A DNA stretch of 64,000 nt from a virus (taxonomy: Duplodnaviria; Heunggongvirae; Uroviricota; Caudoviricetes): the IMG/VR virus record IMGVR_UViG_3300044858_003749. The stretch is one strand, 5' to 3'. The first letter of the stretch is position 1. The number at the start of each line of letters is the position of its first letter. This document shows positions 1 through 64,000 of the stretch, one piece after another. The notes beneath the pieces were generated by a model. That model searched no databases, was not told the DNA's origin, and worked only from the letters and a program-made list of their open reading frames with translations. The position numbers were made by a program, and so were the translations under genes.

Positions 1-2
1 CT

Positions 3-188
3 AATGATAAATCTTGGGGAACTTTGGAAGAGGTTGCTCATAACAGAAATGCTTCAGTAAAAACGTTACAAAATATTATTAATAACTTAGAAACTTTTGA
101 AAGAAAAGGTGATTCTAGTGATTGGCTTATTGGACATCTTAAAGATTTTTGTACTCAACGATCTTTATTTTTAACGTCTAACTCGTAA
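3..188 (+). CDS. hypothetical protein, 3' end of a gene that starts upstream of the window
   Basis: Open frame with no stops from position 3 to a TAA at 186-188. Confidence 0.35.
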   Translation, partial: NDKSWGTLEEVAHNRNASVKTLQNIINNLETFERKGDSSDWLIGHLKDFCTQRSLFLTSNS

Positions 189-222
189 TAGATACATTAT
201 AATAACAAAGGAGGTAAACAAC

Positions 223-471
223 TTGCCAACATACCCAATTTATAATAAGGACACCGGAGAAAGAAGTGAAATCGTTCTTTCTTTAGATGAATGGGATAAA
301 TTTAAAGACGAAAATCCCAACATTATTCGGGATTGGTCTGATCCATCAACAGCTCCTTCCTCAGTGGAACAAGGAGAATGGAAGGATAAATTAGCCAAAT
401 CTCATCCAGGTTGGAATGAAATGCTTGGAAGAATGTCAAAGGTTCCTGGTTCAAAAGTACAAAAAATCTAA
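223..471 (+). CDS. hypothetical small protein (TTG start)
   Basis: 82-aa ORF. A strong Shine-Dalgarno 'AAGGAGGT' lies 7 nt upstream of the TTG start. Confidence 0.4.
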   Translation: MPTYPIYNKDTGERSEIVLSLDEWDKFKDENPNIIRDWSDPSTAPSSVEQGEWKDKLAKSHPGWNEMLGRMSKVPGSKVQKI

Positions 472-475
472 CCAT

Positions 476-1228
476 ATGTCAAGAAAAAGAAAGCCCTCAG
501 GTCAAGTCGGAATTAGTACAACCTTTAAAAACAGAAAAAAACCACAGAAAATAACTCTGGAACAGATGGTTGAATTACAGCCATTAACCGAAAATCAAGA
601 GAAATTTTTTGATCTTTACGACAGCGGTAAGTGTATGGTTGCCTATGGTTATCAAGGCACTGGTAAGACGTTCTTAACACTCTATAAAGCTTTAGAGGAA
701 GTTCTGGACCCTACAACCCCTTATGATAAAGTTTTGATTGTAAGATCTATGGTTCCAACTAGGGAGATTGGTTTTCTCCCCGGTTCTCTTGACGATAAGC
801 AATCTGAGTACGAGCGTCCTTACAAGTATATGATTAAAAAGCTCTTTGAGTTAAATACCGAAGAGGAATATGAACTACTTTACGGTGCCTTAAAAAATCA
901 AAAATCGTTATACTTTCTTTCAACCAGTTTTATTCGTGGTGAAACTTTTGACGATTGTATTATTATCGTAGATGAATTCCAAAATTTGTCATCGCATGAA
1001 AATTCTTCTATCATAACTCGTGTTGGTGAAAATTCAAAGATTATGTTCTGTGGTGATGCAGCTCAGAGTGATTTAATTAAGCTGAGTGAAAAATCTGGAA
1101 TTCTTGATTTTATTCGGATTCTAAAAAGAATGAATTCCATCGATTTTGTTGAGTTCGGTATTGATGACATCGTAAGATCTTCATTGGTGAAAGAGTTTAT
1201 TATTGCCAAAACTGAGTTGGGTCTATAA
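476..1228 (+). CDS. phoH: PhoH-like phosphate-starvation-inducible ATPase
   Basis: Walker A 'GYQGTGKTFL' and a PhoH-like core ('DEFQNL', 'GDAAQSDL'). An ATG at 476 immediately follows the stop of the upstream ORF. The ORF-track start is 416. Confidence 0.85.
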   Translation: MSRKRKPSGQVGISTTFKNRKKPQKITLEQMVELQPLTENQEKFFDLYDSGKCMVAYGYQGTGKTFLTLYKALEEVLDPTTPYDKVLIVRSMVPTREIGFLPGSLDDKQSEYERPYKYMIKKLFELNTEEEYELLYGALKNQKSLYFLSTSFIRGETFDDCIIIVDEFQNLSSHENSSIITRVGENSKIMFCGDAAQSDLIKLSEKSGILDFIRILKRMNSIDFVEFGIDDIVRSSLVKEFIIAKTELGL

Positions 1229-1271
1229 TACCAACACACTTCCTAGCCATTCTTTAATCCATAAAACGCGC

Positions 1272-1300
1272 TTGACAACTCAGGCGCTTTGTGGTATGAT
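1272..1300 (+). promoter_or_regulatory. sigma70-like promoter, TTGACA-17nt-TATGAT with extended -10 TGn
   Basis: TTGACA at 1272-1277 and TATGAT at 1295-1300 with a 17-nt spacer and TGG immediately upstream. A paralogous copy sits at 38341-38368. Confidence 0.4.
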
Positions 1301-1322
1301 GGGGCTTCAGTTGAAGAAGAAA

Positions 1323-1886
1323 ATGGAAAACGAATTTAATGAATTAAAGATGGTATCAATGGATATCAAAGACACCGCTGGCTTTATTCAGAATGATCTG
1401 CGTAAATGTTTAGATGATGGAGTAATAACAAGATCAGAACTCTGGGATGACTATTACGAGTTCAAACAACGGATGTCTTATCATAAGATCCGACTTGAAC
1501 AAATAGAGAAAAAAGTCCGTGAAGAGTTTTTAAAATTTTATGACGAATCCTCAACAGTAAGAGTAAAGGGCAAATGTTACGCACGTTTTACTGGAAAAAA
1601 TGGTTATGACTTTGAAAATAAACAAGCCAACTCAATTCTAGAAAAAGGTGAAGTTTATACTGTCGTCGGTGGAAGAATGGGTGGGATGAAAACTCATATC
1701 GTTTTAGAAGGTTACGAGAACACTTCCTTCAATTCTGTTATGTTTGATATTGAAGGTGAACTTCCTTTTAAGTATGAGGATAGTTATGTTACCAGTGAAC
1801 AATTAATGAAATGGGTAAAAGAATATAAAGATAATAAAGACAATGAAGACATTCACACACAACCCAATAACGCTACCGAAGCTTAA
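1323..1886 (+). CDS. hypothetical protein
   Basis: Long ORF (track 1203..1886). The ATG at 1323 is the first start downstream of the promoter-like element. The true start is uncertain. Confidence 0.4.
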   Translation: MENEFNELKMVSMDIKDTAGFIQNDLRKCLDDGVITRSELWDDYYEFKQRMSYHKIRLEQIEKKVREEFLKFYDESSTVRVKGKCYARFTGKNGYDFENKQANSILEKGEVYTVVGGRMGGMKTHIVLEGYENTSFNSVMFDIEGELPFKYEDSYVTSEQLMKWVKEYKDNKDNEDIHTQPNNATEA

Positions 1887-2838
1887 ACAAGTCAATCTAC
1901 CAGGATTAAGATACTATACAAAAGAAGGAACCGAAACAAAATTCGTTTCAGTCACATCTGTTATTTCACATAACACCAAACACAAATTCACAGATTGGCG
2001 AAAGGAAGTAGGTGAAAAAGAGGCCAATAGAGTTACGAACAGATCAACAACCAGAGGCACAAAAACTCACTCTCTCGTTGAATCTTATGTTGGTAATGAA
2101 CCACTTCTTGAAGAAGTCTTTAAACCGGAAGAAGACAATAAGATCTCCAATTTACTCAATCCTTACGATACAATTCGGGCAAAAAAGAATTCCGTTACTA
2201 TTGATGTTTACCGAGAATCGGAAGATCCTCTTAAAGTAGTAATAAGCGCAGGCAATATCATAGGTGATATTCTCGGTAAGATTTTCAAAGAATTTGGTGA
2301 AATCGTTATTGATGAAAAGTCAACTCAATATAAAAAGACGATTTACGTTCAGGCTTCTTATTATAACTTCGTCAATTTTTGTCTAGAATTATTTGAGGAT
2401 TCTAAGCTCTATAAAGATACAGTAGAATCATACAAGAGACTCCCGTTTTTTCTGTTTGAGAATCTTAAACCGGAACTCAACAAAATTGATAACATTCTGG
2501 GTATTGAGATTCCTCTTCATAGTGAATACTTCGGTCTTGCTGGCACTTCCGACTGTATTGCTAAGTACAATGGAATTCTGAGTATTATTGACTATAAGAC
2601 CTCAGAATACATCAAAAAGAAAGAGTGGATTTTTGATTACTTTGTTCAGGCTGTTGCTTATCGTTATATGCTAAAAGAGCTAACCGGAATAGATGCTCCG
2701 CAACTTGTGATCTTTATGGCTGCGGAAAACGGAGAAATTAAAACATTTGTGGAGACTAACTTCACACCCTATGCACGAAAACTCGTAGAATATATCAGAA
2801 ATTTTAAAAATGCCAAAAACCAAGAAATTGCAGATTGA
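1843..2838 (+). CDS. hypothetical protein, possible PD-(D/E)xK nuclease fold
   Basis: 331-aa ORF. Motif 'GTSDCIAKY...SIIDYKTSEY' resembles a D...(D/E)xK nuclease core. Confidence 0.4.
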   Translation: MKTFTHNPITLPKLKQVNLPGLRYYTKEGTETKFVSVTSVISHNTKHKFTDWRKEVGEKEANRVTNRSTTRGTKTHSLVESYVGNEPLLEEVFKPEEDNKISNLLNPYDTIRAKKNSVTIDVYRESEDPLKVVISAGNIIGDILGKIFKEFGEIVIDEKSTQYKKTIYVQASYYNFVNFCLELFEDSKLYKDTVESYKRLPFFLFENLKPELNKIDNILGIEIPLHSEYFGLAGTSDCIAKYNGILSIIDYKTSEYIKKKEWIFDYFVQAVAYRYMLKELTGIDAPQLVIFMAAENGEIKTFVETNFTPYARKLVEYIRNFKNAKNQEIAD

Positions 2839-3091
2839 AGAAGAATTAGAAAAAGAGTTTAATAAGAAGTTCATATCACAAGAAAAGTTCGCCGAAGAGA
2901 TTGAAACTTATTTTCAAGATAACGGCTACAGCAATTACTTTACCGCAATGGCTGATTATTGTGAAGAGAATAACATTGACATTGAATCAGTACCAAAACT
3001 AATCTCAAAACAATTCAAAAAGAAGATTGAACATCAAGCATCAAAGTTGCATTTAGTGAAGTTCAAACCTCTACCAGAATTGCCATTTTGA
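2810..3091 (+). CDS. hypothetical protein
   Basis: 93-aa ORF. Its start overlaps the stop of the upstream gene (operon-like). Confidence 0.35.
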   Translation: MPKTKKLQIEEELEKEFNKKFISQEKFAEEIETYFQDNGYSNYFTAMADYCEENNIDIESVPKLISKQFKKKIEHQASKLHLVKFKPLPELPF

Positions 3092-3684
3092 AACAAACTC
3101 CTTATGAATGTTACACAATATATCTCGCATTAAAACAACATTTCTCTAATGAGAATTACGACTTTCTTCAATACAACGGAAAAGTCAGGACATCAATAAA
3201 AACCTACAACAAGAGAAACGATCGATATTTTTTTGAGAAGTTAAGTAGAAAATACGACCGACAAGAAATTATTGAATACTTTGTTGCCTCTTTTATTCAC
3301 TCCGATAATCCATCTTCATTGTGGATCGGAGATTTAAAAAGCACGGGAGACGAAATCTATACATCATGGAAAGCCAACATCCAGGCACTAACTTATCGGT
3401 TTACAGAAGATCTAAAGAAATTAACTGAATCACAACATTTATATGAGTGTATTCAGTCTAAAGAAACAAAACATCCTCCAATTATAAAAGCCTTTCTAAG
3501 AAACGACATTACTTTGGAAACTTTGTTTATTCTTGAGGATATTTTACATTTTATGAAAGAAAGTGATTATGATCCTATTCTAAAGACGATTAATTTCAAG
3601 ATTAAAAAATATCGTCCGTTCTTTGAGTACAATAAAAGTTACTTTATAGAACAGATGAAAACAATATGCTATCAGAAAACTTAA
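3088..3684 (+). CDS. hypothetical protein
   Basis: 198-aa ORF with a 4-nt overlap with the upstream gene. Confidence 0.4.
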   Translation: MKQTPYECYTIYLALKQHFSNENYDFLQYNGKVRTSIKTYNKRNDRYFFEKLSRKYDRQEIIEYFVASFIHSDNPSSLWIGDLKSTGDEIYTSWKANIQALTYRFTEDLKKLTESQHLYECIQSKETKHPPIIKAFLRNDITLETLFILEDILHFMKESDYDPILKTINFKIKKYRPFFEYNKSYFIEQMKTICYQKT

Positions 3685-4250
3685 TAACAGAAATAAAACA
3701 CAGAATACATGAGCATCATAATCTATACGACCTAAGTGTAAAAGGTGAATATTGGGAAGAAATATTAGCGAAATCAATATTAGCTATAGGTGGAACAACT
3801 GATTGGGAGGCGGAAAGAACTCATACGATAGGAAAGGATCAGATTTGTAGTTGGGATAATTATCAAAACAAGAGAATCTCAAACAAAAGTGGAGTTTATA
3901 CAATCTCATCAAACACACTAAAAATCAATGGTTCCCGTAGCACAACATATCAAACACTAGAAGAAAAGATAGATTACTTTGCTGATAAACAAGAAGATTA
4001 TTATTTCTGTTTAGCCACATCAACTCTAAAGAAAGATATAAATTACTACTTGTTCTTTTTTGCGTCATCTTTATTAGATTATAAGAATGCAGAATGGAAA
4101 GAACAACACAACGAACAACAAAAGCTTATCGGGTGGAACTGTGATACTCCGATATACAAAGCCTGGATAAAACGAAATATGTCAGATCAATTATGGACGC
4201 ACATCAAACTAACACCAGCGAATCTTACACCGACAATTCTGGAACGATAA
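3666..4250 (+). CDS. hypothetical protein
   Basis: 194-aa ORF in the same co-directional block. Confidence 0.4.
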   Translation: MLSENLITEIKHRIHEHHNLYDLSVKGEYWEEILAKSILAIGGTTDWEAERTHTIGKDQICSWDNYQNKRISNKSGVYTISSNTLKINGSRSTTYQTLEEKIDYFADKQEDYYFCLATSTLKKDINYYLFFFASSLLDYKNAEWKEQHNEQQKLIGWNCDTPIYKAWIKRNMSDQLWTHIKLTPANLTPTILER

Positions 4251-4993
4251 GACTCTATCGCGGTGATTGTTTAGATGTTCTTCCATCTATAGATGACAAC
4301 TCGGTAGATATGGTTATGTGTGATCTACCTTATATGAAAACAGCTTGTTCTTGGGACCACATTATTCCACCAGAAGAATTATGGAAACAATACAACCGAA
4401 TCTGTAAAGAAAATGCTGCAATGGTCTTTACGGCAGTTCAACCTTTCACCACACTTCTTATCAGTTCCAATCTTAAGAACTTTCGTTATGAGTTAATCTG
4501 GGAGAAACCACAAGGAACCAATCCCTTAAACAAAGACTACATGCCTCTTAGGTCACATGAGAATATTTTAGTCTTTTATCGCAGACCACCTACCTACAAT
4601 CCACAGATGGAAAAAGGTAGTCCCTACAAGGGTTTTCAGTCACAAAAATCGCTTATTGGGGAAATATACGGTTCGGTCAAAAGTAAGCACCGAAACAATG
4701 TAGAAGGAACAAGATACCCTAAAACCGTTCTTAAGTTTCAACAAGAAAAAGGATTACATCCAACACAAAAGCCTGTTCCTCTTATGGAATATCTCATAAG
4801 AACTTACACGAACGAAGGTGATACTGTTCTAGATAATACTATGGGTAGCGGCACTACCGGAGTAGCCTGCATAAATTCCCAAAGAAATTTTATCGGAATG
4901 GAGAGCGAAGAAGCTATCTATAATACAGCATTAAAGCGAATTAAAGAAGAACATCTTCGGTCTCGGATGAATATCATGGAATTATTGAGCTAA
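4193..4993 (+). CDS. DNA methyltransferase (N6-adenine or N4-cytosine, beta-class motif order)
   Basis: Catalytic 'DLPY' (DPPY-type) motif in the N-terminal part. The AdoMet motif 'DNTMGSGTTGVAC' is near the C-terminus. Confidence 0.8.
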   Translation: MDAHQTNTSESYTDNSGTIRLYRGDCLDVLPSIDDNSVDMVMCDLPYMKTACSWDHIIPPEELWKQYNRICKENAAMVFTAVQPFTTLLISSNLKNFRYELIWEKPQGTNPLNKDYMPLRSHENILVFYRRPPTYNPQMEKGSPYKGFQSQKSLIGEIYGSVKSKHRNNVEGTRYPKTVLKFQQEKGLHPTQKPVPLMEYLIRTYTNEGDTVLDNTMGSGTTGVACINSQRNFIGMESEEAIYNTALKRIKEEHLRSRMNIMELLS

Positions 4994-5011
4994 TAACAAC
5001 ACAAGAAAATT

Positions 5012-5626
5012 ATGAAAGAATTTACACCGAATCAGGCGATTGTTGATCCCGAAACACACGAAAAAGTAGTTAAACTACTTGATAGGATTAAAGATGAGGC
5101 AGAAAAATCCAAGTGGGTCTGGGAAGATGTTCCACCAGAGGAAGACGATTATATTGAATCCTATAATATTAGTTTTGATTTTGACTTGTTAGAAATTTTA
5201 GAGAAAAGGATTCTCGATGATAAAAATTCAACGCCATGGGAAACTGTTATAATAAAACGTGGGAATTGTGAGACTTCATACTATAGGCAATTTAAAACCG
5301 AGGAAAGTTATAAAAATTATCTAAGTGAGCATAAAAAATATACTAAAGAAATTGCGCCTTATATTTTTGGTTATTGTAAGACTGCGTGTGGAATCTATAA
5401 AAACAAGTCATTAGAATTTCAGGATCTCAAATTTAAATCCTTTGATAATCTGATTACACATCTTAAAAAATTAACTGAAGATAAAAATATTATTCTAGTA
5501 CGCTTCGGATATGCACATTTTGAGTTTAAAACTATTCTTGACGATAAACTTGGATTTAAGGATACTATTGAATTAGAAGAGCCCGATTCTTACTTCTACA
5601 TCAAATTCGCTCTTGTAGACAAGTAA
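5012..5626 (+). CDS. hypothetical protein
   Basis: 204-aa ORF. Confidence 0.4.
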   Translation: MKEFTPNQAIVDPETHEKVVKLLDRIKDEAEKSKWVWEDVPPEEDDYIESYNISFDFDLLEILEKRILDDKNSTPWETVIIKRGNCETSYYRQFKTEESYKNYLSEHKKYTKEIAPYIFGYCKTACGIYKNKSLEFQDLKFKSFDNLITHLKKLTEDKNIILVRFGYAHFEFKTILDDKLGFKDTIELEEPDSYFYIKFALVDK

Positions 5627-5735
5627 AATTATGAGTATTATTTTTGCGTGATTAATGGGCGAATAAATAAATCTGGGTTGGTAAACCCCTAAAGCTTCCA
5701 TTTTTAAACACAACCATTTTAACTAATTTAACAAC

Positions 5736-6698
5736 ATGTTTTCTGACTTTAAACAACTTAAAAAATCATCTTCAATCGGCTCATTAACTCAAAAACTTAT
5801 TGAGCATTCCGAGAAACTATCAAAGGCTTCATCTACAAAAGACGATAGAATTTTTAGCGTAGATCGTGACAAAAAAACCGGAACTGGCTTTGCTATTGTA
5901 CGGTTTATGCCACCACCGCCTAATGAGCCTAGCTCATGTGTTAAAATCGTAAATCACAATTTTAAGTATAACGGCAAGTATTTAAACGAGAATTGCCCAA
6001 ATCACACTCCCGGAATCACCAAGAGAGATTGTCCTATTTGTGATTCTAATCGTGAACTTTGGGCAACAGAAGTTGAAACCAATAAGCAAATCGCATCACT
6101 AAGAAAGCTGCGAACTTCTTATTATACTAACGTCTATATTGTTAAGAACCCAGCAAATCCAGAATTGGAAGGTCGGGTTATGCTTTATCGCTTCGGTGTT
6201 AAACTTTTTGAAAAAATTGAAAACGCCCGCAAGGAAAAGTATGTTGGGGATACCAATGTAATTGAACCGTATGATCTTTTTGACAGCGGTGCTAATTTCC
6301 GAATTGTTGTAAAAACTCAGGTTGATTCTAAGAACAACAAAGAATTTCCTGAATATTCGGAATCCGGCTTTGAATCAAAAGGTGCTCTCTTTTCTGATGA
6401 CACAAGACTAGAAGCCGTCTGGCGCCAGTGTCATTCTCTCCAGGAACTTATTTCACCAGAGAAGTTCCGCTCTTATGAAGATATTGAAAAAAGTCTTCGT
6501 CGGGTTATGGGAGTTTCTGCTAATTCTGTTCAGGCGCAAGAGGCTGAACTGGAAGAAGTTGCACAGGCGGTTAATGACGACTCCATTATGAGTGAACTAG
6601 AGGCTCATTATAAGAGCAAAAACAATCCGCTAGATGAGGAAAATTCCTCGCTAGAAGATGCTCTTAAGGCCTTTGAAGAACTAGAGATGGACGACTAA
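5736..6698 (+). CDS. gp32: single-stranded DNA-binding protein (T4 gp32-like)
   Basis: N-terminal 'FAIVRFMPPP', a zinc-ligand pattern 'CPNH...DCPICDS', and an acidic C-terminal tail 'EELEMDD'. The size of 320 aa fits. Confidence 0.85.
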   Translation: MFSDFKQLKKSSSIGSLTQKLIEHSEKLSKASSTKDDRIFSVDRDKKTGTGFAIVRFMPPPPNEPSSCVKIVNHNFKYNGKYLNENCPNHTPGITKRDCPICDSNRELWATEVETNKQIASLRKLRTSYYTNVYIVKNPANPELEGRVMLYRFGVKLFEKIENARKEKYVGDTNVIEPYDLFDSGANFRIVVKTQVDSKNNKEFPEYSESGFESKGALFSDDTRLEAVWRQCHSLQELISPEKFRSYEDIEKSLRRVMGVSANSVQAQEAELEEVAQAVNDDSIMSELEAHYKSKNNPLDEENSSLEDALKAFEELEMDD

Positions 6699-7693
6699 TT
6701 AAACAGTCTAATATTATCACCCTTCTTAAGGGAACGGCTCTCATATTGAGAGCTTTTTTTATACCTCATAATATTCTCAATATCCTCAAATAAGATGCCA
6801 AGATAGGCTGGTTTAAGAATATAAATTCCCCTCTTTTTCTCTTCTTTCTCTATTTCGTAATCGTAGTTTGTTATTGGCTCAACGAATGTAGATTTTGGCA
6901 CATGCACAGTATATCCCAAACCCTCATCAAAAAATTCATAATAATAAGAGTTAGCAGTAAAGCTACTATTTTCTGCTAAGGTAAAATGTACTTCTTCAAC
7001 TCTTGGATTCGCAAGAATTGGATTTGGGTTTGCTGGAATTTCGTTTAGAGCGAATTCAAAGGATTCAACAGTTCCATTATCTTCTTGTAGAATATTACTT
7101 ATAATAAACTGTCCGTTATATTCGCTTTCTGTTACGTTAATAATCGTTATTTGAGTTCCGACTTCTAGACCAACGATTCCGTCAACTAGAGAGACTGTTG
7201 CCTTTGTTCCATCACTTGTTAAGGTATTAATCTTAGAGTTGATAACTTCTATAAAATTACCGTTGGTTTTCCAAGTAGGTGATACCCTGATATTCCCTGG
7301 AAGCATTTTAATTCCCAAAGAATTTAAAATTTCTCTTGTTTGATAATGATGAATACCTGAGTATAATTGATCATAAGACCCATACTTTTGTAGCATTATC
7401 TTATCAAAAACATAAGAAGGCAACGGCCACTCTTCTTGTGCATTGATAATATTATTAGAAAGAAAAACAACCCAATCTAATGTTGGATCATCATAAACTT
7501 TATTTGCTACTTGATCAGCTCTCTCATCACCTTCAATTTGATAATCCTCAAAATAAGCCAGATTGGTGAAAATACTCGGAACTATCTGCCCTCTTCTAAA
7601 GAAGTTCTTTACAACAGTGTATTCAGAAATTTTAGAATCTGGTAAAAGACTTATGTAATTGAAGTCTGAAACGTAACTGAAGTAATGAGCCAT
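6695..7693 (-). CDS. baseplate/tail-tube structural protein (gp54-like by size and order)
   Basis: 332-aa ORF, last gene of a minus-strand block of 150/186/329/332 aa. This matches the T4-type gp4-gp53-gp48-gp54 sizes. The assignment rests on context only. Confidence 0.4.
   Translation of the reverse strand: MAHYFSYVSDFNYISLLPDSKISEYTVVKNFFRRGQIVPSIFTNLAYFEDYQIEGDERADQVANKVYDDPTLDWVVFLSNNIINAQEEWPLPSYVFDKIMLQKYGSYDQLYSGIHHYQTREILNSLGIKMLPGNIRVSPTWKTNGNFIEVINSKINTLTSDGTKATVSLVDGIVGLEVGTQITIINVTESEYNGQFIISNILQEDNGTVESFEFALNEIPANPNPILANPRVEEVHFTLAENSSFTANSYYYEFFDEGLGYTVHVPKSTFVEPITNYDYEIEKEEKKRGIYILKPAYLGILFEDIENIMRYKKSSQYESRSLKKGDNIRLFN
6737..6760 (+). terminator. rho-independent terminator after gp32
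   Basis: Stem GCTCTC/GAGAGC with a 5-nt loop, followed by 7 T's. It lies at the convergent junction with the minus-strand structural gene. Confidence 0.5.
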
Positions 7694-8682
7694 TAGTAGC
7701 CTATTGAATGATTGATTGTTTCCGCTGTTTCATAATCAACATCGTAAATAGGAACAATTTCTTGGAAGGTCATGTTAATATTATAAGAAACCATCGTTCC
7801 TTCTTGATATGTCATGTAAGAATTATTAGGTGTATAATCAACAGTGCAATTTTGCAATGCACAATGTTTGATTTTACCAATACCATCGTGTTCTTTTTTA
7901 TTACCCATCATGTACTTAATATCAAAGACATAAGGAGCAGTAAGAAAAAGATTATTCGCTTGTACTCTAGGTGCCATTCCCTGTTTGAAGAATCTTATGA
8001 TCTTCTTCACTTCACTTCCTTCAATTTCGTCTCTCGGTGATAACTTAAAATTGAATGTAAAAGGTCTTAGAGTTGGAGTGCTGAACAATAACTCCAAATT
8101 GGGATTTAAAACTTTACCTGTGGCTCTACTCAATAGACCTTGAACACCAATAATTTGCTCTACCAGATAAAGTCTCCCAAGATTTCCAACATTTCCATCA
8201 CTCAATAGATTTTTCATTGCATCTATTGATGAGTCAACCTGTGGATTATCATCAGACATCATATTATAAGACAAGTTGGCAACTCTTCTTTGTAGATCGT
8301 TCAGAGTGCCATCTGCCCAGGTAACAGCATTGGTGTCTTGGATTTTATCCTGAATCGGGAGAAACACCTCACCAACCTTGGAACCACCTATGTTGATAGA
8401 TGTTGCTTCATATTGATCGGATTCTTTTATTCTGTCTTTTGTTGAAGGGAAAGGAGCCTCTGATGAACCGGGTACTGGGCCAACAGCAGCATCGTCTTTT
8501 TTCTTGGCGTATTGCTTTAACCTAAAGTGAATTCTATCTTGACCTTCAATTTCTCGGCCATTAACAGTCCTATCATTTTTCATATTAATAGGATACATCA
8601 AATAAGACCTCCCAGGATTAACGTCGGGTCTTACGATGTTTTTATTAACAGTCCTTAAATTTTCAGCCGAAATAATTGGCAT
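7693..8682 (-). CDS. baseplate tail-tube cap-like structural protein (gp48-like by size and order)
   Basis: 329-aa ORF. A late-promoter box lies immediately upstream on the minus strand. Confidence 0.4.
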   Translation of the reverse strand: MPIISAENLRTVNKNIVRPDVNPGRSYLMYPINMKNDRTVNGREIEGQDRIHFRLKQYAKKKDDAAVGPVPGSSEAPFPSTKDRIKESDQYEATSINIGGSKVGEVFLPIQDKIQDTNAVTWADGTLNDLQRRVANLSYNMMSDDNPQVDSSIDAMKNLLSDGNVGNLGRLYLVEQIIGVQGLLSRATGKVLNPNLELLFSTPTLRPFTFNFKLSPRDEIEGSEVKKIIRFFKQGMAPRVQANNLFLTAPYVFDIKYMMGNKKEHDGIGKIKHCALQNCTVDYTPNNSYMTYQEGTMVSYNINMTFQEIVPIYDVDYETAETINHSIGY

Positions 8683-8694
8683 TGTTTTTGTTAT

Positions 8695-8702
8695 TATTTA
8701 TA
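8695..8702 (-). promoter_or_regulatory. T4-type late promoter box TATAAATA (minus strand)
   Basis: The reverse complement reads TATAAATA, about 13 nt upstream of the ATG at 8682. Confidence 0.4.
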
Positions 8703-9258
8703 GCTTAATTGGGTAGAATGTTTGTATTCTCATAACATCTTCCAATTCCCACTCTTTTATTTCATAAAATCTTGACTGGAATCTACTATAATCATAATTA
8801 CGGTACATACTCTCAATATATTGTGGAGCGTTCCTCCAGTGTAGGTTTACACCAAATACATGAAAGGATTCTTTATGGAGTATTATAGAAACGGGATAAA
8901 GATCAAAATACTTACCTTTTGTTTTTGCCCAATACTTAAAAGTGTAATATTTTCCTATCTCTAGAGATTCTTCCTGACGACCAAGATTCTGAAGAGTTTC
9001 TACCAATTTATCCCAATAAAAATCAGGTGACTTCCCTGGTGGTAGAGAATCAGCCAACTCTTTTATGCTGTATAACTGCTGCCTATCGCGGATTCTTCTT
9101 TCTTTTGTTACACTAGATTGAATATCAATCTTCGGCTTCTTTTCTTCCTTCTCTAACGCAAGTCTCTTTGCCCGACCAATAAGACTTCCGAATTGGATAT
9201 TTGTGTTAATCCAACGAAGAACCCATTGAGTAGATCTGGAGATTGCGTTTTTAAACAT
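8698..9258 (-). CDS. baseplate wedge-like protein (gp53-like by size and order)
   Basis: 186-aa ORF. Its start overlaps the stop of the upstream minus-strand gene. Confidence 0.35.
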   Translation of the reverse strand: MFKNAISRSTQWVLRWINTNIQFGSLIGRAKRLALEKEEKKPKIDIQSSVTKERRIRDRQQLYSIKELADSLPPGKSPDFYWDKLVETLQNLGRQEESLEIGKYYTFKYWAKTKGKYFDLYPVSIILHKESFHVFGVNLHWRNAPQYIESMYRNYDYSRFQSRFYEIKEWELEDVMRIQTFYPIKL

Positions 9259-9710
9259 CAGACTTTCTTAAGACCTAAGTTTTTTTCTGTAAGTATAATA
9301 AATTCCATTCCATTGTTACGACAAAAATCCTCAGCAAATTTCCATTTAGATTGATTTTTTGCGTAGGTATTACACTCATTAATATAAGTTCTGGTTTTCT
9401 TTCTTCCTTCTTTGGGTGGTAGCGTTTGCTTATAGGGTTTTACTTCAACAAGATATTTCTTTGTTGTCCCATCTGGTTGTAAGACTTCCATGTAAGCATC
9501 TGGGAAATAACGACGAGTTTTCATTGTAGATTCATCCCAATACTTTATGGCGAATGGCTCACTTGACCACTTTAGTATATTGCTACTGGAATCACAAAAT
9601 TGGAACAGATGTCTTTCCCAAGAAGATCTATAAACAATCTCACTAAGATCTCCGATATACTTGTCTGGATTAACGGGGTGATAAAAATTCTGAACCCAAT
9701 TATTGGACAC
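9258..9710 (-). CDS. head completion-like protein (gp4-like by size and order)
   Basis: 150-aa ORF, the same length as T4 gp4. It is the first gene of the minus-strand block, which diverges from the plus-strand structural genes. Confidence 0.35.
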   Translation of the reverse strand: MSNNWVQNFYHPVNPDKYIGDLSEIVYRSSWERHLFQFCDSSSNILKWSSEPFAIKYWDESTMKTRRYFPDAYMEVLQPDGTTKKYLVEVKPYKQTLPPKEGRKKTRTYINECNTYAKNQSKWKFAEDFCRNNGMEFIILTEKNLGLKKV

Positions 9711-9746
9711 TAAATATAGTTTAGACTCTTAATATTTAGAGATAAG

Positions 9747-10466
9747 TTGTATAAACCCAAACCACCAACTATATCACAATTAAAGGATAAGATTCTTCGC
9801 CCAGCGACGACATCTAATTATCAATGCTGGTTTCCACCGCCGCTTAGTATCAAACAATGGTTTGATGAAAAGAAACTTGCTGGTCTTGATATAAATTTTA
9901 ATGATGATACTTTTGAGATGATAAGTCTTAATTGTATGGAGGCCAATTTACCAGGCTCTACTTTTTTGACCAATGAAATCACCGATGATTATACTGGTGT
10001 AACCGAGCGGCATGTTTATCGTAGACAATATGATGACAGAGCGGATTTTACGTTTCAGGTTGATAATTCCGTAAACAATTCATCAATCAATTCTGCTAAT
10101 TATAGAGTCTTATTGTTTTTTGAACTTTGGATGCAATATATTGTTGATGAGCAAGAAGTATTAGGAATGAGAGATCCTAATTATTTCTATAGGGTGAACT
10201 ACCCCTATAAGTATCAGGCACCTTATATTATCATCAATAAGTTTGAGAAGGATTTTAGAGGTAACTACTTACAATATAAGTTTTTGCAAGCTTTTCCTAT
10301 TGCAGTTAACAGTATTCCAGTATCAAACGAATCTTCTCAGATTCTTAAATGTACTGTTTCTTTCGCATACACTCGTTATATTATTGATACATTCCCTTTA
10401 TCTGGATTACCCAAACCAAATACTCCAGCTAGAACTCGTGATAACTTCCCTCCACCACCAATCTAA
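9747..10466 (+). CDS. virion structural protein (hypothetical)
   Basis: 239-aa ORF at the start of the plus-strand structural module. Confidence 0.4.
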   Translation: MYKPKPPTISQLKDKILRPATTSNYQCWFPPPLSIKQWFDEKKLAGLDINFNDDTFEMISLNCMEANLPGSTFLTNEITDDYTGVTERHVYRRQYDDRADFTFQVDNSVNNSSINSANYRVLLFFELWMQYIVDEQEVLGMRDPNYFYRVNYPYKYQAPYIIINKFEKDFRGNYLQYKFLQAFPIAVNSIPVSNESSQILKCTVSFAYTRYIIDTFPLSGLPKPNTPARTRDNFPPPPI

Positions 10467-10485
10467 ATAAAACGTCATAATTTAG

Positions 10486-11283
10486 TTGTTGTTTATGTCG
10501 GTTATTCCCGCTCCAATTTATCCTACTTATGAGATCGTAATTCCATCTCTAAAAAAGAAAGTAAAATATCGCCCCTATATTGCCAGAGAAGAAAAAGTTT
10601 TAACAATCGCATTAGAAAGTAAAGATCCTGAGGAGATGATAAATGCGATTAAAATTATTATTAAAAATTGCATTCAAACAAAAGACATTGATGTTGATAA
10701 GCTTGCCGTTTTTGATATTGAATATCTCTTTTTAAACATCAGAGCAAAAGCCGCTGGTGAAGAAATTGATTTGCAGGTTTTATATCCAGACGGAGCCGAA
10801 GAAGGTGAGGACGACCTTTATATCCGTGTGAAGTTAAACGTATCAGATATAAAAGTAATAGAGACAAAAGGTCACACTAATATTGTTGATCTTGGTAATG
10901 ATATGAAACTGTTTATGAAATATCCGTCTTTTGATTATTTCGTTAACGACCAGTTTATGTTAACCGACGTTGAAAAAATGTCACTTGATGAGAAATTTGA
11001 TAAAGGTTATGAGGTTTTGGCTTCTTGTGTAGATAAGATTTGTTATGGTGAAGATGTTTGGTTATCCGATGATGTTGGTAGAGAAGAAGTCGTTGATTTT
11101 CTGTGGAAATTAACCTCCAAACAACTTGAAAAGTTACAGAATTTCTTAGATACTATGCCTCAGATGAAACATGAGATTAAACTAAAACACCCAACCCGAA
11201 CCGTTATTGATGAGAAGACGGGTGAAGAAGTTCCAGAAGAAACTAAAATCACTCTAAACGGTATCATTGATTTTTTTATCTAG
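10486..11283 (+). CDS. virion structural protein (hypothetical)
   Basis: 265-aa ORF. Confidence 0.4.
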   Translation: MLFMSVIPAPIYPTYEIVIPSLKKKVKYRPYIAREEKVLTIALESKDPEEMINAIKIIIKNCIQTKDIDVDKLAVFDIEYLFLNIRAKAAGEEIDLQVLYPDGAEEGEDDLYIRVKLNVSDIKVIETKGHTNIVDLGNDMKLFMKYPSFDYFVNDQFMLTDVEKMSLDEKFDKGYEVLASCVDKICYGEDVWLSDDVGREEVVDFLWKLTSKQLEKLQNFLDTMPQMKHEIKLKHPTRTVIDEKTGEEVPEETKITLNGIIDFFI

Positions 11284-11469
11284 GGCTGTCTCATATCAAT
11301 TTAGAGACTTATTATAGACGCACATTTGCATTAGTACAATATCATAAATGGGATCCTATTTGGATGGATGATCTGATACCTTGGGAATTGGACGCTTATG
11401 TTGAACAACTAAAACAACATCTAGAAGAAGAAAGAGCGAAAAAAGCCCAACAACAGCATCAAATGTCCT

Positions 11470-11477
11470 CATAAATA
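11470..11477 (+). promoter_or_regulatory. late-promoter-like box CATAAATA
   Basis: An ATAAATA box about 24 nt upstream of the 11501 ATG, within an AT-rich spacer. Confidence 0.3.
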
Positions 11478-11500
11478 TAAAATAATTACGTTATTTTTTA

Positions 11501-14203
11501 ATGCCCGCAGCCAGAGTAAGGCAACCAAAAATAGAGGATCTTAATCTATCCCCAGTTCAATTAGCAAAGGCCCAAGACTTTGTTGAAGAGCTAGGAATAG
11601 GTGCTAAAGATCCTCTTTATTATTATGCCTTATTGTGGTGTAAAGATAACGAAAAATCTAATGGTGATTATCTAAGCAATTCCGAAAGAAAAAAGTTTGA
11701 TTCGGAAATATTAAAGAAACGTAGAGGATCAATATCACTTAAGATTCTTGGTGATATCGCATTACTGGAAAGTGTAAAAAAAGAAACTAAGAATAGACAA
11801 CAGCAGACTTCAACAGATACCGCACAGCAGATTAGATCTGCTAAAACTAAGGTATTAAAAAAGAAGGCCCCGGCCAAGATTATTCCTCCTAAACTCACAC
11901 TTACCATTGATAAGACGGAAGTAGAGAAAGGTGAGTCTTATACTGTTAGCTGGAAAGCCGAAAATGCTATTACTGTTTCTAGATCAATCGGATTCTATCC
12001 CCGTATTCTAGATGTAGAATTAAGCGGGTCTAGGACTATTACTGCCGATAGAATTGGTAGTAAGACTTATGGTATTACTGTAAGAAGTTCTACAGGCAGA
12101 GGTGTATTTGCTACTGCTAAAATTCAGATTGTTGAAGTAAAAACAGTTGACGATCCAGTTCAGAAACCTCAACCAAAAACTCCTGGAGCACCAAGAGTTA
12201 TATCAAGAACATTATCAAGAAGTGGTGGTCCTGAAGATAGTAGTAGAGTTCTTAACGACATTAATAAATCCTTAGACACCATTCTAAAGATTCTCCAAAC
12301 TCAAAACATGCTTACGCAGAGTTTGGCTAAAATGCAACTCAAAGAAGCCGAAAACGAAAGACGTAGAAAAAAAGAATCTGTTTTAGAGTCTGTTAAAAAT
12401 ATAAGGCAAAAAGCGATGGAGAAAGCTTTTGCTCCTATTAAAAATATTTTTGAACAGATTTGGAAATTCATTTATTACACTCTTTTAGGAAGAGCTTTTA
12501 CTGAGTTTATACGATGGGCTGGTGACCCAAAGAATTCTGGTAAAATAAAATCAATATCTAGATTTCTTAAGGATTTCTGGTTTTATATTGGTGGCGCAGC
12601 AATGTTTTTCTTAACACCTCTTGGGTCTATGGTCAAGGGTGTTTATTCAACTATTAAATTCCTTAGTGGGTTGTTACTGAAAAGCCCGCTTTTACTTGGA
12701 TCTTCGGCTGTTGCTGGAATTGCAGTTTTAATGAATGAAATAACAGGACAAAGAGCTGCCGCACCACTTCAAGCAGAAAGAGCTGCAAGAGTTCAATCAG
12801 GAAAAACTATTGATATTCCTGGTGTTGATGTTATGAATGAAAAATATAAGACTCCTGGAATCGCAGGTAGAACTGGATACGGTTTATTGGGTGGTCTTGC
12901 TTATGGTGGAATAGTAACACCAGGAACAGGCATGACAGTAAAAGGTGCTGGTGTTGATACACAACTTGTTCCAATAAAAGACGGTGGTTCTGTAGTTTTA
13001 CAAAAAGGTGAAACCGTTCTACAGAAAGGCGCTAGAGAAAGAATGATGAGTGCGACAGGAATTGACCCACTTCTCTTTAACATCGGACCTAATGCCAATA
13101 AGCCAAGAACGATTGGATCTAAACTCACCGCCATGAGCACTGGTGGTATCGTTGGTGGTAAATCTCCAAGTTTGCTCAATTCACAAGCAAGACATATTTT
13201 AAACCGACTTATTAGAGGTGGTTTAACACCAACAGCAGCGGCTGGAATTGTTTCTAATATTGGTGTAGAAAGCGCCTATACTTATGACCCAAATACACAT
13301 CAAGGTGGTGGAGGTCCCGGCAGAGGATTAGTACAATGGGAAAAAGGTGGAAGATTTGATACTGACAATATTAATCTACAATCCTTTGCTAAGAGTAGAG
13401 GGAAGTCGTGGAATGATATGGACACTCAGATTGATTTTATATTACACGAGCTTAATACTCATCCAGAGTATAAGGCTGTTAAAAATAAAATCAATAAGAG
13501 CAAGAGTATTTCCGATGCAACGGGTATCTTTCTTAAGGAATATGAAAAAGCTGGAACACCACACATTGAAGATAGACTTAAAATTGGTTCTGAATTAGCA
13601 AAATCTGGATGGTTAAATCCACCAAAGAAAAAAGAATCAGTTAAATCCAAAAATTCTGGCTTTAATCCTCTCGCTTTGTTAGGTGGCTTCCCTAGGCCGG
13701 TTAGAGCTGAAGAAATGTCCAAACCGACTCGGCCTAAGGTAACACCAAAACCACAACCGAAACCCAAGTCACAGCAGCGGGCCTGGTGGGATCCTAGAGG
13801 TTTTATGGGTCTCAAAAAGGGTGGATTCGTCAGCGGATCACTTCCTGTCGTTGGTAGTGATCCTGAAGACAGACATATGGCATTATTGAAAGCGGGTGAA
13901 TACATTGTGCCTAAATTAACAGTCCAAAAATTGGGTGTAAATTTCTTTGATAATATCGTTTCAAATACCGATCCAAATTCTAATGCTGCAAGAGTATCAC
14001 CAATAAGTAGAGAATATGATATTCCAATGCCAGTATCTTCGTCTGGTGCTGGCGGCGCATTTATAACACTGCCACCGATTATGAAGAGTGCGATGGCGGA
14101 TTCAACAGAAACTTCAACAACAAGCGTTCCATCTTTTTCTGCTATTTCTCCAATGGGTAATGGTGTCAGAGGAATGTTAGCTGAAATTTATGGTATCGGT
14201 TGA
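11501..14203 (+). CDS. giant virion protein with a phage-tail-lysozyme-like domain (tape-measure or injected peptidoglycan hydrolase candidate)
   Basis: 900 aa. Hydrophobic TM-like segments (for example 'FWFYIGGAAMFFLTPLGSMVKG'). Motif 'AAGIVSNIGVESAYTYDP...GRGLVQWEKGGRFD' resembles the tail-lysozyme 'G..QW..R' core. Confidence 0.55.
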   Translation: MPAARVRQPKIEDLNLSPVQLAKAQDFVEELGIGAKDPLYYYALLWCKDNEKSNGDYLSNSERKKFDSEILKKRRGSISLKILGDIALLESVKKETKNRQQQTSTDTAQQIRSAKTKVLKKKAPAKIIPPKLTLTIDKTEVEKGESYTVSWKAENAITVSRSIGFYPRILDVELSGSRTITADRIGSKTYGITVRSSTGRGVFATAKIQIVEVKTVDDPVQKPQPKTPGAPRVISRTLSRSGGPEDSSRVLNDINKSLDTILKILQTQNMLTQSLAKMQLKEAENERRRKKESVLESVKNIRQKAMEKAFAPIKNIFEQIWKFIYYTLLGRAFTEFIRWAGDPKNSGKIKSISRFLKDFWFYIGGAAMFFLTPLGSMVKGVYSTIKFLSGLLLKSPLLLGSSAVAGIAVLMNEITGQRAAAPLQAERAARVQSGKTIDIPGVDVMNEKYKTPGIAGRTGYGLLGGLAYGGIVTPGTGMTVKGAGVDTQLVPIKDGGSVVLQKGETVLQKGARERMMSATGIDPLLFNIGPNANKPRTIGSKLTAMSTGGIVGGKSPSLLNSQARHILNRLIRGGLTPTAAAGIVSNIGVESAYTYDPNTHQGGGGPGRGLVQWEKGGRFDTDNINLQSFAKSRGKSWNDMDTQIDFILHELNTHPEYKAVKNKINKSKSISDATGIFLKEYEKAGTPHIEDRLKIGSELAKSGWLNPPKKKESVKSKNSGFNPLALLGGFPRPVRAEEMSKPTRPKVTPKPQPKPKSQQRAWWDPRGFMGLKKGGFVSGSLPVVGSDPEDRHMALLKAGEYIVPKLTVQKLGVNFFDNIVSNTDPNSNAARVSPISREYDIPMPVSSSGAGGAFITLPPIMKSAMADSTETSTTSVPSFSAISPMGNGVRGMLAEIYGIG

Positions 14204-16932
14204 TGTCCAATACTCCGGCAAAAGTTCTTACAAAAAGAGCAACGGTATTAAAAATAAGAAACAAAGTCCTTGCTATTGAGAAAGTATTCAAAAATAGTCT
14301 TGCTTATCAAATCGTATCAAAACAGAAAGATCAAAAACAAAAAATAAAAATAAGGATTCTTAACGGAGAAGAAGAGAGAAGAAAGAAGAAGAAATCCAAT
14401 CTAGAAAAAATAAGAAACAAACTATCCTTAAGAACTGGTGTCGGTGAAGGTGCTGCAAATTTTCTAACAAACACTCTTATGGGGTTTTTGTTTACTGCAA
14501 TTGTTCCTGCATTACCTAAACTTTCTGGTATTATTAACGCATTAAAACCCGCTGCATGGTTTGTATCGGTATTAACAAATCTTTTTCTTAATACAATCGG
14601 TGGTTTTATTGATACAGGTTATAAGCTACACGACACAATAAAAGGAACATCGGAAAACATCAAAAAGATTCCGATTAAGAAAGAATTTGATGATTTTCAA
14701 ACAACTTTATCTAAAAGCCTCGGATCTGTTGTTGACGTTGTTTATGGTATCACTGGCAGTAAACCACCAACTCAACAAGCAAAAGAACAAACTAAAAAAC
14801 CAGTAAAAGGTGCTGCGGTTGGTGGTCCAATTGCTTATACTCCACCGTCACGAAAACTTAAGAAATCACAGGAACTCAACATACCCAGAAAGCAAACAAT
14901 ACCCGAAACCAAAATCGGTAAAGATGTTGGAGGTGAAGGCAAAGTTAGAGAATTTTATGGTAGTCCGAAAGTTGGATTCGGTGGTATTCTTGGAATCTTT
15001 AAACCAAAAAATGCACCCCTAACAAAAACACCTGTTGACAGTATTTCAAATATTTCAAAAACCTTAAGAAGAAGAAATCTTCTTTTTGGTGACATTTCTA
15101 GTATTGGTTCTGATATCGCATTAGGACAAAAACCAAATAAGAATGTTTATAGGAATACTGCCAAAGACGTTATTGAGTTGGCCCAGATGATATCCGAGAA
15201 GCAACAAAATAGTGCTATAGCAATGGCTACTGGTGGATCTGTTCCTAGTAGATCCTTAACATTAGCTTCTCGTGGAAATGTTGTTGATGCTGTTGCTACT
15301 GTTATTCAAAAGTCTGTTGATGATCGGGTGAATCGGGCAATGGCGGATTTTAGGCGCCCTGTTGGTAAGGAGGAAATGTTAGAAGAAAATCAGAAACGAA
15401 CAGGTGGTGGCAGTTATGAATCAGGAGGTAGTTCTGGCGTCGCTGGTGGAATTTATGGCGGGTATCAACCTCGTGGTGAGATGGAAAAGAAAATATATGA
15501 TTATCTTACAAAAGAAAAGAAACTGAATGATATTCAGGCTCTTGGATTAATGGCTAACATTGAAAGAGAAAGTAGTTTTCGTCCTGGTATTAAAGAGAAA
15601 GGTGGAACTGGGCATGGCTTATTTCAATGGTCTCATGGAAGAATTGCGCCTTTTATTCGCGCAGTACCTGATTGGCAGACTAACTGGAAGGCTCAGATTG
15701 ATTATGCTTTGAGTGAACCAAAAACATTATCAGGAGTAAATCCCGGAGAATACGCTTCCAAAACTTTTGCGTCTGCTCAAGAAGCTGCTGATTGGTGGAT
15801 GAAAAAATGGGAAAGACCGAGGGATAAAATCTCCGGATCAAGAAAACATTCTGATTATCTTAAAGGTGTTCCGAAAGGTCCTACTGGAAGTGCCATGTTT
15901 AGGGCACCAGAAAGTGTAAAAAATTCTGAGGTTGAGGCTAAATCAAAGGGGTTTAGGACAGGGCTTAAAACGGGACCAGCCGGAAGAATAGGTTCTGGTA
16001 CGGAATATCACATTGATGCCAGATTTGTCACTGGATTAAAGTTGGACGACAAGATTAAAATGATAGATTCTATGGCATCTGCACATGCAGCCGAAGGATT
16101 TGTTATAGAGTTTTCGGGAAGAAATGTTTCTGGGATGAGATGGAATCCGAATGCCTCTCAAAGAGAAAAAGAATCACTTGCAAAAAAAGTTTTAGTCTCT
16201 CACTGGGCTGCTAGAGAAGGATATGAACCATTTGATTATTTTATTGTTAAATCATCTGCGAAAAATAGATCTCATAAAAGTGCAGAAGGATCTAATGTTA
16301 TGGCGCCAATAATTTCGGGTGGAACCTATGAATATCAAGAGCAACCGGGTGGTTATGGAAGATTTCTAATTTTGCGGGATAAAAATGGTAAAGTTTTAAT
16401 GAAGATTGGACATGGTGATTTGGGTGTACCATCACCAAGAGAATTAGGGCGAAGGTTTAATATGGATGAACTAGAAGAAAAATCTAGTGGTTTGGCAATG
16501 AAGGAAGGTAAACAGGGAGTAATAATTAATGGGAAATTTAAAGCCCGAAAATGGACAGATGAAGAGAATGAGAGATATAAACAAAATATTAAAAATCAGA
16601 ATGTACAACAACAACAAAAAACTAATGTAGATGACAAGAAAAAACAGAAAATAACACCAACTAATAAAAAAACCAAACCAGGACAAAACGAATCACAGCA
16701 ACCAAACCTATTAGAACAAGTCCGAAGTAACATTAAAAAAATAACGGGATTCAAAAAAGGCGGATCTGTTGGTAACATTTCAAACTATGCTTCGTATGAG
16801 AATACTGGCGGTTCTGTTGTCATTGCAATACAACCAATGATAATTCAAAAAGAAACACTTGTGGATCATAAGATTCCAGTATCTTTTCCTGTGCCTTCTC
16901 GTGTAAATAATAATACAAACTATAGAGCATAA
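14200..16932 (+). CDS. second giant virion protein with a tail-lysozyme-like domain
   Basis: 910 aa, overlapping the previous gene by 4 nt. Motif 'ALGLMANIERESSFRPG...GHGLFQWSHGR' is paralogous to the domain in the previous gene. It has a TM segment and a Lys/Gln-rich C-terminus. Confidence 0.55.
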   Translation: MMSNTPAKVLTKRATVLKIRNKVLAIEKVFKNSLAYQIVSKQKDQKQKIKIRILNGEEERRKKKKSNLEKIRNKLSLRTGVGEGAANFLTNTLMGFLFTAIVPALPKLSGIINALKPAAWFVSVLTNLFLNTIGGFIDTGYKLHDTIKGTSENIKKIPIKKEFDDFQTTLSKSLGSVVDVVYGITGSKPPTQQAKEQTKKPVKGAAVGGPIAYTPPSRKLKKSQELNIPRKQTIPETKIGKDVGGEGKVREFYGSPKVGFGGILGIFKPKNAPLTKTPVDSISNISKTLRRRNLLFGDISSIGSDIALGQKPNKNVYRNTAKDVIELAQMISEKQQNSAIAMATGGSVPSRSLTLASRGNVVDAVATVIQKSVDDRVNRAMADFRRPVGKEEMLEENQKRTGGGSYESGGSSGVAGGIYGGYQPRGEMEKKIYDYLTKEKKLNDIQALGLMANIERESSFRPGIKEKGGTGHGLFQWSHGRIAPFIRAVPDWQTNWKAQIDYALSEPKTLSGVNPGEYASKTFASAQEAADWWMKKWERPRDKISGSRKHSDYLKGVPKGPTGSAMFRAPESVKNSEVEAKSKGFRTGLKTGPAGRIGSGTEYHIDARFVTGLKLDDKIKMIDSMASAHAAEGFVIEFSGRNVSGMRWNPNASQREKESLAKKVLVSHWAAREGYEPFDYFIVKSSAKNRSHKSAEGSNVMAPIISGGTYEYQEQPGGYGRFLILRDKNGKVLMKIGHGDLGVPSPRELGRRFNMDELEEKSSGLAMKEGKQGVIINGKFKARKWTDEENERYKQNIKNQNVQQQQKTNVDDKKKQKITPTNKKTKPGQNESQQPNLLEQVRSNIKKITGFKKGGSVGNISNYASYENTGGSVVIAIQPMIIQKETLVDHKIPVSFPVPSRVNNNTNYRA

Positions 16933-18263
16933 TGGCTTTAAATCTCAGTGCTGCCGCTGGCTCAGCCCAACTTAAACAGTTTATTCTAGTCTCTAACGAA
17001 GACAAGGATGTTGATATTACTGGTGGCTTTGTTGAGATGACATTTTACCATAGCTGTTTAGATTATAGTACAAGAGTTACAGCTATTATTGGTGATACAG
17101 GTTATAGAGAATCTGGCGCATCGGTTGGTATATTTGAGAGAGACGATTTAAATCTAACTGCTGGAGAAAAAGCGACAATTCTAGCTGTTGATGGTTATGG
17201 TAATAAGTTGTCATTTTTGGGTGATTATCATCTAAGACTACAACAATTAAGAAATGTTGATGAGCATACAGGAAAAGCTATTTTCACTCTAGATTTTTAT
17301 TCAAAGGAATCTATTGATAATGAATTGGTAGATTGTAGAGTCACAAAAAGATACAATGGAAGAATTTCAGATTCCATTGAAAGTATATTAACAGAAACGC
17401 TTAAAACCTCAAAGAAACTTTACATTGATGAGACGGTAAATAAGTTTAATTTCTTAGGTAATATTGAGAAGCCTTTTTATAAGATTCCCTGGCTAGCATC
17501 TAAATCTATTCCCAATGTTCCTGGGGCAGTGGGTAAATATGCTGGTTATTTCTTTTATGAGACCCCGGACGATGGATTAGGTAATGGTGGTTATCACTTC
17601 AAATCCATTGACAAATTTTTCACACAAACACCGAAGAAAAAGCTAATTTTCAATAACACTCCCTATCTACCTTTTGGTTATGATGAGAAGATTCTTACTT
17701 ATTCAATCAACAATTCCGTTAATCTGGACAACACATTAAAAGTTGGATCACTAACAAAACCCATTATCAAAAGCTTTAATCCTTTCACCAAAGAATATAA
17801 AGAAGAAACATCCTTTAGTGATGTTGAAAGAATGGGTGATGAATATATGGGTGGAACAAGTCTTCCTTTTATCGCAAAGGATTTAGACTTATGGAACAAG
17901 TCAACAAAAATTTATACAAAATGGAAGCCTGTGGGAATTTTGCCGACTGGCTCTACATTAGAATCTCAGTTATCCGAAATAGAATCCGAAGATTGGGATA
18001 TTGAAGCGATTGAACGGCAAGCAAGATCTAGATACAATAACCTCTTCAACACCCGTCTAAATATTACCATTCCAGGTGACTTCTCAATTTATGCTGGTGA
18101 TGTTCTTTCCTGTGATTTCCCTGAATTATCAGGCAAAGCCGCGAAAATAGTCAGCAATAAAAAGAGTGGTAATTATCTGGTTATTGATGTAGCCCACAGA
18201 ATAACAAAAAACAATTCTTTTACAACAATCAATCTAGTTAGAGAATCTATTTACAAATCTTAA
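16932..18263 (+). CDS. baseplate hub-like structural protein (gp27-like position)
   Basis: 443 aa. It lies immediately upstream of the gp5-like spike gene. Confidence 0.4.
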   Translation: MALNLSAAAGSAQLKQFILVSNEDKDVDITGGFVEMTFYHSCLDYSTRVTAIIGDTGYRESGASVGIFERDDLNLTAGEKATILAVDGYGNKLSFLGDYHLRLQQLRNVDEHTGKAIFTLDFYSKESIDNELVDCRVTKRYNGRISDSIESILTETLKTSKKLYIDETVNKFNFLGNIEKPFYKIPWLASKSIPNVPGAVGKYAGYFFYETPDDGLGNGGYHFKSIDKFFTQTPKKKLIFNNTPYLPFGYDEKILTYSINNSVNLDNTLKVGSLTKPIIKSFNPFTKEYKEETSFSDVERMGDEYMGGTSLPFIAKDLDLWNKSTKIYTKWKPVGILPTGSTLESQLSEIESEDWDIEAIERQARSRYNNLFNTRLNITIPGDFSIYAGDVLSCDFPELSGKAAKIVSNKKSGNYLVIDVAHRITKNNSFTTINLVRESIYKS

Positions 18264-18267
18264 TTCC

Positions 18268-18477
18268 ATGGAAAATATTACAAATCACATTGAAGCTGAT
18301 AAAAAAGAACTGGATAATCCGGCTATCAGTCCACAAAGAAGGCGCCATATTTCTCAAGAGCTAGAATCACTTGAGCTTTATAGAGAGAAACATCCCAATG
18401 ACGATAAAGATCCTTCTCCATTGGAACTCTTTTGTAGTGAAAATCCAGATGCCTTAGAATGCAGAATTTATGAATGA
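18268..18477 (+). CDS. small hypothetical protein
   Basis: 69-aa ORF overlapping the start of the next gene. Confidence 0.3.
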   Translation: MENITNHIEADKKELDNPAISPQRRRHISQELESLELYREKHPNDDKDPSPLELFCSENPDALECRIYE

Positions 18478-20644
18478 TGCCCCAGGTGTTAATTCTACTT
18501 ATTGGTGGGTCGGTCAAGTTGTTGATGAAAAGAACTGGCAAAAATCTACTGCCGGTAAAATTCATAAACCAACCGACACAAAGGGAGAAGTTTTCTCATA
18601 TAAGGTCCGAATCGTAGGTAGACACACCACAGAAACTCCTGATATTGATCTACCAACAGCTTCTGTTGCATTGCCTGTAACGGCTGGTGGTGGATTAGCT
18701 GGTTCTGTTCAAACACCGAATGTACGGCAAGGATCTTATGTTATCGGTTTTTATCGTGACGGTAAAGATGGTAACGAGCCTTTTATCGCTTTCGTTCTTC
18801 CGATAAATCCAAAGACTCCTTTATTTCCTGGTAATCCTCAAACTGGATTTACAGCAAGAAGTGGATTCAATGGTGAGAACGGACAAAAGACGGTTTCCAC
18901 ATCCAATATTAGTATAAACCAAAACGGCACTACTCCAACGGAAAGTGTTGATCCCCATGTTTATTCTGTCAATAAGCGAGACCAATATGTTGACGGAAAA
19001 AGATTCTTTTATCTCCCGAAAACAAAAGCATGTGAAGGGCCATCAGGACCATTAAAAGGAATTCAAAAGAATCTCGGAGACGCAATAGCAACACTTAATC
19101 TAATAAAATCTGGAGTGTTAGGATCAACTTCTGATCTTCAAGGATTACTTGAAAATCAAATAAGTTCTTATCAAACCCAAATAACAGCATTAACAAAGAC
19201 TCTTATTGATTCAATGAGAAGTTTTGTTCTTAATAAGATCAATAATGAGCTTAGTTCAAAATTAGAAAAGTTTGAACCACAACTAAGAATAAAATACAGT
19301 AAGGATTTTGAATCGGCAAATGACATAGTTTTTTGCATCTTTCAAAAAATTCTTAATAAACTACCAAATCTTATCACATCACTATTCAATCAAATTATTG
19401 ATAAGTATATTAGCGCCCCTTTATGTGCTGCGGAGAATTTTGTTGCTGGAATATTATCGGATGTCTTCGGTGATTTATCTGATGGTATAAATTCGGCTCT
19501 GGCTTTTTCTGGTATAGGAAATATTCAAAATCAATTACTTTCAGGACTAGATGTTTTTATTGGTGTTCTAGAATTTTTGACTTGTGAAGAAGATTTGAAT
19601 TGTGAAATGCCAGACCAATGGAGCATTTTTGGTGGAGCGAAAAGAATTTTAGGTGATGTAAATGCCAAGGTTAATAAGAAAATAGAATCTCTTATTGATG
19701 ATCCAGAATCTTCCTCTTGTAATACGTCTCAACTTCCTTGTGGTCCACCGACAATAAATTTCATTAGCAATAGTGGAAGTGGTGCTGCTGGTAATCCTAT
19801 TGTAAGCGCAGCCGGATCCTTGTTAGGAATAGATTTGATTTCTGGTGGTAGAAATTATAATAATCCCCCGACTATAGAAATAACCGATAATTGTGGCAAT
19901 GGTGGCGGAGCCTCTGCCATGGCTATCATGAAAAACGACAATAGTGGAACCATTGATAAGATTGTTATTATTGACGGTGGAAGTGGTTATCTCCAATATC
20001 CAAATGGAAGCACCGGCGCAAATGGATTTACATTCTCAAATCCAGACGATACAATAATCTTTAATACCAATAGTGGCTATAACGTTTACTCCTGCAACAC
20101 GACTGTTAATGTCAATAAGAATGATCTAATATATCTTAAAACCTTGGCCTTTGTGGATGTTTATAGACAAGATGGTGAGATCTTACAAGAATTAATCGGC
20201 CTTGGTCCAACTATTCCAATCACAATAGAATATGACGGTACAATAACAACACCTCCATGTTCTGACACCATTCAAGATTTTAAAGGAGAATTTCCATCAA
20301 CCGATAGTTCTTATCCTGTTGTTCTGACAATTGATGATATTGCTCTTACTAATAGTGGTGCAAATTATAGTTCTGGTGATAAGATCATAATCTCCCCTTC
20401 AAATGGGGCAGAATTGAATGTTTATTTTGATAAAAATGGTGCGGTCAATAATGTGGTTGTTGTTAATGGTGGAATTGGCTTTACTGAGATTCCGACGATA
20501 ACGATAGAGAGTAAAACCGGATTTAATTCTGGCTTTATTCCCGTATTCAAGATTCTAAGAATTGGTGATCTTAAAGAAGACCAAGACAAGATTCCTCTGA
20601 ATACACCGACCATAAATGTTATAGATTGTGTGGGGGTCGTATAA
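18470..20644 (+). CDS. baseplate central spike-like protein (gp5/VgrG-like OB N-domain plus Gly-rich beta repeats)
   Basis: N-terminal 'YWWVGQVVDEK...VRIVGRHT...GSYVIGFYRDGKDGNEPF' resembles a gp5-type OB fold. The C-terminal half has GGSGY/NGGIGF repeats. Confidence 0.45.
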   Translation: MNDAPGVNSTYWWVGQVVDEKNWQKSTAGKIHKPTDTKGEVFSYKVRIVGRHTTETPDIDLPTASVALPVTAGGGLAGSVQTPNVRQGSYVIGFYRDGKDGNEPFIAFVLPINPKTPLFPGNPQTGFTARSGFNGENGQKTVSTSNISINQNGTTPTESVDPHVYSVNKRDQYVDGKRFFYLPKTKACEGPSGPLKGIQKNLGDAIATLNLIKSGVLGSTSDLQGLLENQISSYQTQITALTKTLIDSMRSFVLNKINNELSSKLEKFEPQLRIKYSKDFESANDIVFCIFQKILNKLPNLITSLFNQIIDKYISAPLCAAENFVAGILSDVFGDLSDGINSALAFSGIGNIQNQLLSGLDVFIGVLEFLTCEEDLNCEMPDQWSIFGGAKRILGDVNAKVNKKIESLIDDPESSSCNTSQLPCGPPTINFISNSGSGAAGNPIVSAAGSLLGIDLISGGRNYNNPPTIEITDNCGNGGGASAMAIMKNDNSGTIDKIVIIDGGSGYLQYPNGSTGANGFTFSNPDDTIIFNTNSGYNVYSCNTTVNVNKNDLIYLKTLAFVDVYRQDGEILQELIGLGPTIPITIEYDGTITTPPCSDTIQDFKGEFPSTDSSYPVVLTIDDIALTNSGANYSSGDKIIISPSNGAELNVYFDKNGAVNNVVVVNGGIGFTEIPTITIESKTGFNSGFIPVFKILRIGDLKEDQDKIPLNTPTINVIDCVGVV

Positions 20645-20647
20645 GTT

Positions 20648-21304
20648 ATGATAGACTTATCAAGACATAAAATTAACGAGACTGGAGCAAAAACTGATCC
20701 AGAGACGATTACTTATGGTAATAAGGATGGTGCTATCCATTTTGGATATTTGTACTCGGCCAATTTGGATGCAACATCGGCTCAGGCAGTTGCCGGTGTT
20801 CATCTTCAGGGATTTCACTCACTCCATTATATTAGTTTATTGAAAAACGGTCCTATGAAAGGATCAACAATTAATCGTTGTCCTGGCCCGTTTCAAATTG
20901 TTTGTGCGTCAGAGCACGCAGGAAATATTGGAGATACTAATGGAAATGGATTTTTTCTTTTTGCTGAAAACGGAGATGTTGTTATTCGGGCGCCAAACGG
21001 AAGAGTCAGAATCTCAGGATTAGACGTTGATATAAGAGCCGAAGGTTCTGATAATTCCAGAGGAAGCATAAATTTAGATTCAAACCAATCAATAAATCTA
21101 AAGACTGGTAGTTTTGATGTGAAGGCCACTCTCGGTGTTAAGATGTTTACACCCAAGAGCATAGATATTATTGCTAACACGACTCTTGGTTTGGTCAGCA
21201 ATTTCGTCAACGGCCTAACAGCAGCTTCCAAGACAAGGCCCGCCAAAAATATTCCACCAGAAGCATCTACTGCTAAATTTATACGTTCGCAAAATTATAA
21301 TTAA
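20648..21304 (+). CDS. virion structural protein (hypothetical)
   Basis: 218-aa ORF, tightly packed after the spike gene. Confidence 0.4.
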   Translation: MIDLSRHKINETGAKTDPETITYGNKDGAIHFGYLYSANLDATSAQAVAGVHLQGFHSLHYISLLKNGPMKGSTINRCPGPFQIVCASEHAGNIGDTNGNGFFLFAENGDVVIRAPNGRVRISGLDVDIRAEGSDNSRGSINLDSNQSINLKTGSFDVKATLGVKMFTPKSIDIIANTTLGLVSNFVNGLTAASKTRPAKNIPPEASTAKFIRSQNYN

Positions 21305-21306
21305 TT

Positions 21307-22098
21307 ATGGCATTTTCACAAGATGATGTTTACATCAGTCATCAACTTTCTATTGGTGAAGGTTTTCCCAAAAGAGTATTGAAGACCGGCGATGAAAAAG
21401 TTCGCGGATCTGCGGCGATTGAAGGTCCGGTTGTTATTGGTTCTTTAGACTCCTGGAATCAACAGACAGCAACGGTTATGATTGGTCCAGATGAGAATAC
21501 TGATTCTGCAGGACCACAGTTGGATGATGCTATTATTAGTTGTGGTAGTCACAATAATTCACCTTATTCTCTGCATGTAGTTGGTGACGGTAGAATTGAT
21601 GATAATCTAGATGTAAAACGAGATGTAAATGCTGGTGGAATAGTAAGAGCAGGAAATAATATTGAATCTCAAGGTGATGTGACTGCATTATGTGGCGCCC
21701 ATCGTTTATCACTGAAAAAGAATTTTGATATTCCTCACCCAACAAAACCTGGTTGGCGCCTAAGACATACGTGTACTGAGGCTCCTTATAATGATGTCTA
21801 CATACGGGGAAGGCTCAAACATCAAAACGAAATTATTCTCCCTGATTATTGGGAAGAGTTCGTAGATGTCAAATCCATAACAGTGAATGTAACACCCATC
21901 GGTGTATCACAGCATATTATGGTTTCAGGAATAACAAAGAAAAAAATTATTTTATCATCAAATTCCGTATTACCGATAGATTGTTTTTATCACGTATTTG
22001 CCACAAGAGCTGATGGTGATGTTCTTATTCCAGAATATGAAGGAAACACACCAGACGATTATCCCGGAAACAATTCAGAATATCTTATTAACAAATAA
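21307..22098 (+). CDS. virion structural protein (hypothetical)
   Basis: 263-aa ORF. Confidence 0.4.
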   Translation: MAFSQDDVYISHQLSIGEGFPKRVLKTGDEKVRGSAAIEGPVVIGSLDSWNQQTATVMIGPDENTDSAGPQLDDAIISCGSHNNSPYSLHVVGDGRIDDNLDVKRDVNAGGIVRAGNNIESQGDVTALCGAHRLSLKKNFDIPHPTKPGWRLRHTCTEAPYNDVYIRGRLKHQNEIILPDYWEEFVDVKSITVNVTPIGVSQHIMVSGITKKKIILSSNSVLPIDCFYHVFATRADGDVLIPEYEGNTPDDYPGNNSEYLINK

Positions 22099-22773
22099 AA
22101 TGAAAGTAACCAGAGAAGTTAGCAACGAACTTATTGAACTACAAGAGGATGTCGCATCTCAATTTTGTCAAGATAATTTTCCCATAAGTGGTGAACTTTA
22201 TTGGACTCTCGTTGAATCTATTGCAACCGCAAAACTGGCGGAAATTCAATCTTAACCAATTTACAAACTGGCATAGCCTAATCTCAAACCTTGGACGGAT
22301 GTGGTATGATTGATTCATCTTCGCACTTGAAGTCATGAAAATTCAAAAGTCTACAATTCAATCAGCTTATCAACAATATCTTCAATCGGGAAATGACGAT
22401 TGGTCTGCAAGAACATCAGTTATTGAATCAATTATCAATATCGCTGATGTGGAAGACGAGAATTATGTTGAGCCACAAAGTCCAGAGTATTACTTCACAA
22501 TCCAAACTATTTGGAATCTTTGTGATTCATGAGACCGGAAACCCGCAAAGCTATGGAAATGTTGTTTGCCGCTAAATGGAATCTTCCAAAGGCGGCAGAG
22601 TATTGTAATCTTACAAATAAAGAATGCAAAATCGTTTTTAGTGAATATTGTATGTTGAATCCACCTACATACCATGAAACTTAAAAAACCGCTTTTACGT
22701 TACCTTTTCTATCTGATAATTATAAGCTAATGACAAAGATTTTGCTAGATGTATTTCTTATTTTTGGTGTTGT

Positions 22774-23082
22774 TTGTTTTGCGTCACTTCTTCTAACTCT
22801 AAATTAATGTATAATCTATCTGTAGATTATCATTGGTATCGGACTCCTGAAAACGACGTAGAAATTATAAAAGTCTTTAATATCAATAACATTACTTATT
22901 CCTTTGATTATATTCCTTCTTTAGAATTAGATAATCCGTCTGTTGTTGAGATTGCTGAAAATAACCCGGTTCTAACAGCAGACGATCTTTTTAGAATGTC
23001 TTATTATCTTGTTGCCGAGATGGTTCATCCTCTTCTTTTTGAATTAGAAGTTGATGATCCATCGCTTCTTCCCAAGGATTAG
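22774..23082 (+). CDS. hypothetical protein
   Basis: 102-aa ORF. Confidence 0.3.
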   Translation: MFCVTSSNSKLMYNLSVDYHWYRTPENDVEIIKVFNINNITYSFDYIPSLELDNPSVVEIAENNPVLTADDLFRMSYYLVAEMVHPLLFELEVDDPSLLPKD

Positions 23083-23087
23083 TGGGC

Positions 23088-23095
23088 GATAAATA
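23088..23095 (+). promoter_or_regulatory. late-promoter-like box GATAAATA
   Basis: An NATAAATA box about 27 nt upstream of the 23122 ATG. Confidence 0.3.
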
Positions 23096-23121
23096 ATAAC
23101 ACAAGGAATGTTATAGAACCC

Positions 23122-26100
23122 ATGAGTCTGACTAGGCTGGAGAATTTTTTACGATCTGTTAAAGGGTCTACAATTTATGTAAACAGTGATAGCTTAGATT
23201 CCACTGATAGTATTGAAAATACCGGGTCTTCTCTTACAAGACCATTTAAAACAATTCAACGTGCTTTAATTGAGGCAGTTAGATACAGCTATAGAGCTGG
23301 TTTGGATAATGACCGATTTGGTAAAACAACCATTATCGTCTATCCTGGAGAATATGATATTGACAATAGACCCGGTGTTCTTATTAAAGACGACGGGTCT
23401 TTGCTGTATAGAAATAGTCTTACCGCTTCTCTCCCCGAATGGAATCTTTCCAGCAATTTTGATATCTATAACCAGAATAACGAATTATACAAACTTAACT
23501 CTATTCATGGTGGAGTTTTTATTCCTCGTGGTGCTACTCTGTGGGCTTATGATCTAAGAAAAACTATTATACGACCACTTTACGTCCCTAGTCCAACGAA
23601 CAATAGTATAGAAGAAAGTTCAGTATTCCGACTAACTGGCGCATCTCTCCCAGAAAGATTCACTTTTCTTGATTCAAATCCAAATGGCTCCTGCTATAAG
23701 GATTATACGTCTAATAAATTCGCTCCTATTTTCTCCCACCATAAACTACACTGTTATCTCAATGCTGATGGTGTTAATGATGTAGTAGTTAATGATGATT
23801 TTCTCAACGTAACTACAACAAGAACTGATCTTGAAATGTATTATGAGAAAATCTCTCTTGTTTATGGTGAATCCTCTGGCAGAGAAATTCAAGACGTAAT
23901 TTATTCACCTAATCTTTCTCTTGATCTAGAACCTATTATTGATGAGATTCGTATTGTAGGTTCAAAAGGAAAAGAAGTAGGAATCACAACAATTCGCTCT
24001 GGTGATGGTGTAACACCATCAACCACAATAACAGTATTTGTCTCAGAAGAATTAACCGACGTTAGCGTAGACACTCCAATTCAAATTAGCGGTGTTGGAC
24101 AAGCTGGCTATGATGGTCAATTTGTTGTTTATAATGTAATAAGCTCTTCTCAGTTAGAATATAAAACATCAATTGTTCCAACAGTTGCAAGTCCGTCTAC
24201 TGTAGGATCAACTCTTAATATTGTTGTTGATAGTGTAACATCAGCTTCACCGTACATAAAAACCAATACACTAAGAAGTGTTTATGGTATGTGTGGTTAT
24301 AAGGCTGATGGTAATGTTGTTTCGGGTTTTAAGAGTGCCGTAGTATCAGAATTTACCGGAATTAGCGTTCAGAAAGATGATAACGCTTTCGTAAAATATG
24401 ATTCTGTTAGCGGAACTTATAGAGATTCAACAACGGTTCCCAATCTACATAAGGATCCAAGAGCAAGATATAAACCAGAATACGAACACTATCACCTAAA
24501 GTTTATCAATAATGCTTTTGGTGAAGTTGTGTCCAGCTTTGCTATTGGTATGGCAAATCAGTATGTCGTAGAATCTGGCGGAGATATTACTATAACCGCA
24601 TCCAAGTCTGATTTTGGTGCCAAAGCCTTGGTCTCTGATGGATTCAAAAAAGAGGCTTTTACTCAAGACGATCAAGGTTATTTTGTTGGGTTTGTTCCAC
24701 CGAAAATCGTTGGTACCAATACATTCAATGTGGAATTTTATTCTGTTGATGTTGGCCTAACAACTTCCGTTGCCAATAACACCAGGCTTTATATCTCAGA
24801 AGCAAAGAATATTGATTCACCCCCAATCCATCTTGTTGATGGTTACAGATTTGGTGCTAACAGTAATGAAATTCTAGGTGTTGAGCTGTCTAACGGAACC
24901 ACTGTTGGAATTTATACAGCTAAAGTCTTACAGCCGAATAGTGCAACATCTTCTGAAAAGTCATATACTGTTGCAAGAATCAATAATAACACAGAAAACT
25001 CCATAACTAATAACACCTTTAACCTGAATTCACCCCATAACATTGTAACAGGTGAAAAGATTAGAGTTGTGTCTGAAAATGGTCATCTTCCTGATGGTTT
25101 AATTTCTCATAGAGTTGGTTATGCTATCACTACGGGTTTACCTGCAACAAGAATTAAAATTGCGGAAACCTTCAATAATGCACTGTCTAATAATGCGATA
25201 ACTATAAATCGTAAAGGTGGAAATCTTAGTATTGTTAGTAAAGTATCCGATAAACTACCAGGAGAAGCCGGGCATCCTATTCAATGGGATTCAACCAATA
25301 ATAATTGGTATGTGAATGTTGATTCCACGAATTCTGTGTATTCTCAATTGAATACTTTAGGAGTCTCTGTTTTAGGATCTTCTACTCCAAGATCTTTTAT
25401 TTCAAGAACAACAGATTCTCGTTCAGATGAAGATAAGATTTTTAAAATTCAATATGTTATTCCATCAAACACTAATGTTTCAGGTAGACCACCGCTGGAA
25501 TCCTATGTGATTCAGGAGTCTAATGATGTTCTTTTAGATTCAACCGAAATTGTTAAATATTTCTCTGATTCTGTTTCAACTCTTAATAATGTATCAGAAC
25601 TGAGGAATTATCATTACATTTCTAATGTAACTTGGGATTCTGGTTTTGCTACCGTCTGGACTGAAACTCCACACAATCTTTCTATTGGAACAAAAATTGA
25701 AAGTATTAATGTTATTGAAGGTGAATACCTTGTAAGTGGCATTGTTGATGATAAAAAATTCACTGTTCCTCTTTCTACCAATCCCGGAACATTTAATGTA
25801 GATACAACACAAAGAAATCAAAATCTTCCATACTTTAAAAAGCTGGAGACTGCAAATACATATCAAATTTATAAAGTAAACGAAGTTCAAGAGTATATCT
25901 ATAATAAGCAAGACGGTGTTTATGAGTTTATTGTTGTAAATACCTCTAATTCTCCGACTGTTTCTCCATTCCAAGGTCTTAAATTCTCTCAACCAATAGA
26001 GAACCTATATCCGCAATTAGATAGAGATAATGTAGAATCTGATCCAGATTCAGCACTATGTTTTGCTCTTCCAGATAAGATCGGTGAAGTTGTTATCAAT

Positions 26101-27789
26101 AAAGAACAGAACTCCTTAACAAAGGAAACCAAGTATAAAATAGATAAAGACTTTAATCATGGTTATGAGGTTGTAAATATCATTTCAAATTCTTCTGGTA
26201 TTGCTCATACTTTTACTACCGGAACAACCCACAACCTCAGAGGTATAACAAATCTATCACTTCTTACCGCTGGTAGTAATTATATTCCAGGGACTTATTA
26301 TGCTGCTAATGTGTTAGCCCAAGAGGGAACCGGAAGAAATGCTAATGCGAGAATTACTGTAAATGGTAGTGGCTTTGTTAGTGGACTCCAAATTATGGAT
26401 GGTGGTGCGGCCTATTGTGTTGGTGATGTTGCTAATCTAGTTCCTGTTGCGGGAATTGGAACAACAACCGGCTTTGTTCCTGCTACTATTATTGTAACAA
26501 GTGTAAATGATAATCTGAATGATACTTTCTATTTTAATAATAGCACCACACCATTTAGAATCACTGCCGTTGAGGATCATAATAAAATTCAGGTTTCGTC
26601 TGCTACAACCGCAGTAGGATTGGATAATGGTGATATTACACCCTCAGGTAAGGCTATTTCAATAACAACCTTTAGTTATTCTCCAACCACTGGTATAGCA
26701 ACGGCAATTTGCTCTGGTTCACATGGATTCCAGGTTAATGAAACCACAATTTTAGGTGGATTTGATTCTGAATTTTATAACAAACAAGTTCTAATTAAAC
26801 AAGTTCCTGATATCACGTCTATTATTGTGGATCTAGGTAAAAATACAACTTCTCCGGTAACTACTGGAACTCCGTTTGTCTATCCGACATTGACGGCAAA
26901 TCACGGAAAAGTCTTGTATCCTTATGGTGGTATAAGTGCAACACTAGCGTCACAATTAACTTCAGAGTCTACTTCTGATGTATTAACAATTGCCAACGCT
27001 GTGAGTCTCGGTCTTATTATTGGGGATTTTGTTAAAGTTGACGATGAGGTATTCAGAATTAAATCCGATATCACATCTAATAATATTTCTGTCTTCCGCG
27101 CCCAACTGGGTACTAAGAAACAAACTCACCCAATTAATTCGGTTGTCAGAAAAATCAAAGTTACTCCCGTTGAATTAAGAAAGAGTTCTAGCATTAGGGC
27201 TTCTGCTCATACTTTTGAATCAGTTGGTTTTGGTCCTGGTAACTATTCAACGGCTCTCCCAGAGAGACAGACTATAACGATAACAACAAAAGAAAAAAAT
27301 CTGGCACATAGCTTTAAGACAAATTCTGGAGTTATTAATTATAGTGCTAATGATGAAAATGGTGATCTTTACACAACCAATAAGAAAACTTATGCTCATA
27401 CCGGAGTTGAAGAAGTTTATGAATCTCCAATTTCTAATATTCTAGGTGATCCGAAAACAAATGATCTCCTCACCAGTAGTAATGTTATTGTAAATAATAC
27501 CATTAAGATTTCTGGTGGATCTGAAGGCGATTTATTATCTGAGATTTATGGCCCTCTTGTTTTGAATAATAAGCTAACTTCTTATTCAGATAAGGGTATT
27601 GAGGCTCCTTGTTTTCTCATTCAAGGTCAAGAGTCAACATCCAGAAAAATTGGTGTTGGTTCAACTACTCCGACTTCTGGTGGTTATGGAGATATTATCT
27701 TCAACAGTAAGCCAAAAAATGGTGGATATATTGGTTGGTCTTATACCGTTGACAATAGATGGATTGGTTTTGGTAAAATCGGTTCTTAA
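23122..27789 (+). CDS. very large structural protein (tail-fibre or baseplate-associated)
   Basis: 1555 aa, Ser/Thr/Asn/Gly-rich with many beta-strand-like repeats. Confidence 0.6.
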   Translation: MSLTRLENFLRSVKGSTIYVNSDSLDSTDSIENTGSSLTRPFKTIQRALIEAVRYSYRAGLDNDRFGKTTIIVYPGEYDIDNRPGVLIKDDGSLLYRNSLTASLPEWNLSSNFDIYNQNNELYKLNSIHGGVFIPRGATLWAYDLRKTIIRPLYVPSPTNNSIEESSVFRLTGASLPERFTFLDSNPNGSCYKDYTSNKFAPIFSHHKLHCYLNADGVNDVVVNDDFLNVTTTRTDLEMYYEKISLVYGESSGREIQDVIYSPNLSLDLEPIIDEIRIVGSKGKEVGITTIRSGDGVTPSTTITVFVSEELTDVSVDTPIQISGVGQAGYDGQFVVYNVISSSQLEYKTSIVPTVASPSTVGSTLNIVVDSVTSASPYIKTNTLRSVYGMCGYKADGNVVSGFKSAVVSEFTGISVQKDDNAFVKYDSVSGTYRDSTTVPNLHKDPRARYKPEYEHYHLKFINNAFGEVVSSFAIGMANQYVVESGGDITITASKSDFGAKALVSDGFKKEAFTQDDQGYFVGFVPPKIVGTNTFNVEFYSVDVGLTTSVANNTRLYISEAKNIDSPPIHLVDGYRFGANSNEILGVELSNGTTVGIYTAKVLQPNSATSSEKSYTVARINNNTENSITNNTFNLNSPHNIVTGEKIRVVSENGHLPDGLISHRVGYAITTGLPATRIKIAETFNNALSNNAITINRKGGNLSIVSKVSDKLPGEAGHPIQWDSTNNNWYVNVDSTNSVYSQLNTLGVSVLGSSTPRSFISRTTDSRSDEDKIFKIQYVIPSNTNVSGRPPLESYVIQESNDVLLDSTEIVKYFSDSVSTLNNVSELRNYHYISNVTWDSGFATVWTETPHNLSIGTKIESINVIEGEYLVSGIVDDKKFTVPLSTNPGTFNVDTTQRNQNLPYFKKLETANTYQIYKVNEVQEYIYNKQDGVYEFIVVNTSNSPTVSPFQGLKFSQPIENLYPQLDRDNVESDPDSALCFALPDKIGEVVINKEQNSLTKETKYKIDKDFNHGYEVVNIISNSSGIAHTFTTGTTHNLRGITNLSLLTAGSNYIPGTYYAANVLAQEGTGRNANARITVNGSGFVSGLQIMDGGAAYCVGDVANLVPVAGIGTTTGFVPATIIVTSVNDNLNDTFYFNNSTTPFRITAVEDHNKIQVSSATTAVGLDNGDITPSGKAISITTFSYSPTTGIATAICSGSHGFQVNETTILGGFDSEFYNKQVLIKQVPDITSIIVDLGKNTTSPVTTGTPFVYPTLTANHGKVLYPYGGISATLASQLTSESTSDVLTIANAVSLGLIIGDFVKVDDEVFRIKSDITSNNISVFRAQLGTKKQTHPINSVVRKIKVTPVELRKSSSIRASAHTFESVGFGPGNYSTALPERQTITITTKEKNLAHSFKTNSGVINYSANDENGDLYTTNKKTYAHTGVEEVYESPISNILGDPKTNDLLTSSNVIVNNTIKISGGSEGDLLSEIYGPLVLNNKLTSYSDKGIEAPCFLIQGQESTSRKIGVGSTTPTSGGYGDIIFNSKPKNGGYIGWSYTVDNRWIGFGKIGS

Positions 27790-27790
27790 T

Positions 27791-27798
27791 TATAAATA
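27791..27798 (+). promoter_or_regulatory. T4-type late promoter TATAAATA
   Basis: An exact TATAAATA 30 nt upstream of the 27828 ATG. Confidence 0.5.
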
Positions 27799-27827
27799 AT
27801 AAAAAGAGTGGATAGGGAAACTCTATT

Positions 27828-29993
27828 ATGGCAAATAATAATTTTGTTGTAAAGAACGGAATTGAAGTAGCAAATAAGTTACTTTATGCTGATTCTATTA
27901 CCAATAGAGTTGGTATTGGAACTTCAACTCCGACTGTGGAATTGGATGTTGCTGGTGATGTTAGACTAGACAATCTAACTATTTCTGAGATTTTATCGTT
28001 ATATGGTAATGTCCGGCTTAATGGTCAACTAGGTTCGGAAGGGGATATTTTATCCGTAACTGGTACTGGTGTTACCTGGCGCCCAGCACCAGGATTGAGA
28101 AGTCTTGCTAGTTTTAATGCAACTCAAGATCAGTTTATTTTTAACGTTCTTTATACACCAGCCAATGGTGTTGATGTTTTCTTAAACGGTGCTAGATTAT
28201 CAGCTAGTGATTATGTTGCAAGTAACGGAACAACTGTAGAATTAATTGTTCCTTGTTATGCCGGGGATAAGGTAGACATTGTTTCCTACTCAGTTTTCGG
28301 TGAATCAAATCCTGGTATAACGATTAAAGAAAATTCGGTCGCTGTTGGTTCTAATAATGCTATCAACGAAATCAACTTTGTTGGCTTCACAAGTGTATCT
28401 TTAAGCAGTAGTGGTCTGGGTATTAGTGTATTCAGTAATTTTTATGAATTTGATAATATAGATCTGACTGGTAAGCTAGCTTTCTATGAAGATACTCCTA
28501 ACTGCCCAAATTATATCGGGTTTCAGGCTCCTTCAGCATTTACTACATCAACCACATATACTCTTCCAACAGCCTATCCACCTGATCCTGGAATGGTATT
28601 ATCGTCAAATACCGTTGGTATTCTGACTTGGGTTACTGGCGTTGGTGGCAGCAGTGGTGGTGCATTTAGTTACATTAACGTTGATAATATTACGTCAACA
28701 AATTTAACATCCCACCCCAGTTTAACTTCAGCTAATCACAACTTTTTTGTTGGCAGCAATAGCGGCACATCTATTACTTCTGGTGATGATAATACTTTTA
28801 TTGGTCGGGATTCAGGAAGAACTAATACAATTGGTGCCCAAAACGTTTTTATTGGTTATGAAGCGGGAAGATCTAACATTGATGGGGGATCTAACGTTTT
28901 TATTGGTCGCGGGGCGGGTTATTCTAACAATTACGCATATTCCAATGTTTTTATTGGTGATCAAGCAGGAAGAAGTAATACAGTTGGAAACAATAACGTA
29001 TTTCTAGGTTTTTATGCTGGTAATGGTAATGTGGGAGGTGAACATAATGTTTTTACCGGAACCTACGCAGGCACGAGTGTTGCTAGTGGTTCATATAATA
29101 TTATGTCTGGATATCTAGCTGGAAGAGAGTCTACTGGTTCTAATAACATTTTTCTTGGAGCTTCTGCTGGTTCCAATCATATATCTGGGGATTATAATAT
29201 AGCTATTGGCCCTGCTGCCGGAGGAAAGGGTGGATCATTCAATATTGCTATGGGGTCGGATGCTGGGCAGAATAATATAGGAACTCGGAATATCTTCATA
29301 GGTGAAGACTCTGGTTTGCGGAATACAACGGGTAATTATAATAGTTTTTATGGTAGAAACTCTGGCAGTGAAAATAAGACTGGTTCTAGTAACATTTGTA
29401 TTGGTGATTTTTCTGGTTGGAATAATATTAGTGGTAATCAGAATCTTTATCTTGGTGCTTCTTCGGGTGTTTCCACTAACGCTTCGTATAAAGTAATCAT
29501 AGGTAATGGTAGATATCTAGACCAAGCGAATCCTTTTGATTCCCCAAGTACAACCAAAGATTTACAATTAGCCATCGGTATGAGAACCGATACTAATGCC
29601 AGTAAGTATTGGATAGTTGGTGATGAGAATTTCAACATTGGTATCGGAACAACTGCCCCAACTTCTAAATTAGATGTTATTGGAATCACAAGACTTCAAG
29701 ATAATGTTACAATTGGTTCTGGTTCTACAATGTTAGGATCCAGACTAACTGTTAATGGAAATTCTAATTTTCTTGGTATAGCAACTATTGGTATTGGATC
29801 TACTGTTGGTGCGCCAACATTAGATGTTCGTGGTAATGCTAGTATTAGTGGTATTGTTACTGTTGGATTGGGAACTACTTCTAGCCCGTCTAATTCTTCT
29901 ATGAGTTTTGAGCTTACAACAAATACATCTTTGATTATAAAAGTCAGAGGAACTGATGGTGTTCTTAGAAGTACAACTCTCACATTAGCATAA
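27828..29993 (+). CDS. tail-fibre protein with tandem ~15-aa beta-helix repeats
   Basis: 721 aa. About 14 consecutive repeats of the form 'N-FIG--AG--NT-G' between roughly aa 300 and 520. Confidence 0.6.
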   Translation: MANNNFVVKNGIEVANKLLYADSITNRVGIGTSTPTVELDVAGDVRLDNLTISEILSLYGNVRLNGQLGSEGDILSVTGTGVTWRPAPGLRSLASFNATQDQFIFNVLYTPANGVDVFLNGARLSASDYVASNGTTVELIVPCYAGDKVDIVSYSVFGESNPGITIKENSVAVGSNNAINEINFVGFTSVSLSSSGLGISVFSNFYEFDNIDLTGKLAFYEDTPNCPNYIGFQAPSAFTTSTTYTLPTAYPPDPGMVLSSNTVGILTWVTGVGGSSGGAFSYINVDNITSTNLTSHPSLTSANHNFFVGSNSGTSITSGDDNTFIGRDSGRTNTIGAQNVFIGYEAGRSNIDGGSNVFIGRGAGYSNNYAYSNVFIGDQAGRSNTVGNNNVFLGFYAGNGNVGGEHNVFTGTYAGTSVASGSYNIMSGYLAGRESTGSNNIFLGASAGSNHISGDYNIAIGPAAGGKGGSFNIAMGSDAGQNNIGTRNIFIGEDSGLRNTTGNYNSFYGRNSGSENKTGSSNICIGDFSGWNNISGNQNLYLGASSGVSTNASYKVIIGNGRYLDQANPFDSPSTTKDLQLAIGMRTDTNASKYWIVGDENFNIGIGTTAPTSKLDVIGITRLQDNVTIGSGSTMLGSRLTVNGNSNFLGIATIGIGSTVGAPTLDVRGNASISGIVTVGLGTTSSPSNSSMSFELTTNTSLIIKVRGTDGVLRSTTLTLA

Positions 29994-30001
29994 AATAACC
30001 A

Positions 30002-31396
30002 ATGACCTATCCTAACAGAGAACTATCACAGTTTGCATCATTTTTAAAAGTTAATGATGTAAATCAAAAAATAGCAATAACAACCTCAGCAACCCCTTAT
30101 ATTGGTATTGGTTTAACTAATCCTTCTGAAAAGTTAGAAGTATTGGGTAACATAAAAGCCAGTGGTGTTGTGAGCGCAACTCAATATTTTGGTGATGGAA
30201 GTTCTTTGAGCAATGTAACTGCTATTGTGAATGGATATTTTGTTAATACTGTATCTGGTATTTGGACTGGATCCAGTGTCGGAATTGGAACTACACTTTT
30301 TCCTAATAAGTTAAATGTTAATGGAAATGTTGGTGGATTTATTTTTTACTCTAATGCGCCGATTGGAACTGCACCTCTTAATGTTCAATCAACAACGAGA
30401 GTTAATAATCTCAATGTTCAATTTTTAGATGGTCTATCCGCACCTTCTAGTAATATTGTCGGTGAGTCTGATGTTCAAACTCTGGAGAATAAGACTCTTG
30501 TTCAGCCTGATATATCCATAATTAAAAATGGTTCGGCTAGTTTAACGGTGCCATCCACATCTGGCACTTTAATTAGTTCTGGATCTAGTGGTATTATTAC
30601 CAGTGGAATGTATGCAAGTGGAAGTATAAACGATTCTGTTATTTCTGTTGGCGCTGGAATTTCTTATGCTAAATTAAATCTAGGTAGTGCTATTAAGTCT
30701 TCTGATATTGATCCGAATAACAGAATTCAAAATAATAAGTTAGTAAATAGTACGATCTCTGGAGTTTCTCTTGGTAGTAATTTATTAAATTTAGTTGCTG
30801 GTAGTTATATTGACGGTGGTTCTTATAATGGCTCAGGTATTGTTACTTTTTCCATTCGGGCTAGTGTTGATAATGTTGCGAATACTCTTGTTGCTAGAGA
30901 TGCAAATGGTAATGTAAATATTCAGGGTGCTAATTTTAACGGATCTATTCCTATTGGTGGAATTATTATGTGGAGTGGTGCGACTGTTCCTTCTAGTTGG
31001 GCATTATGTAATGGTGCTACTGTTAATGGTGTTGCGACTCCAGATTTAAGAGATCGTTTTATTGTTGGTTCAGGTTCTGCTTATAACATTGGTAACACTG
31101 GTGGTGCGAATGCCGTTACTTTGAGTATAGCTCAGATGCCGGCACACGCTCATGGCGGAGTGACTAACACCGATTTTCCAGATCACACACATAACGTTTC
31201 ATTCCAAACAGAAAATGTGCCGAAGAACCCAGGCCAAACATCGGTTATAACACCTAAACCTAATCTCAATTTCACTGTCGGGAGCAGCGGAGCCACATCT
31301 AGACACCAACACTCAATTAGCGCCGAGGGTGGTTCCAGCGCACATGAAAACCGTCCACCATATTATGCTTTGGCTTTTATTATGCGAGTTCAATAA
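30002..31396 (+). CDS. tail-fibre protein with a C-terminal phage tail-collar domain
   Basis: C-terminal 'GGIIMWSGATVPSSWALCNGATVNGVATPDLRDRFIVGSG' matches the tail-collar pattern (G.I..W.G...P.GW..C.G......PDLR.RF). Confidence 0.65.
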   Translation: MTYPNRELSQFASFLKVNDVNQKIAITTSATPYIGIGLTNPSEKLEVLGNIKASGVVSATQYFGDGSSLSNVTAIVNGYFVNTVSGIWTGSSVGIGTTLFPNKLNVNGNVGGFIFYSNAPIGTAPLNVQSTTRVNNLNVQFLDGLSAPSSNIVGESDVQTLENKTLVQPDISIIKNGSASLTVPSTSGTLISSGSSGIITSGMYASGSINDSVISVGAGISYAKLNLGSAIKSSDIDPNNRIQNNKLVNSTISGVSLGSNLLNLVAGSYIDGGSYNGSGIVTFSIRASVDNVANTLVARDANGNVNIQGANFNGSIPIGGIIMWSGATVPSSWALCNGATVNGVATPDLRDRFIVGSGSAYNIGNTGGANAVTLSIAQMPAHAHGGVTNTDFPDHTHNVSFQTENVPKNPGQTSVITPKPNLNFTVGSSGATSRHQHSISAEGGSSAHENRPPYYALAFIMRVQ

Positions 31397-31960
31397 CGAA
31401 GATAAGAATCTTACCACAGAAACTCAAGACTGTCAATCCTCCGTGTGTCAATTCCAGAATCGGCATAGTGAAGGTTGACAGTTTCCCGTTTAGGGTGTAG
31501 GATCAGCCTTGTCAGCGTTGATGAACATTTACTATCTAATTAACTACTTATGAATAAAACACTAAAGATTACTAATGGTATTGAATCATTTGATATTGAA
31601 TGTACAAATAAGATTCATACTAGAGTCAGCGAAGAATGCCTACTTCAGATGACTTATAAGAACAAAATTATTCCAGAACAGGTAGTTCTACAAGTTCTGT
31701 TAGAAGAATTAAAAATTGCAAACAAAGAAGATTGGTCACTATGTATCTAATTTCAATCTGGTTTAATGTTCTAAATGGAACCTCATCCAATCATGAATTT
31801 TTTCATTTGATTAATTCTGGTTGGTTAGAGATGAAATTTATAGAAAAGTATGGAGATAATCCATCAGAAGAAGTTTACTGGGAATGGATGTATGAACATG
31901 CTGAAACAATTTATATTTCACAACAAGACTACGATTACCTAACTCGTGATGATGTTTTAA

Positions 31961-32305
31961 GTGAATAATTATTTTGTTCGTCGTCGGGTCGCATTGAATC
32001 CTAAAACATTACCAGAAATCTTAGAAGGTCTGGCTAATGATAAGGATTGGAGTGTTCGTATTGAGGTTGCAGAAAATTCCAACACACCACCAGAAACCTT
32101 AGAACGGCTGGCTGATGATGAGAGTTCTTTTGTTCGTAGCTGTGCTGTACGAAATCCCAACACACCACCAGAAACCTTAGCTCGTCTGGCTAATGATGAG
32201 GATTGGTATGTTCGTCTTGGGGTTGTAATTAATCCCAACACACCACAATACATTAGAACTTATCTTAAAATTAAAAAGCTTCTGAATTATTATGAGCAAT
32301 TATGA
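31961..32305 (+). CDS. LRV/HEAT-like repeat protein (family member A, 3 repeats)
   Basis: 26-aa repeats 'NPNTPPETLERLANDEDWYVR'. C-terminal cap 'NPNTPQYIRTYLKIKKLLNYYEQL'. Confidence 0.7.
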   Translation: MNNYFVRRRVALNPKTLPEILEGLANDKDWSVRIEVAENSNTPPETLERLADDESSFVRSCAVRNPNTPPETLARLANDEDWYVRLGVVINPNTPQYIRTYLKIKKLLNYYEQL

Positions 32306-32579
32306 GCTAGCGAGGAGTCGCAACACCACACCAGAAACATTAGAACGTCTGGCTAATGATGTGAATGCCACTGTTCGTTGTGAGGTTGCAGAAAATATCA
32401 ACACACCACAAGAAAGTTTAAAAAATCTGGCAAATGATAATAATCGGACTGTTGCGTATTATGCTAGAAATAATAAAAATTATAATAATCCAATGAAACT
32501 AGAGACCTTTGAGTTTTTTGAATGGGTGGAAAATGCAAGCATAGAAGATCTAGAGAACTTTGCAAATAAAGAATTGTGA
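32292..32579 (+). CDS. LRV/HEAT-like repeat protein (member B, 2 repeats, divergent C-terminus)
   Basis: Starts 'MSNYELA' and overlaps the stop of member A. Confidence 0.65.
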   Translation: MSNYELARSRNTTPETLERLANDVNATVRCEVAENINTPQESLKNLANDNNRTVAYYARNNKNYNNPMKLETFEFFEWVENASIEDLENFANKEL

Positions 32580-32929
32580 AAACTATTATTGCCGGATCAA
32601 GAAATTGTAATAACATAAAAGAATTAATAAAAGCTATTGAAGATTGTAATTGGGTAATAACAACAGTAATAAGTGGAAAAGCTAAGGGTGCTGATACATT
32701 AGGTGAATTGTGGGCCAAATATATGAAGGTTCCTATTATTGAATTTCCAGCCGATTGGAAAACTTATGGTAGATCCGCCGGCCCCCGTAGAAATATTCAA
32801 ATGGCAGATAATGCAGAAGCTCTTATTGCATTATGGGATGGTGAGAGTCGTGGAACAAAACACATGATAAGTGTAGCCGAAGAAAAACAACTATTGGTAC
32901 ACGTCCATAAATTCTGTTGTGACGGTTGA
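32576..32929 (+). CDS. SLOG-like (DprA/LOG/YspA-type Rossmann) small protein
   Basis: GTG start overlapping the stop of member B. Motif 'IAGSRNC...VISGKAKGADTLGELWAK...IALWDGESRGTKHM' resembles the SLOG/DUF2493 pattern. Confidence 0.45.
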   Translation: MKTIIAGSRNCNNIKELIKAIEDCNWVITTVISGKAKGADTLGELWAKYMKVPIIEFPADWKTYGRSAGPRRNIQMADNAEALIALWDGESRGTKHMISVAEEKQLLVHVHKFCCDG

Positions 32930-32998
32930 AAAACTGTCACTTCTTTTCGTTTGTGGGTGGTAATCGCTGTTATTCTATTCGGAGAGTTCACGAGAAGA

Positions 32999-33421
32999 AT
33001 GTTTTCTGAAGAAGATACTGCGCGATGTTGGGATGCACAAAATCCTAAAACCACACCAGAAACCTTAGATCGTCTGGCTAACGATAAGAGTAATCTGGTT
33101 CGTCGTAGGGTTGCAGAAAATCCCAATACACAATCAGAAACATTAGAACGTCTAGCTGATGACGACGATTATTGGGTTCGTTTTCGGGTTGCAATTAATC
33201 CCAACGCACCACCAGAAGCCTTAGAACGGCTGGCGAATGATAAGGATTCTTCTGTTCGTTGGTATATTGCAAGAAATCCTATCACACCACCAGAAGTTTT
33301 AGAACTTATGGCTAATGATAGGGATTGGGATGTTCGTTGGCAGGTTGCAAGAAATCCTAACACACCGCAATACATTATAACGTATCTTAAAATCAAGGAG
33401 TTTCTGAATTATTATGAGTAA
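32999..33421 (+). CDS. LRV/HEAT-like repeat protein (member C, 4 repeats)
   Basis: Repeats plus the 'PQYIITYLKIKEFLNYYE' cap. An alternative start is at 32951. Confidence 0.7.
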   Translation: MFSEEDTARCWDAQNPKTTPETLDRLANDKSNLVRRRVAENPNTQSETLERLADDDDYWVRFRVAINPNAPPEALERLANDKDSSVRWYIARNPITPPEVLELMANDRDWDVRWQVARNPNTPQYIITYLKIKEFLNYYE

Positions 33422-33731
33422 TTATGATCTAGCAAGAAATTCCAACACATTACCAGAAGCTTTAGATCGTCTGGCTAATGATAACGATTATTGGGTTCGT
33501 CAATATGTTGCATATAATCCATCCACGCCACCAGAAGCTTTAGAACGTCTGGCTAATGATAAGTATCCATGTATTCGTTGTGGGGTTGCATGGAATCCCA
33601 ACACACTACCAGAAATATTAGTTAATATGTCTAATGATAAGTATATTTATATTCGTAGCTGTGTTGCAAATAATCCCAGCACACCACAATACATTAGAAC
33701 ATATCTTAAACTCAACCAAAACAATTTTTGA
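33414..33731 (+). CDS. LRV/HEAT-like repeat protein (member D, 3 repeats)
   Basis: Starts 'MSNYDLA' and overlaps the 'YYE*' of member C. Confidence 0.7.
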   Translation: MSNYDLARNSNTLPEALDRLANDNDYWVRQYVAYNPSTPPEALERLANDKYPCIRCGVAWNPNTLPEILVNMSNDKYIYIRSCVANNPSTPQYIRTYLKLNQNNF

Positions 33732-33732
33732 C

Positions 33733-34986
33733 ATGTCTTTGAGCGCCATTAAACTCCGCCCACAACAGACCGAAGCTCTTGGTATTATGGAAGAGCATAA
33801 TAAAGTTCGGGTTATTGCTGCAACATCAGCGGGTAAGAGTTACATCATCTTCTTTGATATTCATAAGAAAGCGAAGAATAAAGAGAACTCTTTGTTTGTT
33901 ATCGTAAGCTCTCGTATTCTACTCCTTCAACAACTAGAGAAAGAATATTCTAAACTATTTGATAATACTCATATCGTTCATATGCACTCTGGAGAAGCCA
34001 AAAGCCGTAAGATTACAGATTATCTTGAGTTCAGTTATTGGGCAGAAGTCACCGAAGGACCTAAGATTGTTTTTGTAACTTATCATTCTCTTAAGAAGAT
34101 CGTTAAGAGTGAGATGAATATTGATGCTCTATATTTGGACGAATGCCACAATGGAGCTAAGAGTCACTTCTTTGAGTATATTAAAGGAGTTGAACCTTAT
34201 TGTAATAATCTTTACAGTTTCACCGCTGCTCCTCGTTATCATCCAGATCCTACAAAAAACGGTAACAACAACTCAGAAGTTTTTGGTAGTCAAGTTTATA
34301 ATGTTAATACTCTTGATTTGATCAAGAATGGTTCTATTCTTCCACCAAAATCCCAAACCATGAGAATTCCTTCCGTGCGGGATAAGAAGCAGAACCCTCA
34401 TGAGAGTGATTATTATACTCTTATGGACTATCTTTATAATAACGATAATACCGAGAGAGTTCTTATTACTTGCCCCTCTTCAAGATCACTTATGGATTTG
34501 ATTTGTCTTACTGATTTTTTGAAAGATTTGAATGATAGTGGTTATGATGTATTTCATATCACATCAAAATATGGTGCCTTCCATAATAAGACAAAGATTA
34601 AACGGTCAGAATTCTTGAATCGGATGGAAGAGTATGGGGAGCAAAATAAAAAATTTGTCGTTCTCCATTATAGTATCTTGACCGAAGGTTGGAGTAATAA
34701 TTCCATTCAGGCATCTATTCTCATGCGACAACAACAATTGGGTGCTACAATTCAAAATATTGGTAGGACACTACGGATTGGCCATTCAGATATTGATCGT
34801 ATTCAAAAAGGGGAGTTGACTGCTGGTGATTATGATAATTATGAAAAGCCCTGTGGTAACATAATCATTCCAGTATATGAGAACGTGGGTTCTAACATTG
34901 AAGAACAGGTAGATTTTGTTATTGACGAGGTTTTTACCAAAGGTAATTATGTTCACGATCTTATTAATGAGAAAAAGAAGTCATGA
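33733..34986 (+). CDS. SF2 DExH-box helicase / type III restriction Res-like ATPase
   Basis: Walker A 'AATSAGKS' and DECH box 'LYLDECHNGAKS'. It is inserted between LRV members D and E. Confidence 0.6.
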   Translation: MSLSAIKLRPQQTEALGIMEEHNKVRVIAATSAGKSYIIFFDIHKKAKNKENSLFVIVSSRILLLQQLEKEYSKLFDNTHIVHMHSGEAKSRKITDYLEFSYWAEVTEGPKIVFVTYHSLKKIVKSEMNIDALYLDECHNGAKSHFFEYIKGVEPYCNNLYSFTAAPRYHPDPTKNGNNNSEVFGSQVYNVNTLDLIKNGSILPPKSQTMRIPSVRDKKQNPHESDYYTLMDYLYNNDNTERVLITCPSSRSLMDLICLTDFLKDLNDSGYDVFHITSKYGAFHNKTKIKRSEFLNRMEEYGEQNKKFVVLHYSILTEGWSNNSIQASILMRQQQLGATIQNIGRTLRIGHSDIDRIQKGELTAGDYDNYEKPCGNIIIPVYENVGSNIEEQVDFVIDEVFTKGNYVHDLINEKKKS

Positions 34987-35327
34987 ATAATGAAGGATTG
35001 AAAATATTACAGGCGTCTAATACCAACACACCAACAGAAATCTTAGAACGTCTGGCTAATGATGGGGATTATTATGTTCGTTCTCGGGTTGCATCTAATC
35101 ACAACACATCACCAGAAACCTTAGAACGTCTGGCTAATGATGATTTTGTGGATGTTCTTTATTGGGTTGCAGAAAATCCCAACACTCCGTCAGAAATCTT
35201 AGAACGTTTGGCTAATGATGGTTCTTGGTTTGTTCGTTGTGGGGTTGCAAATAATCCCAATACACCTCAATACATTATAACATATCTTAAAATCAAGAAG
35301 TTTCTGAATTATTATGAGCAATTATAA
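34983..35327 (+). CDS. LRV/HEAT-like repeat protein (member E)
   Basis: ATGA overlap with the helicase stop. 3 repeats plus cap. Confidence 0.7.
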   Translation: MNNEGLKILQASNTNTPTEILERLANDGDYYVRSRVASNHNTSPETLERLANDDFVDVLYWVAENPNTPSEILERLANDGSWFVRCGVANNPNTPQYIITYLKIKKFLNYYEQL

Positions 35328-35862
35328 TCCCAACATATCACCAGAAACATTAGCTAGTCTGGCTAATAATGATTATGGGGTTGTTCGTTTTGGGGTTGCA
35401 ACAAATCCTAACACACCACCAGAAGCATTAGAACTTCTGGCGAATGATGATCATATTGATGTTCGTCGTGGGGTTGCAGTGAATCCCAACACACCACCAG
35501 AAACATTAGAACTTCTGGCTAATGATGAGAATGTTGGTGTTCGTGTGAGGGTTGCAGGAAATCTCAACACACTACCAGAAGCATTAGAACGTCTTGCTAA
35601 TGATGGCGATTATTATGTTCGTTATTGGGTTGCATCAATTACCAACACACCACCAAAAATATTAGTTATTATGGCTAACGATAAGCATTCTCATGTTCGT
35701 AGCTGTGTTGCATCTAATACCAATACACCACCAGAAGCCTTAGAACGTCTGGCTAATGATAATAATTGGCTTGTTCGTTGGCAGGTTGCATATAATCCCA
35801 ACACTCCCCAATACATTCTAACTTATCTTAAAATCAAGGAGTTTCTGAATTATTATGAGTAA
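35314..35862 (+). CDS. LRV/HEAT-like repeat protein (member F, 6 repeats)
   Basis: 182 aa of repeats plus cap. Its start overlaps the 'YYEQL*' of member E. Confidence 0.7.
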   Translation: MSNYNPNISPETLASLANNDYGVVRFGVATNPNTPPEALELLANDDHIDVRRGVAVNPNTPPETLELLANDENVGVRVRVAGNLNTLPEALERLANDGDYYVRYWVASITNTPPKILVIMANDKHSHVRSCVASNTNTPPEALERLANDNNWLVRWQVAYNPNTPQYILTYLKIKEFLNYYE

Positions 35863-35864
35863 TT

Positions 35865-36107
35865 ATGAGTAATTATGATCCCCACACATCAACAGAAACA
35901 TTAGATCGTCTGGCTAATGATGAAGATTTGGAAGTTCGTTGTCAGGTTGCACAAAATCCCAATACACCACCAGAAGCATTATCACGTCTGGCTGATGATA
36001 AGAGTTATTATGTTCGTTCTGGGGTTACATTTAATCCCAACACACCTCAATACATTCTAACTTATCTTAAAATCAAGAAGTTTCTGAATTATTATAAATT
36101 ATTATGA
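35865..36107 (+). CDS. LRV/HEAT-like repeat protein (member G, 2 repeats)
   Basis: Repeats plus cap. Confidence 0.7.
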   Translation: MSNYDPHTSTETLDRLANDEDLEVRCQVAQNPNTPPEALSRLADDKSYYVRSGVTFNPNTPQYILTYLKIKKFLNYYKLL

Positions 36108-36436
36108 CTAATTACGATATAGCAAAAAATCTCAATACATCAATAGAAACCTTAGAACGTCTGGCTAATGATGACGATTGTTGTGTTCGTTGTGGGGTTG
36201 CAGAAAATCCCAACACACCACCAGAAGCATTAGCACGTCTGGCGAATGATAATAGTTATTATGTTCGTGGCTGGGTTGCAAGAAATCCCAATACACCACC
36301 AGAAGCCTTAGAACGTCTGGCTAATGATAATAATTGGCTTGTTCGTTGGCAGGTTGCATTTAATCCCAACACCCCCCAATACATTCTAACTTATCTCAAA
36401 GTTAGACAGTTTCTGAGGTGTCACACTAGAACCTAA
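36104..36436 (+). CDS. LRV/HEAT-like repeat protein (member H, 3 repeats)
   Basis: Starts 'MTNYDIA'. Repeats plus a variant cap. Confidence 0.7.
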   Translation: MTNYDIAKNLNTSIETLERLANDDDCCVRCGVAENPNTPPEALARLANDNSYYVRGWVARNPNTPPEALERLANDNNWLVRWQVAFNPNTPQYILTYLKVRQFLRCHTRT

Positions 36437-36482
36437 AAACTCACAGGGGGTGCTATTATGGATTCATAATTCAGCTCAAACC

Positions 36483-37226
36483 ATGACCAATTACGTTTTT
36501 ATCGGAGACGTTCACTCTCAATTCTCCAAATTTTCCGCAGCGGTGGATTGGATTCAAAATAATGTGAAAGATTATCACATTATTCAAGGTGGTGATCTCT
36601 TTGATTCTAGGTCAGAGGAATCTAATTCTATGTTAGTTTATAATCTTGTTAAACTATTGGAGGATCGTATTACGGTTCTACATTCAAATCATCATATTAA
36701 ACTCTATAAGATTCTAACACAAGAAAATAATAACATGCAAAATCTGGAGAGTCTTCATAGGACTGTTATAGATTTTGATTTTGATAATAACAAAAGTCTG
36801 AAAGACGAGATCGTGAATTGGTTAGAAACCCTTCCTTACGGCGTCTCTTTTAAAGATCAGACGGGATTGGAATATAGGGCCTGCCATGCTTATTGGTTCA
36901 AAAAGCTTTATGTGCCGAATGAGTATGAAGGACTTTATCCCATTCATGAAGTTTCAGCAAAAGCCAAGGGGCAGATGTTGTATGGAATTAGCCGAAAAGG
37001 AGAAGACGGTGGAAATGAAAGGATTTTGTGGTGGAGTAATATCAATAATTCTTATTGTGGAGAGAAAGAAGAATTTGTAAGAGTTTCTTTTCATTATCAT
37101 ACAGTATCTTTGGATATTGAAGGAACTTCGGGACGAAAGCATCTGATTTTGGATGGATCTTGTGGTGACAAAGGTGGAGAATTGGTTGTCTATGATGTAA
37201 GCAATCATAGATGTGTCAGATTTTAA
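36483..37226 (+). CDS. calcineurin-like metallophosphoesterase (lambda-PPase / ApaH-like Ser/Thr phosphatase)
   Basis: Motifs 'GDVHS', 'GGDLFDSR' and 'LHSNHH' correspond to GDxHG, GDxxDRG and GNHE. Confidence 0.7.
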   Translation: MTNYVFIGDVHSQFSKFSAAVDWIQNNVKDYHIIQGGDLFDSRSEESNSMLVYNLVKLLEDRITVLHSNHHIKLYKILTQENNNMQNLESLHRTVIDFDFDNNKSLKDEIVNWLETLPYGVSFKDQTGLEYRACHAYWFKKLYVPNEYEGLYPIHEVSAKAKGQMLYGISRKGEDGGNERILWWSNINNSYCGEKEEFVRVSFHYHTVSLDIEGTSGRKHLILDGSCGDKGGELVVYDVSNHRCVRF

Positions 37227-37326
37227 AGTGGCACACCAGCAACACAAACTCTTCACTCATCGTGTTATTCTTATTGAAACTTTGGAGGACCAATGGAACT
37301 GAATGCTTTTCTGAATCAATTGATTA

Positions 37327-37584
37327 TTGATCTTGAAGATGTCTGTGATGACATTGAATTTGACTTCGGCAATAATACTGTCCCGGAAGAAAAAGTTCGC
37401 CAGATCAAAAAGGCCGTTGAGGATTTTCATAATGAAATTTAAAGTTGCTTATCAACGACCCAAAAAGAAAAAGGGTTTCTATGTCAAAGAAGAAGTTGTT
37501 TTTTATGACATTGAATCTGCTGTCTTCTATGAGTCGGAGATGACCAAACGAGGATCCAAGAACTTTAAAATTACCCCAATTTAG
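37327..37584 (+). CDS. hypothetical small protein
   Basis: 85-aa ORF. Confidence 0.3.
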   Translation: MILKMSVMTLNLTSAIILSRKKKFARSKRPLRIFIMKFKVAYQRPKKKKGFYVKEEVVFYDIESAVFYESEMTKRGSKNFKITPI

Positions 37585-37606
37585 GAGAATCTCATGACTG
37601 CTTTGG

Positions 37607-37903
37607 TTGAAACACTGTTACCTAGGATCACCAGCATTGAAGCATTTTTTTCTGATGGTGAATGGTGGGCTAGCATTCGCTATAGTGATGGAGGTGAAGA
37701 TGAGTTTGGACCTTTTGACACTAAAGAGAAAGCTGAAGGAGTTATCTTTTGATGATTTTGAATCCGCTCTTTATGTTTTTTCTGACGAATTCGGGTTTTT
37801 ATCTTCCGATCAGATGTTGATCTTGGATGTTGTATGCCTTAGTCCTCTACACGTAGAGGATTTTCTAGATATTTTTCTTTATACGAGGATATTAAATTCA
37901 TGA
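37607..37903 (+). CDS. hypothetical small protein
   Basis: 98-aa ORF. Confidence 0.3.
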   Translation: MKHCYLGSPALKHFFLMVNGGLAFAIVMEVKMSLDLLTLKRKLKELSFDDFESALYVFSDEFGFLSSDQMLILDVVCLSPLHVEDFLDIFLYTRILNS

Positions 37904-38048
37904 CTAAAATAACTACAGAACAAAAACAACAGAAGACCGAAGTAAATGAACTATCGGAAAAATTTCTAGAGTATATGGAGGATGTCATTCGTGATGACGA
38001 GGAATACGAATATCCTGAATACGATGATGCACCCTCATCTTTTTAATC

Positions 38049-38321
38049 ATGAACAGTATTGATAAAATTGTTTCTGTTGAAACAGAATATCGTCCAGGAG
38101 AAATTCCAACTCTTCGGGTTAATGTAACTGCTATTGTTGAAGATTTTGTTGTTGTCCATCAACAAACGCTAAACGATCCAGAGGAGTTAGGTCCTGCTGA
38201 ATGTTTTATGGAATTTACTGTTGATGATTATGAAGAAGATCTCGTTATGAATGAGCCAAATATTCTTGAGCTTATTGATCATTTTGGAACCGAATGGAAG
38301 CTAACCTCTTATGACGATTGA
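38049..38321 (+). CDS. hypothetical small acidic protein
   Basis: 90-aa ORF. Confidence 0.3.
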   Translation: MNSIDKIVSVETEYRPGEIPTLRVNVTAIVEDFVVVHQQTLNDPEELGPAECFMEFTVDDYEEDLVMNEPNILELIDHFGTEWKLTSYDD

Positions 38322-38340
38322 ACAACTGGCACAATACCCT

Positions 38341-38368
38341 TTGCAAACTCAGGAGAATGTGGTATGGT
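38341..38368 (+). promoter_or_regulatory. sigma70-like promoter TTGCAA-16nt-TATGGT
   Basis: Paralogous to the 1272-1300 element. The spacers 'actcagg...tgtgg' are near-identical. Confidence 0.35.
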
Positions 38369-38807
38369 AAGAAAGTCAAGTCGTAGGAGGTCTACCGATA
38401 TAACATCCCTTGCTGACTCTCTCATTGATACCGAAGTTTTTTCTTGTTACAATGAGGAACTTGATTTAGAAACACTTAAACTTTTGGAGATTTACGAAAT
38501 GCAATCTACTATGAATTCTGTTGATACTATGCCGGCCATGGGGCAACTTGATGTCGGCCCGAATAATACCTTTAGTGCTACCTTTACCGAAGAAGGAAGT
38601 AGTGCTATTCAATCTGTTTCCTATATGGGCGAAATGCTGGATGTTATCTATCGCAGCAATCCTTCCGTGATTTATCAATACACTGCAACCGAAGATACTC
38701 TTTCTGCTATTATGAAAGAAGTTCAGGCTACTCTTGTTGATGGTGAAGGATCTGTCGGCTCTATCATCTCTCGTCTAAAAAATTCCAACGCTATCCAACT
38801 TGTTTGA
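38364..38807 (+). CDS. hypothetical protein
   Basis: 147-aa ORF. Its ATG lies inside the -10-like hexamer. Confidence 0.35.
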   Translation: MVRKSSRRRSTDITSLADSLIDTEVFSCYNEELDLETLKLLEIYEMQSTMNSVDTMPAMGQLDVGPNNTFSATFTEEGSSAIQSVSYMGEMLDVIYRSNPSVIYQYTATEDTLSAIMKEVQATLVDGEGSVGSIISRLKNSNAIQLV

Positions 38808-38951
38808 TATGTACCATAAGAAAATTGAAACACAAAAAGACGCCATTGAATATCTACAAAAAGGTAAGGTGTCTAAAATTCTAGAACGACTTGACAATCT
38901 ACCTCTTATGATTGAAACTCCCGAACAAGAGGAACGAAATCCTGTTGAGGT

Positions 38952-39515
38952 TTGATTATGTCTCAACCAAGTTTTAAGGTTGGTGATATTGTTGTTTCTA
39001 AGAAAGGAACCCGCCCAGGAAAAATAATTGAAACTGATGCCTACAACTATAGCACCGACAGCTATGGATATGTAAAAGTTCAATATCTTCACAATAAAAG
39101 AACCCAACTCTTAGCAAAAGAAAACCTTGTACTTTATAATGATTCAAAAACAATGACACCAGAACAAAACACCCTTTATCAATTTAAACCTTCCGACTCT
39201 TCGGAATCCCTTTATGGGCATCACATTGGCACTAATCAACAAAGTCAATGGGTAATGGAAGAAAAAGGTACTGGGAAAATTCACGTTATTCCAAAAGAAG
39301 CTGCTGAAGAAGTTCTTCCTTTCACCTTCAGCGTAAAAATGGGGGGCACACGTCATTTTATCGCTGATCCTGACACGGTTCAAAAAGATGATATTCTTCT
39401 TTACACTGGAGGAGAATACCCAGAACTGGCTGTAGTGATTGCGACCAACACAAAAAACAAATCCGCTCAGAGTAAATTCATCGGTGTAAAATTAGTAACT
39501 ACGGAAAAATTATGA
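38952..39515 (+). CDS. hypothetical protein
   Basis: 187-aa ORF. Confidence 0.35.
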   Translation: MIMSQPSFKVGDIVVSKKGTRPGKIIETDAYNYSTDSYGYVKVQYLHNKRTQLLAKENLVLYNDSKTMTPEQNTLYQFKPSDSSESLYGHHIGTNQQSQWVMEEKGTGKIHVIPKEAAEEVLPFTFSVKMGGTRHFIADPDTVQKDDILLYTGGEYPELAVVIATNTKNKSAQSKFIGVKLVTTEKL

Positions 39516-39748
39516 TTGATTTAGAATCTGCCGATGAGGCATTCAAACTAACAGACGAGCAACTAACAGCTCTTATTATTGAGGATGTATTCCAAGGTGA
39601 TAATACAGCTAAAGAAAGTTGTCTAAAAGAACTAGCTGAGTTGAGAGGTTTAGATTACTCAAATCTAACACCCGAAGAACAGCAAAATCTTATTATTGAT
39701 AACGAAGACGATCTCTATTCCCTATCGGATCAATACAACGCTGCTTGA
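39512..39748 (+). CDS. hypothetical small acidic protein
   Basis: 78-aa ORF with a 4-nt overlap with the upstream gene. Confidence 0.3.
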   Translation: MIDLESADEAFKLTDEQLTALIIEDVFQGDNTAKESCLKELAELRGLDYSNLTPEEQQNLIIDNEDDLYSLSDQYNAA

Positions 39749-39760
39749 ACATTAATCCAC

Positions 39761-39786
39761 GGGCGTCTTTATGGCGCCCATTTTTA
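39761..39786 (+). terminator. rho-independent terminator
   Basis: Stem GGGCGTC/GGCGCCC with loop TTTAT, followed by ATTTTTA. Confidence 0.45.
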
Positions 39787-39805
39787 GCAATTTTGGGGTA
39801 CACTC

Positions 39806-39994
39806 ATGAAAACAATTTATTCACATCAAAAATGGGTTCTTTTTACACCCAGAAAAGCTACAGAGATCTCTAACCATTTGAATGAAATTCGTGAAAATGG
39901 ATTGATGTACGCTCCAAATAAAATAGGTAAAAACAAGTATGCCACGGTTGAAGTCTTTGACGAGGATGGGTATTCTTTGGGATTCTTAAATTAA
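39806..39994 (+). CDS. hypothetical small protein
   Basis: 62-aa ORF. Confidence 0.3.
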   Translation: MKTIYSHQKWVLFTPRKATEISNHLNEIRENGLMYAPNKIGKNKYATVEVFDEDGYSLGFLN

Positions 39995-39996
39995 GT

Positions 39997-40533
39997 TTGG
40001 CTATGTATGAAGATTATTCTAAAAAACAATTAGCTCTTCTGGCTAATGATAAACATTATTATGTTCGTTGTGGTGTTGCAAATAATCCCAACACACAACC
40101 AGAAACATTAGATCGTTTAGCGAACGATGAGCATCTGCATGTTCGTAGATATGTTGCACGAAATCCAAACACACCACCAGAAGCCTTAGATCGTCTGGCT
40201 AATGATGAGGATTCTTGGGTTCGTCTTGGGGTTGCAAGACATCCCAACACACCACCAGAAGTTTTAGAATGTTTGGCTAATGATAAGGATTATTCTGTTC
40301 GTTGTTGGGTTGCGAGAAATCCCAACACAACACCAGAAACCTTAGATCGTCTGGCTAATGATGAGCATTATTATGTTCGTACGCCGGTTGCATTTAATCC
40401 CAACACACCACCAAAAAGCTTAGAACGTCTGGCTAATGATGAGGATTGGTATGTTCGTTTTGGAGTTACAATAAATCCCAGCACACCTCAATACATTAAA
40501 ACCTATCTTAAAATTTTAAAATTATTCAAATGA
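39997..40533 (+). CDS. LRV/HEAT-like repeat protein (member I, 5 repeats)
   Basis: Repeats plus cap 'PQYIKTYLKILKLFK'. Confidence 0.7.
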   Translation: MAMYEDYSKKQLALLANDKHYYVRCGVANNPNTQPETLDRLANDEHLHVRRYVARNPNTPPEALDRLANDEDSWVRLGVARHPNTPPEVLECLANDKDYSVRCWVARNPNTTPETLDRLANDEHYYVRTPVAFNPNTPPKSLERLANDEDWYVRFGVTINPSTPQYIKTYLKILKLFK

Positions 40534-40737
40534 AACATTATAGCGTAGTTAGTGGGCCGGACTCTTTTGATACCGATTCCGTTGAAGAAGCCATTTCCGT
40601 TATGCAATCTATGGCAGAACATTTTGGTGGTGCTAAAGTTGTTGATAACACAACCAAAGAAATTATCTACGAAATCTAATAGACACATCCCGAACTGTCC
40701 ATTCAGACTCGTAGAGCCATTGGCTAGAGGATAAAAT

Positions 40738-41106
40738 ATGAGGAGTAAGGGTAACCCCATGAAAACTCTCAATGAAAAAGAACAAAAAGTTTTGCTTTTG
40801 GCTCTTAATCACCATCAAAAATACCATAATGACATTATCTCTCAATATTTTTTTGAGGATGATAAAAACTCGGTTGTATCGGAATCTTTTGAAAGTCTTG
40901 GGACAATTAACGATTTACACAATACTTTTTCGGGTGATTCAAATCTTCATCTTTTGAGATCAGGAGATTTAGAAAACATTGAAGCCGCTTTTACTCGTTC
41001 TGACGAGATTTATAATAATGGTGATAATGTAATCATGAAGGCCAGTCTTTATTTGGCTCTTATTGATACTATTAAGGCAATTCTGAGAAAAGATGATTGT
41101 ACTTGA
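40738..41106 (+). CDS. hypothetical protein
   Basis: 122-aa ORF. Confidence 0.35.
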   Translation: MRSKGNPMKTLNEKEQKVLLLALNHHQKYHNDIISQYFFEDDKNSVVSESFESLGTINDLHNTFSGDSNLHLLRSGDLENIEAAFTRSDEIYNNGDNVIMKASLYLALIDTIKAILRKDDCT

Positions 41107-41536
41107 ATCTTATTTGAAACCTCGCATTTTGGACCAAGCAATCGCTGTGGCTATGGTAAGTAACGGATCTAAAAGAATTGGTGCGATTCTTCTTAAAAAG
41201 AATAAGATTGTCGCGGCAGCCTGTAACAATTACGACAAATCAGATGCGTTTCAATTTAGGGCTTCCCAAAGAGCCTCTATCATATACAATAAACCAGAAT
41301 ATTCAAAACGTGTTTACGGGCACGCTGAAACCCTGGCTCTTAAAAAAATTAACGATGGTGACGCTGATACGATTGTAGTTTGCAGACTTTCTGGTAAACA
41401 CAATTCTAAAAAACTGAGATTGGCTAGACCATGTAGAATTTGTTCTCATCTTATTCAAAATTTCTACCCCTCAATTCGGTATATCCATTATTCCACCGAA
41501 AGAGGATTTTTCTACGAGACTTGGGGTCTTATCTAA
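41093..41536 (+). CDS. cytidine/deoxycytidylate-deaminase-fold zinc enzyme (dCMP deaminase or TadA-like)
   Basis: Zinc-binding signature 'HAE' followed by 'PCRICSHL' (PCxxC). Confidence 0.6.
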   Translation: MIVLESYLKPRILDQAIAVAMVSNGSKRIGAILLKKNKIVAAACNNYDKSDAFQFRASQRASIIYNKPEYSKRVYGHAETLALKKINDGDADTIVVCRLSGKHNSKKLRLARPCRICSHLIQNFYPSIRYIHYSTERGFFYETWGLI

Positions 41537-41802
41537 TGAAAAAACTTTCTCTTAAAGAAACTCACACTCTTTTGAAGAAATACAATCATGTTATTTTTGA
41601 CGAAGAAACCTCTGGGTTAAATTCAAAACTTAATGACGATGGGTTAATTATTACGTTAAAAAGTGGTAACAATAAGAGTGTTATGTTGTTTCCCCATGAA
41701 AAAAATGAGTCTGTTGAGATCACTAAAACCACAGTAACTCTTTATGATAGTATGGGTTGGGTTCATAATTTCATCCCCCTTATGAATGCCGACTTGATTT
41801 GA
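41536..41802 (+). CDS. hypothetical protein
   Basis: ATG overlapping the deaminase stop (track ORF 41440..41802). Confidence 0.35.
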   Translation: MKKLSLKETHTLLKKYNHVIFDEETSGLNSKLNDDGLIITLKSGNNKSVMLFPHEKNESVEITKTTVTLYDSMGWVHNFIPLMNADLI

Positions 41803-41808
41803 ATTATT

Positions 41809-42135
41809 ATGAGTAATTATGAGCTAGCGAGGAGACGTAACACTCCACCAGAAGCATTATCACGTCTGGCTAATGATAAGGATTCTTATGTTCGTCGTGG
41901 GGTTGCATGGAATCCCAAGACCCCTCTAGAAACCTTAGATCGTCTGGCTAATGATAAGGATTCTTGGGTTCGTGGTGAGGTTGCATTTAATCCCAACACA
42001 CCACCAGAAGTTTTAGAACGTCTGGCTAATGACGAGTATCGGTATGTTCGTCGTTTGGTTGCCAAAAATCCCAACACGCCACAATACATTAGAACATATC
42101 TTAAAATTACCGAGGTTTTGAATTATTATGAGTAA
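41809..42135 (+). CDS. LRV/HEAT-like repeat protein (member J)
   Basis: Starts 'MSNYELARRRNTPPE'. 3 repeats plus cap. Confidence 0.7.
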   Translation: MSNYELARRRNTPPEALSRLANDKDSYVRRGVAWNPKTPLETLDRLANDKDSWVRGEVAFNPNTPPEVLERLANDEYRYVRRLVAKNPNTPQYIRTYLKITEVLNYYE

Positions 42136-42454
42136 TTATGAGCTAGCAGATAATCCCAACACCCCACCAGAAACATTAGAAAGTCTAGCGAATGACGATA
42201 ATTGGTATGTTCGTAGCTGTGTGGCATTTAATCCCAACACACCACCAGAAGCTTTAGAACGTCTGGCTGATGATGAGGATTTAAATGTTCGTTATTATGT
42301 TGCAAGAAATCCCAACACATTACCAGAAACCTTAGCTCGTCTGGCTAAGGATGAGGATTGTCGTGTTCGTCGTTGGGTTGCAAGAAATCCTAACACACCA
42401 CAATACATCAAAGATTATCTTAAAATCAAGGGGTTTTTGGGTTGTTATGAGTAA
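42128..42454 (+). CDS. LRV/HEAT-like repeat protein (member K)
   Basis: Overlaps the 'YYE*' of member J. 3 repeats. Confidence 0.7.
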   Translation: MSNYELADNPNTPPETLESLANDDNWYVRSCVAFNPNTPPEALERLADDEDLNVRYYVARNPNTLPETLARLAKDEDCRVRRWVARNPNTPQYIKDYLKIKGFLGCYE

Positions 42455-42626
42455 TATTGAACTAGCAGGAAATCCCAACACACCACCAGAAACCTTAGAT
42501 CTTCTGGCTAATGATAATATTTGGAATGTTCGTTATTTGGTTGCAAAAAATCCCAACACTCCACAATACATTAGAACATACCTTAAACTTCAAAGGACGA
42601 TTGGTGGACTGTCCACAAGAAGTTGA
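42447..42626 (+). CDS. LRV/HEAT-like repeat protein (member L, single repeat, 59 aa)
   Basis: Starts 'MSNIELAGNPNTPPETLD'. ATG at 42447 (track ORF 42351..42626). Confidence 0.55.
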   Translation: MSNIELAGNPNTPPETLDLLANDNIWNVRYLVAKNPNTPQYIRTYLKLQRTIGGLSTRS

Positions 42627-42651
42627 CAAACCAGGGATCTTGTGGTACTAT
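42623..42651 (+). promoter_or_regulatory. consensus sigma70-like promoter TTGACA-17nt-TACTAT (TGTGG upstream of -10)
   Basis: TTGACA at 42623-28, a 17-nt spacer, then TACTAT at 42646-51. Confidence 0.45.
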
Positions 42652-42699
42652 TATTGAGTAGTGGGGAGTTACTCTTTTTATGATAACTTGAGATTTATG

Positions 42700-42790
42700 T
42701 TATGGGCTCTGCCCCGGCAGTGGCCTTCTAAGCCATTCCATTAAACGCCGGAAGGACGGTACGATGTTCGATTCATCCAGAGCCTGCTAA
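42700..42790 (+). ncRNA. candidate structured small RNA (tRNA-like 3' half with a T-arm-like GTTCGATTC)
   Basis: GGCTCTG (42705-11) pairs with CAGAGCC (42778-84). An internal T-arm-like hairpin 'GATG-TTCGATT-CATC' and the pairs CCGGC/GCCGG and CCTTC/GAAGG are present. No ORF, and it lies about 50 nt downstream of the promoter. Confidence 0.3.
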
Positions 42791-43153
42791 ATGAAATAAC
42801 TTATAGTTATTTACTAATCACACCTCATTGGAGATATGATGCTCGGTTATTTAAAAAATGAGTTGAAGGCCAATCCTTAAACTGTCACACTAGACTTTGT
42901 TACAGCTAGACTTCGTGTTATGCTTTACTTGCGAAACAATTCAACCCACCATTAATAAAAAATGATTGTTCGTTTTCTTGGAATTACAGTTGGTATTTCT
43001 ATCATTCTGTTTATTCTTTTTCTGAGAGGACTTCCGGTTCTTATTCTGTTGAAAGCAGTTCCTCTCATTGTCCTACTCCTGATTGGAGCTGCTTTCATCT
43101 ATGCCGGAGTTACCTCCGATTAATCCTGTTCTTTATTCTTTTTTAAAAACATT

Positions 43154-43963
43154 ATGTCTCTCGTAAAAGTTGGTATTGGTGCTGGAGCACTTCTTGGAGT
43201 TATTCTGCTTACTGCTGGACAATTCACAACTATTAACACTGGTGAAAATGGATTATACATCGGATTTGATGGCCAGGTAAAAAATGAGATCCTTACTCCT
43301 GGTATCAAATATGATGGTCTAGGATCTATTAAAGTCTTCAACACCCGTAAGATTACTGTTACAGCAAATGATCTTCGTCCTAAAACAAAGGACAATACGA
43401 TTATGAAGGAGATGGATGTGACTGTAACTTACAGTATCAATCCTACTTCTCTGTATGAGTTCTATACGAATTATGATCTTACTAATCACGCAATTGGTGA
43501 TGGTGGACAAGTTCAATTGATGTCTAGTTATATCTCTCGTCTGATTACATCCTCTGTTAATCAGTCGGTTGACGAGTTTCCTGCTCTTGCAGTAAATTCA
43601 AACTTGGAACAAATCCAAGACACTATTAAGAATAATCTTTCAGGTGCACTCAAGAAGAACGGTCTGGAAGGTAAGATTACTATTGATTCAATTATCGTAG
43701 GTAAAGCCGACCTTCCCGATGACCTTGTTGCTTCTGTGAATCGTGTGGTTGCCGCCCAGTCTGCTAACAAAGAGCAACAAGTAAGGACTGAAACTGCTCA
43801 GTTGAAAGCGGAGGAAAACAAAGCTCTAGCATCTACAGTATCGTCACAATCACTTGAGTACCAAAGGAACGAAATTCTTCGTGCCGCGATGGAGAACGGA
43901 AGCATCCAGAAAATGCTTATTGTGAATGGTACGCCTCTTCAGTTCTTCCCAACTGACAAATAA
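43154..43963 (+). CDS. SPFH/Band-7 (prohibitin/HflC-like) membrane protein
   Basis: N-terminal TM segment, then 'TINTGENGLYIGFDGQV...YDGLGSIKVFNTRKITV', typical of the SPFH fold. Confidence 0.6.
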   Translation: MSLVKVGIGAGALLGVILLTAGQFTTINTGENGLYIGFDGQVKNEILTPGIKYDGLGSIKVFNTRKITVTANDLRPKTKDNTIMKEMDVTVTYSINPTSLYEFYTNYDLTNHAIGDGGQVQLMSSYISRLITSSVNQSVDEFPALAVNSNLEQIQDTIKNNLSGALKKNGLEGKITIDSIIVGKADLPDDLVASVNRVVAAQSANKEQQVRTETAQLKAEENKALASTVSSQSLEYQRNEILRAAMENGSIQKMLIVNGTPLQFFPTDK

Positions 43964-43968
43964 AAACT

Positions 43969-44005
43969 GATTGGTGATGATGGTTAAAATAATACTAACC
44001 ATCAT
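43969..44005 (+). terminator. strong hairpin terminator (14-bp perfect stem)
   Basis: GGTGATGATGGTTA, a 9-nt loop, then TAACCATCATCACC, followed by a T-rich tract. Confidence 0.55.
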
Positions 44006-44034
44006 CACCCTTACGTTTCATAATTATTTTTATA

Positions 44035-44421
44035 ATGAACTTCTTCAATAAAAACAAAAATAAAGATAAAGACACAACTCCAGAATGGGTCAAAGGTGTA
44101 TGCGTGTTTCTTGAAATTCAAGAAATCCCCGAGTGTAAAGATTGGGGTGTCGTTAATTCCTGTATTCTAATGGTAATTATGTCAGAATTTCCCGGACAAT
44201 ACATTGAAGATCATTGGGTTAATTTAAGAAATGGGAGTTCTTTATTAACCACAAGGTCATTTTTAGCTAGAGTCTTTATGACTGTTGCTACGAAAAAGTA
44301 CAAAAAAGAATCATCTATTGAAAATAATCTTTTCAATGTTGGGTTAGAATATAGCCGACTCCGGGATAACTTCAGAAACAAATTCTACGAGGCAGTAAAC
44401 TATGGAAACACACGAGATTGA
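44035..44421 (+). CDS. hypothetical protein
   Basis: 128-aa ORF. Confidence 0.35.
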   Translation: MNFFNKNKNKDKDTTPEWVKGVCVFLEIQEIPECKDWGVVNSCILMVIMSEFPGQYIEDHWVNLRNGSSLLTTRSFLARVFMTVATKKYKKESSIENNLFNVGLEYSRLRDNFRNKFYEAVNYGNTRD

Positions 44422-44821
44422 AAATAAATTTTGGGACCTTGAATCTAATCTAAATGAGATTGAATCCAATTATTTGGATCTTGAAGAGCAGTTAGCACAT
44501 TTTGTTACAGATTCGCTTCTACTTATTGAAAACTTAGATCTTGAATCTTTGGCAATACCAATATTCGCTCAGAGTCTTATTATTCGTAATTACCGAGATT
44601 ACAAATATCAAGATTTATTAAAAAAATTACTGGTATCTAAAAATTTCACACCAGGCCTAATATACCGCACAAGAGAAATTTTTACAGAAAAAGAGTTTGA
44701 ACCTTTTTTACAATACTTACTACAAAATCCAAATTTAGACCAGTATGCAAGAGAATACTACACCAACCTAAAAAAATCTTATGACCGAAGACTTACTAGG
44801 GAACAAACTAAAAAAGCTTGA
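44402..44821 (+). CDS. hypothetical protein
   Basis: 139-aa ORF. Confidence 0.35.
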   Translation: METHEIENKFWDLESNLNEIESNYLDLEEQLAHFVTDSLLLIENLDLESLAIPIFAQSLIIRNYRDYKYQDLLKKLLVSKNFTPGLIYRTREIFTEKEFEPFLQYLLQNPNLDQYAREYYTNLKKSYDRRLTREQTKKA

Positions 44822-45551
44822 GCAACTGGAGGCTGGGCGTTATGCCGATCCTTTTCTTCCACTCATGGCCAGAATTGATGGTAAGTGCTTCAGTAATTTC
44901 ACTAGAAGTCTAAAACGTCCTTATGACGAGAGATTTATTCGGCTTATGATAGCAACGACAAAATATCTTGTTGAAGAAAGTGAGGCTATTTTAGGTTATT
45001 GCCAATCTGATGAAATTACTCTTTATTGGTACTTAGATAAAGAAAACTTTTCCAATAGAGAATTCTGGTTTCGTGGTAAGTTTCAGAAATTAACTTCTGT
45101 CTTAGCCTCAACTGCTAGCTCTTATTTTTGTGGTAATCTCGCACATTATTTACCAGAAAAGACTGGTAACTATCCAACCTTTGATACAAGAGTTTGGAGT
45201 GTTCCCGATTTGGAATGCGTTTATGAGAATTTTCTATGGCGGTTTAAGGATGCGAGAAAAAATTCTGTATCCATGTATGCAAGACATTTCTTTTCACCAA
45301 ACCAGCTTTTTAAAAAGTCCTGTGAAGAAATGAAAGAAATGTTAGCGGTTATTCGTAGGCCGTGGGAAGAATTACCTAAATTCTTTACCGATGGGACGTA
45401 TATTAAAAGACAAAAATTCTTATTGTCTCCTTATGATCCTAGATGGAATGACGTTCCCTCTCAATACCGGCCAACAAAACCTGTTGAGCGTACATTGGTT
45501 TCCGTTTGGGAACCAGAGACAACGGTATCACTTGATTGGTTCACTTATTAA
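44781..45551 (+). CDS. Thg1-like tRNA(His) guanylyltransferase / 3'-5' nucleotidyltransferase
   Basis: Motif 'LMARIDGKCFSNFT...KRPYDERF...YCQSDEITLYW' matches the Thg1 pattern (vRiDG.nF, kP.DeR, sDEis). Confidence 0.65.
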   Translation: MTEDLLGNKLKKLEQLEAGRYADPFLPLMARIDGKCFSNFTRSLKRPYDERFIRLMIATTKYLVEESEAILGYCQSDEITLYWYLDKENFSNREFWFRGKFQKLTSVLASTASSYFCGNLAHYLPEKTGNYPTFDTRVWSVPDLECVYENFLWRFKDARKNSVSMYARHFFSPNQLFKKSCEEMKEMLAVIRRPWEELPKFFTDGTYIKRQKFLLSPYDPRWNDVPSQYRPTKPVERTLVSVWEPETTVSLDWFTY

Positions 45552-45598
45552 ACTGGCACATCAGAAACCCGCTGACGCCTCTTGTGGTCTACAATAAT
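45549..45598 (+). repeat. 50-nt intergenic repeat, copy 1 (AAACTGGCAC...TTGTGGTCTACAATAATC)
   Basis: Near-identical to 45884-45933, with 2 mismatches. Confidence 0.6.
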
Positions 45599-45622
45599 CT
45601 CACATTCAAAAAGGAAAAATTG

Positions 45623-45871
45623 ATGGCCAGTGTTGATGCAAAAGATTTGATGAATACACTCAGTAATATCTGGGTTGTAGAGTTCCGTGAGAGTGAGCTT
45701 GGTTGGGGTAGTCATACTTGGACTTTAATGTTTGACAATTATACAGAAGCTTCAAATGTAGTAAAAAACACTAACAAGGAAAATATTTCTAACACAGCCC
45801 CTGATTATTATATTCAGGCAAACCAACCAAAATTGTTTGCAGATTATTATAAATTCAAACTGAGTTGCTAA
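45623..45871 (+). CDS. hypothetical protein
   Basis: ATG with RBS AAGGAAA (track ORF 45536..45871). Confidence 0.35.
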   Translation: MASVDAKDLMNTLSNIWVVEFRESELGWGSHTWTLMFDNYTEASNVVKNTNKENISNTAPDYYIQANQPKLFADYYKFKLSC

Positions 45872-45883
45872 GACCAATTCTTA

Positions 45884-45933
45884 AACTGGCACACCAGAAA
45901 CCCGCTGACGCCTCTTGTGGTCTACAATAATCT
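45884..45933 (+). repeat. 50-nt intergenic repeat, copy 2
   Basis: See copy 1 at 45549-45598. Confidence 0.6.
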
Positions 45934-46131
45934 TACACAAACAGTCAACACCATGCACACCATAGAACTTTTTACTTTTAAAGACGCTATACATCTTTTT
46001 AACATAGAAATGCAGATTGTTCCCATTGCTGGAGATTATATTAAGTATAATTACATCTTATACAAAGTTATTGAAAGAGGTTTTGAAGTTTTTCCGGCTA
46101 CAACTATTCGTCTTTACGTAGAAGAAACCAA

Positions 46132-46749
46132 ATGAATTACACCGAAGAACAAGTTAAAGAAATCGTCAGAAATGTCATTTCTGAGATGCAATCTGTAAAT
46201 GTTAAGGATCTTACACTTTACCAAAAAAGGGGTGTTGCAAGAAATCCCAATACAGCACCAGAAGTCTTAGACCGTCTGGCTAATGATAAGGATTCTTATG
46301 TTCGTTGGCAGGTTGCAGAAAATCCCAACACACCACCAGAGACCTTAGAACGTCTGGCTAATGATGACGATTATTGTGTTCGTTGGAGTGTTGCATTTAA
46401 TCCCAACACACCACCAGAAACATTAGCTCGTCTAGCTAATGATGTGGATTATTGTGTTCGTACGCCGGTTGCATTTAATCCCAACACACCACCAGAAGTT
46501 TTAGAACGTCTGGCTAATGATAACGATTCTGTGGTTCGTTATTATGTTGCAAGAAATCCCAACACATTAACAGAAACTTTAGAACGTTTGGCTAATGATA
46601 AGAGTTCTTCTGTTCGTGAATGTGTTGTACAAAATCCTAACTACAAACGGAAATCCAACAATAAGATCACTATTGAGCTTACAGAAGAACAGTTGTCTCA
46701 ATTACGAAAATGTGCAGACATGTTCTCTGGTCTTTTAGGATCTGTATAA
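46132..46749 (+). CDS. LRV/HEAT-like repeat protein (member M, 5 repeats, distinct N- and C-termini)
   Basis: Repeats 'NPNTPPETLERLANDDDYCVRWSVAF'. The C-terminus 'NPNYKRK...' is shared with member N. Confidence 0.7.
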   Translation: MNYTEEQVKEIVRNVISEMQSVNVKDLTLYQKRGVARNPNTAPEVLDRLANDKDSYVRWQVAENPNTPPETLERLANDDDYCVRWSVAFNPNTPPETLARLANDVDYCVRTPVAFNPNTPPEVLERLANDNDSVVRYYVARNPNTLTETLERLANDKSSSVRECVVQNPNYKRKSNNKITIELTEEQLSQLRKCADMFSGLLGSV

Positions 46750-46776
46750 CCTTACTACCATCGTATAAAAATTATT

Positions 46777-47031
46777 ATGGAAAAACTAAAATTCGTTGAA
46801 ACCATTCTTGATCGGCTACAAGAATATTCTATATCTCATCCACAACATGATACAGATGATGTGCTTAGCAAAGCACGAAAAGAACTTGAAAAACTTAATA
46901 AAAATTATGTTTTGATTGAAAACACTGAACATATTAAACTTTTGGACAATCAACGCACTCTTTATGCTCTTCATCGTGGTGGTGTTGATAATTGGGAATG
47001 GTATGACGAGTCTTTGAGCAGTTTGGACTGA
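46777..47031 (+). CDS. hypothetical protein
   Basis: 84-aa ORF. Confidence 0.35.
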   Translation: MEKLKFVETILDRLQEYSISHPQHDTDDVLSKARKELEKLNKNYVLIENTEHIKLLDNQRTLYALHRGGVDNWEWYDESLSSLD

Positions 47032-47202
47032 CACTTTCAGAACCGTCCACAACCGCTTGACAATCCAGCCAATCCATGGTAGATTGAACAAGTTCAAAGA
47101 TGAGGCAGCAATTCCTTTCTTCTGCAAATAGAAACAAAACTCATCTTGTATTAAGTTGATTCCGCATCAACAACAGCAAAAACATCAACTTGGAGATTAA
47201 TT

Positions 47203-48666
47203 ATGACTTTTATGCAAGCTCTTTCTTCTGAAATGAACGTAACCACCACCGCTAATGGTGCCAAGGCTTACGAATCAACCGAAAATGAATGTCTTGATCT
47301 TTTCGGTTCAATTGGTGCCTGTCGCAATAATATGTCTTTGGCTGAACGGTTGTTCTTTAATGCTTATAACCAACACCCAGAAACTGCCGCTAGAATTCTC
47401 TTCTACTCCCGCGATATTCGTGGAGCTAGTCAAGGTGAGCGAGCCGTATTTCGGGCTCTTATGCCGAAGTTCGCACAAAAGAATCCGACTGTTGCAAAAA
47501 AACTTGTTTCTTTGATTCCTTATTATGGCCGATGGGATGATCTTCTATGTCTAGAAGGAACTCCTGTTTGGACAGAGGCTCTAGAAACTATTAAAGTTCA
47601 ACTTAATGCAGATCTTAATAACAATAAGGTTTCTCTGGCAGCAAAATGGATGCCTAGTATCAATGCTTCAAGCAAAGAAAGCAAGCGTCTTGGTCGGATG
47701 ATTGCGAATCATATGGGTTGGTCTGAACGACAGTATCGTAAGAATCTTTCTACTCTTCGGGCGAAAATTAACATTGTTGAAACTCCGATGTGTGCCAAAG
47801 AGTGGGGACTTATCAATTATGAGAATCTTCCTTCTCGTGCGGCGATGATGTACCGCAAAGCCTTTAAAAAGCACGATGAGACCCGATATAATAACTATCT
47901 CTCTAGTGTAGAGAAAGGTGAAGCGAAGATCAATGCTGGGACTCTGTTTCCTTATGATATTGTGAGCAAGTACCTCTACAAAGGTGCTCATAATGATAAA
48001 ACTCTTGAGCTTCAATGGGATGCTCTTCCTAATTATATGGAAGGACTAGAGTTTAATGGTCTTGTTGTTGCAGACGTTTCAGGATCAATGACTTGCGCTG
48101 CTGGTATGCCATTGGCCGTTTCTATCTCACTTGCGATGTATATTGCCGAAAGAAATCCTTCAAGCGTTTGGAAAAATAAGTTCATCACTTTTTCTCAAAA
48201 TCCAAAACTTCAATCTATTCTTGGTAATAATATTGAAGAGAAAATTAGGTATCTCCAACGTGCTGAATGGGGAGTTAATACTGATCTAATGGCAGTATTC
48301 CGTACTGTTCTTGATGCTGCAACCAATAATAATGTTGCACAATCAGATATGCCCCAGAAGCTAATTATCGTTTCCGATATGCAATTTGATAAGGCTTGTG
48401 CCTCAAATAAGCGAACTAATTTTGAGCAGATTCAGAAACTTTATCGTAAGGCTGGTTATGAAATGCCAGAACTCGTATTCTGGAATGTAAATGCTGGTGC
48501 AAATGTTCCAATTCAGGCCGATGATAATGGAACCTGTCTTGTTTCGGGATGTAGTCCTGCTATTCTAAAGAGTGTTCTTAGTGGTAAAATCGTTTCTCCT
48601 ATTGATGTTATGATGGAAAGTCTTTATGTGGAACGATACGCTCCTATTGGTGAAGCGTTTGCATAA
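47203..48666 (+). CDS. von Willebrand factor A (vWA) domain protein, DUF2828-like
   Basis: MIDAS motif 'LVVADVSGSM'. The N-terminal 'TTANGAKAYESTENECLDLFGSIGACR' block resembles phage/eukaryotic vWA-containing DUF2828 proteins. Confidence 0.55.
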   Translation: MTFMQALSSEMNVTTTANGAKAYESTENECLDLFGSIGACRNNMSLAERLFFNAYNQHPETAARILFYSRDIRGASQGERAVFRALMPKFAQKNPTVAKKLVSLIPYYGRWDDLLCLEGTPVWTEALETIKVQLNADLNNNKVSLAAKWMPSINASSKESKRLGRMIANHMGWSERQYRKNLSTLRAKINIVETPMCAKEWGLINYENLPSRAAMMYRKAFKKHDETRYNNYLSSVEKGEAKINAGTLFPYDIVSKYLYKGAHNDKTLELQWDALPNYMEGLEFNGLVVADVSGSMTCAAGMPLAVSISLAMYIAERNPSSVWKNKFITFSQNPKLQSILGNNIEEKIRYLQRAEWGVNTDLMAVFRTVLDAATNNNVAQSDMPQKLIIVSDMQFDKACASNKRTNFEQIQKLYRKAGYEMPELVFWNVNAGANVPIQADDNGTCLVSGCSPAILKSVLSGKIVSPIDVMMESLYVERYAPIGEAFA

Positions 48667-48734
48667 TTAAATTTCTTAAGATGGTTCAGCAATTCTCATA
48701 TGTTTTGGGTACATAAAAGACCATCTTGTTTAAA

Positions 48735-48848
48735 GAGCGAGTAGCTCAGGGGTAGAGCAACGTAATAACAAATCTCGTTTGAGATTTTAACAGCAATCAA
48801 AACCGCATGTTAAGCCGTAGGCCCCAGGTTCAAATCCTGGCTCGCTCA
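48735..48848 (+). tRNA. tRNA-like gene with ~40-nt insertion in the anticodon region (class II-like; anticodon unresolved)
   Basis: Acceptor GAGCGAG/CTCGCTC, D-arm GCTC-AGGGGTA-GAGC, T-arm CCAGG-TTCAAAT-CCTGG. It is 114 nt long. A stem AACGT/ATGTT flanks a 43-nt loop plus insertion. A possible short variable hairpin is GCC-GTA-GGC. Confidence 0.45.
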
Positions 48849-48958
48849 TCAGATGATTCAGCAATTATCTCTTCGCTAGGAAAACAAAATCATCTAGTTA
48901 AACAATTTTATCAATTCTCAAAAAATGTTCAATTTCGTTATTAATACTAAATAACCAA

Positions 48959-49032
48959 CAGCGGGCGAGTGTAACGGTAGTCACGTCGGGCTCATAACCC
49001 GGAGGAATATGGGTTCAATTCCCAGGTCCGCC
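48959..49032 (+). tRNA. tRNA-Met (CAT), initiator-like
   Basis: Anticodon loop CTCATAA. Three consecutive G:C pairs close the anticodon stem (GGG/CCC). There is a 1:72 A·C mismatch. The T-loop is TTCAATT. Confidence 0.6.
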
Positions 49033-49098
49033 ATCAGATGATTCAGCAATTTCAAAACTTCTTATTGGTTAGAAAAACAAAAATCATCTAGTCTTATT

Positions 49099-49219
49099 AC
49101 GAGAGTAGCCCAATTGGTTGAGGTGAGCGTAAGAAACAAAAATGATCTAGACAGATCATTCAGCAATAATACACTTTCTAAGGAACGCTTTGATGTCAGT
49201 TCAAATCTGACCTCTCGTA
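49099..49219 (+). tRNA. tRNA-like gene with ~47-nt insertion in the anticodon loop (anticodon unresolved)
   Basis: Acceptor ACGAGAG/CTCTCGT, T-arm GTCAG-TTCAAAT-CTGAC. A perfect anticodon stem AGCGT/ACGCT encloses 54 nt. It is 121 nt long. Confidence 0.45.
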
Positions 49220-49335
49220 TTTGGTAGTCGCTAGACACATAGCCTAGAAAGACGCCATATTTTCATTATAAATACAACCAACAGACTTTAACACTACAAA
49301 ACGATCACTTAGTCTGTGTGATCTGAAAGAAACAA

Positions 49336-50040
49336 ATGATGTACTCAAACAACTTTGCTGCGGCAATTAAGGTAAACGGTAAAATTCTCCGTGAGTTCGG
49401 TGATACTGTTTATCTTCCATTCGGCTCTGAATATGAAATCAGACTGAAGAACTTACATTCTCAAAGAGCCAAAGTCAATATTGATATTGACGGTTCTACT
49501 GTTACAGGGAATGGTCTTATTATCCGACCCCAACAGACTGTAGATCTAGAAAGATTCATTCGTGATAATCTAAACGAAGGTAATAAATTCAAGTTTATTG
49601 AGCGAACAGATAAGATTGAAAATCATCGCGGAATTAAACTTGAAGATGGATTGATTACGATTCGTTTTGAGTTTGAAATTACTCTTAATAATTTTGCTAT
49701 TTCAACTCCATTAACTTATAGATCTTATGGTGGAGGTCTTTATAACTCTTCTAATGTGGTTTCTAATAATATTGTAAGCGTTCCCGTAAATGATACAGGA
49801 ATCACTGTAGAAGGATCCAAAAGCGATCAATCGTTTGGTGCGACAAGTTGGTTTGGATCTATTGGTGGGACTCATGTTTTGAACATTAAACTTTTAGGTG
49901 AAACTGAAGACAATAAAAAAATTAGAGAACCAGTTACAGTTAAAACTAAATTAGAATGTAAAACTTGTGGTACTATTAACAGTGTAACATCCAAGTTCTG
50001 TTCTGAATGTGGAACATCTTTACACATCGTAGCCGCCTGA
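49336..50040 (+). CDS. hypothetical protein with C-terminal zinc-ribbon
   Basis: 234 aa, ending in 'CKTCGTINSVTSKFCSECGTSL' (CxxC...CxxC). Confidence 0.4.
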   Translation: MMYSNNFAAAIKVNGKILREFGDTVYLPFGSEYEIRLKNLHSQRAKVNIDIDGSTVTGNGLIIRPQQTVDLERFIRDNLNEGNKFKFIERTDKIENHRGIKLEDGLITIRFEFEITLNNFAISTPLTYRSYGGGLYNSSNVVSNNIVSVPVNDTGITVEGSKSDQSFGATSWFGSIGGTHVLNIKLLGETEDNKKIREPVTVKTKLECKTCGTINSVTSKFCSECGTSLHIVAA

Positions 50041-50114
50041 TAAACTGGCACAATGGGTACTCAGATTCTCTCTGGGTGCCCTATACTGTATAAGTCCTTA
50101 AAAGAATTTTAATT

Positions 50115-50306
50115 ATGTACGAAAATAATCAGCCATTGGTTATTGCTGTTATTGTATTGTCTTGTTTTTCTTTTATGCTTGGTGCGATCATCGGAATTGG
50201 CACCAGCGAAAGCTATAACAGAGAAAAAACTGTTATTGATTGTATTACACGACCCAAAGAATGTAAAAGTGAATATGATTATTATCAATTAAAAAATAAA
50301 GAATAG
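50115..50306 (+). CDS. small membrane protein (hypothetical)
   Basis: 63 aa with one hydrophobic helix 'LVIAVIVLSCFSFMLGAIIGIG'. Confidence 0.3.
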   Translation: MYENNQPLVIAVIVLSCFSFMLGAIIGIGTSESYNREKTVIDCITRPKECKSEYDYYQLKNKE

Positions 50307-50488
50307 TATTAAATGAAACATTGTTCAGGTTATGACGCACAACAACTTCTTGATGTGACAATGAATTGTTCGCTAAGACCAAAGCGAAACGATAGAATTG
50401 AGCTAATTGTAACTGTGTTAAGATGGTTAAACTCTAATGACTTTGATGATCTTATTCAAAACCTTGAAAACCTTAAGACTTAATTATT

Positions 50489-50824
50489 ATGGACCAACAA
50501 ATTAAAAAACAATGGGTTGAGGCACTTCGCTCTGGTAAGTATAAACAAGGAACTGGACATCTTCGTACTGGGGATAATTACTGTTGTTTGGGTGTCTTGT
50601 GTGATTTGAACGAGTACACCAATTGGACTCCAGTTTGTGAAATGGCTGATGAGATAGTTTATGAACTCCAACCAGATAAAAATGAACTTACTTACTGGCC
50701 ATCAGGATATATCCGCGATTGGGCTGGTATATCTAAAGACAATGAAGACCATTTGATTCATCTTAATGATACCTTAGAGTGTAACTTTAATCAAATTGCC
50801 GACTACATTGAGAATAATCTTTAA
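50489..50824 (+). CDS. hypothetical protein
   Basis: 111-aa ORF. Confidence 0.35.
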   Translation: MDQQIKKQWVEALRSGKYKQGTGHLRTGDNYCCLGVLCDLNEYTNWTPVCEMADEIVYELQPDKNELTYWPSGYIRDWAGISKDNEDHLIHLNDTLECNFNQIADYIENNL

Positions 50825-50826
50825 TC

Positions 50827-51045
50827 ATGTCAAGTAAAAAACATCAAACGATTCTCAAGAAAGAGTATCAAAAAGAACATTTCTTTCAAGAAGAATATGA
50901 AGTTCATTTTACTACCGGAAAAGTTATCTATGTTGATGTTGATGTTGAACATGGAGTGAATGAGAAAAACAATCATCAAAAAGCTGGTTTAATTGCGGCT
51001 TCACTTCATCCCGATCTTAAAATTCTTAAAATTTATTATTGTTAA
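50827..51045 (+). CDS. hypothetical protein
   Basis: 72-aa ORF. Confidence 0.3.
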   Translation: MSSKKHQTILKKEYQKEHFFQEEYEVHFTTGKVIYVDVDVEHGVNEKNNHQKAGLIAASLHPDLKILKIYYC

Positions 51046-51320
51046 TTATGGACCTCAATAATTTTGATTATTTCCGAGCCGGTAAATATCCAGGATGTAT
51101 GGATATTAAAAAAATCGGGTATCATTCATCAGTTGGTGTTATGGCGGTGGTATCATCACTACCACCTGAGATAAATGCCCCAGATATTGAGAAAAATTTC
51201 GTTCAATTTCGTAAGCATAAAAATACTCCGAAAGTTGCTCTTTTCTCATTTAATTATGAAGTAGAACTGGATGAATACTGGCAAGATTCTGATATTATTT
51301 GGGATAGTCGCAACTCATGA
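51039..51320 (+). CDS. hypothetical protein
   Basis: 93-aa ORF overlapping its neighbours. Confidence 0.3.
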   Translation: MLIMDLNNFDYFRAGKYPGCMDIKKIGYHSSVGVMAVVSSLPPEINAPDIEKNFVQFRKHKNTPKVALFSFNYEVELDEYWQDSDIIWDSRNS

Positions 51321-51838
51321 CTGAACAAGAGCAAAAACTATTAAACAAGTTTCTTTCCTCTATTGAAGAAGACGAAAAGTTCTTCAAAGAGATTATGAAC
51401 CGAACAGATGAAGACGCAAGACTTCTTCAATGGATTGTCAATAATAATATCAATCCTTACGGTGTTTTTCCTTATTATATTGCTGGCAGTCTTTCCGAAT
51501 TACAATCCTTTGTTGCCATCTACATTAAGATGACGTATCAAAGAAAGCACTGTGAAATTAATTACGTCAACGTTGAAAGAACAAGTAGCTCACATGATCA
51601 TGTTGATAACCTAGGACCGAGAGTAGTTTTTGTTGGTAAATGGGAAGATGATTTTCATGCGCTAGTTAAAAAAGAATTAAATCTACCCGACGATGAGCTA
51701 CCATGGGAATCATACACTTATGACTTTGACATCTTAGAAAACGTAGACGCCTTTATTGAAACATACAATAGGGTTGAAGATTATCACAAGAATCGTTATG
51801 AAGAAAACAGTAAGCTTGCGGATAGGTGGTTATCATGA
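51317..51838 (+). CDS. hypothetical protein
   Basis: 173-aa ORF. Confidence 0.35.
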
Positions 51839-53313
51839 ATGAAGAAACATCACAATTTTTATCAGCCAGGTTGGATAAGATTTCAGAACTACAGAAAATA
51901 GGGCAAGTTGCATATGCTAATTCTTTTCACCCTACAATTAAAGCATTAGAATTACATAAGAATTATTTTAATCTGGAAAATGGTTCTGAATGTGATGATA
52001 ATGTTGTTATAGCTGGTCGTATTATCGCAAGAAGAGTATTCGGTAAGTTGTCATTTTTTACTCTTTCCGATGACAGTGGAACAATTCAGCTTTATATTGA
52101 GAACGCCATCGTTGGTTCCGATATTGTTTCCTTAACCGATGTCGGCGACTGGATCGGCGCCACCGGCACCCTGCGGCGCACCGACCGGGGCGAGCTTTCG
52201 GTCAAGGTGCGCGACTGGACGATGCTCAGCAAGTCGCTTCAGCCCCTGCCCGACAAGTGGCATGGCCTGGCGGACGTGGAGAAGCGCTACCGGCAGCGCT
52301 ATCTCGATCTGATCGTCTCCCCCCACACCCGCGAAACTTTCCGGCGACGTGCCATTTTGATTAGAACTATTCGCAATTGGCTTGACTCGCGGGAATTTTT
52401 GGAGATTGAAACTCCTATTCTACAAACCGAAGTTGGCGGAGCCGAGGCCAAACCTTTCTCAACATATCATAACACTCTAGATCTATCATTAACTCTAAGA
52501 ATTGCGACCGAGTTGCACCTTAAGAGGATGATTGTTGGTGGTTTTGAAAGAGTTTATGAGTTGGGTCGTATATTTCGTAATGAAGGTCTAAGCACCCGCC
52601 ATAATCCAGAGTTTACAACCGTTGAGATTTATCAGGCATATGCAGATTATAATGATATGATGATTTTAACAGAAAATCTCATATCTACTTGCGCAGAGAC
52701 AGTTTGTGGTTCTACTGTAATAGTTTATCAAGATGAAAAAATTGATCTAACTCCTCCTTGGAATAAATGTACAATGCACGAATTGGTTTTTGAGCATACT
52801 GGTCTTGATTTTCATCAATTTTCGTCAAGAACCGATGCCGCTAATGCTATGGAAACTATTGGATTGGTTGTTCCTGATAGTGCCGATTCCGTTGGTCGGT
52901 TATTAAACGAAGCCTTTGAACAAAGAGTTGAAAAACAGCTCATTCAACCGACTTTTGTTTTAGATTATCCTGTTGAAATTTCTCCACTGGCCCGTTCTCA
53001 TAGAGAAAAACCGGAATTGGTTGAAAGATTTGAATTATTCATCTTTGGTCGTGAAATTGCCAATGCCTTTAGCGAACTCACCGATCCTTTAGAACAGAGA
53101 AAAAGATTAGAAGAACAACAAACCCGCCGCAATAATGGCGATCAAGAGGCTCACACTATTGATGAAGACTTTTTAAACGCACTTGAAATTGGAATGCCGC
53201 CAACCGGAGGACTAGGTATTGGTATAGACAGATTGACAATGTTACTTACGGATAGTCCGTCTATTCGTGATGTTATCGCTTTTCCTTTAATGCGCCCAGA
53301 GGACAAAACATGA
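51826..53313 (+). CDS. lysS: lysyl-tRNA synthetase (class II)
   Basis: Class II motifs '[23 protein letters not shown]' and '[15 protein letters not shown]'. N-terminal OB anticodon-binding region. Contains the GC-rich patch at 52136-52353. Confidence 0.85.
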
Positions 53314-53543
53314 ATGAAGAAACACTAACAATTGAAAATTTTATTCGTCTTCTCAAATCTCACATAAAAACCAATCACTATAAGTACAGCGATTCTTTTG
53401 AAACAGTAGTCAAAGATCTTATTGAACAAATTTCAGATACAGCAGAAGAAAAAGGTTATCGTAATGGTTATTCTGCTGGTTATGATGCCGGACAATACGA
53501 TAAAAAGCAAGAACTTATTGAAAATCTGAGGACTATGTTATGA
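53310..53543 (+). CDS. hypothetical small protein
   Basis: 77-aa ORF overlapping the lysS stop. Confidence 0.3.
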
Positions 53544-53711
53544 AAACAAAAATACTCATTGGATTTACAGTAGGGCTTATTCTTAGTTTTATTGGTATAT
53601 TTACATCAGACTTAATGTGCATGTGGATTGGTGGTTTGTTTGTTGGTGGGAATATTTCAATTCTTAGTTTAGTAAAATGCCAAAAAATTATTATGAAAGA
53701 GGAGAACTGTA

Positions 53712-53954
53712 ATGAGTAAACTTACAATTAATGAAGAAGAATTCTTTGATAAAGAAGGAGCACTTAAAACAGTAGTTGAATATCTTCAAAAAATGTTAAA
53801 CGAAGGTTGGAAAGATGTTGTTTGTGAGGGGACGCTTTACCGATCTAGGGAAGAAAACGATGATGAATACGCAGATCGTCTTGCTATAGAAGCACGAGAA
53901 AAAGAACGGCGCCGCAAACAGTACGAAAAACTAAGAAAAGAATTTGAGGAATGA
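53712..53954 (+). CDS. hypothetical small protein
   Basis: 80-aa ORF. Confidence 0.3.
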   Translation: MSKLTINEEEFFDKEGALKTVVEYLQKMLNEGWKDVVCEGTLYRSREENDDEYADRLAIEAREKERRRKQYEKLRKEFEE

Positions 53955-54181
53955 TTATGAGAGCAACAGTTTATAAGGCAGTCTTGTGTATTGTTGATCA
54001 TGAAGATATGCCAGAAGAATCCGTTATTCATCTTTTAGAAAATGTTCGTTATCTTTATCCGAACATTATTAGTCTAGAATCACGAGAGATTGAAGAGTGG
54101 AATGATGAACATCCATTAAACAAAAAAGACACACATACTCAAGAATTTGGAAGATTATTCAATGGCATTCATTCAAAATAA
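53951..54181 (+). CDS. hypothetical small protein
   Basis: 76-aa ORF. Confidence 0.3.
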   Translation: MIMRATVYKAVLCIVDHEDMPEESVIHLLENVRYLYPNIISLESREIEEWNDEHPLNKKDTHTQEFGRLFNGIHSK

Positions 54182-54617
54182 AAACATTCTAACGCTTCAT
54201 GATAACGAAATCTTCGTCTTTGGAAGCAACCGCGCTGGCATTCATGGAGCAGGAGCCGCTCTGCACGCCGCAAGATACTTTAAGGCTGTCCACGGGGTCG
54301 GTGAGGGCCTTACAGGGTTCTCCTACGCACTACCAACAAAGCGAGCCAACTTTACCATCTGCTCTCTGGATGAGATTTCTTGGTCATTAAAATGTTTAAA
54401 AGAGTGTGCTAAAGAAAATCATATGTTCACTTTCTTCTTAACGAGAATCGGGCAGGGTTATGCAGGAATTCCAGAGAAAGATATTAAGAATCTGGTTATA
54501 AAAACCGATTTGCCTGATAATGTTCTTCCTTGGTGGATATGGGAGAATGCTTTTGGAACTTTCACAAAGGAAAATATTAACGTAAATTTGGATATTTTGG
54601 GTGTGACAGTTGATTAA
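54147..54617 (+). CDS. hypothetical protein with glycine-rich Rossmann-like motif
   Basis: 'IFVFGSNRAGIHGAGAALHAARYF...GFSYALPTK' looks like a nucleotide-binding loop. It sits within the NAD module. Confidence 0.4.
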   Translation: MEDYSMAFIQNKNILTLHDNEIFVFGSNRAGIHGAGAALHAARYFKAVHGVGEGLTGFSYALPTKRANFTICSLDEISWSLKCLKECAKENHMFTFFLTRIGQGYAGIPEKDIKNLVIKTDLPDNVLPWWIWENAFGTFTKENINVNLDILGVTVD

Positions 54618-54682
54618 GTGGCTACCACGAACTTCAATGATTCTGTTTTGTGCTATGATTTTCTGGTAACTTAAGAGGTTTT

Positions 54683-54907
54683 ATGTGCCCTATGGATGAA
54701 CTTGATCTGTATTTTGAACAAATTTGGGAGAAGCACAAGCCTTCAAAAAAACTTCCTGTAGAGTTTGAGAAAAATCTTAAACAGTCTTTTATGTCTGCTG
54801 CTCGTGAAGTGTGGAAAAAAAGCCTAGAACATGATAGAGAACGAATGATTCAGGAATTTCCTGATTTCGTCAAAGAACGATATTTTCATACAGGCCCAGT
54901 TGCATAA
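54683..54907 (+). CDS. hypothetical small protein
   Basis: 74-aa ORF. Confidence 0.3.
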   Translation: MCPMDELDLYFEQIWEKHKPSKKLPVEFEKNLKQSFMSAAREVWKKSLEHDRERMIQEFPDFVKERYFHTGPVA

Positions 54908-55369
54908 TAAAAACAAATTATTACGATAACATTCTTCTAAATTTATGAACTTTGATTTTTTAGAACGACAACCAAAAATTATTCAAGAGTTTTTATTATT
55001 TTTTGTTGAAATTTATTTTGGATTTACCATAAAATGTAATATGGCATTTTTCTTATGGCGCTATATTATGACTCATGATATTGATGTATTAAAAAAACAT
55101 GTTTTGGATTAACTACATTTAATGACTTTTATGCTACACTTAATGGAGGATGGAGAGGCGCCAAATAAAAAAGTGTAAAATCTGTAAACAAACTAGGACA
55201 ACCTCTTGTTACGCCAGGTGTTTGAATTCCCGGAACAAACATTAATACAAAAGATTTTGTTTATACCTAATCAACTTGGTGTTGTGCCAATTGGAAACGT
55301 GTCCACTAATCCATCTTATATCCAGTAAATCTGCTACTATACAAGGAGTTAAAACAAATGGGTGAACTA

Positions 55370-55537
55370 TGAAACGTTTATTATCTTTTCTCTGGTCTGG
55401 CTGTTGGCATGAATGGGTAGATGAAAAACGGGAAGCTGTTACTTTTGTGAGTGATTATTCGCCGGATGTTTCTGGTTATAGAGTATTTCAGAAGTGCAAA
55501 AAATGTGGTGATACGCGGGTCAAAAGGCTTATGTAAG
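55370..55537 (+). CDS. small CxxC protein (55 aa)
   Basis: ATG with RBS AAGGAG. Ends in 'CKKCGDTRVKRLM'. Not in the ORF track because it is under 60 aa. Confidence 0.3.
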
Positions 55538-55559
55538 TTATCGCTAAATAACAATTCAC

Positions 55560-55631
55560 CTGGAAATAAGTCAGTGGTAGACGGTCTAGTTTGGGGCTAG
55601 AAAGACGTTGGTTCGAGTCCAACTTTTCAGA
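55560..55631 (+). tRNA. tRNA-Pro (TGG)
   Basis: Acceptor CTGGAAA/TTTTCAG (one G·U pair), anticodon arm TCTAG-TTTGGGG-CTAGA, T-arm GTTGG-TTCGAGT-CCAAC. 72 nt. Confidence 0.7.
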
Positions 55632-55701
55632 TTTGGGATAATCCCCAAAACAAATTGGAGATAGACTCCGATTTTTAAACTATTCTAAGGAGCTTAGAAC
55701 A

Positions 55702-56760
55702 ATGAAAAAATACGATGCGGTGGTTTTCATCGGCAGGTTTCAACCTTTCCATAACGCTCATTTTGATATTATCAAAAAAGCTTATGAGCTAACTGATTAT
55801 GTAATTCTTATCGCGGGTTCTCAGTATCAACCACCTAGCTATAAGAATCCATTTCAGGCTTTAACTTTTGACGGTTATTTTGATTCAATTGGAAAAACCA
55901 TTGATAATTATCTTAGAGTTAACTTTGAGGATTATTATGACGAAGACCGTAACTATGAGTTCTCGTTTTGTTTTCAACGAGATATTTACGGTGATAATCT
56001 CTGGTGCAAAAGTGTACAGGAAAAAGTATCAGAATTATTCTTAGGTCAAGAAGCTGAAATAGCCATTATTGGTTGTAATAAGGATGAAAGTTCTTATTAC
56101 TTAAATATGTTCCCTCAGTGGGATCTTATTGAGGTTCCTCTGGATCAAAACCTTAGTGCTACACAGATCAGAGAACTTTATTTCGTTGAAGAACCAAATA
56201 TGAGTTTTCTTCAAGGTGTTGTATCGTCTGAGGTTTTTAATTATCTTGACGAACACAAAAATACCGAATGGCACAATAATATCGTAAACGAACGAAATTT
56301 TATTGAAAAATACAAAGCCCAATATGCTTCTTTCCCATATCCACCAACATTCGTTACTGTAGATTCTGTAGTATTTCAATCCGGTCATGTTCTCGTTGTT
56401 CGGAGAAATGCTTATCCTGGTAAAGGTCTTATTGCTCTTCCTGGTGGATTCTTAGACGCTAATAGTGATGCCTCTTTGGAAGATGCTATGATTAGAGAAC
56501 TGAGAGAGGAAACAGGGCTTAAAGTGCCAACTCCGGTTCTCAAGGGATCTATTAAAGATGTTAAAGTTTTTGATTCTCTTTATAGAAGCTCTCGTGGACG
56601 GACTATTACTCATGCTCATAACATTGTATTGTCTGATGGAGAACTACCTAGAGTCAAAGGTGATTCTGATGCTGATAAGGCTTTCTGGTTACCATTCAGC
56701 CAACTTAAATCAGAGCAATTTTTTGAAGACCATTATCAAATTATCAATTATTTTCTATGA
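55702..56760 (+). CDS. natV: bifunctional NMN adenylyltransferase / Nudix hydrolase (NatV-type)
   Basis: N-terminal nucleotidyltransferase 'GRFQPFHNAH' (HxGH-type). C-terminal Nudix box 'GGFLDANSDASLEDAMIRELREETGL'. Confidence 0.8.
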   Translation: MKKYDAVVFIGRFQPFHNAHFDIIKKAYELTDYVILIAGSQYQPPSYKNPFQALTFDGYFDSIGKTIDNYLRVNFEDYYDEDRNYEFSFCFQRDIYGDNLWCKSVQEKVSELFLGQEAEIAIIGCNKDESSYYLNMFPQWDLIEVPLDQNLSATQIRELYFVEEPNMSFLQGVVSSEVFNYLDEHKNTEWHNNIVNERNFIEKYKAQYASFPYPPTFVTVDSVVFQSGHVLVVRRNAYPGKGLIALPGGFLDANSDASLEDAMIRELREETGLKVPTPVLKGSIKDVKVFDSLYRSSRGRTITHAHNIVLSDGELPRVKGDSDADKAFWLPFSQLKSEQFFEDHYQIINYFL

Positions 56761-56957
56761 TTATGAATCAAGTGCAACTGAGTAAAATGTCAAGAGAAGA
56801 AAAACTTAAGGCATTGGCTTTAATTGATAAAAACATTGAGACAACAAAACTTAAATTAAGCCAATTACATCATGAAGCCTATAAGTTGCAATATGAATTA
56901 GGTTATTACGCTAAAAAAGAAATCCTTTATGGAATTAAATATGATGTTCAAAATTAA
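56757..56957 (+). CDS. hypothetical small protein
   Basis: 66-aa ORF. Confidence 0.3.
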   Translation: MIMNQVQLSKMSREEKLKALALIDKNIETTKLKLSQLHHEAYKLQYELGYYAKKEILYGIKYDVQN

Positions 56958-57477
56958 TAAAAATCGAAACTTCCTAGAAGACTATAAGAAATATTATTTC
57001 TTTTATGATACTCCATTGTCAAATTGGGCAGGTTATTCTTTTGTTGATACAACAACTGGAGTTTCTTACAATTGCTCAGAACAGTTTATGATGCACAAGA
57101 AGGCCCTACTTTTTTCTGATTATAATACTGCCGGCAAGATCATGAATAAAGAATACCCAGGAGATCAAAAAGCCTTGGGTAGAATGGTGGCAGGCTTTGA
57201 TGTTAGCATTTGGAATGAATATGCAAGAGATCTTGTGTATGAAGGATGTTATTATAAGTTTACCCAAAATAAGGAAGCTTATGAATATCTTATGGGGACA
57301 GAAGGTTATCTTCTAGTAGAGGCATCACCAACAGATACTATTTGGGGTATTGGACTTGGAGGTTATGATGCAGATAATCAAGATCCTAAAAATTGGAGAG
57401 GAACTAACTGGTTGGGTGAAGTTCTTACACAACTACGAGAAGATTTGAAAGATAACCCAGAGTTAGTTTTATTCTAG
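56929..57477 (+). CDS. NADAR domain protein (YbiA-like, DUF1768)
   Basis: 'SNWAGYSF...YNCSEQFMMHKKALLF...TIWGIGLGG...NWRGTNWLGEVL' follows the NADAR pattern. Confidence 0.6.
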   Translation: MELNMMFKINKNRNFLEDYKKYYFFYDTPLSNWAGYSFVDTTTGVSYNCSEQFMMHKKALLFSDYNTAGKIMNKEYPGDQKALGRMVAGFDVSIWNEYARDLVYEGCYYKFTQNKEAYEYLMGTEGYLLVEASPTDTIWGIGLGGYDADNQDPKNWRGTNWLGEVLTQLREDLKDNPELVLF

Positions 57478-57501
57478 TCAGATGTAAAGACTTTAAAACA
57501 T

Positions 57502-57524
57502 AATTCAACGATAGACGTTGAATT
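57502..57524 (+). promoter_or_regulatory. perfect 9-bp hairpin upstream of nadV
   Basis: AATTCAACG, loop ATAGA, CGTTGAATT. It lies 30 nt upstream of the nadV RBS. Confidence 0.3.
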
Positions 57525-57553
57525 TTATCCACTATCATTTTAAGGAGTTTAAA

Positions 57554-59869
57554 ATGGACAACATTATTCTTTCTGCTGATTCTTACAAATACTCTCAGTT
57601 CAATCAATATCCTCCACAAACAGAGGGTGTTTATTCTTACATTGAGAGTCGCGGTGGTGGAGAAGAAGTTCTCTTTATGGGTCTTCAGATCTATCTTAAG
57701 GAATATCTATCTCGTCCCATTCGCATGGAAGATATTGACGAAGCAGAGGAACTTATTCTCGCTCACGGAGAACCTTTTTATCGTGGCGGGTGGGAATACA
57801 TCGTTAAGAAGCATGGTGGTTATCTACCCGTAAGAGTAAAAGCCGTTCCAGAAGGAATGGTGATTCCAACGAAAAATGTTTTGGTTACGATTGAGAATAC
57901 AGATCCAAACTGCTATTGGCTGACAAGTTTTCTAGAGACAAGTCTTCTTCGGCATGTTTGGTTTCCAACAACGGTTGCGACGAATTCTTATAACATCAAG
58001 AAGCTTATTTTGAGTTACTTGATTCGTAATGGAGATCCCAATACGATTGATTATAAGCTACATGACTTTGCATTTCGAGGTGTGTCTTCTTCTGAATCTG
58101 CCGGAATCGGTGGTATTGCACACCTTGTTAATTTCAAGGGAACTGATACAGTTGCCGCTCTTCGTTATGGTAGAAAATATTATAACGAAAAAATGGCAGG
58201 CTACTCGGTCCCAGCTTCAGAACATGGTGGAATCACGAGTTGGGGTAAAGAAAACGAAGTAGCGGCATATAGAAATATGCTTAATCATTATGCTAAGCCT
58301 GGTGCTATCGTCGCTTGTGTAAGTGACAGTTATGACATTTATAACGCTTGCGATAAGCTCTGGGGTGAGGAGTTAAAGGATGAAGTTATTGCTTCTGGTG
58401 CTACTCTGACGGTCAGGCCGGATTGTTATGATGATCAAACTAAGATTTTAACTCCTAGTGGGTGGAAATTATTTTGTGAATTATCGGAAAACGATCTGGT
58501 TGCCCAGGTTAATCCCGATAAAACTTATGAATTTGTCAAACCTCTTGAAATTATTAATGAATATTATGAAGGAGAAATGTATCAAATTCGGGATTTTCAC
58601 GGAAAAATTGATCTCTTAGTCACTCCTAATCATAGATTAGTGGTTGTAGATAGAGCTGGTGAACTTATAGTAAAAGAAGCCAAAGATTATAACCCAAAAA
58701 ATTTGAATTACCGAAAACTTCGTTCGGCTAAGGCCAAAACTTTTGGGAAAAATTTAACCTGGCACGAAAGACTATTAATCGCATTACAGGCTGATGGTAC
58801 TATTAGAAAAACGACCTCCAATAAGACGAGTATTGAATTCAATTTTCAAAAAGAGCGAAAGCATAATAGATTATTAAATATTCTTAATAATTTAAATTAT
58901 GAGTATAGTGTCTTTTATAGTGAGTCTAGGGAGGGCCAATCAATTATAACCGTGTCAATACCATTGGGTGAAATTGTTTCTAAAACATTTGATTGGGTTG
59001 ATATTTCAAACTTGGATAGTCAATGGTGTGAGCAATTTATAGATGAATTAAAACATTGGGATTCTTCTATTAGAAATAGTGGAAGATTTAAATATGATAC
59101 TACAGTTAAATTTAACATAGACGTAGTAGAATATATTGCCATTTCTTCAGGGAAAGGGATTTTAATTTCCGTCGCCGAAGATAATAGACAATCTTATTAT
59201 TCTGATGTTTATACTGCACATATATTGGATAATCCTTATTCTGGTGGTCAGACCATAACCAAAACAAAAGTTAATTATAAAGGAAGTGTACATTGTGTTA
59301 AAGTTCCGAGTGGTATGGTTTTAGTTAAAAGACACCGGGGAGTTTCTGTTTCTGGAAATTCTGGAGAACCTGTAGAAGTGAATCTTAAGTGTGCTCAAAT
59401 TCTTGAAAGTCATTATGGATCTACCGTAAACTCTAAAGGATTTAAGGTACTCAATAACGTCAAGCTCATTCAGGGTGATGGTGTTAATTATGAAACTGTA
59501 GATCGGGTTCTTCATGTACTTGAATCTAACGGATATAGTAGTGATAACATTGGTTTCGGAATGGGTGGCGCCCTGCTCCAGGCTGTTACTCGTGATGATT
59601 ACAAATTTGCCATGAAGTGTAGTGCGGTTAATGTGGCTGGAAATTGGAGGGATGTTTACAAGGATCCTATTACAGATCCAGGTAAAACATCTAAGAAAGG
59701 TCGTCTGAATCTGATTCATACCGATAATGGTTACGAAACGGTTCCTGAACGCCCATGGAATAAAGATGTTCTTGAGGTTGTTTATGAGAATGGAGAACTT
59801 CTAAAGGATTATACTTTGGAAGAAATCCGAGTGAACGCAAATCGGTGTATTCATAATTACTTCGCATAA
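57554..59869 (+). CDS. nadV: nicotinamide phosphoribosyltransferase (NadV/NAMPT) interrupted by an intein
   Basis: RBS AAGGAG. The exteins are continuous across 'ATLTVRPD | SGEPVEV', the conserved NAMPT RPDSG site. The 312-aa insert is described in the next entry. Confidence 0.8.
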   Translation: MDNIILSADSYKYSQFNQYPPQTEGVYSYIESRGGGEEVLFMGLQIYLKEYLSRPIRMEDIDEAEELILAHGEPFYRGGWEYIVKKHGGYLPVRVKAVPEGMVIPTKNVLVTIENTDPNCYWLTSFLETSLLRHVWFPTTVATNSYNIKKLILSYLIRNGDPNTIDYKLHDFAFRGVSSSESAGIGGIAHLVNFKGTDTVAALRYGRKYYNEKMAGYSVPASEHGGITSWGKENEVAAYRNMLNHYAKPGAIVACVSDSYDIYNACDKLWGEELKDEVIASGATLTVRPDCYDDQTKILTPSGWKLFCELSENDLVAQVNPDKTYEFVKPLEIINEYYEGEMYQIRDFHGKIDLLVTPNHRLVVVDRAGELIVKEAKDYNPKNLNYRKLRSAKAKTFGKNLTWHERLLIALQADGTIRKTTSNKTSIEFNFQKERKHNRLLNILNNLNYEYSVFYSESREGQSIITVSIPLGEIVSKTFDWVDISNLDSQWCEQFIDELKHWDSSIRNSGRFKYDTTVKFNIDVVEYIAISSGKGILISVAEDNRQSYYSDVYTAHILDNPYSGGQTITKTKVNYKGSVHCVKVPSGMVLVKRHRGVSVSGNSGEPVEVNLKCAQILESHYGSTVNSKGFKVLNNVKLIQGDGVNYETVDRVLHVLESNGYSSDNIGFGMGGALLQAVTRDDYKFAMKCSAVNVAGNWRDVYKDPITDPGKTSKKGRLNLIHTDNGYETVPERPWNKDVLEVVYENGELLKDYTLEEIRVNANRCIHNYFA
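58424..59359 (+). mobile_element. intein (312 aa) with LAGLIDADG-like homing endonuclease domain inside nadV
   Basis: Starts with Cys ('CYDDQTKILT') and has block B 'LVTPNH'. It ends '...SVSGN' with a +1 Ser. An internal 'LLIALQADGTI' is LAGLIDADG-like. Confidence 0.6.
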
Positions 59870-59954
59870 GGAGTGTGCCAGCCTAAAAACTGGCACTTTC
59901 TTTTTACGGTCGTCACATAAGGCATCTATAGTTGTTTGGTCAGACTCTCTTTTT

Positions 59955-60431
59955 ATGAAACGTCCTCAGGTAAAAACCTCTACGTTTAAGGAAATTCGTC
60001 CAATCACAAAATTGGATGATATTCCACGTATAAAGCAATTTAATTTTTTTCATAAAAAAGGAGTAAAATGTGTTAAATGTGGTTGTGAGGGAAAGTTTAT
60101 TGTTAAAGATAACCTTAATAGACGCAAAATTTGTACAGAAAATTACATTAGTTTGAGTAGGGATCATATTATTCCAATCTCTAAAGGTGGGTCCAACGTA
60201 ATAAAAAATATGCAGACGATGTGTGAATATTGTAATGGTTTAAAGGGTACCATGAATAATGAGATTTTTATGTCTATACCAAATTTCTTTTTAGACGATG
60301 CTTTTAAATGTGACCGGAGCAAAAGTTTTAAAGTGTTTATTCTTCTATTAAGAGTTATGGCAAAATTTTATAGGACTAAAACCAGGATTTACTCAAGAAT
60401 GAAAAATCTGCACTCACAAACTCTAACCTAA
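59955..60431 (+). CDS. HNH homing endonuclease
   Basis: 'KCVKCGC...DHIIPISKGGSNVIKNMQTMCEYCNGLKG' is an HNH motif with Cys pairs. It is free-standing between nadV and cysS. Confidence 0.65.
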   Translation: MKRPQVKTSTFKEIRPITKLDDIPRIKQFNFFHKKGVKCVKCGCEGKFIVKDNLNRRKICTENYISLSRDHIIPISKGGSNVIKNMQTMCEYCNGLKGTMNNEIFMSIPNFFLDDAFKCDRSKSFKVFILLLRVMAKFYRTKTRIYSRMKNLHSQTLT

Positions 60432-60452
60432 AAGTAACAATTCTTAACCGTT

Positions 60453-60731
60453 ATGATCAAACTGAATGAAATCACCGTCAAGGTTACGTTTAACATTAAC
60501 AAATATATTGATTATTGTTGGGACCAAAGAATCATACCATCGCAAGATAATTATAGAGAGTGGGTTATTCAGCAAATGTCTGATTGTAGTGAAGACGAAC
60601 TCAAAGTTACCTACTCTAAAAAGCAGCAAATCTTTAATAACAATAAGGTGGAATTTGTTTGTTTGAATGACAAATTGGCTAAAAGGCTAAAGCGGGGCCA
60701 CCAATTATTCAAGAAAAAAATGGAAAGATAA
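60453..60731 (+). CDS. hypothetical protein
   Basis: 92-aa ORF. Confidence 0.3.
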   Translation: MIKLNEITVKVTFNINKYIDYCWDQRIIPSQDNYREWVIQQMSDCSEDELKVTYSKKQQIFNNNKVEFVCLNDKLAKRLKRGHQLFKKKMER

Positions 60732-60886
60732 AACTCTATGGTGAATTTTTTGAGCCTATACTTAATTCCACTGACACACAAATAGGAGTGGTTGTTCAGA
60801 ATAAAAAAAGCGAATCCTTGAGGCATCATTGGGATTTAGATAAAATCTTTATTCTAAAAAGTTCTATTAAACCCTGAGCCATAACT

Positions 60887-62236
60887 ATGTCATTGTTTCT
60901 AACAGATACTCTAACAAAAGAAAAAAGGGAATTCGTTCCACTAGAAAATAACACTGTCAACATATACTCCTGTGGTGTGACCGTTTATGATCTAACACAC
61001 TTTGGTCATGCTCGCAGTTTTATAGTTTGGGATGTTCTTCGTAGACACCTAAAATGGCTTGGATATGCTGTTAAATTTGTTCAGAACTATACCGATATTG
61101 ATGATAAAATTATTGCAAAAGCCAATGAACAGAATCAAACAATCAAAGAAATAACAGAAAAGTACATTAACGAGTATGAGAAAGATATGACCTTTCTTAA
61201 TGTTATGTTGCCGGATAAGATGCCTAGAGCCACAGATCATTTATCCGAAATTCGCAGTATGATTAAAACTCTAGAATCTAAAGGTGCTGCATATACTTTA
61301 GATGGTAGTGTTTATTTTTCTGTTAATACTCATGAGAATTATGGTAGATTATCTGGAAGAATTTTAGACAATCAAAAAGATAACTCAGGTGAATTTCTTA
61401 AAAAGAATTCTTTTGATTTCGCATTATGGAAAGCTTCTAAACCAGGTGAACCGAGTTATTCTTCTTATTGGGGAAATGGTAGACCGGGATGGCATATAGA
61501 ATGTTCGGCGATGATCTGGAAGGAATTTGGAAAGACTATTGATATCCATCTTGGGGGTTCTGATCTGATTTTTCCACATCATGAGAATGAAATAGCCCAA
61601 ACTGAAGTTGCAACAGAAAATCAATTATCTCGTTGGTGGTTACATTCTGGAATGGTAATGGTTGATGGTAAAAAAATGAGCAAGTCTCTAGGAAACTTTA
61701 CAACCATTCGGTCCTTACAAGAATCAGGATTTAGTCCAATGGCCATAAGGCTTTTCGTATTACAGGGGCATTATCGCAAACCTCTTGATTTTACGGAAAA
61801 TGCTTTAAAAATGGCAACGAATTCCTGGAATAAATTAAATGAAGTTTTGTTGTTAAAATCTTCAAAAGAAACTACCGAAATTGATTTTGATGATAAGCTA
61901 AGATCTTATCACAATAATTTTATAGATGCTCTTAACGACGATCTCAATACTTCTCTTGCAATCTCAGTTCTTTTTGTTTTGGTTAAAGAAATAAGAGTGA
62001 ATAACTCAGACTCTTATATTTTACTTTTGTGCGAATTATCAGCAATTCTTGGTCTTTTTGGAGAGCAAAAGTCCAATATAAGCGAATCAGAAATTTTAGA
62101 ACAAATTGAATTAAGAAATTCAGCAAGAAAAGAAAAGAATTTTACTCTTGCGGATGAGATCAGAGAAAAATTATTAACTTCTGGTGTTAAACTTGAAGAT
62201 ACAAAAGACGGAACTAGTTTTAATTTTATTGTGTGA
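60887..62236 (+). CDS. cysS: cysteinyl-tRNA synthetase (class I)
   Basis: HIGH motif 'HFGHARSF' and KMSKS motif 'KMSKSLGN'. Zinc ligands 'CGVTVYD' and 'HIECSAM'. Confidence 0.85.
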   Translation: MSLFLTDTLTKEKREFVPLENNTVNIYSCGVTVYDLTHFGHARSFIVWDVLRRHLKWLGYAVKFVQNYTDIDDKIIAKANEQNQTIKEITEKYINEYEKDMTFLNVMLPDKMPRATDHLSEIRSMIKTLESKGAAYTLDGSVYFSVNTHENYGRLSGRILDNQKDNSGEFLKKNSFDFALWKASKPGEPSYSSYWGNGRPGWHIECSAMIWKEFGKTIDIHLGGSDLIFPHHENEIAQTEVATENQLSRWWLHSGMVMVDGKKMSKSLGNFTTIRSLQESGFSPMAIRLFVLQGHYRKPLDFTENALKMATNSWNKLNEVLLLKSSKETTEIDFDDKLRSYHNNFIDALNDDLNTSLAISVLFVLVKEIRVNNSDSYILLLCELSAILGLFGEQKSNISESEILEQIELRNSARKEKNFTLADEIREKLLTSGVKLEDTKDGTSFNFIV

Positions 62237-62311
62237 CAATAATCAAACTGGCACACAAAACATCTAAAGGCTTCTGAATTGTGTTAAGATTGAAACTTAA
62301 AGGAAAGAATT

Positions 62312-63187
62312 ATGATCATTAAAGCACCACTTCTCGCAGGAAACTTTGACCCAGCAAAGGCAAGATACCCTTATATTGCCACACAAAAGATTGATGGAAT
62401 TCGTTTCCTAATGGTTTCCGGTGTAGCTGTATCTCGCACATTCAAACCAATTCGTAATAAACACATTCAATCTCTTTTGTCTCAATACTTACCAGACGGT
62501 ATTGACGGTGAATTAACTTCTGGTAATAATTTTCAAGACTCTACGTCTGCTATTATGAGAATTGAAGGAGAGCCTGAATTTAAGGTTTGGGTCTTTGATT
62601 ATGTTAATCCGAAGTCTCCTGATATTCTGCCATATTATTTGAGAATGCTACAACTTGGAGATATTAATATTTCTCAAGAACTTAATTATGAAAAATTGTT
62701 AGGTACTAATATTAAAACCGAAGACGATCTTGTTGCTATTGATAAGATTTATCTTGAATCTGGATATGAAGGCACAATGCTTCGTGATCCAAATGGTACT
62801 TATAAATTTGGAAGATCTACCGTAAACGAAAACATTCTTCTTAAGGTAAAACACTTTATTGATGACGAAGGATTACTTGTTAATGTTCATGAGAAAATGA
62901 GCAATCAGAACGAATTAGGTGTTGATGAACTCGGACACGCTAAAAGATCTTCTGCTCTAGATGGAATGGTTCCAATGGACACTGCTGGTAGCTTGGTTGT
63001 CAATGGATCTTATGGTGAAGTTAAAATTGGTAGTGGTTTAGATGATAAATTGAGAGAATATATCTGGGCCAATAAAGAAAAACTGATTGGTAAGACCTAC
63101 GTGAAATATAAGTTCTTTCCTCATGGTGTTAAGAATCTTCCGCGCCATCCAGTTTTCATTGGATTTCGTGACCCTGATGATATGTGA
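62312..63187 (+). CDS. small ATP-dependent DNA (or RNA) ligase, minimal nucleotidyltransferase type
   Basis: Motif I 'TQKIDGIRF' (KxDG), motif IV 'EGTMLRD' and motif V 'ILLKVK'. 291 aa, the size of Chlorella-virus or T7-like ligases. Confidence 0.6.
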   Translation: MIIKAPLLAGNFDPAKARYPYIATQKIDGIRFLMVSGVAVSRTFKPIRNKHIQSLLSQYLPDGIDGELTSGNNFQDSTSAIMRIEGEPEFKVWVFDYVNPKSPDILPYYLRMLQLGDINISQELNYEKLLGTNIKTEDDLVAIDKIYLESGYEGTMLRDPNGTYKFGRSTVNENILLKVKHFIDDEGLLVNVHEKMSNQNELGVDELGHAKRSSALDGMVPMDTAGSLVVNGSYGEVKIGSGLDDKLREYIWANKEKLIGKTYVKYKFFPHGVKNLPRHPVFIGFRDPDDM

Positions 63188-63264
63188 CAATAATCAAACT
63201 GTCCTACCTGATCCCAAAAGACATTTTCAACCCACTACACTGTTAAAAACAAAGGAGATTTACT

Positions 63265-63681
63265 ATGCTTATTGATGATTCGTTTATTTACATTCTTAAA
63301 AGCGATGCGAGGAAAATAGTCGCTCAAATTATTACAGTTCCTGAAGTTTTAGCTCGTTTAGCTAAGGATAATAATTCTAATGTTCGTTGTCATGTTGCAT
63401 GGAATCGCAACACACCACCAGAAGCATTAGAACGTCTGGTTAATGATGATGATGATTGGGTTCGTTATTATGTTGCACAAAATCCCAACACATCAACAGA
63501 AACCTTAGAACGTTTGGCTAATGATAGGAGTTCTTCTGTTCGTGCGAATGCTACATGTAATCCCAATTATAAAAAACCTAACACCATTCATTTCACAAAT
63601 GATCAAATGGTAGCACTAAAATCTTTGATTGAAAGTGCTAGTAACCCACATCTTCAGGAATTTCTTAAAAATGCTGATTGA
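63265..63681 (+). CDS. LRV/HEAT-like repeat protein (member N, 3 repeats)
   Basis: RBS AAAGGAG. The C-terminus 'NPNYKKPN...' is shared with member M. Confidence 0.7.
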   Translation: MLIDDSFIYILKSDARKIVAQIITVPEVLARLAKDNNSNVRCHVAWNRNTPPEALERLVNDDDDWVRYYVAQNPNTSTETLERLANDRSSSVRANATCNPNYKKPNTIHFTNDQMVALKSLIESASNPHLQEFLKNAD

Positions 63682-63710
63682 CCTTTCAGATGGAATTTTT
63701 AACCATAGAT

Positions 63711-64000
63711 ATGTATCGTTATGAGGTTGCAAATAATCCAAACACATCAATAGAAACCTTAGAACGTCTGGCTAATGATGACGATTGTTGTGTTCGTTAT
63801 TATGTTGTAAGAAATCCCAACACACCACCAGAAACCTTAAAGTGTCTGGCTAATGATGTGAATTCTGATATACGTTGTGGGGTTGCACTGAATCCCAATA
63901 CACCAACAGAAACATTAGATCGTCTGGCTAATGATGAGTATCTGCATGTTCGTAGATATGTTGCACAAAATCCCAACACACCACCAGAAACTTTAGAACG
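63711..64000 (+). CDS. LRV/HEAT-like repeat protein (member O, at least 4 repeats, truncated by the window end)
   Basis: ATG at 63711. 'NPNTSIETLERLANDDDCCVRYYVVRNPNTPPETL...' continues in frame to the last base. Confidence 0.6.
   Translation, partial: MYRYEVANNPNTSIETLERLANDDDCCVRYYVVRNPNTPPETLKCLANDVNSDIRCGVALNPNTPTETLDRLANDEYLHVRRYVAQNPNTPPETLE

What the first reader, a model, noticed from the sequence alone, without database searches (positions are those of the whole stretch)
48735..49219. Two of three clustered tRNA genes carry ~40-50-nt insertions in the anticodon region
The genes at 48735-48848 (114 nt) and 49099-49219 (121 nt) have clean acceptor stems, D-arms and canonical T-arms (TTCAAAT loops), but are 40-50 nt too long. 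In the second, a perfect 5-bp anticodon stem (AGCGT/ACGCT) encloses 54 nt instead of 7. In the first, AACGT/ATGTT encloses 43 nt. Both inserts begin 'AA-AACAAA', contain a tight hairpin, then '(T)CAGCAAT'. They are too small for group I introns. They may be small spliceosome-independent introns or insertions of a small repeat element that disrupt the tRNAs. The tRNA between them (48959-49032) is intact and initiator-like (CAU).
Basis: seen in the sequence. Interest (0 to 1): 0.8.

Follow-up and report, generated by a model that had tools for sequence, protein, structure and literature searches.

The report
tRNA-shaped RNAs carrying a Ro60-partner module
The two over-long phage tRNA genes are real; their inserts are copies of a conserved RNA module that recurs as hairpins between the tRNAs and upstream of the neighbouring Ro60-like gene, so they look like tRNA-shaped partner RNAs (Y-RNA analogues) of that protein, not classical introns or broken genes.

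Summary
Window 48735-48848 (114 nt) and 49099-49219 (121 nt) are full tRNA cloverleaves with 42- and 47-nt inserts in the anticodon arm, and an intact initiator-like tRNA-Met (48960-49033) lies between them.

The insert is a conserved module: an A-rich strand, a 6-8 bp hairpin P1 and CAGCAAU. The same module, circularly permuted, forms three spacer hairpins and two hairpins in the 5'UTR of the upstream gene (47203-48666). That makes seven copies in 2.1 kb, all on one strand, against about 0.5 expected by chance in the whole window.

The upstream gene (Pfam DUF2828/DUF7788) folds like Ro60 (TROVE plus vWA). Known Ro60 partners are Y RNAs, which are often tRNA mimics encoded next to the gene.

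About 70 distinct module-bearing tRNA-like genes occur in related jumbo cyanophage-like contigs, and all helices show compensatory changes. The module core is invariant, the anticodon triplet is the most variable part, and position 32 is A in 67% (0.5% in ordinary tRNAs of the same phages).

Best reading: these are tRNA-scaffolded Y-RNA analogues bound by the Ro60-like protein. Binding and retention of the insert are inferred, not shown. Splicing is not excluded, because precise excision would restore canonical tRNA-Asn(GUU) and tRNA-Leu(AAG). I found no prior description.

The parts
47057..47085 (+). Sigma-70-like promoter TTGACA-17-TAGATT (TG-extended), upstream of the two 5'UTR hairpins and the Ro60-like gene
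   Evidence: 10 of 12 matches. The region as a whole has no more such sites than shuffles, so this is a prediction only. No terminator-like site was found between here and 50200.
47097..47147 (+). 5'UTR module copy 1, open form: P1 AAGATGAG/CTCATCTT, GCAGCAAT after the 5' strand, AAACAAAA before the 3' strand
   Evidence: The syntenic copies in relatives carry compensatory changes (AGATGAG/CTCATCT against AGATCAG/CTGATCT).
47153..47190 (+). 5'UTR module copy 2, open form: P1 AAGTTGAT/ATCAACTT with TCCGCATC after the 5' strand. The 3' strand abuts the Shine-Dalgarno GGAG (47191-47194); the ATG is at 47203
   Evidence: (z -2.7). Conserved in 24 of 26 close relatives; in 19 of 26 a hairpin ends within 25 nt of the start codon.
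47203..48666 (+). Ro60-like protein gene, 487 aa (Pfam DUF2828 + DUF7788; helical-repeat TROVE-like N-terminal part and vWA-like C-terminal part)
   Evidence: Pfam; PHROG 850 'RNA-binding protein'; AlphaFold model pLDDT 77; Foldseek top hits 9kop, 1yvr, 9l5y_B, 9nep_A, all Ro60/TROVE, probability 1.0, E 9e-7 to 4e-4.
48678..48727 (+). Stand-alone module hairpin H0, open form: AAGATGGT-TCAGCAAT...inner hairpin...AAAAG-ACCATCTT. It ends 7 nt before W1
   Evidence: (MFE shows P1 plus an inner hairpin; z -2.7).
48735..48848 (+). W1: tRNA-shaped RNA gene, 114 nt. Acceptor 48735-41/48841-47; D arm 48744-58; split anticodon stem ACG 48760-62 + GC 48805-06 pairing with GCCGT 48814-18; loop AUGUUAA 48807-13 (GUU triplet); T arm 48824-40; discriminator A 48848
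   Evidence: Rfam tRNA 50.7 bits; fold z -4.3; covariation in the type A alignment; strict restorability test.
48763..48804 (+). Module inside W1, closed form, 42 nt: UAAUAAC, then P1 AAATCTC-GTTT-GAGATTT (48770-48787), then UAA-CAGCAAU (48791-97), then CAAAACC. It branches from the 5' strand of the anticodon stem between stem positions 3 and 4
48851..48895 (+). Stand-alone module hairpin H1, open form: AGATGAT-TCAGCAAT...GGAAAACAAA-ATCATCT. It starts 2 nt after the W1 discriminator
   Evidence: The single-sequence fold is ambiguous.
48960..49033 (+). Canonical tRNA-Met(CAU), initiator-like, without a module
   Evidence: ARAGORN; Rfam 38.7 bits.
49036..49089 (+). Stand-alone module hairpin H2, open form: AGATGAT-TCAGCAAT...inner hairpin...AAAAACAAAA-ATCATCT. 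It lies 2 nt after tRNA-Met and 9 nt before W3
   Evidence: (z -2.7).
49099..49219 (+). W3: tRNA-shaped RNA gene, 121 nt, with a Leu-type D arm. Acceptor 49099-105/49212-18; anticodon stem AGCGT 49126-30 / ACGCT 49185-89; loop CUAAGGA 49178-84 (AAG triplet, G37); T arm 49195-211; discriminator A 49219
   Evidence: ARAGORN -i: tRNA-Leu(aag) i(33,47); structural scan; orthologue L218:139-258 with compensatory changes in the acceptor stem, the anticodon stem and P1.
49131..49177 (+). Module inside W3, closed form, 47 nt: AAGAAACAAA, then P1 AATGATCT-AGAC-AGATCATT (49141-49160), then CAGCAAU (49161-67), then AAUACACUUU. It is inserted right after the 5' strand of the anticodon stem
   Evidence: (P1 is in both the MFE and the centroid structure).

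Best explanation
W1 and W3 are conserved, tRNA-shaped non-coding RNA genes. Their anticodon arm carries a roughly 45-nt RNA module: an A-rich strand, a hairpin P1 ending in AGAUnnU, and the strand (N0-4)CAGCAAU.

The same module exists in circularly permuted form. There P1 is formed by the 5' and 3' ends, and the two conserved strands face a small inner hairpin. In that form it makes the stand-alone ~50-nt hairpins that fill the spacers of the tRNA array and the two hairpins in the 5'UTR of the adjacent gene.

That gene encodes a Ro60-like (TROVE + vWA) protein. I infer that the module is this protein's binding site. The locus would then be a phage version of the Ro60/Y-RNA system, with three parts:
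- stand-alone hairpins as simple Y-like RNAs (YrlB-like);
- W1 and W3 as Y-like RNAs built on a complete tRNA scaffold, that is, a circular permutation of the YrlA design, with the acceptor end open and the Ro module closed by a loop;
- 5'UTR copies abutting the ribosome-binding site, which would let the protein repress its own translation.

Likely course of events: one transcript runs from the promoter at 47057. RNase P and 3'-end enzymes release the tRNA-shaped units and the spacer hairpins. The Ro60-like protein binds the module. The tRNA body gives stability and a handle for tRNA-binding factors.

Shown here: the anatomy, its conservation and covariation, the permutation, the fold of the protein, and the co-occurrence of RNA motif and protein clade.

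Inferred: binding, retention of the insert in the mature RNA, autoregulation, and the downstream role. Possible roles are RNA quality control or repair, or counter-defence. One version of the latter is display of an anticodon-like loop as bait for tRNA-targeting host nucleases.
For: 1. The same module appears in two permuted forms with sequence identity across the permutation. Compare AGATCAT-TCAGCAAT and AAACAAAA-ATGATCT in W3 with AGATGAT-TCAGCAAT and AAACAAAA-ATCATCT in the spacers.

2. Seven copies lie on one strand within 2.1 kb, against about 0.5 expected in the whole window.

3. The neighbouring protein is Ro60-like by fold. The same family is annotated 'Ro-like RNA binding protein' in mycobacteriophages. 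In phage Krypton555 a YrlA tRNA-like core (38 bits, E 9e-6) lies 140 nt downstream of the family member. Y RNAs are typically encoded within 4 kb of Ro60 on the same strand and mimic tRNA (PMC4201824).

4. Of 71 loci found by the hairpin pattern alone, 44 contain the Ro-like gene on the same strand, against 1 of 109 control loci.

5. In 24 of 26 close relatives a module hairpin lies just upstream of the Ro-like start codon, with the 3' strand running into the Shine-Dalgarno GGAG. Among relatives below 60% identity it is 2 of 14.

6. About 70 distinct module-bearing tRNA-like genes occur in 38 related loci. In alignments of 30 and 14 of them, cloverleaf helices and P1 are 95-100% paired with changes on both sides. 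No shuffle out of 500 reached the observed values, and slid controls give 36-50% pairing.

7. The module core is invariant, while the anticodon triplet columns are the most variable. Orthologues with the same body carry different triplets, such as UGU/UGG and GCA/GUA/CCA. Some members have no anticodon hairpin, or have 6-, 8- or 9-nt loops.

8. Position 32 is A in 67% of module-bearing loops, against 0.5% of 435 canonical tRNAs from the same phage group. Those phages also carry canonical tRNAs with the same anticodons.

9. Some open forms enclose a T-arm-like hairpin and a 7-bp acceptor-like hairpin, which is the YrlA gene order.

10. Authors working on Bas63 gp130, a Ro60-like phage protein encoded directly upstream of a stretch of tRNA genes, speculated that some of those tRNA genes are Y RNAs (PMC11482910). 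That gp130 belongs to the DUF2828 family is my inference: Bas63 is described there as a non-model phage, and Felixounavirus records carry this family. I did not compare the sequences.
Against: - No binding or expression data exist for this locus.
- The canonical bacterial Ro60-binding motif GNCGAAN0-1G is absent from these RNAs.
- Rfam's YrlA model does not recognise them: 17.5 bits against a gathering score of 69 in the window, and no hit on an open T-arm form.
- Co-occurrence with the Ro-like gene could partly reflect shared synteny with tRNA arrays. The same protein family sits next to ordinary tRNA arrays in other phages that lack the module.
- Excising the module would restore a perfect 5-bp stem and a 7-nt loop with U33 and R37 in W1, W3 and 20 other members, far above chance. 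G follows G36 as in real tRNAs. Both points are what a true intron would predict.
- The AlphaFold model has moderate confidence, and TM-scores to Ro60 structures are only 0.37-0.45.
Confidence: 0.55

Rival explanations
1. True small tRNA introns. The module is excised by an unidentified endonuclease that recognises P1 and its flanking strands, possibly with the Ro60-like protein as cofactor. The halves are then joined by an RNA ligase. The products would be decoding tRNA-Asn(GUU) from W1 and tRNA-Leu(AAG) from W3. The spacer hairpins would be cut by the same enzyme as processing sites, much as archaeal bulge-helix-bulge sites serve both introns and rRNA spacers.
For: Precise deletion restores a 5-bp stem, a 7-nt loop with U33 and R37 and a 4-5-nt variable loop in 22 of 70 members, including W1 and W3, against 0.65% of shuffles. 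The split stem shows compensatory changes. G37 follows G36, as in real tRNAs. The exon sequence matches ordinary uninterrupted phage tRNAs. An RNA ligase gene (PF09414) follows the array in L007, and a Thg1-like gene lies nearby in the window.
Against: - The insertion point varies: 2 or 3 bp into the stem, or after the stem.
- 48 of 70 members cannot give a canonical arm under the strict rule. Several have C33, G33 or C37, others have 6-, 8- or 9-nt loops, and some have no hairpin.
- A32 in 67% against 0.5% in canonical tRNAs.
- The same tRNA body carries different anticodons.
- The host phages already encode canonical tRNAs with the same anticodons.
- No bulge-helix-bulge motif and no splicing endonuclease among the neighbours tested.
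- The module also sits in a 5'UTR, where excision has no obvious purpose.
Confidence: 0.2
2. A processing or stability signal for host or phage RNases (RNase E, III, P or Z), unrelated to the Ro60-like protein. On this view the hairpins only punctuate the polycistronic tRNA precursor, and the embedded copies are tolerated extras.
For: Stand-alone hairpins lie directly after tRNA 3' ends in large tRNA arrays, also far from the Ro-like gene. They start 1-3 nt after the discriminator base.
Against: This does not explain the two copies in the 5'UTR abutting the ribosome-binding site of the Ro-like gene in nearly all close relatives. It does not explain why the motif is restricted to the clade with at least 60% identical Ro-like proteins. 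It also does not explain why the module core is the most conserved part of the embedded genes.
Confidence: 0.12
3. A selfish DNA repeat (miniature mobile element) that has inserted into tRNA genes and spacers, leaving W1 and W3 as pseudogenes.
For: It is a short repeat found many times in one region. GenBank annotates the B3 homologue as a pseudo-tRNA.
Against: All copies are on the transcribed strand. The open and closed forms are circular permutations, which insertion of a single DNA element cannot produce. The insertion site and structure are conserved across phages whose Ro-like proteins are only 64-83% identical, with compensatory changes in P1 and in all tRNA helices. Cloverleaf pairing is 95-100%, which is not expected for decaying pseudogenes.
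Confidence: 0.03
4. A small self-cleaving ribozyme that processes the tRNA precursor.
For: Conserved single-stranded segments flank a helix. Circular permutation is typical of small ribozymes. Ribozymes next to phage tRNAs are known (from my own knowledge; not checked here).
Against: No match to any ribozyme family in Rfam 15, even at E up to 10. The A-rich strand varies in length and sequence. The motif in the 5'UTR would cut the mRNA of the neighbouring gene.
Confidence: 0.03

Closest known systems
Bacterial and phage Y RNAs of the YrlA type with Ro60 (Rsr) (Chen et al. 2014, PMC4201824; Rfam RF02553)
   Same: They are encoded next to a Ro60-type gene on the same strand. They are modular: a protein-binding stem with an internal loop, plus a tRNA-like domain with D arm, T arm and acceptor stem. 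Several RNAs occur per locus, some with and some without the tRNA-like part (YrlA and YrlB). M. smegmatis YrlA is cut by RNase P and receives CCA, so it has tRNA-like ends. An A-rich 3' strand of the internal loop is seen in both.
   Different: - The order here is that of a real tRNA, with the ends in the acceptor stem and the module closed by a loop inside the anticodon arm. This is a circular permutation of YrlA.
- An anticodon-like hairpin is usually kept.
- The conserved strand is CAGCAAU, not GNCGAAN0-1G.
- The Rfam YrlA model does not score these RNAs.
- The protein belongs to the DUF2828/DUF7788 branch, not to Pfam TROVE.
- Module copies also sit in tRNA spacers across the genome and in the protein's own 5'UTR.
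Thermus phage phiLo Ro60 with Yrl1 and Yrl2 (PMC12135203; PDB 9KOP, 9L5Y)
   Same: A phage-encoded Ro60-type protein, which is the best structural match to the window protein. Its partner RNAs are encoded right beside the gene.
   Different: The phiLo Yrl RNAs are stem-bulge-stem RNAs with a CGAA motif and are not tRNA-shaped. Here the RNAs carry a different motif, and two of them are complete cloverleaves.
Bas63 gp130 (Ro60-like phage protein that counters the Ppl defence system; PMC11482910)
   Same: A Ro60-like phage protein encoded directly next to a tRNA array. Its authors proposed that some neighbouring 'tRNA genes' could be Y RNAs. I take it to belong to the same family on the basis, but did not compare the sequences.
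   Different: No RNA partner or motif was defined there. In a related Felixounavirus (EC6) I found only canonical-length tRNAs and no module. Here a specific shared RNA module points to the likely partners.
tRNA introns: bacterial group I introns in tRNA genes, and archaeal/eukaryal bulge-helix-bulge introns
   Same: An intervening sequence in the anticodon arm of a tRNA gene. In silico removal restores a canonical arm in W1 and W3.
   Different: At 42-47 nt it is far below group I size, and no group I hit was found. There is no bulge-helix-bulge motif. The insertion sites are in the 5' strand of the stem or right after it, not at 37/38. The same element exists outside tRNAs.

Membership tests
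tRNA (Rfam RF00005) | Score at or above the gathering threshold over the full model | tested here: met
   W1 scores 50.7 bits against 29, model positions 1-71, with 53 nt skipped. W3 is not reported by Rfam. It is called by ARAGORN -i as tRNA-Leu(aag) i(33,47).
tRNA (decoding) | Continuous 5-bp anticodon stem with a 7-nt loop, pyrimidine 32, U33 and purine 37 in the gene as encoded | tested here: not met
   The stem or loop is interrupted by 42 nt (W1) and 47 nt (W3). Across the family, position 32 is A in 67% against 0.5% in 435 canonical tRNAs, and 48 of 70 members fail a strict canonical test even after the module is removed in silico.
Group I intron in a tRNA gene | Conserved P1-P9 core of about 200 nt or more; match to Rfam Intron_gpI | tested here: not met
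   The inserts are 42 and 47 nt. No such hit at E up to 10 in 48400-49500.
Archaeal/eukaryal enzymatic tRNA intron | Bulge-helix-bulge motif (3-nt bulge, 4-bp helix, 3-nt bulge) at the two junctions | tested here: not met
   Folds of W1 and W3 and inspection of the junctions show no such motif. The junctions lie at stem position 3/4 (W1) and right after the stem (W3).
Archaeal/eukaryal enzymatic tRNA intron | A splicing endonuclease (EndA/Sen) encoded by or available to the phage | tested here: inconclusive
   None was found among 29 window proteins and one L007 protein scanned against Pfam. Not all ORFs of the window were scanned, and the host is unknown.
Y RNA (Ro60 partner RNA) | Encoded close to a Ro60-type gene on the same strand | tested here: met
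   All seven module copies lie within 1.1 kb of the gene, on the + strand. The gene is Ro60-like by fold. Co-occurrence is 44 of 71 against 1 of 109.
Y RNA (Ro60 partner RNA) | Stem with an internal loop carrying a conserved protein-binding motif | tested here: met
   P1 plus conserved strands (CAGCAAU and an A-rich strand) facing a second helix, conserved and covarying. That this motif binds the protein is inferred.
YrlA (Rfam RF02553) | Match to the covariance model at the gathering score; 5' motif GNCGAAN0-1G | tested here: not met
   17.5 bits against 69 in the window, driven by the D arm. No hit on an open T-arm form. No CGAA anywhere in the window's RNA regions.
YrlA-like tRNA mimic | tRNA-like D arm, T arm and acceptor stem | tested here: met
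   Rfam tRNA alignment of W1. 100% pairing with compensatory changes in the acceptor and T stems; the D stem is 95-100% paired with few changes.
Y RNA (Ro60 partner RNA) | Physical association with the Ro60-type protein | not testable with these tools
   Needs gel shift or immunoprecipitation.
Ro60 / TROVE protein family (the neighbouring gene) | Helical-repeat ring plus a C-terminal vWA domain | tested here: met
   Foldseek full-length matches to 9kop, 1yvr, 9l5y_B and 9nep_A (probability 1.0), followed by vWA domains. TM-scores are only 0.37-0.45 and model pLDDT is 77. Ring closure was not checked.
Ro60 / TROVE protein family (the neighbouring gene) | Sequence match to Pfam TROVE or to a solved Ro60 | tested here: not met
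   Pfam reports only DUF2828 and DUF7788. phmmer against PDB sequences finds nothing at E up to 1.
Known self-cleaving ribozymes (Rfam) | Match to a ribozyme covariance model | tested here: not met
   No ribozyme family among hits at E up to 10.

The most novel reading that the evidence does not exclude
The module is a new kind of tRNA intervening sequence in phages. On this reading a ~45-nt, protein-recognised element (the Ro60-like protein acting as cofactor or gatekeeper) is removed to release working tRNAs. Phage tRNAs would then be made only when the phage's own Ro60-like RNP is present, or the unspliced forms would display rapidly changing anticodon loops as baits for host anticodon nucleases.
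Probability: 0.15. Interest if true: 0.9.

Novelty: new variant of a known kind. Interest (0 to 1): 0.68.

Why it matters
- **A candidate RNA partner for a widespread phage protein.** Ro60-like proteins of the DUF2828 family are in nearly 700 sequenced phages, usually beside tRNA arrays, and what they bind is largely unknown. One Ro60-like phage protein, which I take to be of this family, was recently shown to counter a bacterial defence system (PMC11482910). This locus offers a sequence-defined candidate binding site present in three contexts: free hairpins, complete tRNA scaffolds, and the protein's own 5'UTR. Binding, autoregulation and function become directly testable.

- **Mis-annotated genes.** 'Pseudo-tRNA' or missed tRNA calls in jumbo cyanophage genomes are a conserved RNA class. 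I found about 70 distinct genes.

- **A new Y-RNA architecture.** The design extends the range of Y-RNA forms to a full tRNA with the module grafted into the anticodon stem.

- **Possible link to tRNA-targeting defences.** The very variable anticodon triplet on a constant body hints at a connection with host defences that target tRNAs.

Tried and rejected
1. **ARAGORN deletion scan.** I deleted every possible segment and asked whether a canonical tRNA was then called. The test was uninformative, because shuffled controls were positive in 70 of 71 cases. I replaced it with an explicit strict rule.

2. **ARAGORN -i on all long genes.** It gave inconsistent anticodons, because it forces the insert into the loop. 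I trust only the W3 call.

3. **15-mer motif scan of viral contigs.** It returned mostly chance hits. I replaced it with a gapped pattern that requires both strands of P1.

4. **Rfam.** No family other than tRNA matches the region. YrlA does not match an open T-arm form.

5. **Sequence search of the protein against PDB.** Nothing was found. The fold search was needed.

6. **Literature on DUF2828.** Nothing relevant. I found no paper linking cyanophages with Ro60 partner RNAs. The supplementary tables of Chen et al. 2014 were not available, so I could not check whether any cyanophage was in their list.

7. **A matched synthetase for W1.** I suspected that the class II synthetase at 51826-53313 was AsnRS, matching W1's GUU. 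It is LysRS.

8. **Uninterrupted versions at the same locus.** Uninterrupted tRNAs with the same anticodon arm exist only in unrelated phages. They show tRNA ancestry and nothing more.

Rejected in favour of the split stem ACG+GC / GCCGT, which is supported by relatives.
Full report
**1. The observation**

Rfam's tRNA model aligns 48735-48848 end to end (50.7 bits against a gathering score of 29) while skipping 53 nt in the anticodon arm. It also finds the ordinary tRNA at 48960-49033, which ARAGORN calls tRNA-Met(CAT).

The third gene, 49099-49219, is missed by both tools in default mode. ARAGORN with intron search calls it tRNA-Leu(AAG) with a 47-nt insert at position 33. It has a perfect 7-bp acceptor stem, a D arm and a T arm.

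The stem AGCGT/ACGCT (49126-30 / 49185-89) encloses 54 nt, as stated. In that reading ACG (48760-62) and, after the insert, GC (48805-06) pair with GCCGT (48814-18) around the loop AUGUUAA. The insert is then 48763-48804, 42 nt.

**2.

The 'insert' consists of an A-rich strand, a hairpin (P1) and CAGCAAU. The spacers before W1, after W1 and after tRNA-Met each contain AGATGRT-TCAGCAAT…AAAACAAA-AYCATCT. This is the same two conserved strands and the same helix, but with the helix formed by the outer ends.

The sequence is conserved across this circular permutation. W3 has AAACAAAA-ATGATCT…AGATCAT-TCAGCAAT, and the spacers have AGATGAT-TCAGCAAT…AAACAAAA-ATCATCT.

Two further copies lie between a sigma-70-like promoter (47057-47085) and the start codon of the upstream gene. 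The second copy ends directly at the Shine-Dalgarno GGAG.

A strict definition of the composite motif finds five open and two closed copies, all on the + strand within 47098-49167. In 200 dinucleotide shuffles of the whole window, both strands, the means were 0.36 and 0.13.

**3. The neighbouring gene**

ORF 47203-48666 (487 aa) matches Pfam DUF2828 and DUF7788 and PHROG 850 'RNA-binding protein'. It has no sequence match in the PDB.

An AlphaFold model built from 23 homologues (pLDDT 77) was searched against the PDB. The six best hits all cover the full length at probability 1.0, and all are Ro60/TROVE proteins: the phage phiLo TROVE protein 9kop, Xenopus Ro 1yvr, phiLo Ro60 9l5y_B and human Ro60 complexes. 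Isolated vWA domains follow them. TM-scores are modest (0.37-0.45), so I call the protein Ro60-like rather than a proven orthologue.

The family occurs in 697 phage records and is annotated 'Ro-like RNA binding protein' in mycobacteriophages. In mycobacteriophage Krypton555 a YrlA tRNA-like core (38 bits, E 9e-6) lies 140 nt downstream of the family member.

Published work shows three relevant points.
- Y RNAs are usually encoded within 4 kb of Ro60 on the same strand and contain a tRNA-like domain. M. smegmatis YrlA is even cut by RNase P and receives CCA (PMC4201824).
- Phage phiLo Ro60 binds two adjacent Y-like RNAs (PMC12135203).
- Bas63 gp130, a Ro60-like phage protein encoded directly upstream of a stretch of tRNA genes, counters the Ppl defence. 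Its authors guessed that some neighbouring tRNA genes are Y RNAs (PMC11482910). I take gp130 to belong to the DUF2828 family because Felixounavirus records carry this family, but I did not compare the sequences.

**4. Relatives**

*Close relatives.* Synechococcus phage B3 (and B23) has the same layout: the homologous gene, a promoter, hairpins, a 110-nt gene annotated as pseudo-tRNA, another hairpin, and then ordinary tRNAs. IMG/VR contigs whose Ro-like proteins are 64-81% identical have arrays of up to four module-bearing tRNA-like genes interleaved with hairpins.

*Co-occurrence.* A gapped pattern requiring both strands of P1 found 71 stretches in viral contigs. Of these, 44 contain the Ro-like gene on the same strand, against 1 of 109 loci fetched with a non-specific 15-mer. 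The remaining hairpins sit inside large canonical tRNA arrays, directly after a tRNA.

*5'UTR copies.* In 24 of 26 non-redundant close relatives a module hairpin lies in the 200 nt upstream of the Ro-like start codon. In most of them its 3' strand AUYAACUU runs into GGAG. Among relatives below 60% identity the figure is 2 of 14. More distant members of the protein family also sit beside tRNA arrays but lack the module.

**5. The family of module-bearing tRNA-like genes**

*Size and classes.* A structural scan (T arm, matching 7-bp acceptor stem, length 100-135 nt, CNGCA motif) found 71 distinct sequences in 38 related loci plus the window. They fall into several classes, but the plan is the same throughout. 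The module branches from the 5' strand of the anticodon stem after 2-3 bp (W1 and most others), or follows the stem directly (W3 and the other genes with a Leu-type D arm).

*Covariation.* In alignments of 30 and 14 sequences, the acceptor, D and T helices and P1 are 95-100% paired, with many changes on both sides. No shuffle out of 500 reached the observed pairing or covariation, and sliding the partners drops pairing to 36-50%. The split anticodon stem is about 90% paired, with compensatory changes, in the larger alignment.

*What varies.* The module core (…AGAUA-CGGA-CAGCAAU…) is invariant, while the anticodon triplet columns are the most variable of all.

*W3 orthologue.* W3 has an orthologue (L218:139-258) with compensatory changes in the acceptor stem, the anticodon stem and P1.

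**6. Intron or retained module?**

*For an intron.* Under a strict rule, 22 of 70 members, including W1 (GUU) and W3 (AAG), would regain a canonical arm after one precise deletion, against 0.65% of shuffles. The rule requires a stem anchored at position 27, 5 bp, a 7-nt loop with U33 and R37, and a 4-5-nt variable loop. G follows G36, as in real tRNAs. The exon sequence is ordinary tRNA sequence.

*Against an intron.*
- 48 of 70 members fail the rule. Several have C33, G33 or C37, others have 6-, 8- or 9-nt loops, and five have no hairpin at all.
- Position 32 is A in 67% of the 7-nt loops, against 0.5% in 435 canonical tRNAs of the same phage group. U33 and R37 are also less strictly kept.
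- Orthologues with the same body carry different triplets, such as UGU or UGG, and GCA, GUA or CCA. The closest relative of W1's position (L179) has no anticodon hairpin.
- The phages already have canonical tRNAs with the same anticodons.
- There is no bulge-helix-bulge motif, no group I or ribozyme match, and no splicing endonuclease among the proteins I scanned.
- The identical module occurs as free hairpins and in a 5'UTR.
- Some open forms enclose a T-arm-like and a 7-bp acceptor-like hairpin, which is the YrlA order.

I therefore favour a retained module, but splicing of some members is not excluded.

**7. Mechanism proposed**

*Shown.* The locus is a single-strand array: promoter, two hairpins, the Ro60-like ORF, hairpin, W1, hairpin, tRNA-Met, hairpin, W3. 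No terminator-like site was found. The hairpins begin 2 nt after a discriminator base and end 7-9 nt before the next 5' end.

*Inferred.* RNase P and 3'-end enzymes release the units. The Ro60-like protein binds P1 with its two conserved strands. The 5'UTR copies give feedback on its own translation. The tRNA body stabilises the RNA and may attract tRNA-binding factors.

*Downstream role.* This is open. Candidates are RNA quality control or repair, or counter-defence with the variable anticodon-like loop as bait. The surroundings point to tRNA metabolism: a Thg1-like gene, LysRS and CysRS in the window, and an RNA ligase in L007. Published work shows that phage tRNAs evade tRNA-targeting defences (PMC10264068, listed). 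The bait idea remains speculation.

**8. Comparison with known systems, and novelty**

The system works like Ro60 with Y RNAs of the YrlA/YrlB kind. It fails membership of Rfam YrlA on both model score and motif. The protein is on a branch that Pfam does not call TROVE.

In the literature I could search, I found no description of any of the following:
- the grafting of the module into the anticodon stem of a complete tRNA;
- the CAGCAAU motif;
- the permuted free copies in tRNA spacers;
- the 5'UTR copies.

The supplementary tables of Chen et al. 2014 were not available. I rate this a new variant of a known kind.

**9. Verdict**

- The intron-or-disrupting-repeat interpretation is only partly supported.
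- Confidence is about 0.95 that the element is a functional RNA module shared with the hairpins, and about 0.55 for the full Ro60-partner, retained-module model.
- Interest: 0.68.

Noticed in passing
L134 (reverse strand, 7417-7537 in reverse-complement coordinates), L145 2564-2695, L231 (reverse-complement coordinates 3607-3736), L193 (9946-10063 and 13309-13441), L225 (3634-3750): Other kinds of interrupted tRNA-like genes occur in the same phage group, without the CAGCAAU module. One example is a tRNA-Ile body with a 47-nt insert in the anticodon loop, closed by its own helix (CGGTAT/ATACCG) and containing GGGGCAGYACC. A second type has CCUCC…GGAGG inserts. These look more intron-like than W1 and W3.
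   Followed up: no
L006 and L007, 2528-2779: A permuted, cyanobacterial-type tmRNA gene (Rfam RF01851, 115-116 bits) lies at the end of a 12-13-tRNA array, about 220 nt upstream of the Ro60-like gene.
   Followed up: no
window 51826-53313, 60887-62236, 44781-45551: The phage encodes a LysRS (NCBIfam 689 bits), a CysRS and a Thg1-like enzyme (tRNA-His guanylyltransferase family, which includes 3'-5' polymerases) close to the RNA array.
   Followed up: partly
window 55702-59869: An NAD salvage and repair cluster: an NMNAT-Nudix fusion, a NADAR domain protein and NAMPT. tRNA-Pro(UGG) lies at 55560-55631, just upstream.
   Followed up: no
window 35314-35862, 39997-40533, 46132-46749: Three paralogous proteins made of LRV/HEAT-type repeats are scattered upstream of the Ro60-like gene.
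   Followed up: no
window 49336-50040; L002 3800-4386: A 234-aa protein with a C-terminal zinc ribbon is encoded right after W3. In L002 its gene is flanked by module hairpins on both sides. It is absent from the same position in L007, so it is not a constant partner.
   Followed up: partly
L007 5908-6447: An RNA ligase gene (Pfam PF09414) lies about 600 nt after the last module-bearing tRNA-like gene.
   Followed up: partly
L254 (Escherichia phage EC6) 3480-8140; L008-L051: Distant members of the Ro60-like family also sit directly beside long arrays of canonical tRNAs. EC6 has about 18 after the gene. They have neither the module nor a YrlA hit.
   Followed up: partly
window 43154-43963; L232 487-1419: A Band-7/SPFH protein gene lies a few kb upstream of the Ro60-like gene, both in the window and in mycobacteriophage Krypton555. 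This may be a conserved neighbourhood.
   Followed up: no
L006 747-821, 824-901, 2390-2465; L007 238-312: The 'tRNA-Leu' genes in these phages (anticodons AAG, CAA, TAG, GAG) are only 75-78 nt long. They lack the long variable arm expected of bacterial tRNA-Leu.
   Followed up: no
window 18151, 21195, 22951(-), 62039: The other exact TCAGCAAT matches in the window are not picked up by the composite hairpin scan and are most likely chance matches.
   Followed up: yes

Follow-up and report, generated by a model that had tools for sequence, protein, structure and literature searches.

Recurrent replacement of a short lysS segment in a freshwater jumbo cyanophage, most probably by the lysS gene of its picocyanobacterial host

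Results

A lysyl-tRNA synthetase gene in an uncultured jumbo cyanophage

The stretch of DNA analysed here, hereafter the window, is 64,000 nucleotides long and belongs to an uncultured freshwater jumbo cyanophage that seems only distantly related to T4-like cyanomyoviruses. A related phage scaffold (ENA ERZ28594530, scaffold_3) measures 244 kb. Besides lysyl- and cysteinyl-tRNA synthetases (LysRS and CysRS), the phage lineage carries tRNAs, Thg1 and NAD-salvage genes, among them NAMPT and NMNAT. Its capsid and terminase genes lie outside the window. The only matches to the helicase are 419 records of T4-like cyanomyoviruses, at ~35% identity, which would fit a picocyanobacterial host. Searches of the INPHARED phage collection returned no near DNA match to lysS or to the patch described below. 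Among the matches listed there, none to lysS exceeded ~53% identity, with one further record in the 60-80% band.

The features of the lysS locus are collected in Table 1. An in-frame GTG at 51826 provides an alternative start. The product is predicted to be a full-length class II LysRS: Pfam places an OB-fold anticodon-binding domain (PF01336, tRNA_anti-codon) at residues 57-131 (E = 1.9e-15), followed by the class II (D, K, N) catalytic core (PF00152, tRNA-synt_2) at residues 148-486 (E = 2.7e-90). It shares ~70% amino-acid identity with the LysRS of Synechococcus and Cyanobium. The reading frame is unbroken in all full-length phage copies retrieved, and the same phage-specific genes flank lysS in every related phage contig long enough to show them.

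Table 1. Coordinates of lysS and of the segments discussed in the text (positions in the window)
Feature	Position	Strand	Basis
Phage lysS, class II LysRS, 492 aa	51835..53313 (ATG at 51835)	+	ORF list and Pfam domains
Indel-bearing variable loop, codons 92-100	52108..52134	+	Codon alignments; directly upstream of the patch
Host-identical core	52135..52337	+	201/203 bases identical to L038 lysS
GC-rich patch	52136..52353	+	Maximal GC-rich segment, 218 bp, 67.9% GC, in frame within lysS
Sub-tract common to close relatives, codons 104-150	52144..52284	+	99.3% identity to L038
Sub-tract of the window lineage only, codons 151-167, including His164	52285..52335	+	51/51 bases identical to L038
3' transition, codons 168-173 (ACT TTC CGG CGA CGT GCC)	52336..52353	+	GC-rich; 4 synonymous differences from the host and from sister phage L093

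A GC-rich patch within an AT-rich gene

The initial annotation reported that nucleotide composition switches abruptly within this AT-rich gene, and the switch is borne out. When the whole window, whose mean GC is 36.3%, is scanned for log-odds maximal segments, the top segment is exactly 52136..52353, with a score of 45.6; the runner-up scores 13.9. In a 100-bp profile, GC rises from 0.35-0.42 to 0.63-0.70 across the patch and then falls back. Codon usage agrees: GC3 is 0.92 in codons 101-150 and 0.86 in codons 151-164, against 0.23 and 0.27 in the two flanks. Could the amino acids encoded here account for this? When the 73 residues of the patch were resampled with the codon usage of the lysS flanks, the expected GC was 44.0 +/- 1.9% and the maximum in 5000 draws was 50.7%, compared with the 67.6% observed. 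The composition of the patch is therefore not due to its amino-acid content.

The patch is continuous and in frame, as had been claimed, and causes no disruption of the lysS reading frame. Its peptide was quoted correctly and assigned to anticodon-binding and linker sequence. By the Pfam boundaries it takes in the end of the OB-fold domain and the linker and also runs into the catalytic domain, which begins at residue 148. The location of the tract cannot be put down to protein conservation alone, because residues ~221-262 are conserved to the same degree and carry no tract.

Two other features of composition were set aside. A 64-aa open reading frame on the minus strand (52132-52326) is a by-product of GC richness. 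A second GC bump, at 54230-54347, was considered as another conversion tract and rejected: the reading frame there encodes a phage non-structural protein of the A1S_2505 family and has no cyanobacterial homologue among 459 matches. Its GC comes mainly from Gly and Ala codons, and its GC3 is only 0.4-0.7.

The patch matches the lysS gene of one picocyanobacterial lineage

For comparison with hosts we retrieved 80 lysS loci, mostly from freshwater picocyanobacteria. The reference donor, L038, is a freshwater Synechococcaceae MAG with its lysS gene on CANEWU010000073.1. The core of the patch is made up of two long exact runs to this gene, 96 nt (52143-52238) and 98 nt (52240-52337). The two mismatches are at 52142, where Val103 (GTC) stands for host Ala (GCC), and at 52239, where Leu135 is CTT rather than CTG. 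Nucleotide identity to L038 is 97.2% over codons 102-173 and 99% over codons 101-167, with codons 104-150 given in Table 1.

This match is specific both to the segment and to the lineage. Outside the patch, lysS is 46-62% identical to host genes at the nucleotide level, and the longest exact run is at most 13 nt. Synonymous third positions match those of another host lysS, L001, at 82% of sites in the patch and ~22% in the flanks. Against 69 picocyanobacterial lysS genes the median identity of the patch is 84%, and hosts differ from one another by ~16% over the same segment. The earlier suggestion that a high-GC lysS gene donated the patch by recombination or gene conversion is thus supported by the contrast between 97.2% identity in the patch and 46-62% in its flanks.

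Phylogeny separates the two parts of the gene. In a neighbour-joining tree of the patch, clade-1a phages form an exclusive clade with L038 and a second MAG, L011 (82% bootstrap), and support for phage monophyly is 0%. In a tree of codon positions 1 and 2 from the rest of lysS, the phages are monophyletic with 100% support and lie outside all 67 picocyanobacteria. These trees and alignments establish both the donor lineage and the host-to-phage direction of transfer. The whole lysS gene is itself distantly related to picocyanobacterial LysRS, so the donor is its homologue in the lineage that the phage infects, probably the freshwater, high-GC Synechococcaceae/Cyanobium lineage that the two MAGs represent.

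The mosaic recurs in related phage assemblies

JGI, ENA and Logan assemblies from many samples contain AT-rich lysS genes whose host-like patch sits at one position and shares one 5' edge, and the patch at codons 104-150 is present in every related phage assembly across these three pipelines. Uniform GC richness of lysS in relatives, which would have pointed away from a grafted tract, is not seen: their genes are AT-rich and carry the same local patch.

Assemblies of the window type were reached with the upstream neighbour protein of lysS as query. L094 (JGI sample 3300042556) carries the window-type patch complete and at 100% identity; L095 (Logan SRR27428892) carries it at 100% identity as far as codon 153; and L096 (JGI 3300042301) agrees with it up to codon 135, where the contig ends. 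That the last two end inside the patch indicates that the assembly graphs are tangled there by k-mers in common with the host. An exact 33-mer specific to the window had no match in the JGI metagenome_contigs collection, which also lacks the window's own contig. Queries of IMG/VR viral contigs by the LysRS protein, by a phage LysRS alignment and by a 39-mer taken from the patch returned no relatives. One lake system may be the source of the assemblies of the window-type version; they were assembled independently but perhaps represent one phage population. The mosaic, known from assemblies, is present in several independent ones.

The patch is layered

Comparison among phages shows that the patch did not form all at once. 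All clade-1 phage copies turn host-like at codons 101-104, immediately after a variable loop (codons 92-100) in which host L001 has 10 additional codons and clade-2 phages have 7, of unrelated sequence. The 5' boundary is fixed because homology to host lysS stops at this indel-bearing loop.

Downstream, the lineages part. Codons 104-150 are host-identical, bar 0-4 mostly phage-specific SNPs, in the window and in L094, L093, L089, L002, L007 and L008; this sub-tract was probably gained at the base of clade 1a. The host-identical block at codons 151-167 belongs to the window lineage, being found also in L094 entire and in L095 up to the end of its contig. It stands in place of a 14-codon AT-type island (with Asn164) that all other clade-1 phages keep. 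Outside the patch the window nests among phages that keep this island, so its state at codons 151-167 is derived. In the 3' transition, the three Arg codons differ between several phage lineages and also between hosts.

Differences between phages are concentrated accordingly. The window and L003 differ at 43 of 219 positions in the patch and at 71 of 1101 elsewhere (Fisher p = 9e-9); for L002 the counts are 20/219 and 22/1101 (p = 2e-6). Within codons 151-164 alone, the window differs from L002 at 12 of 42 nt, against 30 of 1278 elsewhere (Fisher p = 1e-9). Overall, phage-phage divergence is 3-4 times as high in the patch as in the rest of lysS. The SNPs inside the patch are mostly third-position changes from G/C to A/T that are rare or absent in hosts. 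L003 and clade 2 have phage-specific codons in common, ACT112 (1 of 69 hosts) and AGG114 (0 of 69 hosts), and these shared derived codons indicate that they carry one inherited old tract.

The order of events can thus be read from the alignments. The patch is layered, and layering of this kind calls for at least three events: an old tract now decaying, a fresh one at codons 104-150 and 165-173, and a later overwrite of codons 151-167. The initial annotation had described a single tract with sharp boundaries. Its 5' edge is indeed sharp and fixed; its 3' edge differs between lineages, and the patch as a whole stems from at least three nested events.

Discussion

Proposed origin

The patch is, very probably, the product of recurrent short-tract homologous replacement (gene conversion) of phage lysS by the lysS gene of freshwater Synechococcaceae/Cyanobium. 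A gene related to picocyanobacterial LysRS would have been captured long ago and would have drifted to phage composition (GC3 ~0.25). Host DNA in infected cells would then have recombined with it more than once, the machinery presumably being a phage or host recombinase that acts on host DNA during infection. On this model the old tract persists in decayed form (GC3 ~0.7) in L003, L004 and clade 2; a fresh tract would account for codons 104-150 and 165-173 in the window's close relatives; and a later event in the window lineage would have overwritten the leftover AT-type island at codons 151-167. The process may feed itself: with each tract the phage gene gains long stretches identical to the host gene, which would make further exchange at the same spot more likely.

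Alternative explanations

The immediate source of codons 151-172 may have been another phage, one that was co-infecting the same cell and carried its own host-derived tract. Codons 168-172 (ACT TTC CGG CGA CGT) are what suggest this. They differ at four synonymous positions from both L038 and sister phage L093, and their combination is absent from 81 host genes, in which ACT and CGA are rare. Phage-phage exchange was also the commonest type found for the photosynthesis genes psbA and psbD (Sullivan et al., PMC1484495). However, no sampled phage has the window's sequence at codons 168-172, and the perfect match of codons 151-167 to L038 means that a donor phage would in any case have acquired its tract very recently. 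We therefore think such an intermediary unlikely, and the ultimate host origin would be the same with it as without it.

Is the overwriting adaptive rather than neutral? Relative to L003, the conversions reset four residues to the host state (S110T, E127D, R129T and N164H), and repeated replacement of this module (the last part of the anticodon-binding domain, the linker and the first helix of the catalytic domain) could keep the phage LysRS matched to the tRNA-Lys, or to the LysRS subunit, of its current host. The phage copy could by the same token shuttle lysS segments between Cyanobium lineages. If true, this would be a module-level mechanism of host tracking for a viral translation gene; we consider it quite improbable.

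A third possibility starts from a single ancient tract, or the remnant of the original capture, whose likeness to the host has been preserved, with no need for repeated exchange, by selection at the nucleotide level, acting on an RNA structure, a regulatory site or an antisense to host lysS mRNA. It would account for the fact that all phage lineages, including clade 2 (~72% nucleotide identity elsewhere), have a GC3 of ~0.7 at codons 101-150 and of 0.21-0.27 in the flanks, and the one old tract inherited by L003 and clade 2 is in keeping with it. Yet the sequence of the patch is not conserved, because synonymous third-position identity between clades is no higher there (~55%) than in the flanks (50-69%). 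The excess of differences among close relatives falls in blocks, and the patch of clade-1a phages shares 99% of its bases with one particular host lineage in a segment where hosts themselves diverge. Decay under an AT bias would probably bring a tract that was once fresh to about the GC3 of 0.7 found in the older lineages. As for a functional element, the patch matched no Rfam family, its predicted RNA fold gave no signal (z-scores of +0.8 and +0.6), no promoter-like site was found on the minus strand downstream of the patch, and synonymous conservation between hosts is the same in the patch (0.69-0.70) as in the rest of the gene. An RNA or antisense element was rejected on these grounds, and the reading as a whole is very unlikely.

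The initial annotation had offered an assembly chimera as its alternative: host lysS reads threaded into a phage contig at points of contact between the de Bruijn graphs of the two, so that the patch, or at least codons 151-167, is unreal. Tangling is a fair concern, since exact runs of 96, 47 and 29 nt between L093 and L038 would make codons 151-164 form a phage/host bubble at k of 29 or less; the broken contigs L095 and L096 and the missing 33-mer point the same way. Against this, the patch at codons 104-150 recurs throughout the related assemblies with SNPs towards A/T that are particular to each lineage, and decayed intermediates are seen in diverged lineages. One JGI contig reproduces the window-type version at 100% identity, and one Logan contig does so in part. 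Nor are the shared stretches long enough: a sequence like L003, before conversion, has at most 16 nt exact with the host, and a window lineage that kept the AT island would share only ~14 nt at the 3' junction, given that codons 168-172 are unique to it; such an overlap should be too short for k of 21 or more. The junctions also recur in L094 and L095. We reject a chimera for the entire patch and think it unlikely for the part confined to the window lineage; overall we regard it as extremely improbable.

Implications

We return to gene conversion from the host. These observations extend intragenic recombination between host and phage to a core translation gene, to fresh water and to a jumbo lineage that has no cultured relative. 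With 99% identity to a single host MAG lineage, the tract allows a species-level host assignment for an uncultured phage, at a resolution well beyond that of composition or tRNA matching. Old and decayed, recent, and very recent tracts lie nested here and form a natural time series that could serve to measure rates of amelioration and lengths of conversion tracts in wild phage populations. A caution also follows: such patches break metagenome assemblies here, and phage contigs that contain them may be mis-binned or flagged as contamination.

Comparison with known systems

Huge phages carry translation genes. The phage described here is likewise large and has both LysRS and CysRS; reports of aminoacyl-tRNA synthetases in jumbo and huge phages concern gene content, and a limited literature search found no report of ongoing conversion of such a phage gene by the host allele. 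In size, composition and inferred host group it resembles cyanophages B3 and B23 (MN695334, MN695335), freshwater myoviruses of ~244 kb and 34.8% GC whose hosts belong to the Synechococcus-Cyanobium complex (PMC7171214). A relationship to these two found no support in sequence: in the phage collection the helicase and the tail protein had no match above ~35% identity, and there is no near lysS DNA match.

The closest parallel is with psbA and psbD of cyanophages, in which patchy %G+C is attributed to recombination between host and phage within the gene (Sullivan et al. 2006, PLoS Biol, PMC1484495; PMC3900582). Sullivan et al. also credit a 2005 study with this mosaicism. As there, a host-derived gene in a low-GC cyanophage has exchanged segments with higher-GC hosts of the Synechococcus type and shows patchy %G+C. 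The evidence for psbA and psbD comes from recombination tests and segment-specific phylogeny, and lysS appears to stand up to tests of the same type: it has a host homologue, a break in composition that its amino acids do not account for, phylogenetic incongruence with a donor, and clustered substitutions. As far as comparative analysis can tell, the tract is confirmed as a real and repeated host-to-phage conversion of the kind already known from these photosynthesis genes. Unlike them, lysS encodes an aminoacyl-tRNA synthetase and so belongs to translation rather than to the photosystem, and its carrier is an uncultured freshwater jumbo phage. The contrast is also far sharper, with a 203-bp block 99% identical to a named host MAG in a gene that is otherwise 46-62% identical. 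In lysS, the direction from host to phage and the order of the three nested events can be read directly from the alignments.

Results

Across the 64 kb, which average 36.3% GC, a log-odds maximal-segment scan placed one GC-rich segment first, with a score of 45.6; the runner-up scored 13.9. This 'patch' is 67.9% GC. Its coordinates are identical to those proposed in the initial annotation, which also described the sequence correctly, and a 100-bp GC profile confirms the compositional switch reported there, rising from 0.35-0.42 to 0.63-0.70 and then falling back. The patch lies in frame in the gene for lysyl-tRNA synthetase (lysS). Pfam assigns the product to class II LysRS: residues 57-131 form the OB-fold anticodon-binding domain and residues 148-486 the catalytic core. 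Patch codons 101-173 thus run from the last part of the OB-fold through the linker into the first part of the catalytic domain. In the flanks GC3 is 0.23 and 0.27, but it reaches 0.92 in codons 101-150 and 0.86 in codons 151-164. Could the excess be a by-product of a peptide rich in Gly, Arg, Ala and Pro? A codon redraw rules this out: the same 73 residues written with flank codon usage give 44.0 ± 1.9% GC (maximum 50.7% in 5000 draws), and 67.6% is observed.

Coordinates of the patch and of other features (positions in the window unless stated)
Feature	Position	Strand	Remarks
Thg1-like tRNA-His guanylyltransferase	44781-45551		
Rfam tRNA match	48735-48848	+	50.7 bits, 114 nt span
tRNA-Met	48960-49033		
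lysS ORF	51835-53313	+	492 aa
Match to host locus L038	52135-52337		201/203 bases identical
Patch	52136-52353	+	218 bp
lysS codons 168-172	52336-52350	+	ACT TTC CGG CGA CGT
ORF, A1S_2505 family	54147/54162-54617	+	
Second-highest GC segment	54230-54347		118 bp, 61% GC
tRNA-Pro	55560		
NMNAT-Nudix fusion	55702-56760		
NAMPT/NAPRTase ORF	57518-59869	+	783 aa
CysRS	60887-62236		
HNH endonuclease ORF	5849-6328 of phage scaffold L002		

The window is phage DNA: it encodes two tail-lysozyme proteins, a tail-collar protein and a helicase. It also carries NAMPT, an NMNAT-Nudix protein, Thg1, CysRS, a DNA-ligase OB-domain protein and tRNAs. The helicase matches T4-like cyanomyoviruses only (419 records, ~35% identity), LysRS has ~70% amino acid identity to its Synechococcus/Cyanobium counterparts, and the scaffold of a close relative measures 244 kb (L002, ENA ERZ28594530 scaffold_3). 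A search of a phage collection gave no near relative among isolated phages within the matches listed. Taken together, this suggests a jumbo cyanophage of fresh water that has not been cultured.

Several other features of the region deserve mention. The Rfam tRNA match, ~110 nt upstream of tRNA-Met, has no ARAGORN call, and its anticodon-loop region contains a 53-nt stretch in place of the 11 nt that the model predicts; this tRNA may contain an intron or be otherwise interrupted. In the NAMPT ORF the NAPRTase domain falls into two separate stretches, and residues 344-443 give a weak, sub-threshold match to a Pfam intein splicing domain (E = 0.013), so that this NAD-salvage gene may carry an intein or another insert of ~300 aa. 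An HNH endonuclease ORF lies between the lysS neighbourhood and CysRS in L002. Gene content downstream of lysS differs among close relatives, which suggests local indel turnover. The maximal-segment scan found no GC patch in CysRS. The second-highest GC segment was rejected as a host-derived tract: its ORF falls in a widespread group, the 'A1S_2505 family phage non-structural protein', no cyanobacterial host homologue appears among 459 matches, and its GC is due mainly to a conserved core rich in Gly and Ala, GC3 being just 0.4-0.7.

Where did the patch come from? We compared the phage LysRS, segment by segment, with 119 homologues. The best amino acid identity to picocyanobacterial LysRS is ~45% in the N-terminal flank and ~75% in the C-terminal flank; in the patch it is 97-99%, for a subset of homologues. 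Among 80 lysS loci from GTDB genomes, the best nucleotide match is L038, from a freshwater Synechococcaceae MAG (CANEWU010000073.1), with an identity of 97.2% for codons 102-173 and of 99.3% for codons 104-150; second is L011, which comes from a MAG of Lake Loclat. For 69 picocyanobacteria, the median is 84%. The match to L038 includes two uninterrupted identical stretches, of 96 and 98 nt; outside the patch no exact run exceeds 13 nt, and identity is 46-62%. Synonymous third positions agree with L001, a host-type gene, at 82% in the patch and ~22% in the flanks. The direction of transfer, host to phage, is clear because the patch has host-genome composition and the L038 segment is normal among hosts.

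Bootstrapped neighbour-joining trees of two partitions disagree. With patch codons 104-150, the closest phage relatives (clade 1a, below) cluster with hosts L038 and L011 to the exclusion of all other sequences (82% bootstrap), older phage patches also group with hosts (L001, L011, L015 and L038), and phage monophyly has 0% support. With codon positions 1 and 2 of the remaining gene, phage monophyly reaches 100% and the phages fall outside all 67 picocyanobacteria.

Homologous phage lysS genes were retrieved from independent assemblies through cluster members and exact-protein look-ups. By amino acid identity to the window they form clade 1a (98-99%: L002, L007 and L093 from ENA, L008 and L089 from JGI), clade 1b (95%: L003 and L004 from Logan) and clade 2 (78%: L005 from ENA, L006 and L090-L092 from Logan). 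All retrieved copies are embedded in AT-rich phage sequence, with a flank GC of 0.30-0.375, neighbouring ORFs are identical in kind wherever enough flanking sequence is available, and GC is raised at the same lysS codons throughout. Most SNPs within the patch replace G/C by A/T at third positions, and several of the resulting codons, AGT110, CTA135 and CTT145 among them, occur in none of the 81 host genes; evolution of the tract is thus under way within phage genomes.

Codon alignments reveal layers in the patch. All clade-1 copies turn host-like at one 5' point, codons 101-104, directly 3' of a non-homologous loop that bears indels. From codon 104 to codon 150, clade 1a is identical to the host. 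Outside the window lineage, codons 151-164 of its members then form an AT-type island of 14 codons (CGT TAT CGT CAA CGA TAC CTT GAT TTA ATC GTC TCT CCT AAC, ending in Asn164; L093 and L089 each differ at one synonymous site), after which host identity resumes at codons 165-173. L003, the outgroup from clade 1b, shares this island. The window and the JGI contig L094 (and the Logan contig L095, to its end) instead continue with host sequence through codons 151-167, with His164; here 51/51 window bases equal L038.

Divergence between phages is significantly concentrated in the patch: 43/219 patch sites versus 71/1101 elsewhere differ between window and L003 (Fisher p = 9e-9), and 20/219 versus 22/1101 between window and L002 (p = 2e-6), with 12/42 in codons 151-164 versus 30/1278 elsewhere (p = 1e-9). 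In the gene beyond the patch, the window falls among island-bearing phages (nearest L093, 1.1% divergence), with L007/L008 as the sister pair and L003 as the outgroup. The island is thus ancestral, and the window's block 151-167 later and derived. In L003/L004 and clade 2 the patch is partly decayed (GC3 ~0.7, best host identity ~83%); the differences in L003, tallied by eye, are mostly G/C to A/T. Because these phages share ACT112 (1/69 picocyanobacterial hosts) and AGG114 (0/69), the alignments indicate that they carry an older, inherited tract. To account for the data, at least three events at this one site are needed. Window codons 168-172 show four synonymous differences from host and L093 alike. 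Their three Arg codons vary independently among several phage lineages and hosts; the differences may come from a donor, host or phage, that is missing from the sample, or the run of Arg codons may be hypervariable locally.

Discussion

The patch appears, on this evidence, to be a genuine feature, and its reading as a recombination tract to be right. The initial annotation had proposed a tract from a high-GC lysS donor; the L038 match, the incongruent trees and the independent assemblies uphold that view.

Could an assembly chimera have produced the window-specific block instead? Two contigs do terminate inside the patch: L095 (SRR27428892), 100% identical to the window-type patch up to its end at codon 153, and L096 (JGI, 3300042301), 100% identical over the shared part and ending at codon 135, before that block. 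These ends suggest that k-mers common to host and phage fragment assembly graphs there, a practical hazard for binning and contamination filters. But L094, an 11-kb contig from sample 3300042556, holds the complete window-type patch with its lineage-specific block at 100% identity, and L095 part of it. Moreover, since window codons 168-172 are unique, a chimera's 3' junction would overlap the host by only ~14 nt. A chimera is unlikely.

Selection on the nucleotide sequence itself, as a functional element, is argued against by several checks. The segment shows no extra synonymous conservation among hosts (0.69-0.70 versus 0.67-0.71 elsewhere), its synonymous identity between phage clades (~55%) is not above that of the flanks, Rfam has no match in lysS, folding of the two strands gives z-scores of +0.8 and +0.6, and downstream of the patch there is no antisense promoter-like site.

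The patch is best read as the outcome of short-tract homologous recombination, in which host lysS DNA would be exchanged with the phage copy during infection. The fixed 5' edge, where homology to the host gene runs out, fits such exchange, as does a 3' edge that differs by lineage (codon 150, 167 or 173); the discontinuous tract of the close relatives is what patchy heteroduplex repair would be expected to leave. Earlier tracts left exact matches of 47-96 nt on either side of the AT island, which would have been ideal for the later replacement in the window lineage to act on. Such feedback would explain why conversion recurred here and not at the equally conserved residues 221-262. At residues 110, 127, 129 and 164, conversion restored what the host encodes, a change that may be neutral or adaptive. 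The patch offers a host link at the level of the species and a natural record of amelioration after conversion.

For the cyanophage genes psbA and psbD, patchy %G+C has been ascribed to intragenic recombination between host and phage (Sullivan et al. 2006, PMC1484495; summarised later in PMC3900582), and the former paper cites Zeidner et al. 2005 as documenting the same mosaicism. The literature searched gave no report of such conversion for a phage aminoacyl-tRNA synthetase. At the sequence level, the lysS case shows every hallmark of psbA/psbD-type mosaicism. It differs in that psbA and psbD are photosystem genes, whereas lysS encodes an aminoacyl-tRNA synthetase, here in a freshwater, uncultured jumbo phage. 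The contrast with the remaining gene is far sharper in lysS and, unlike in psbA and psbD, the nested history of events can be resolved.
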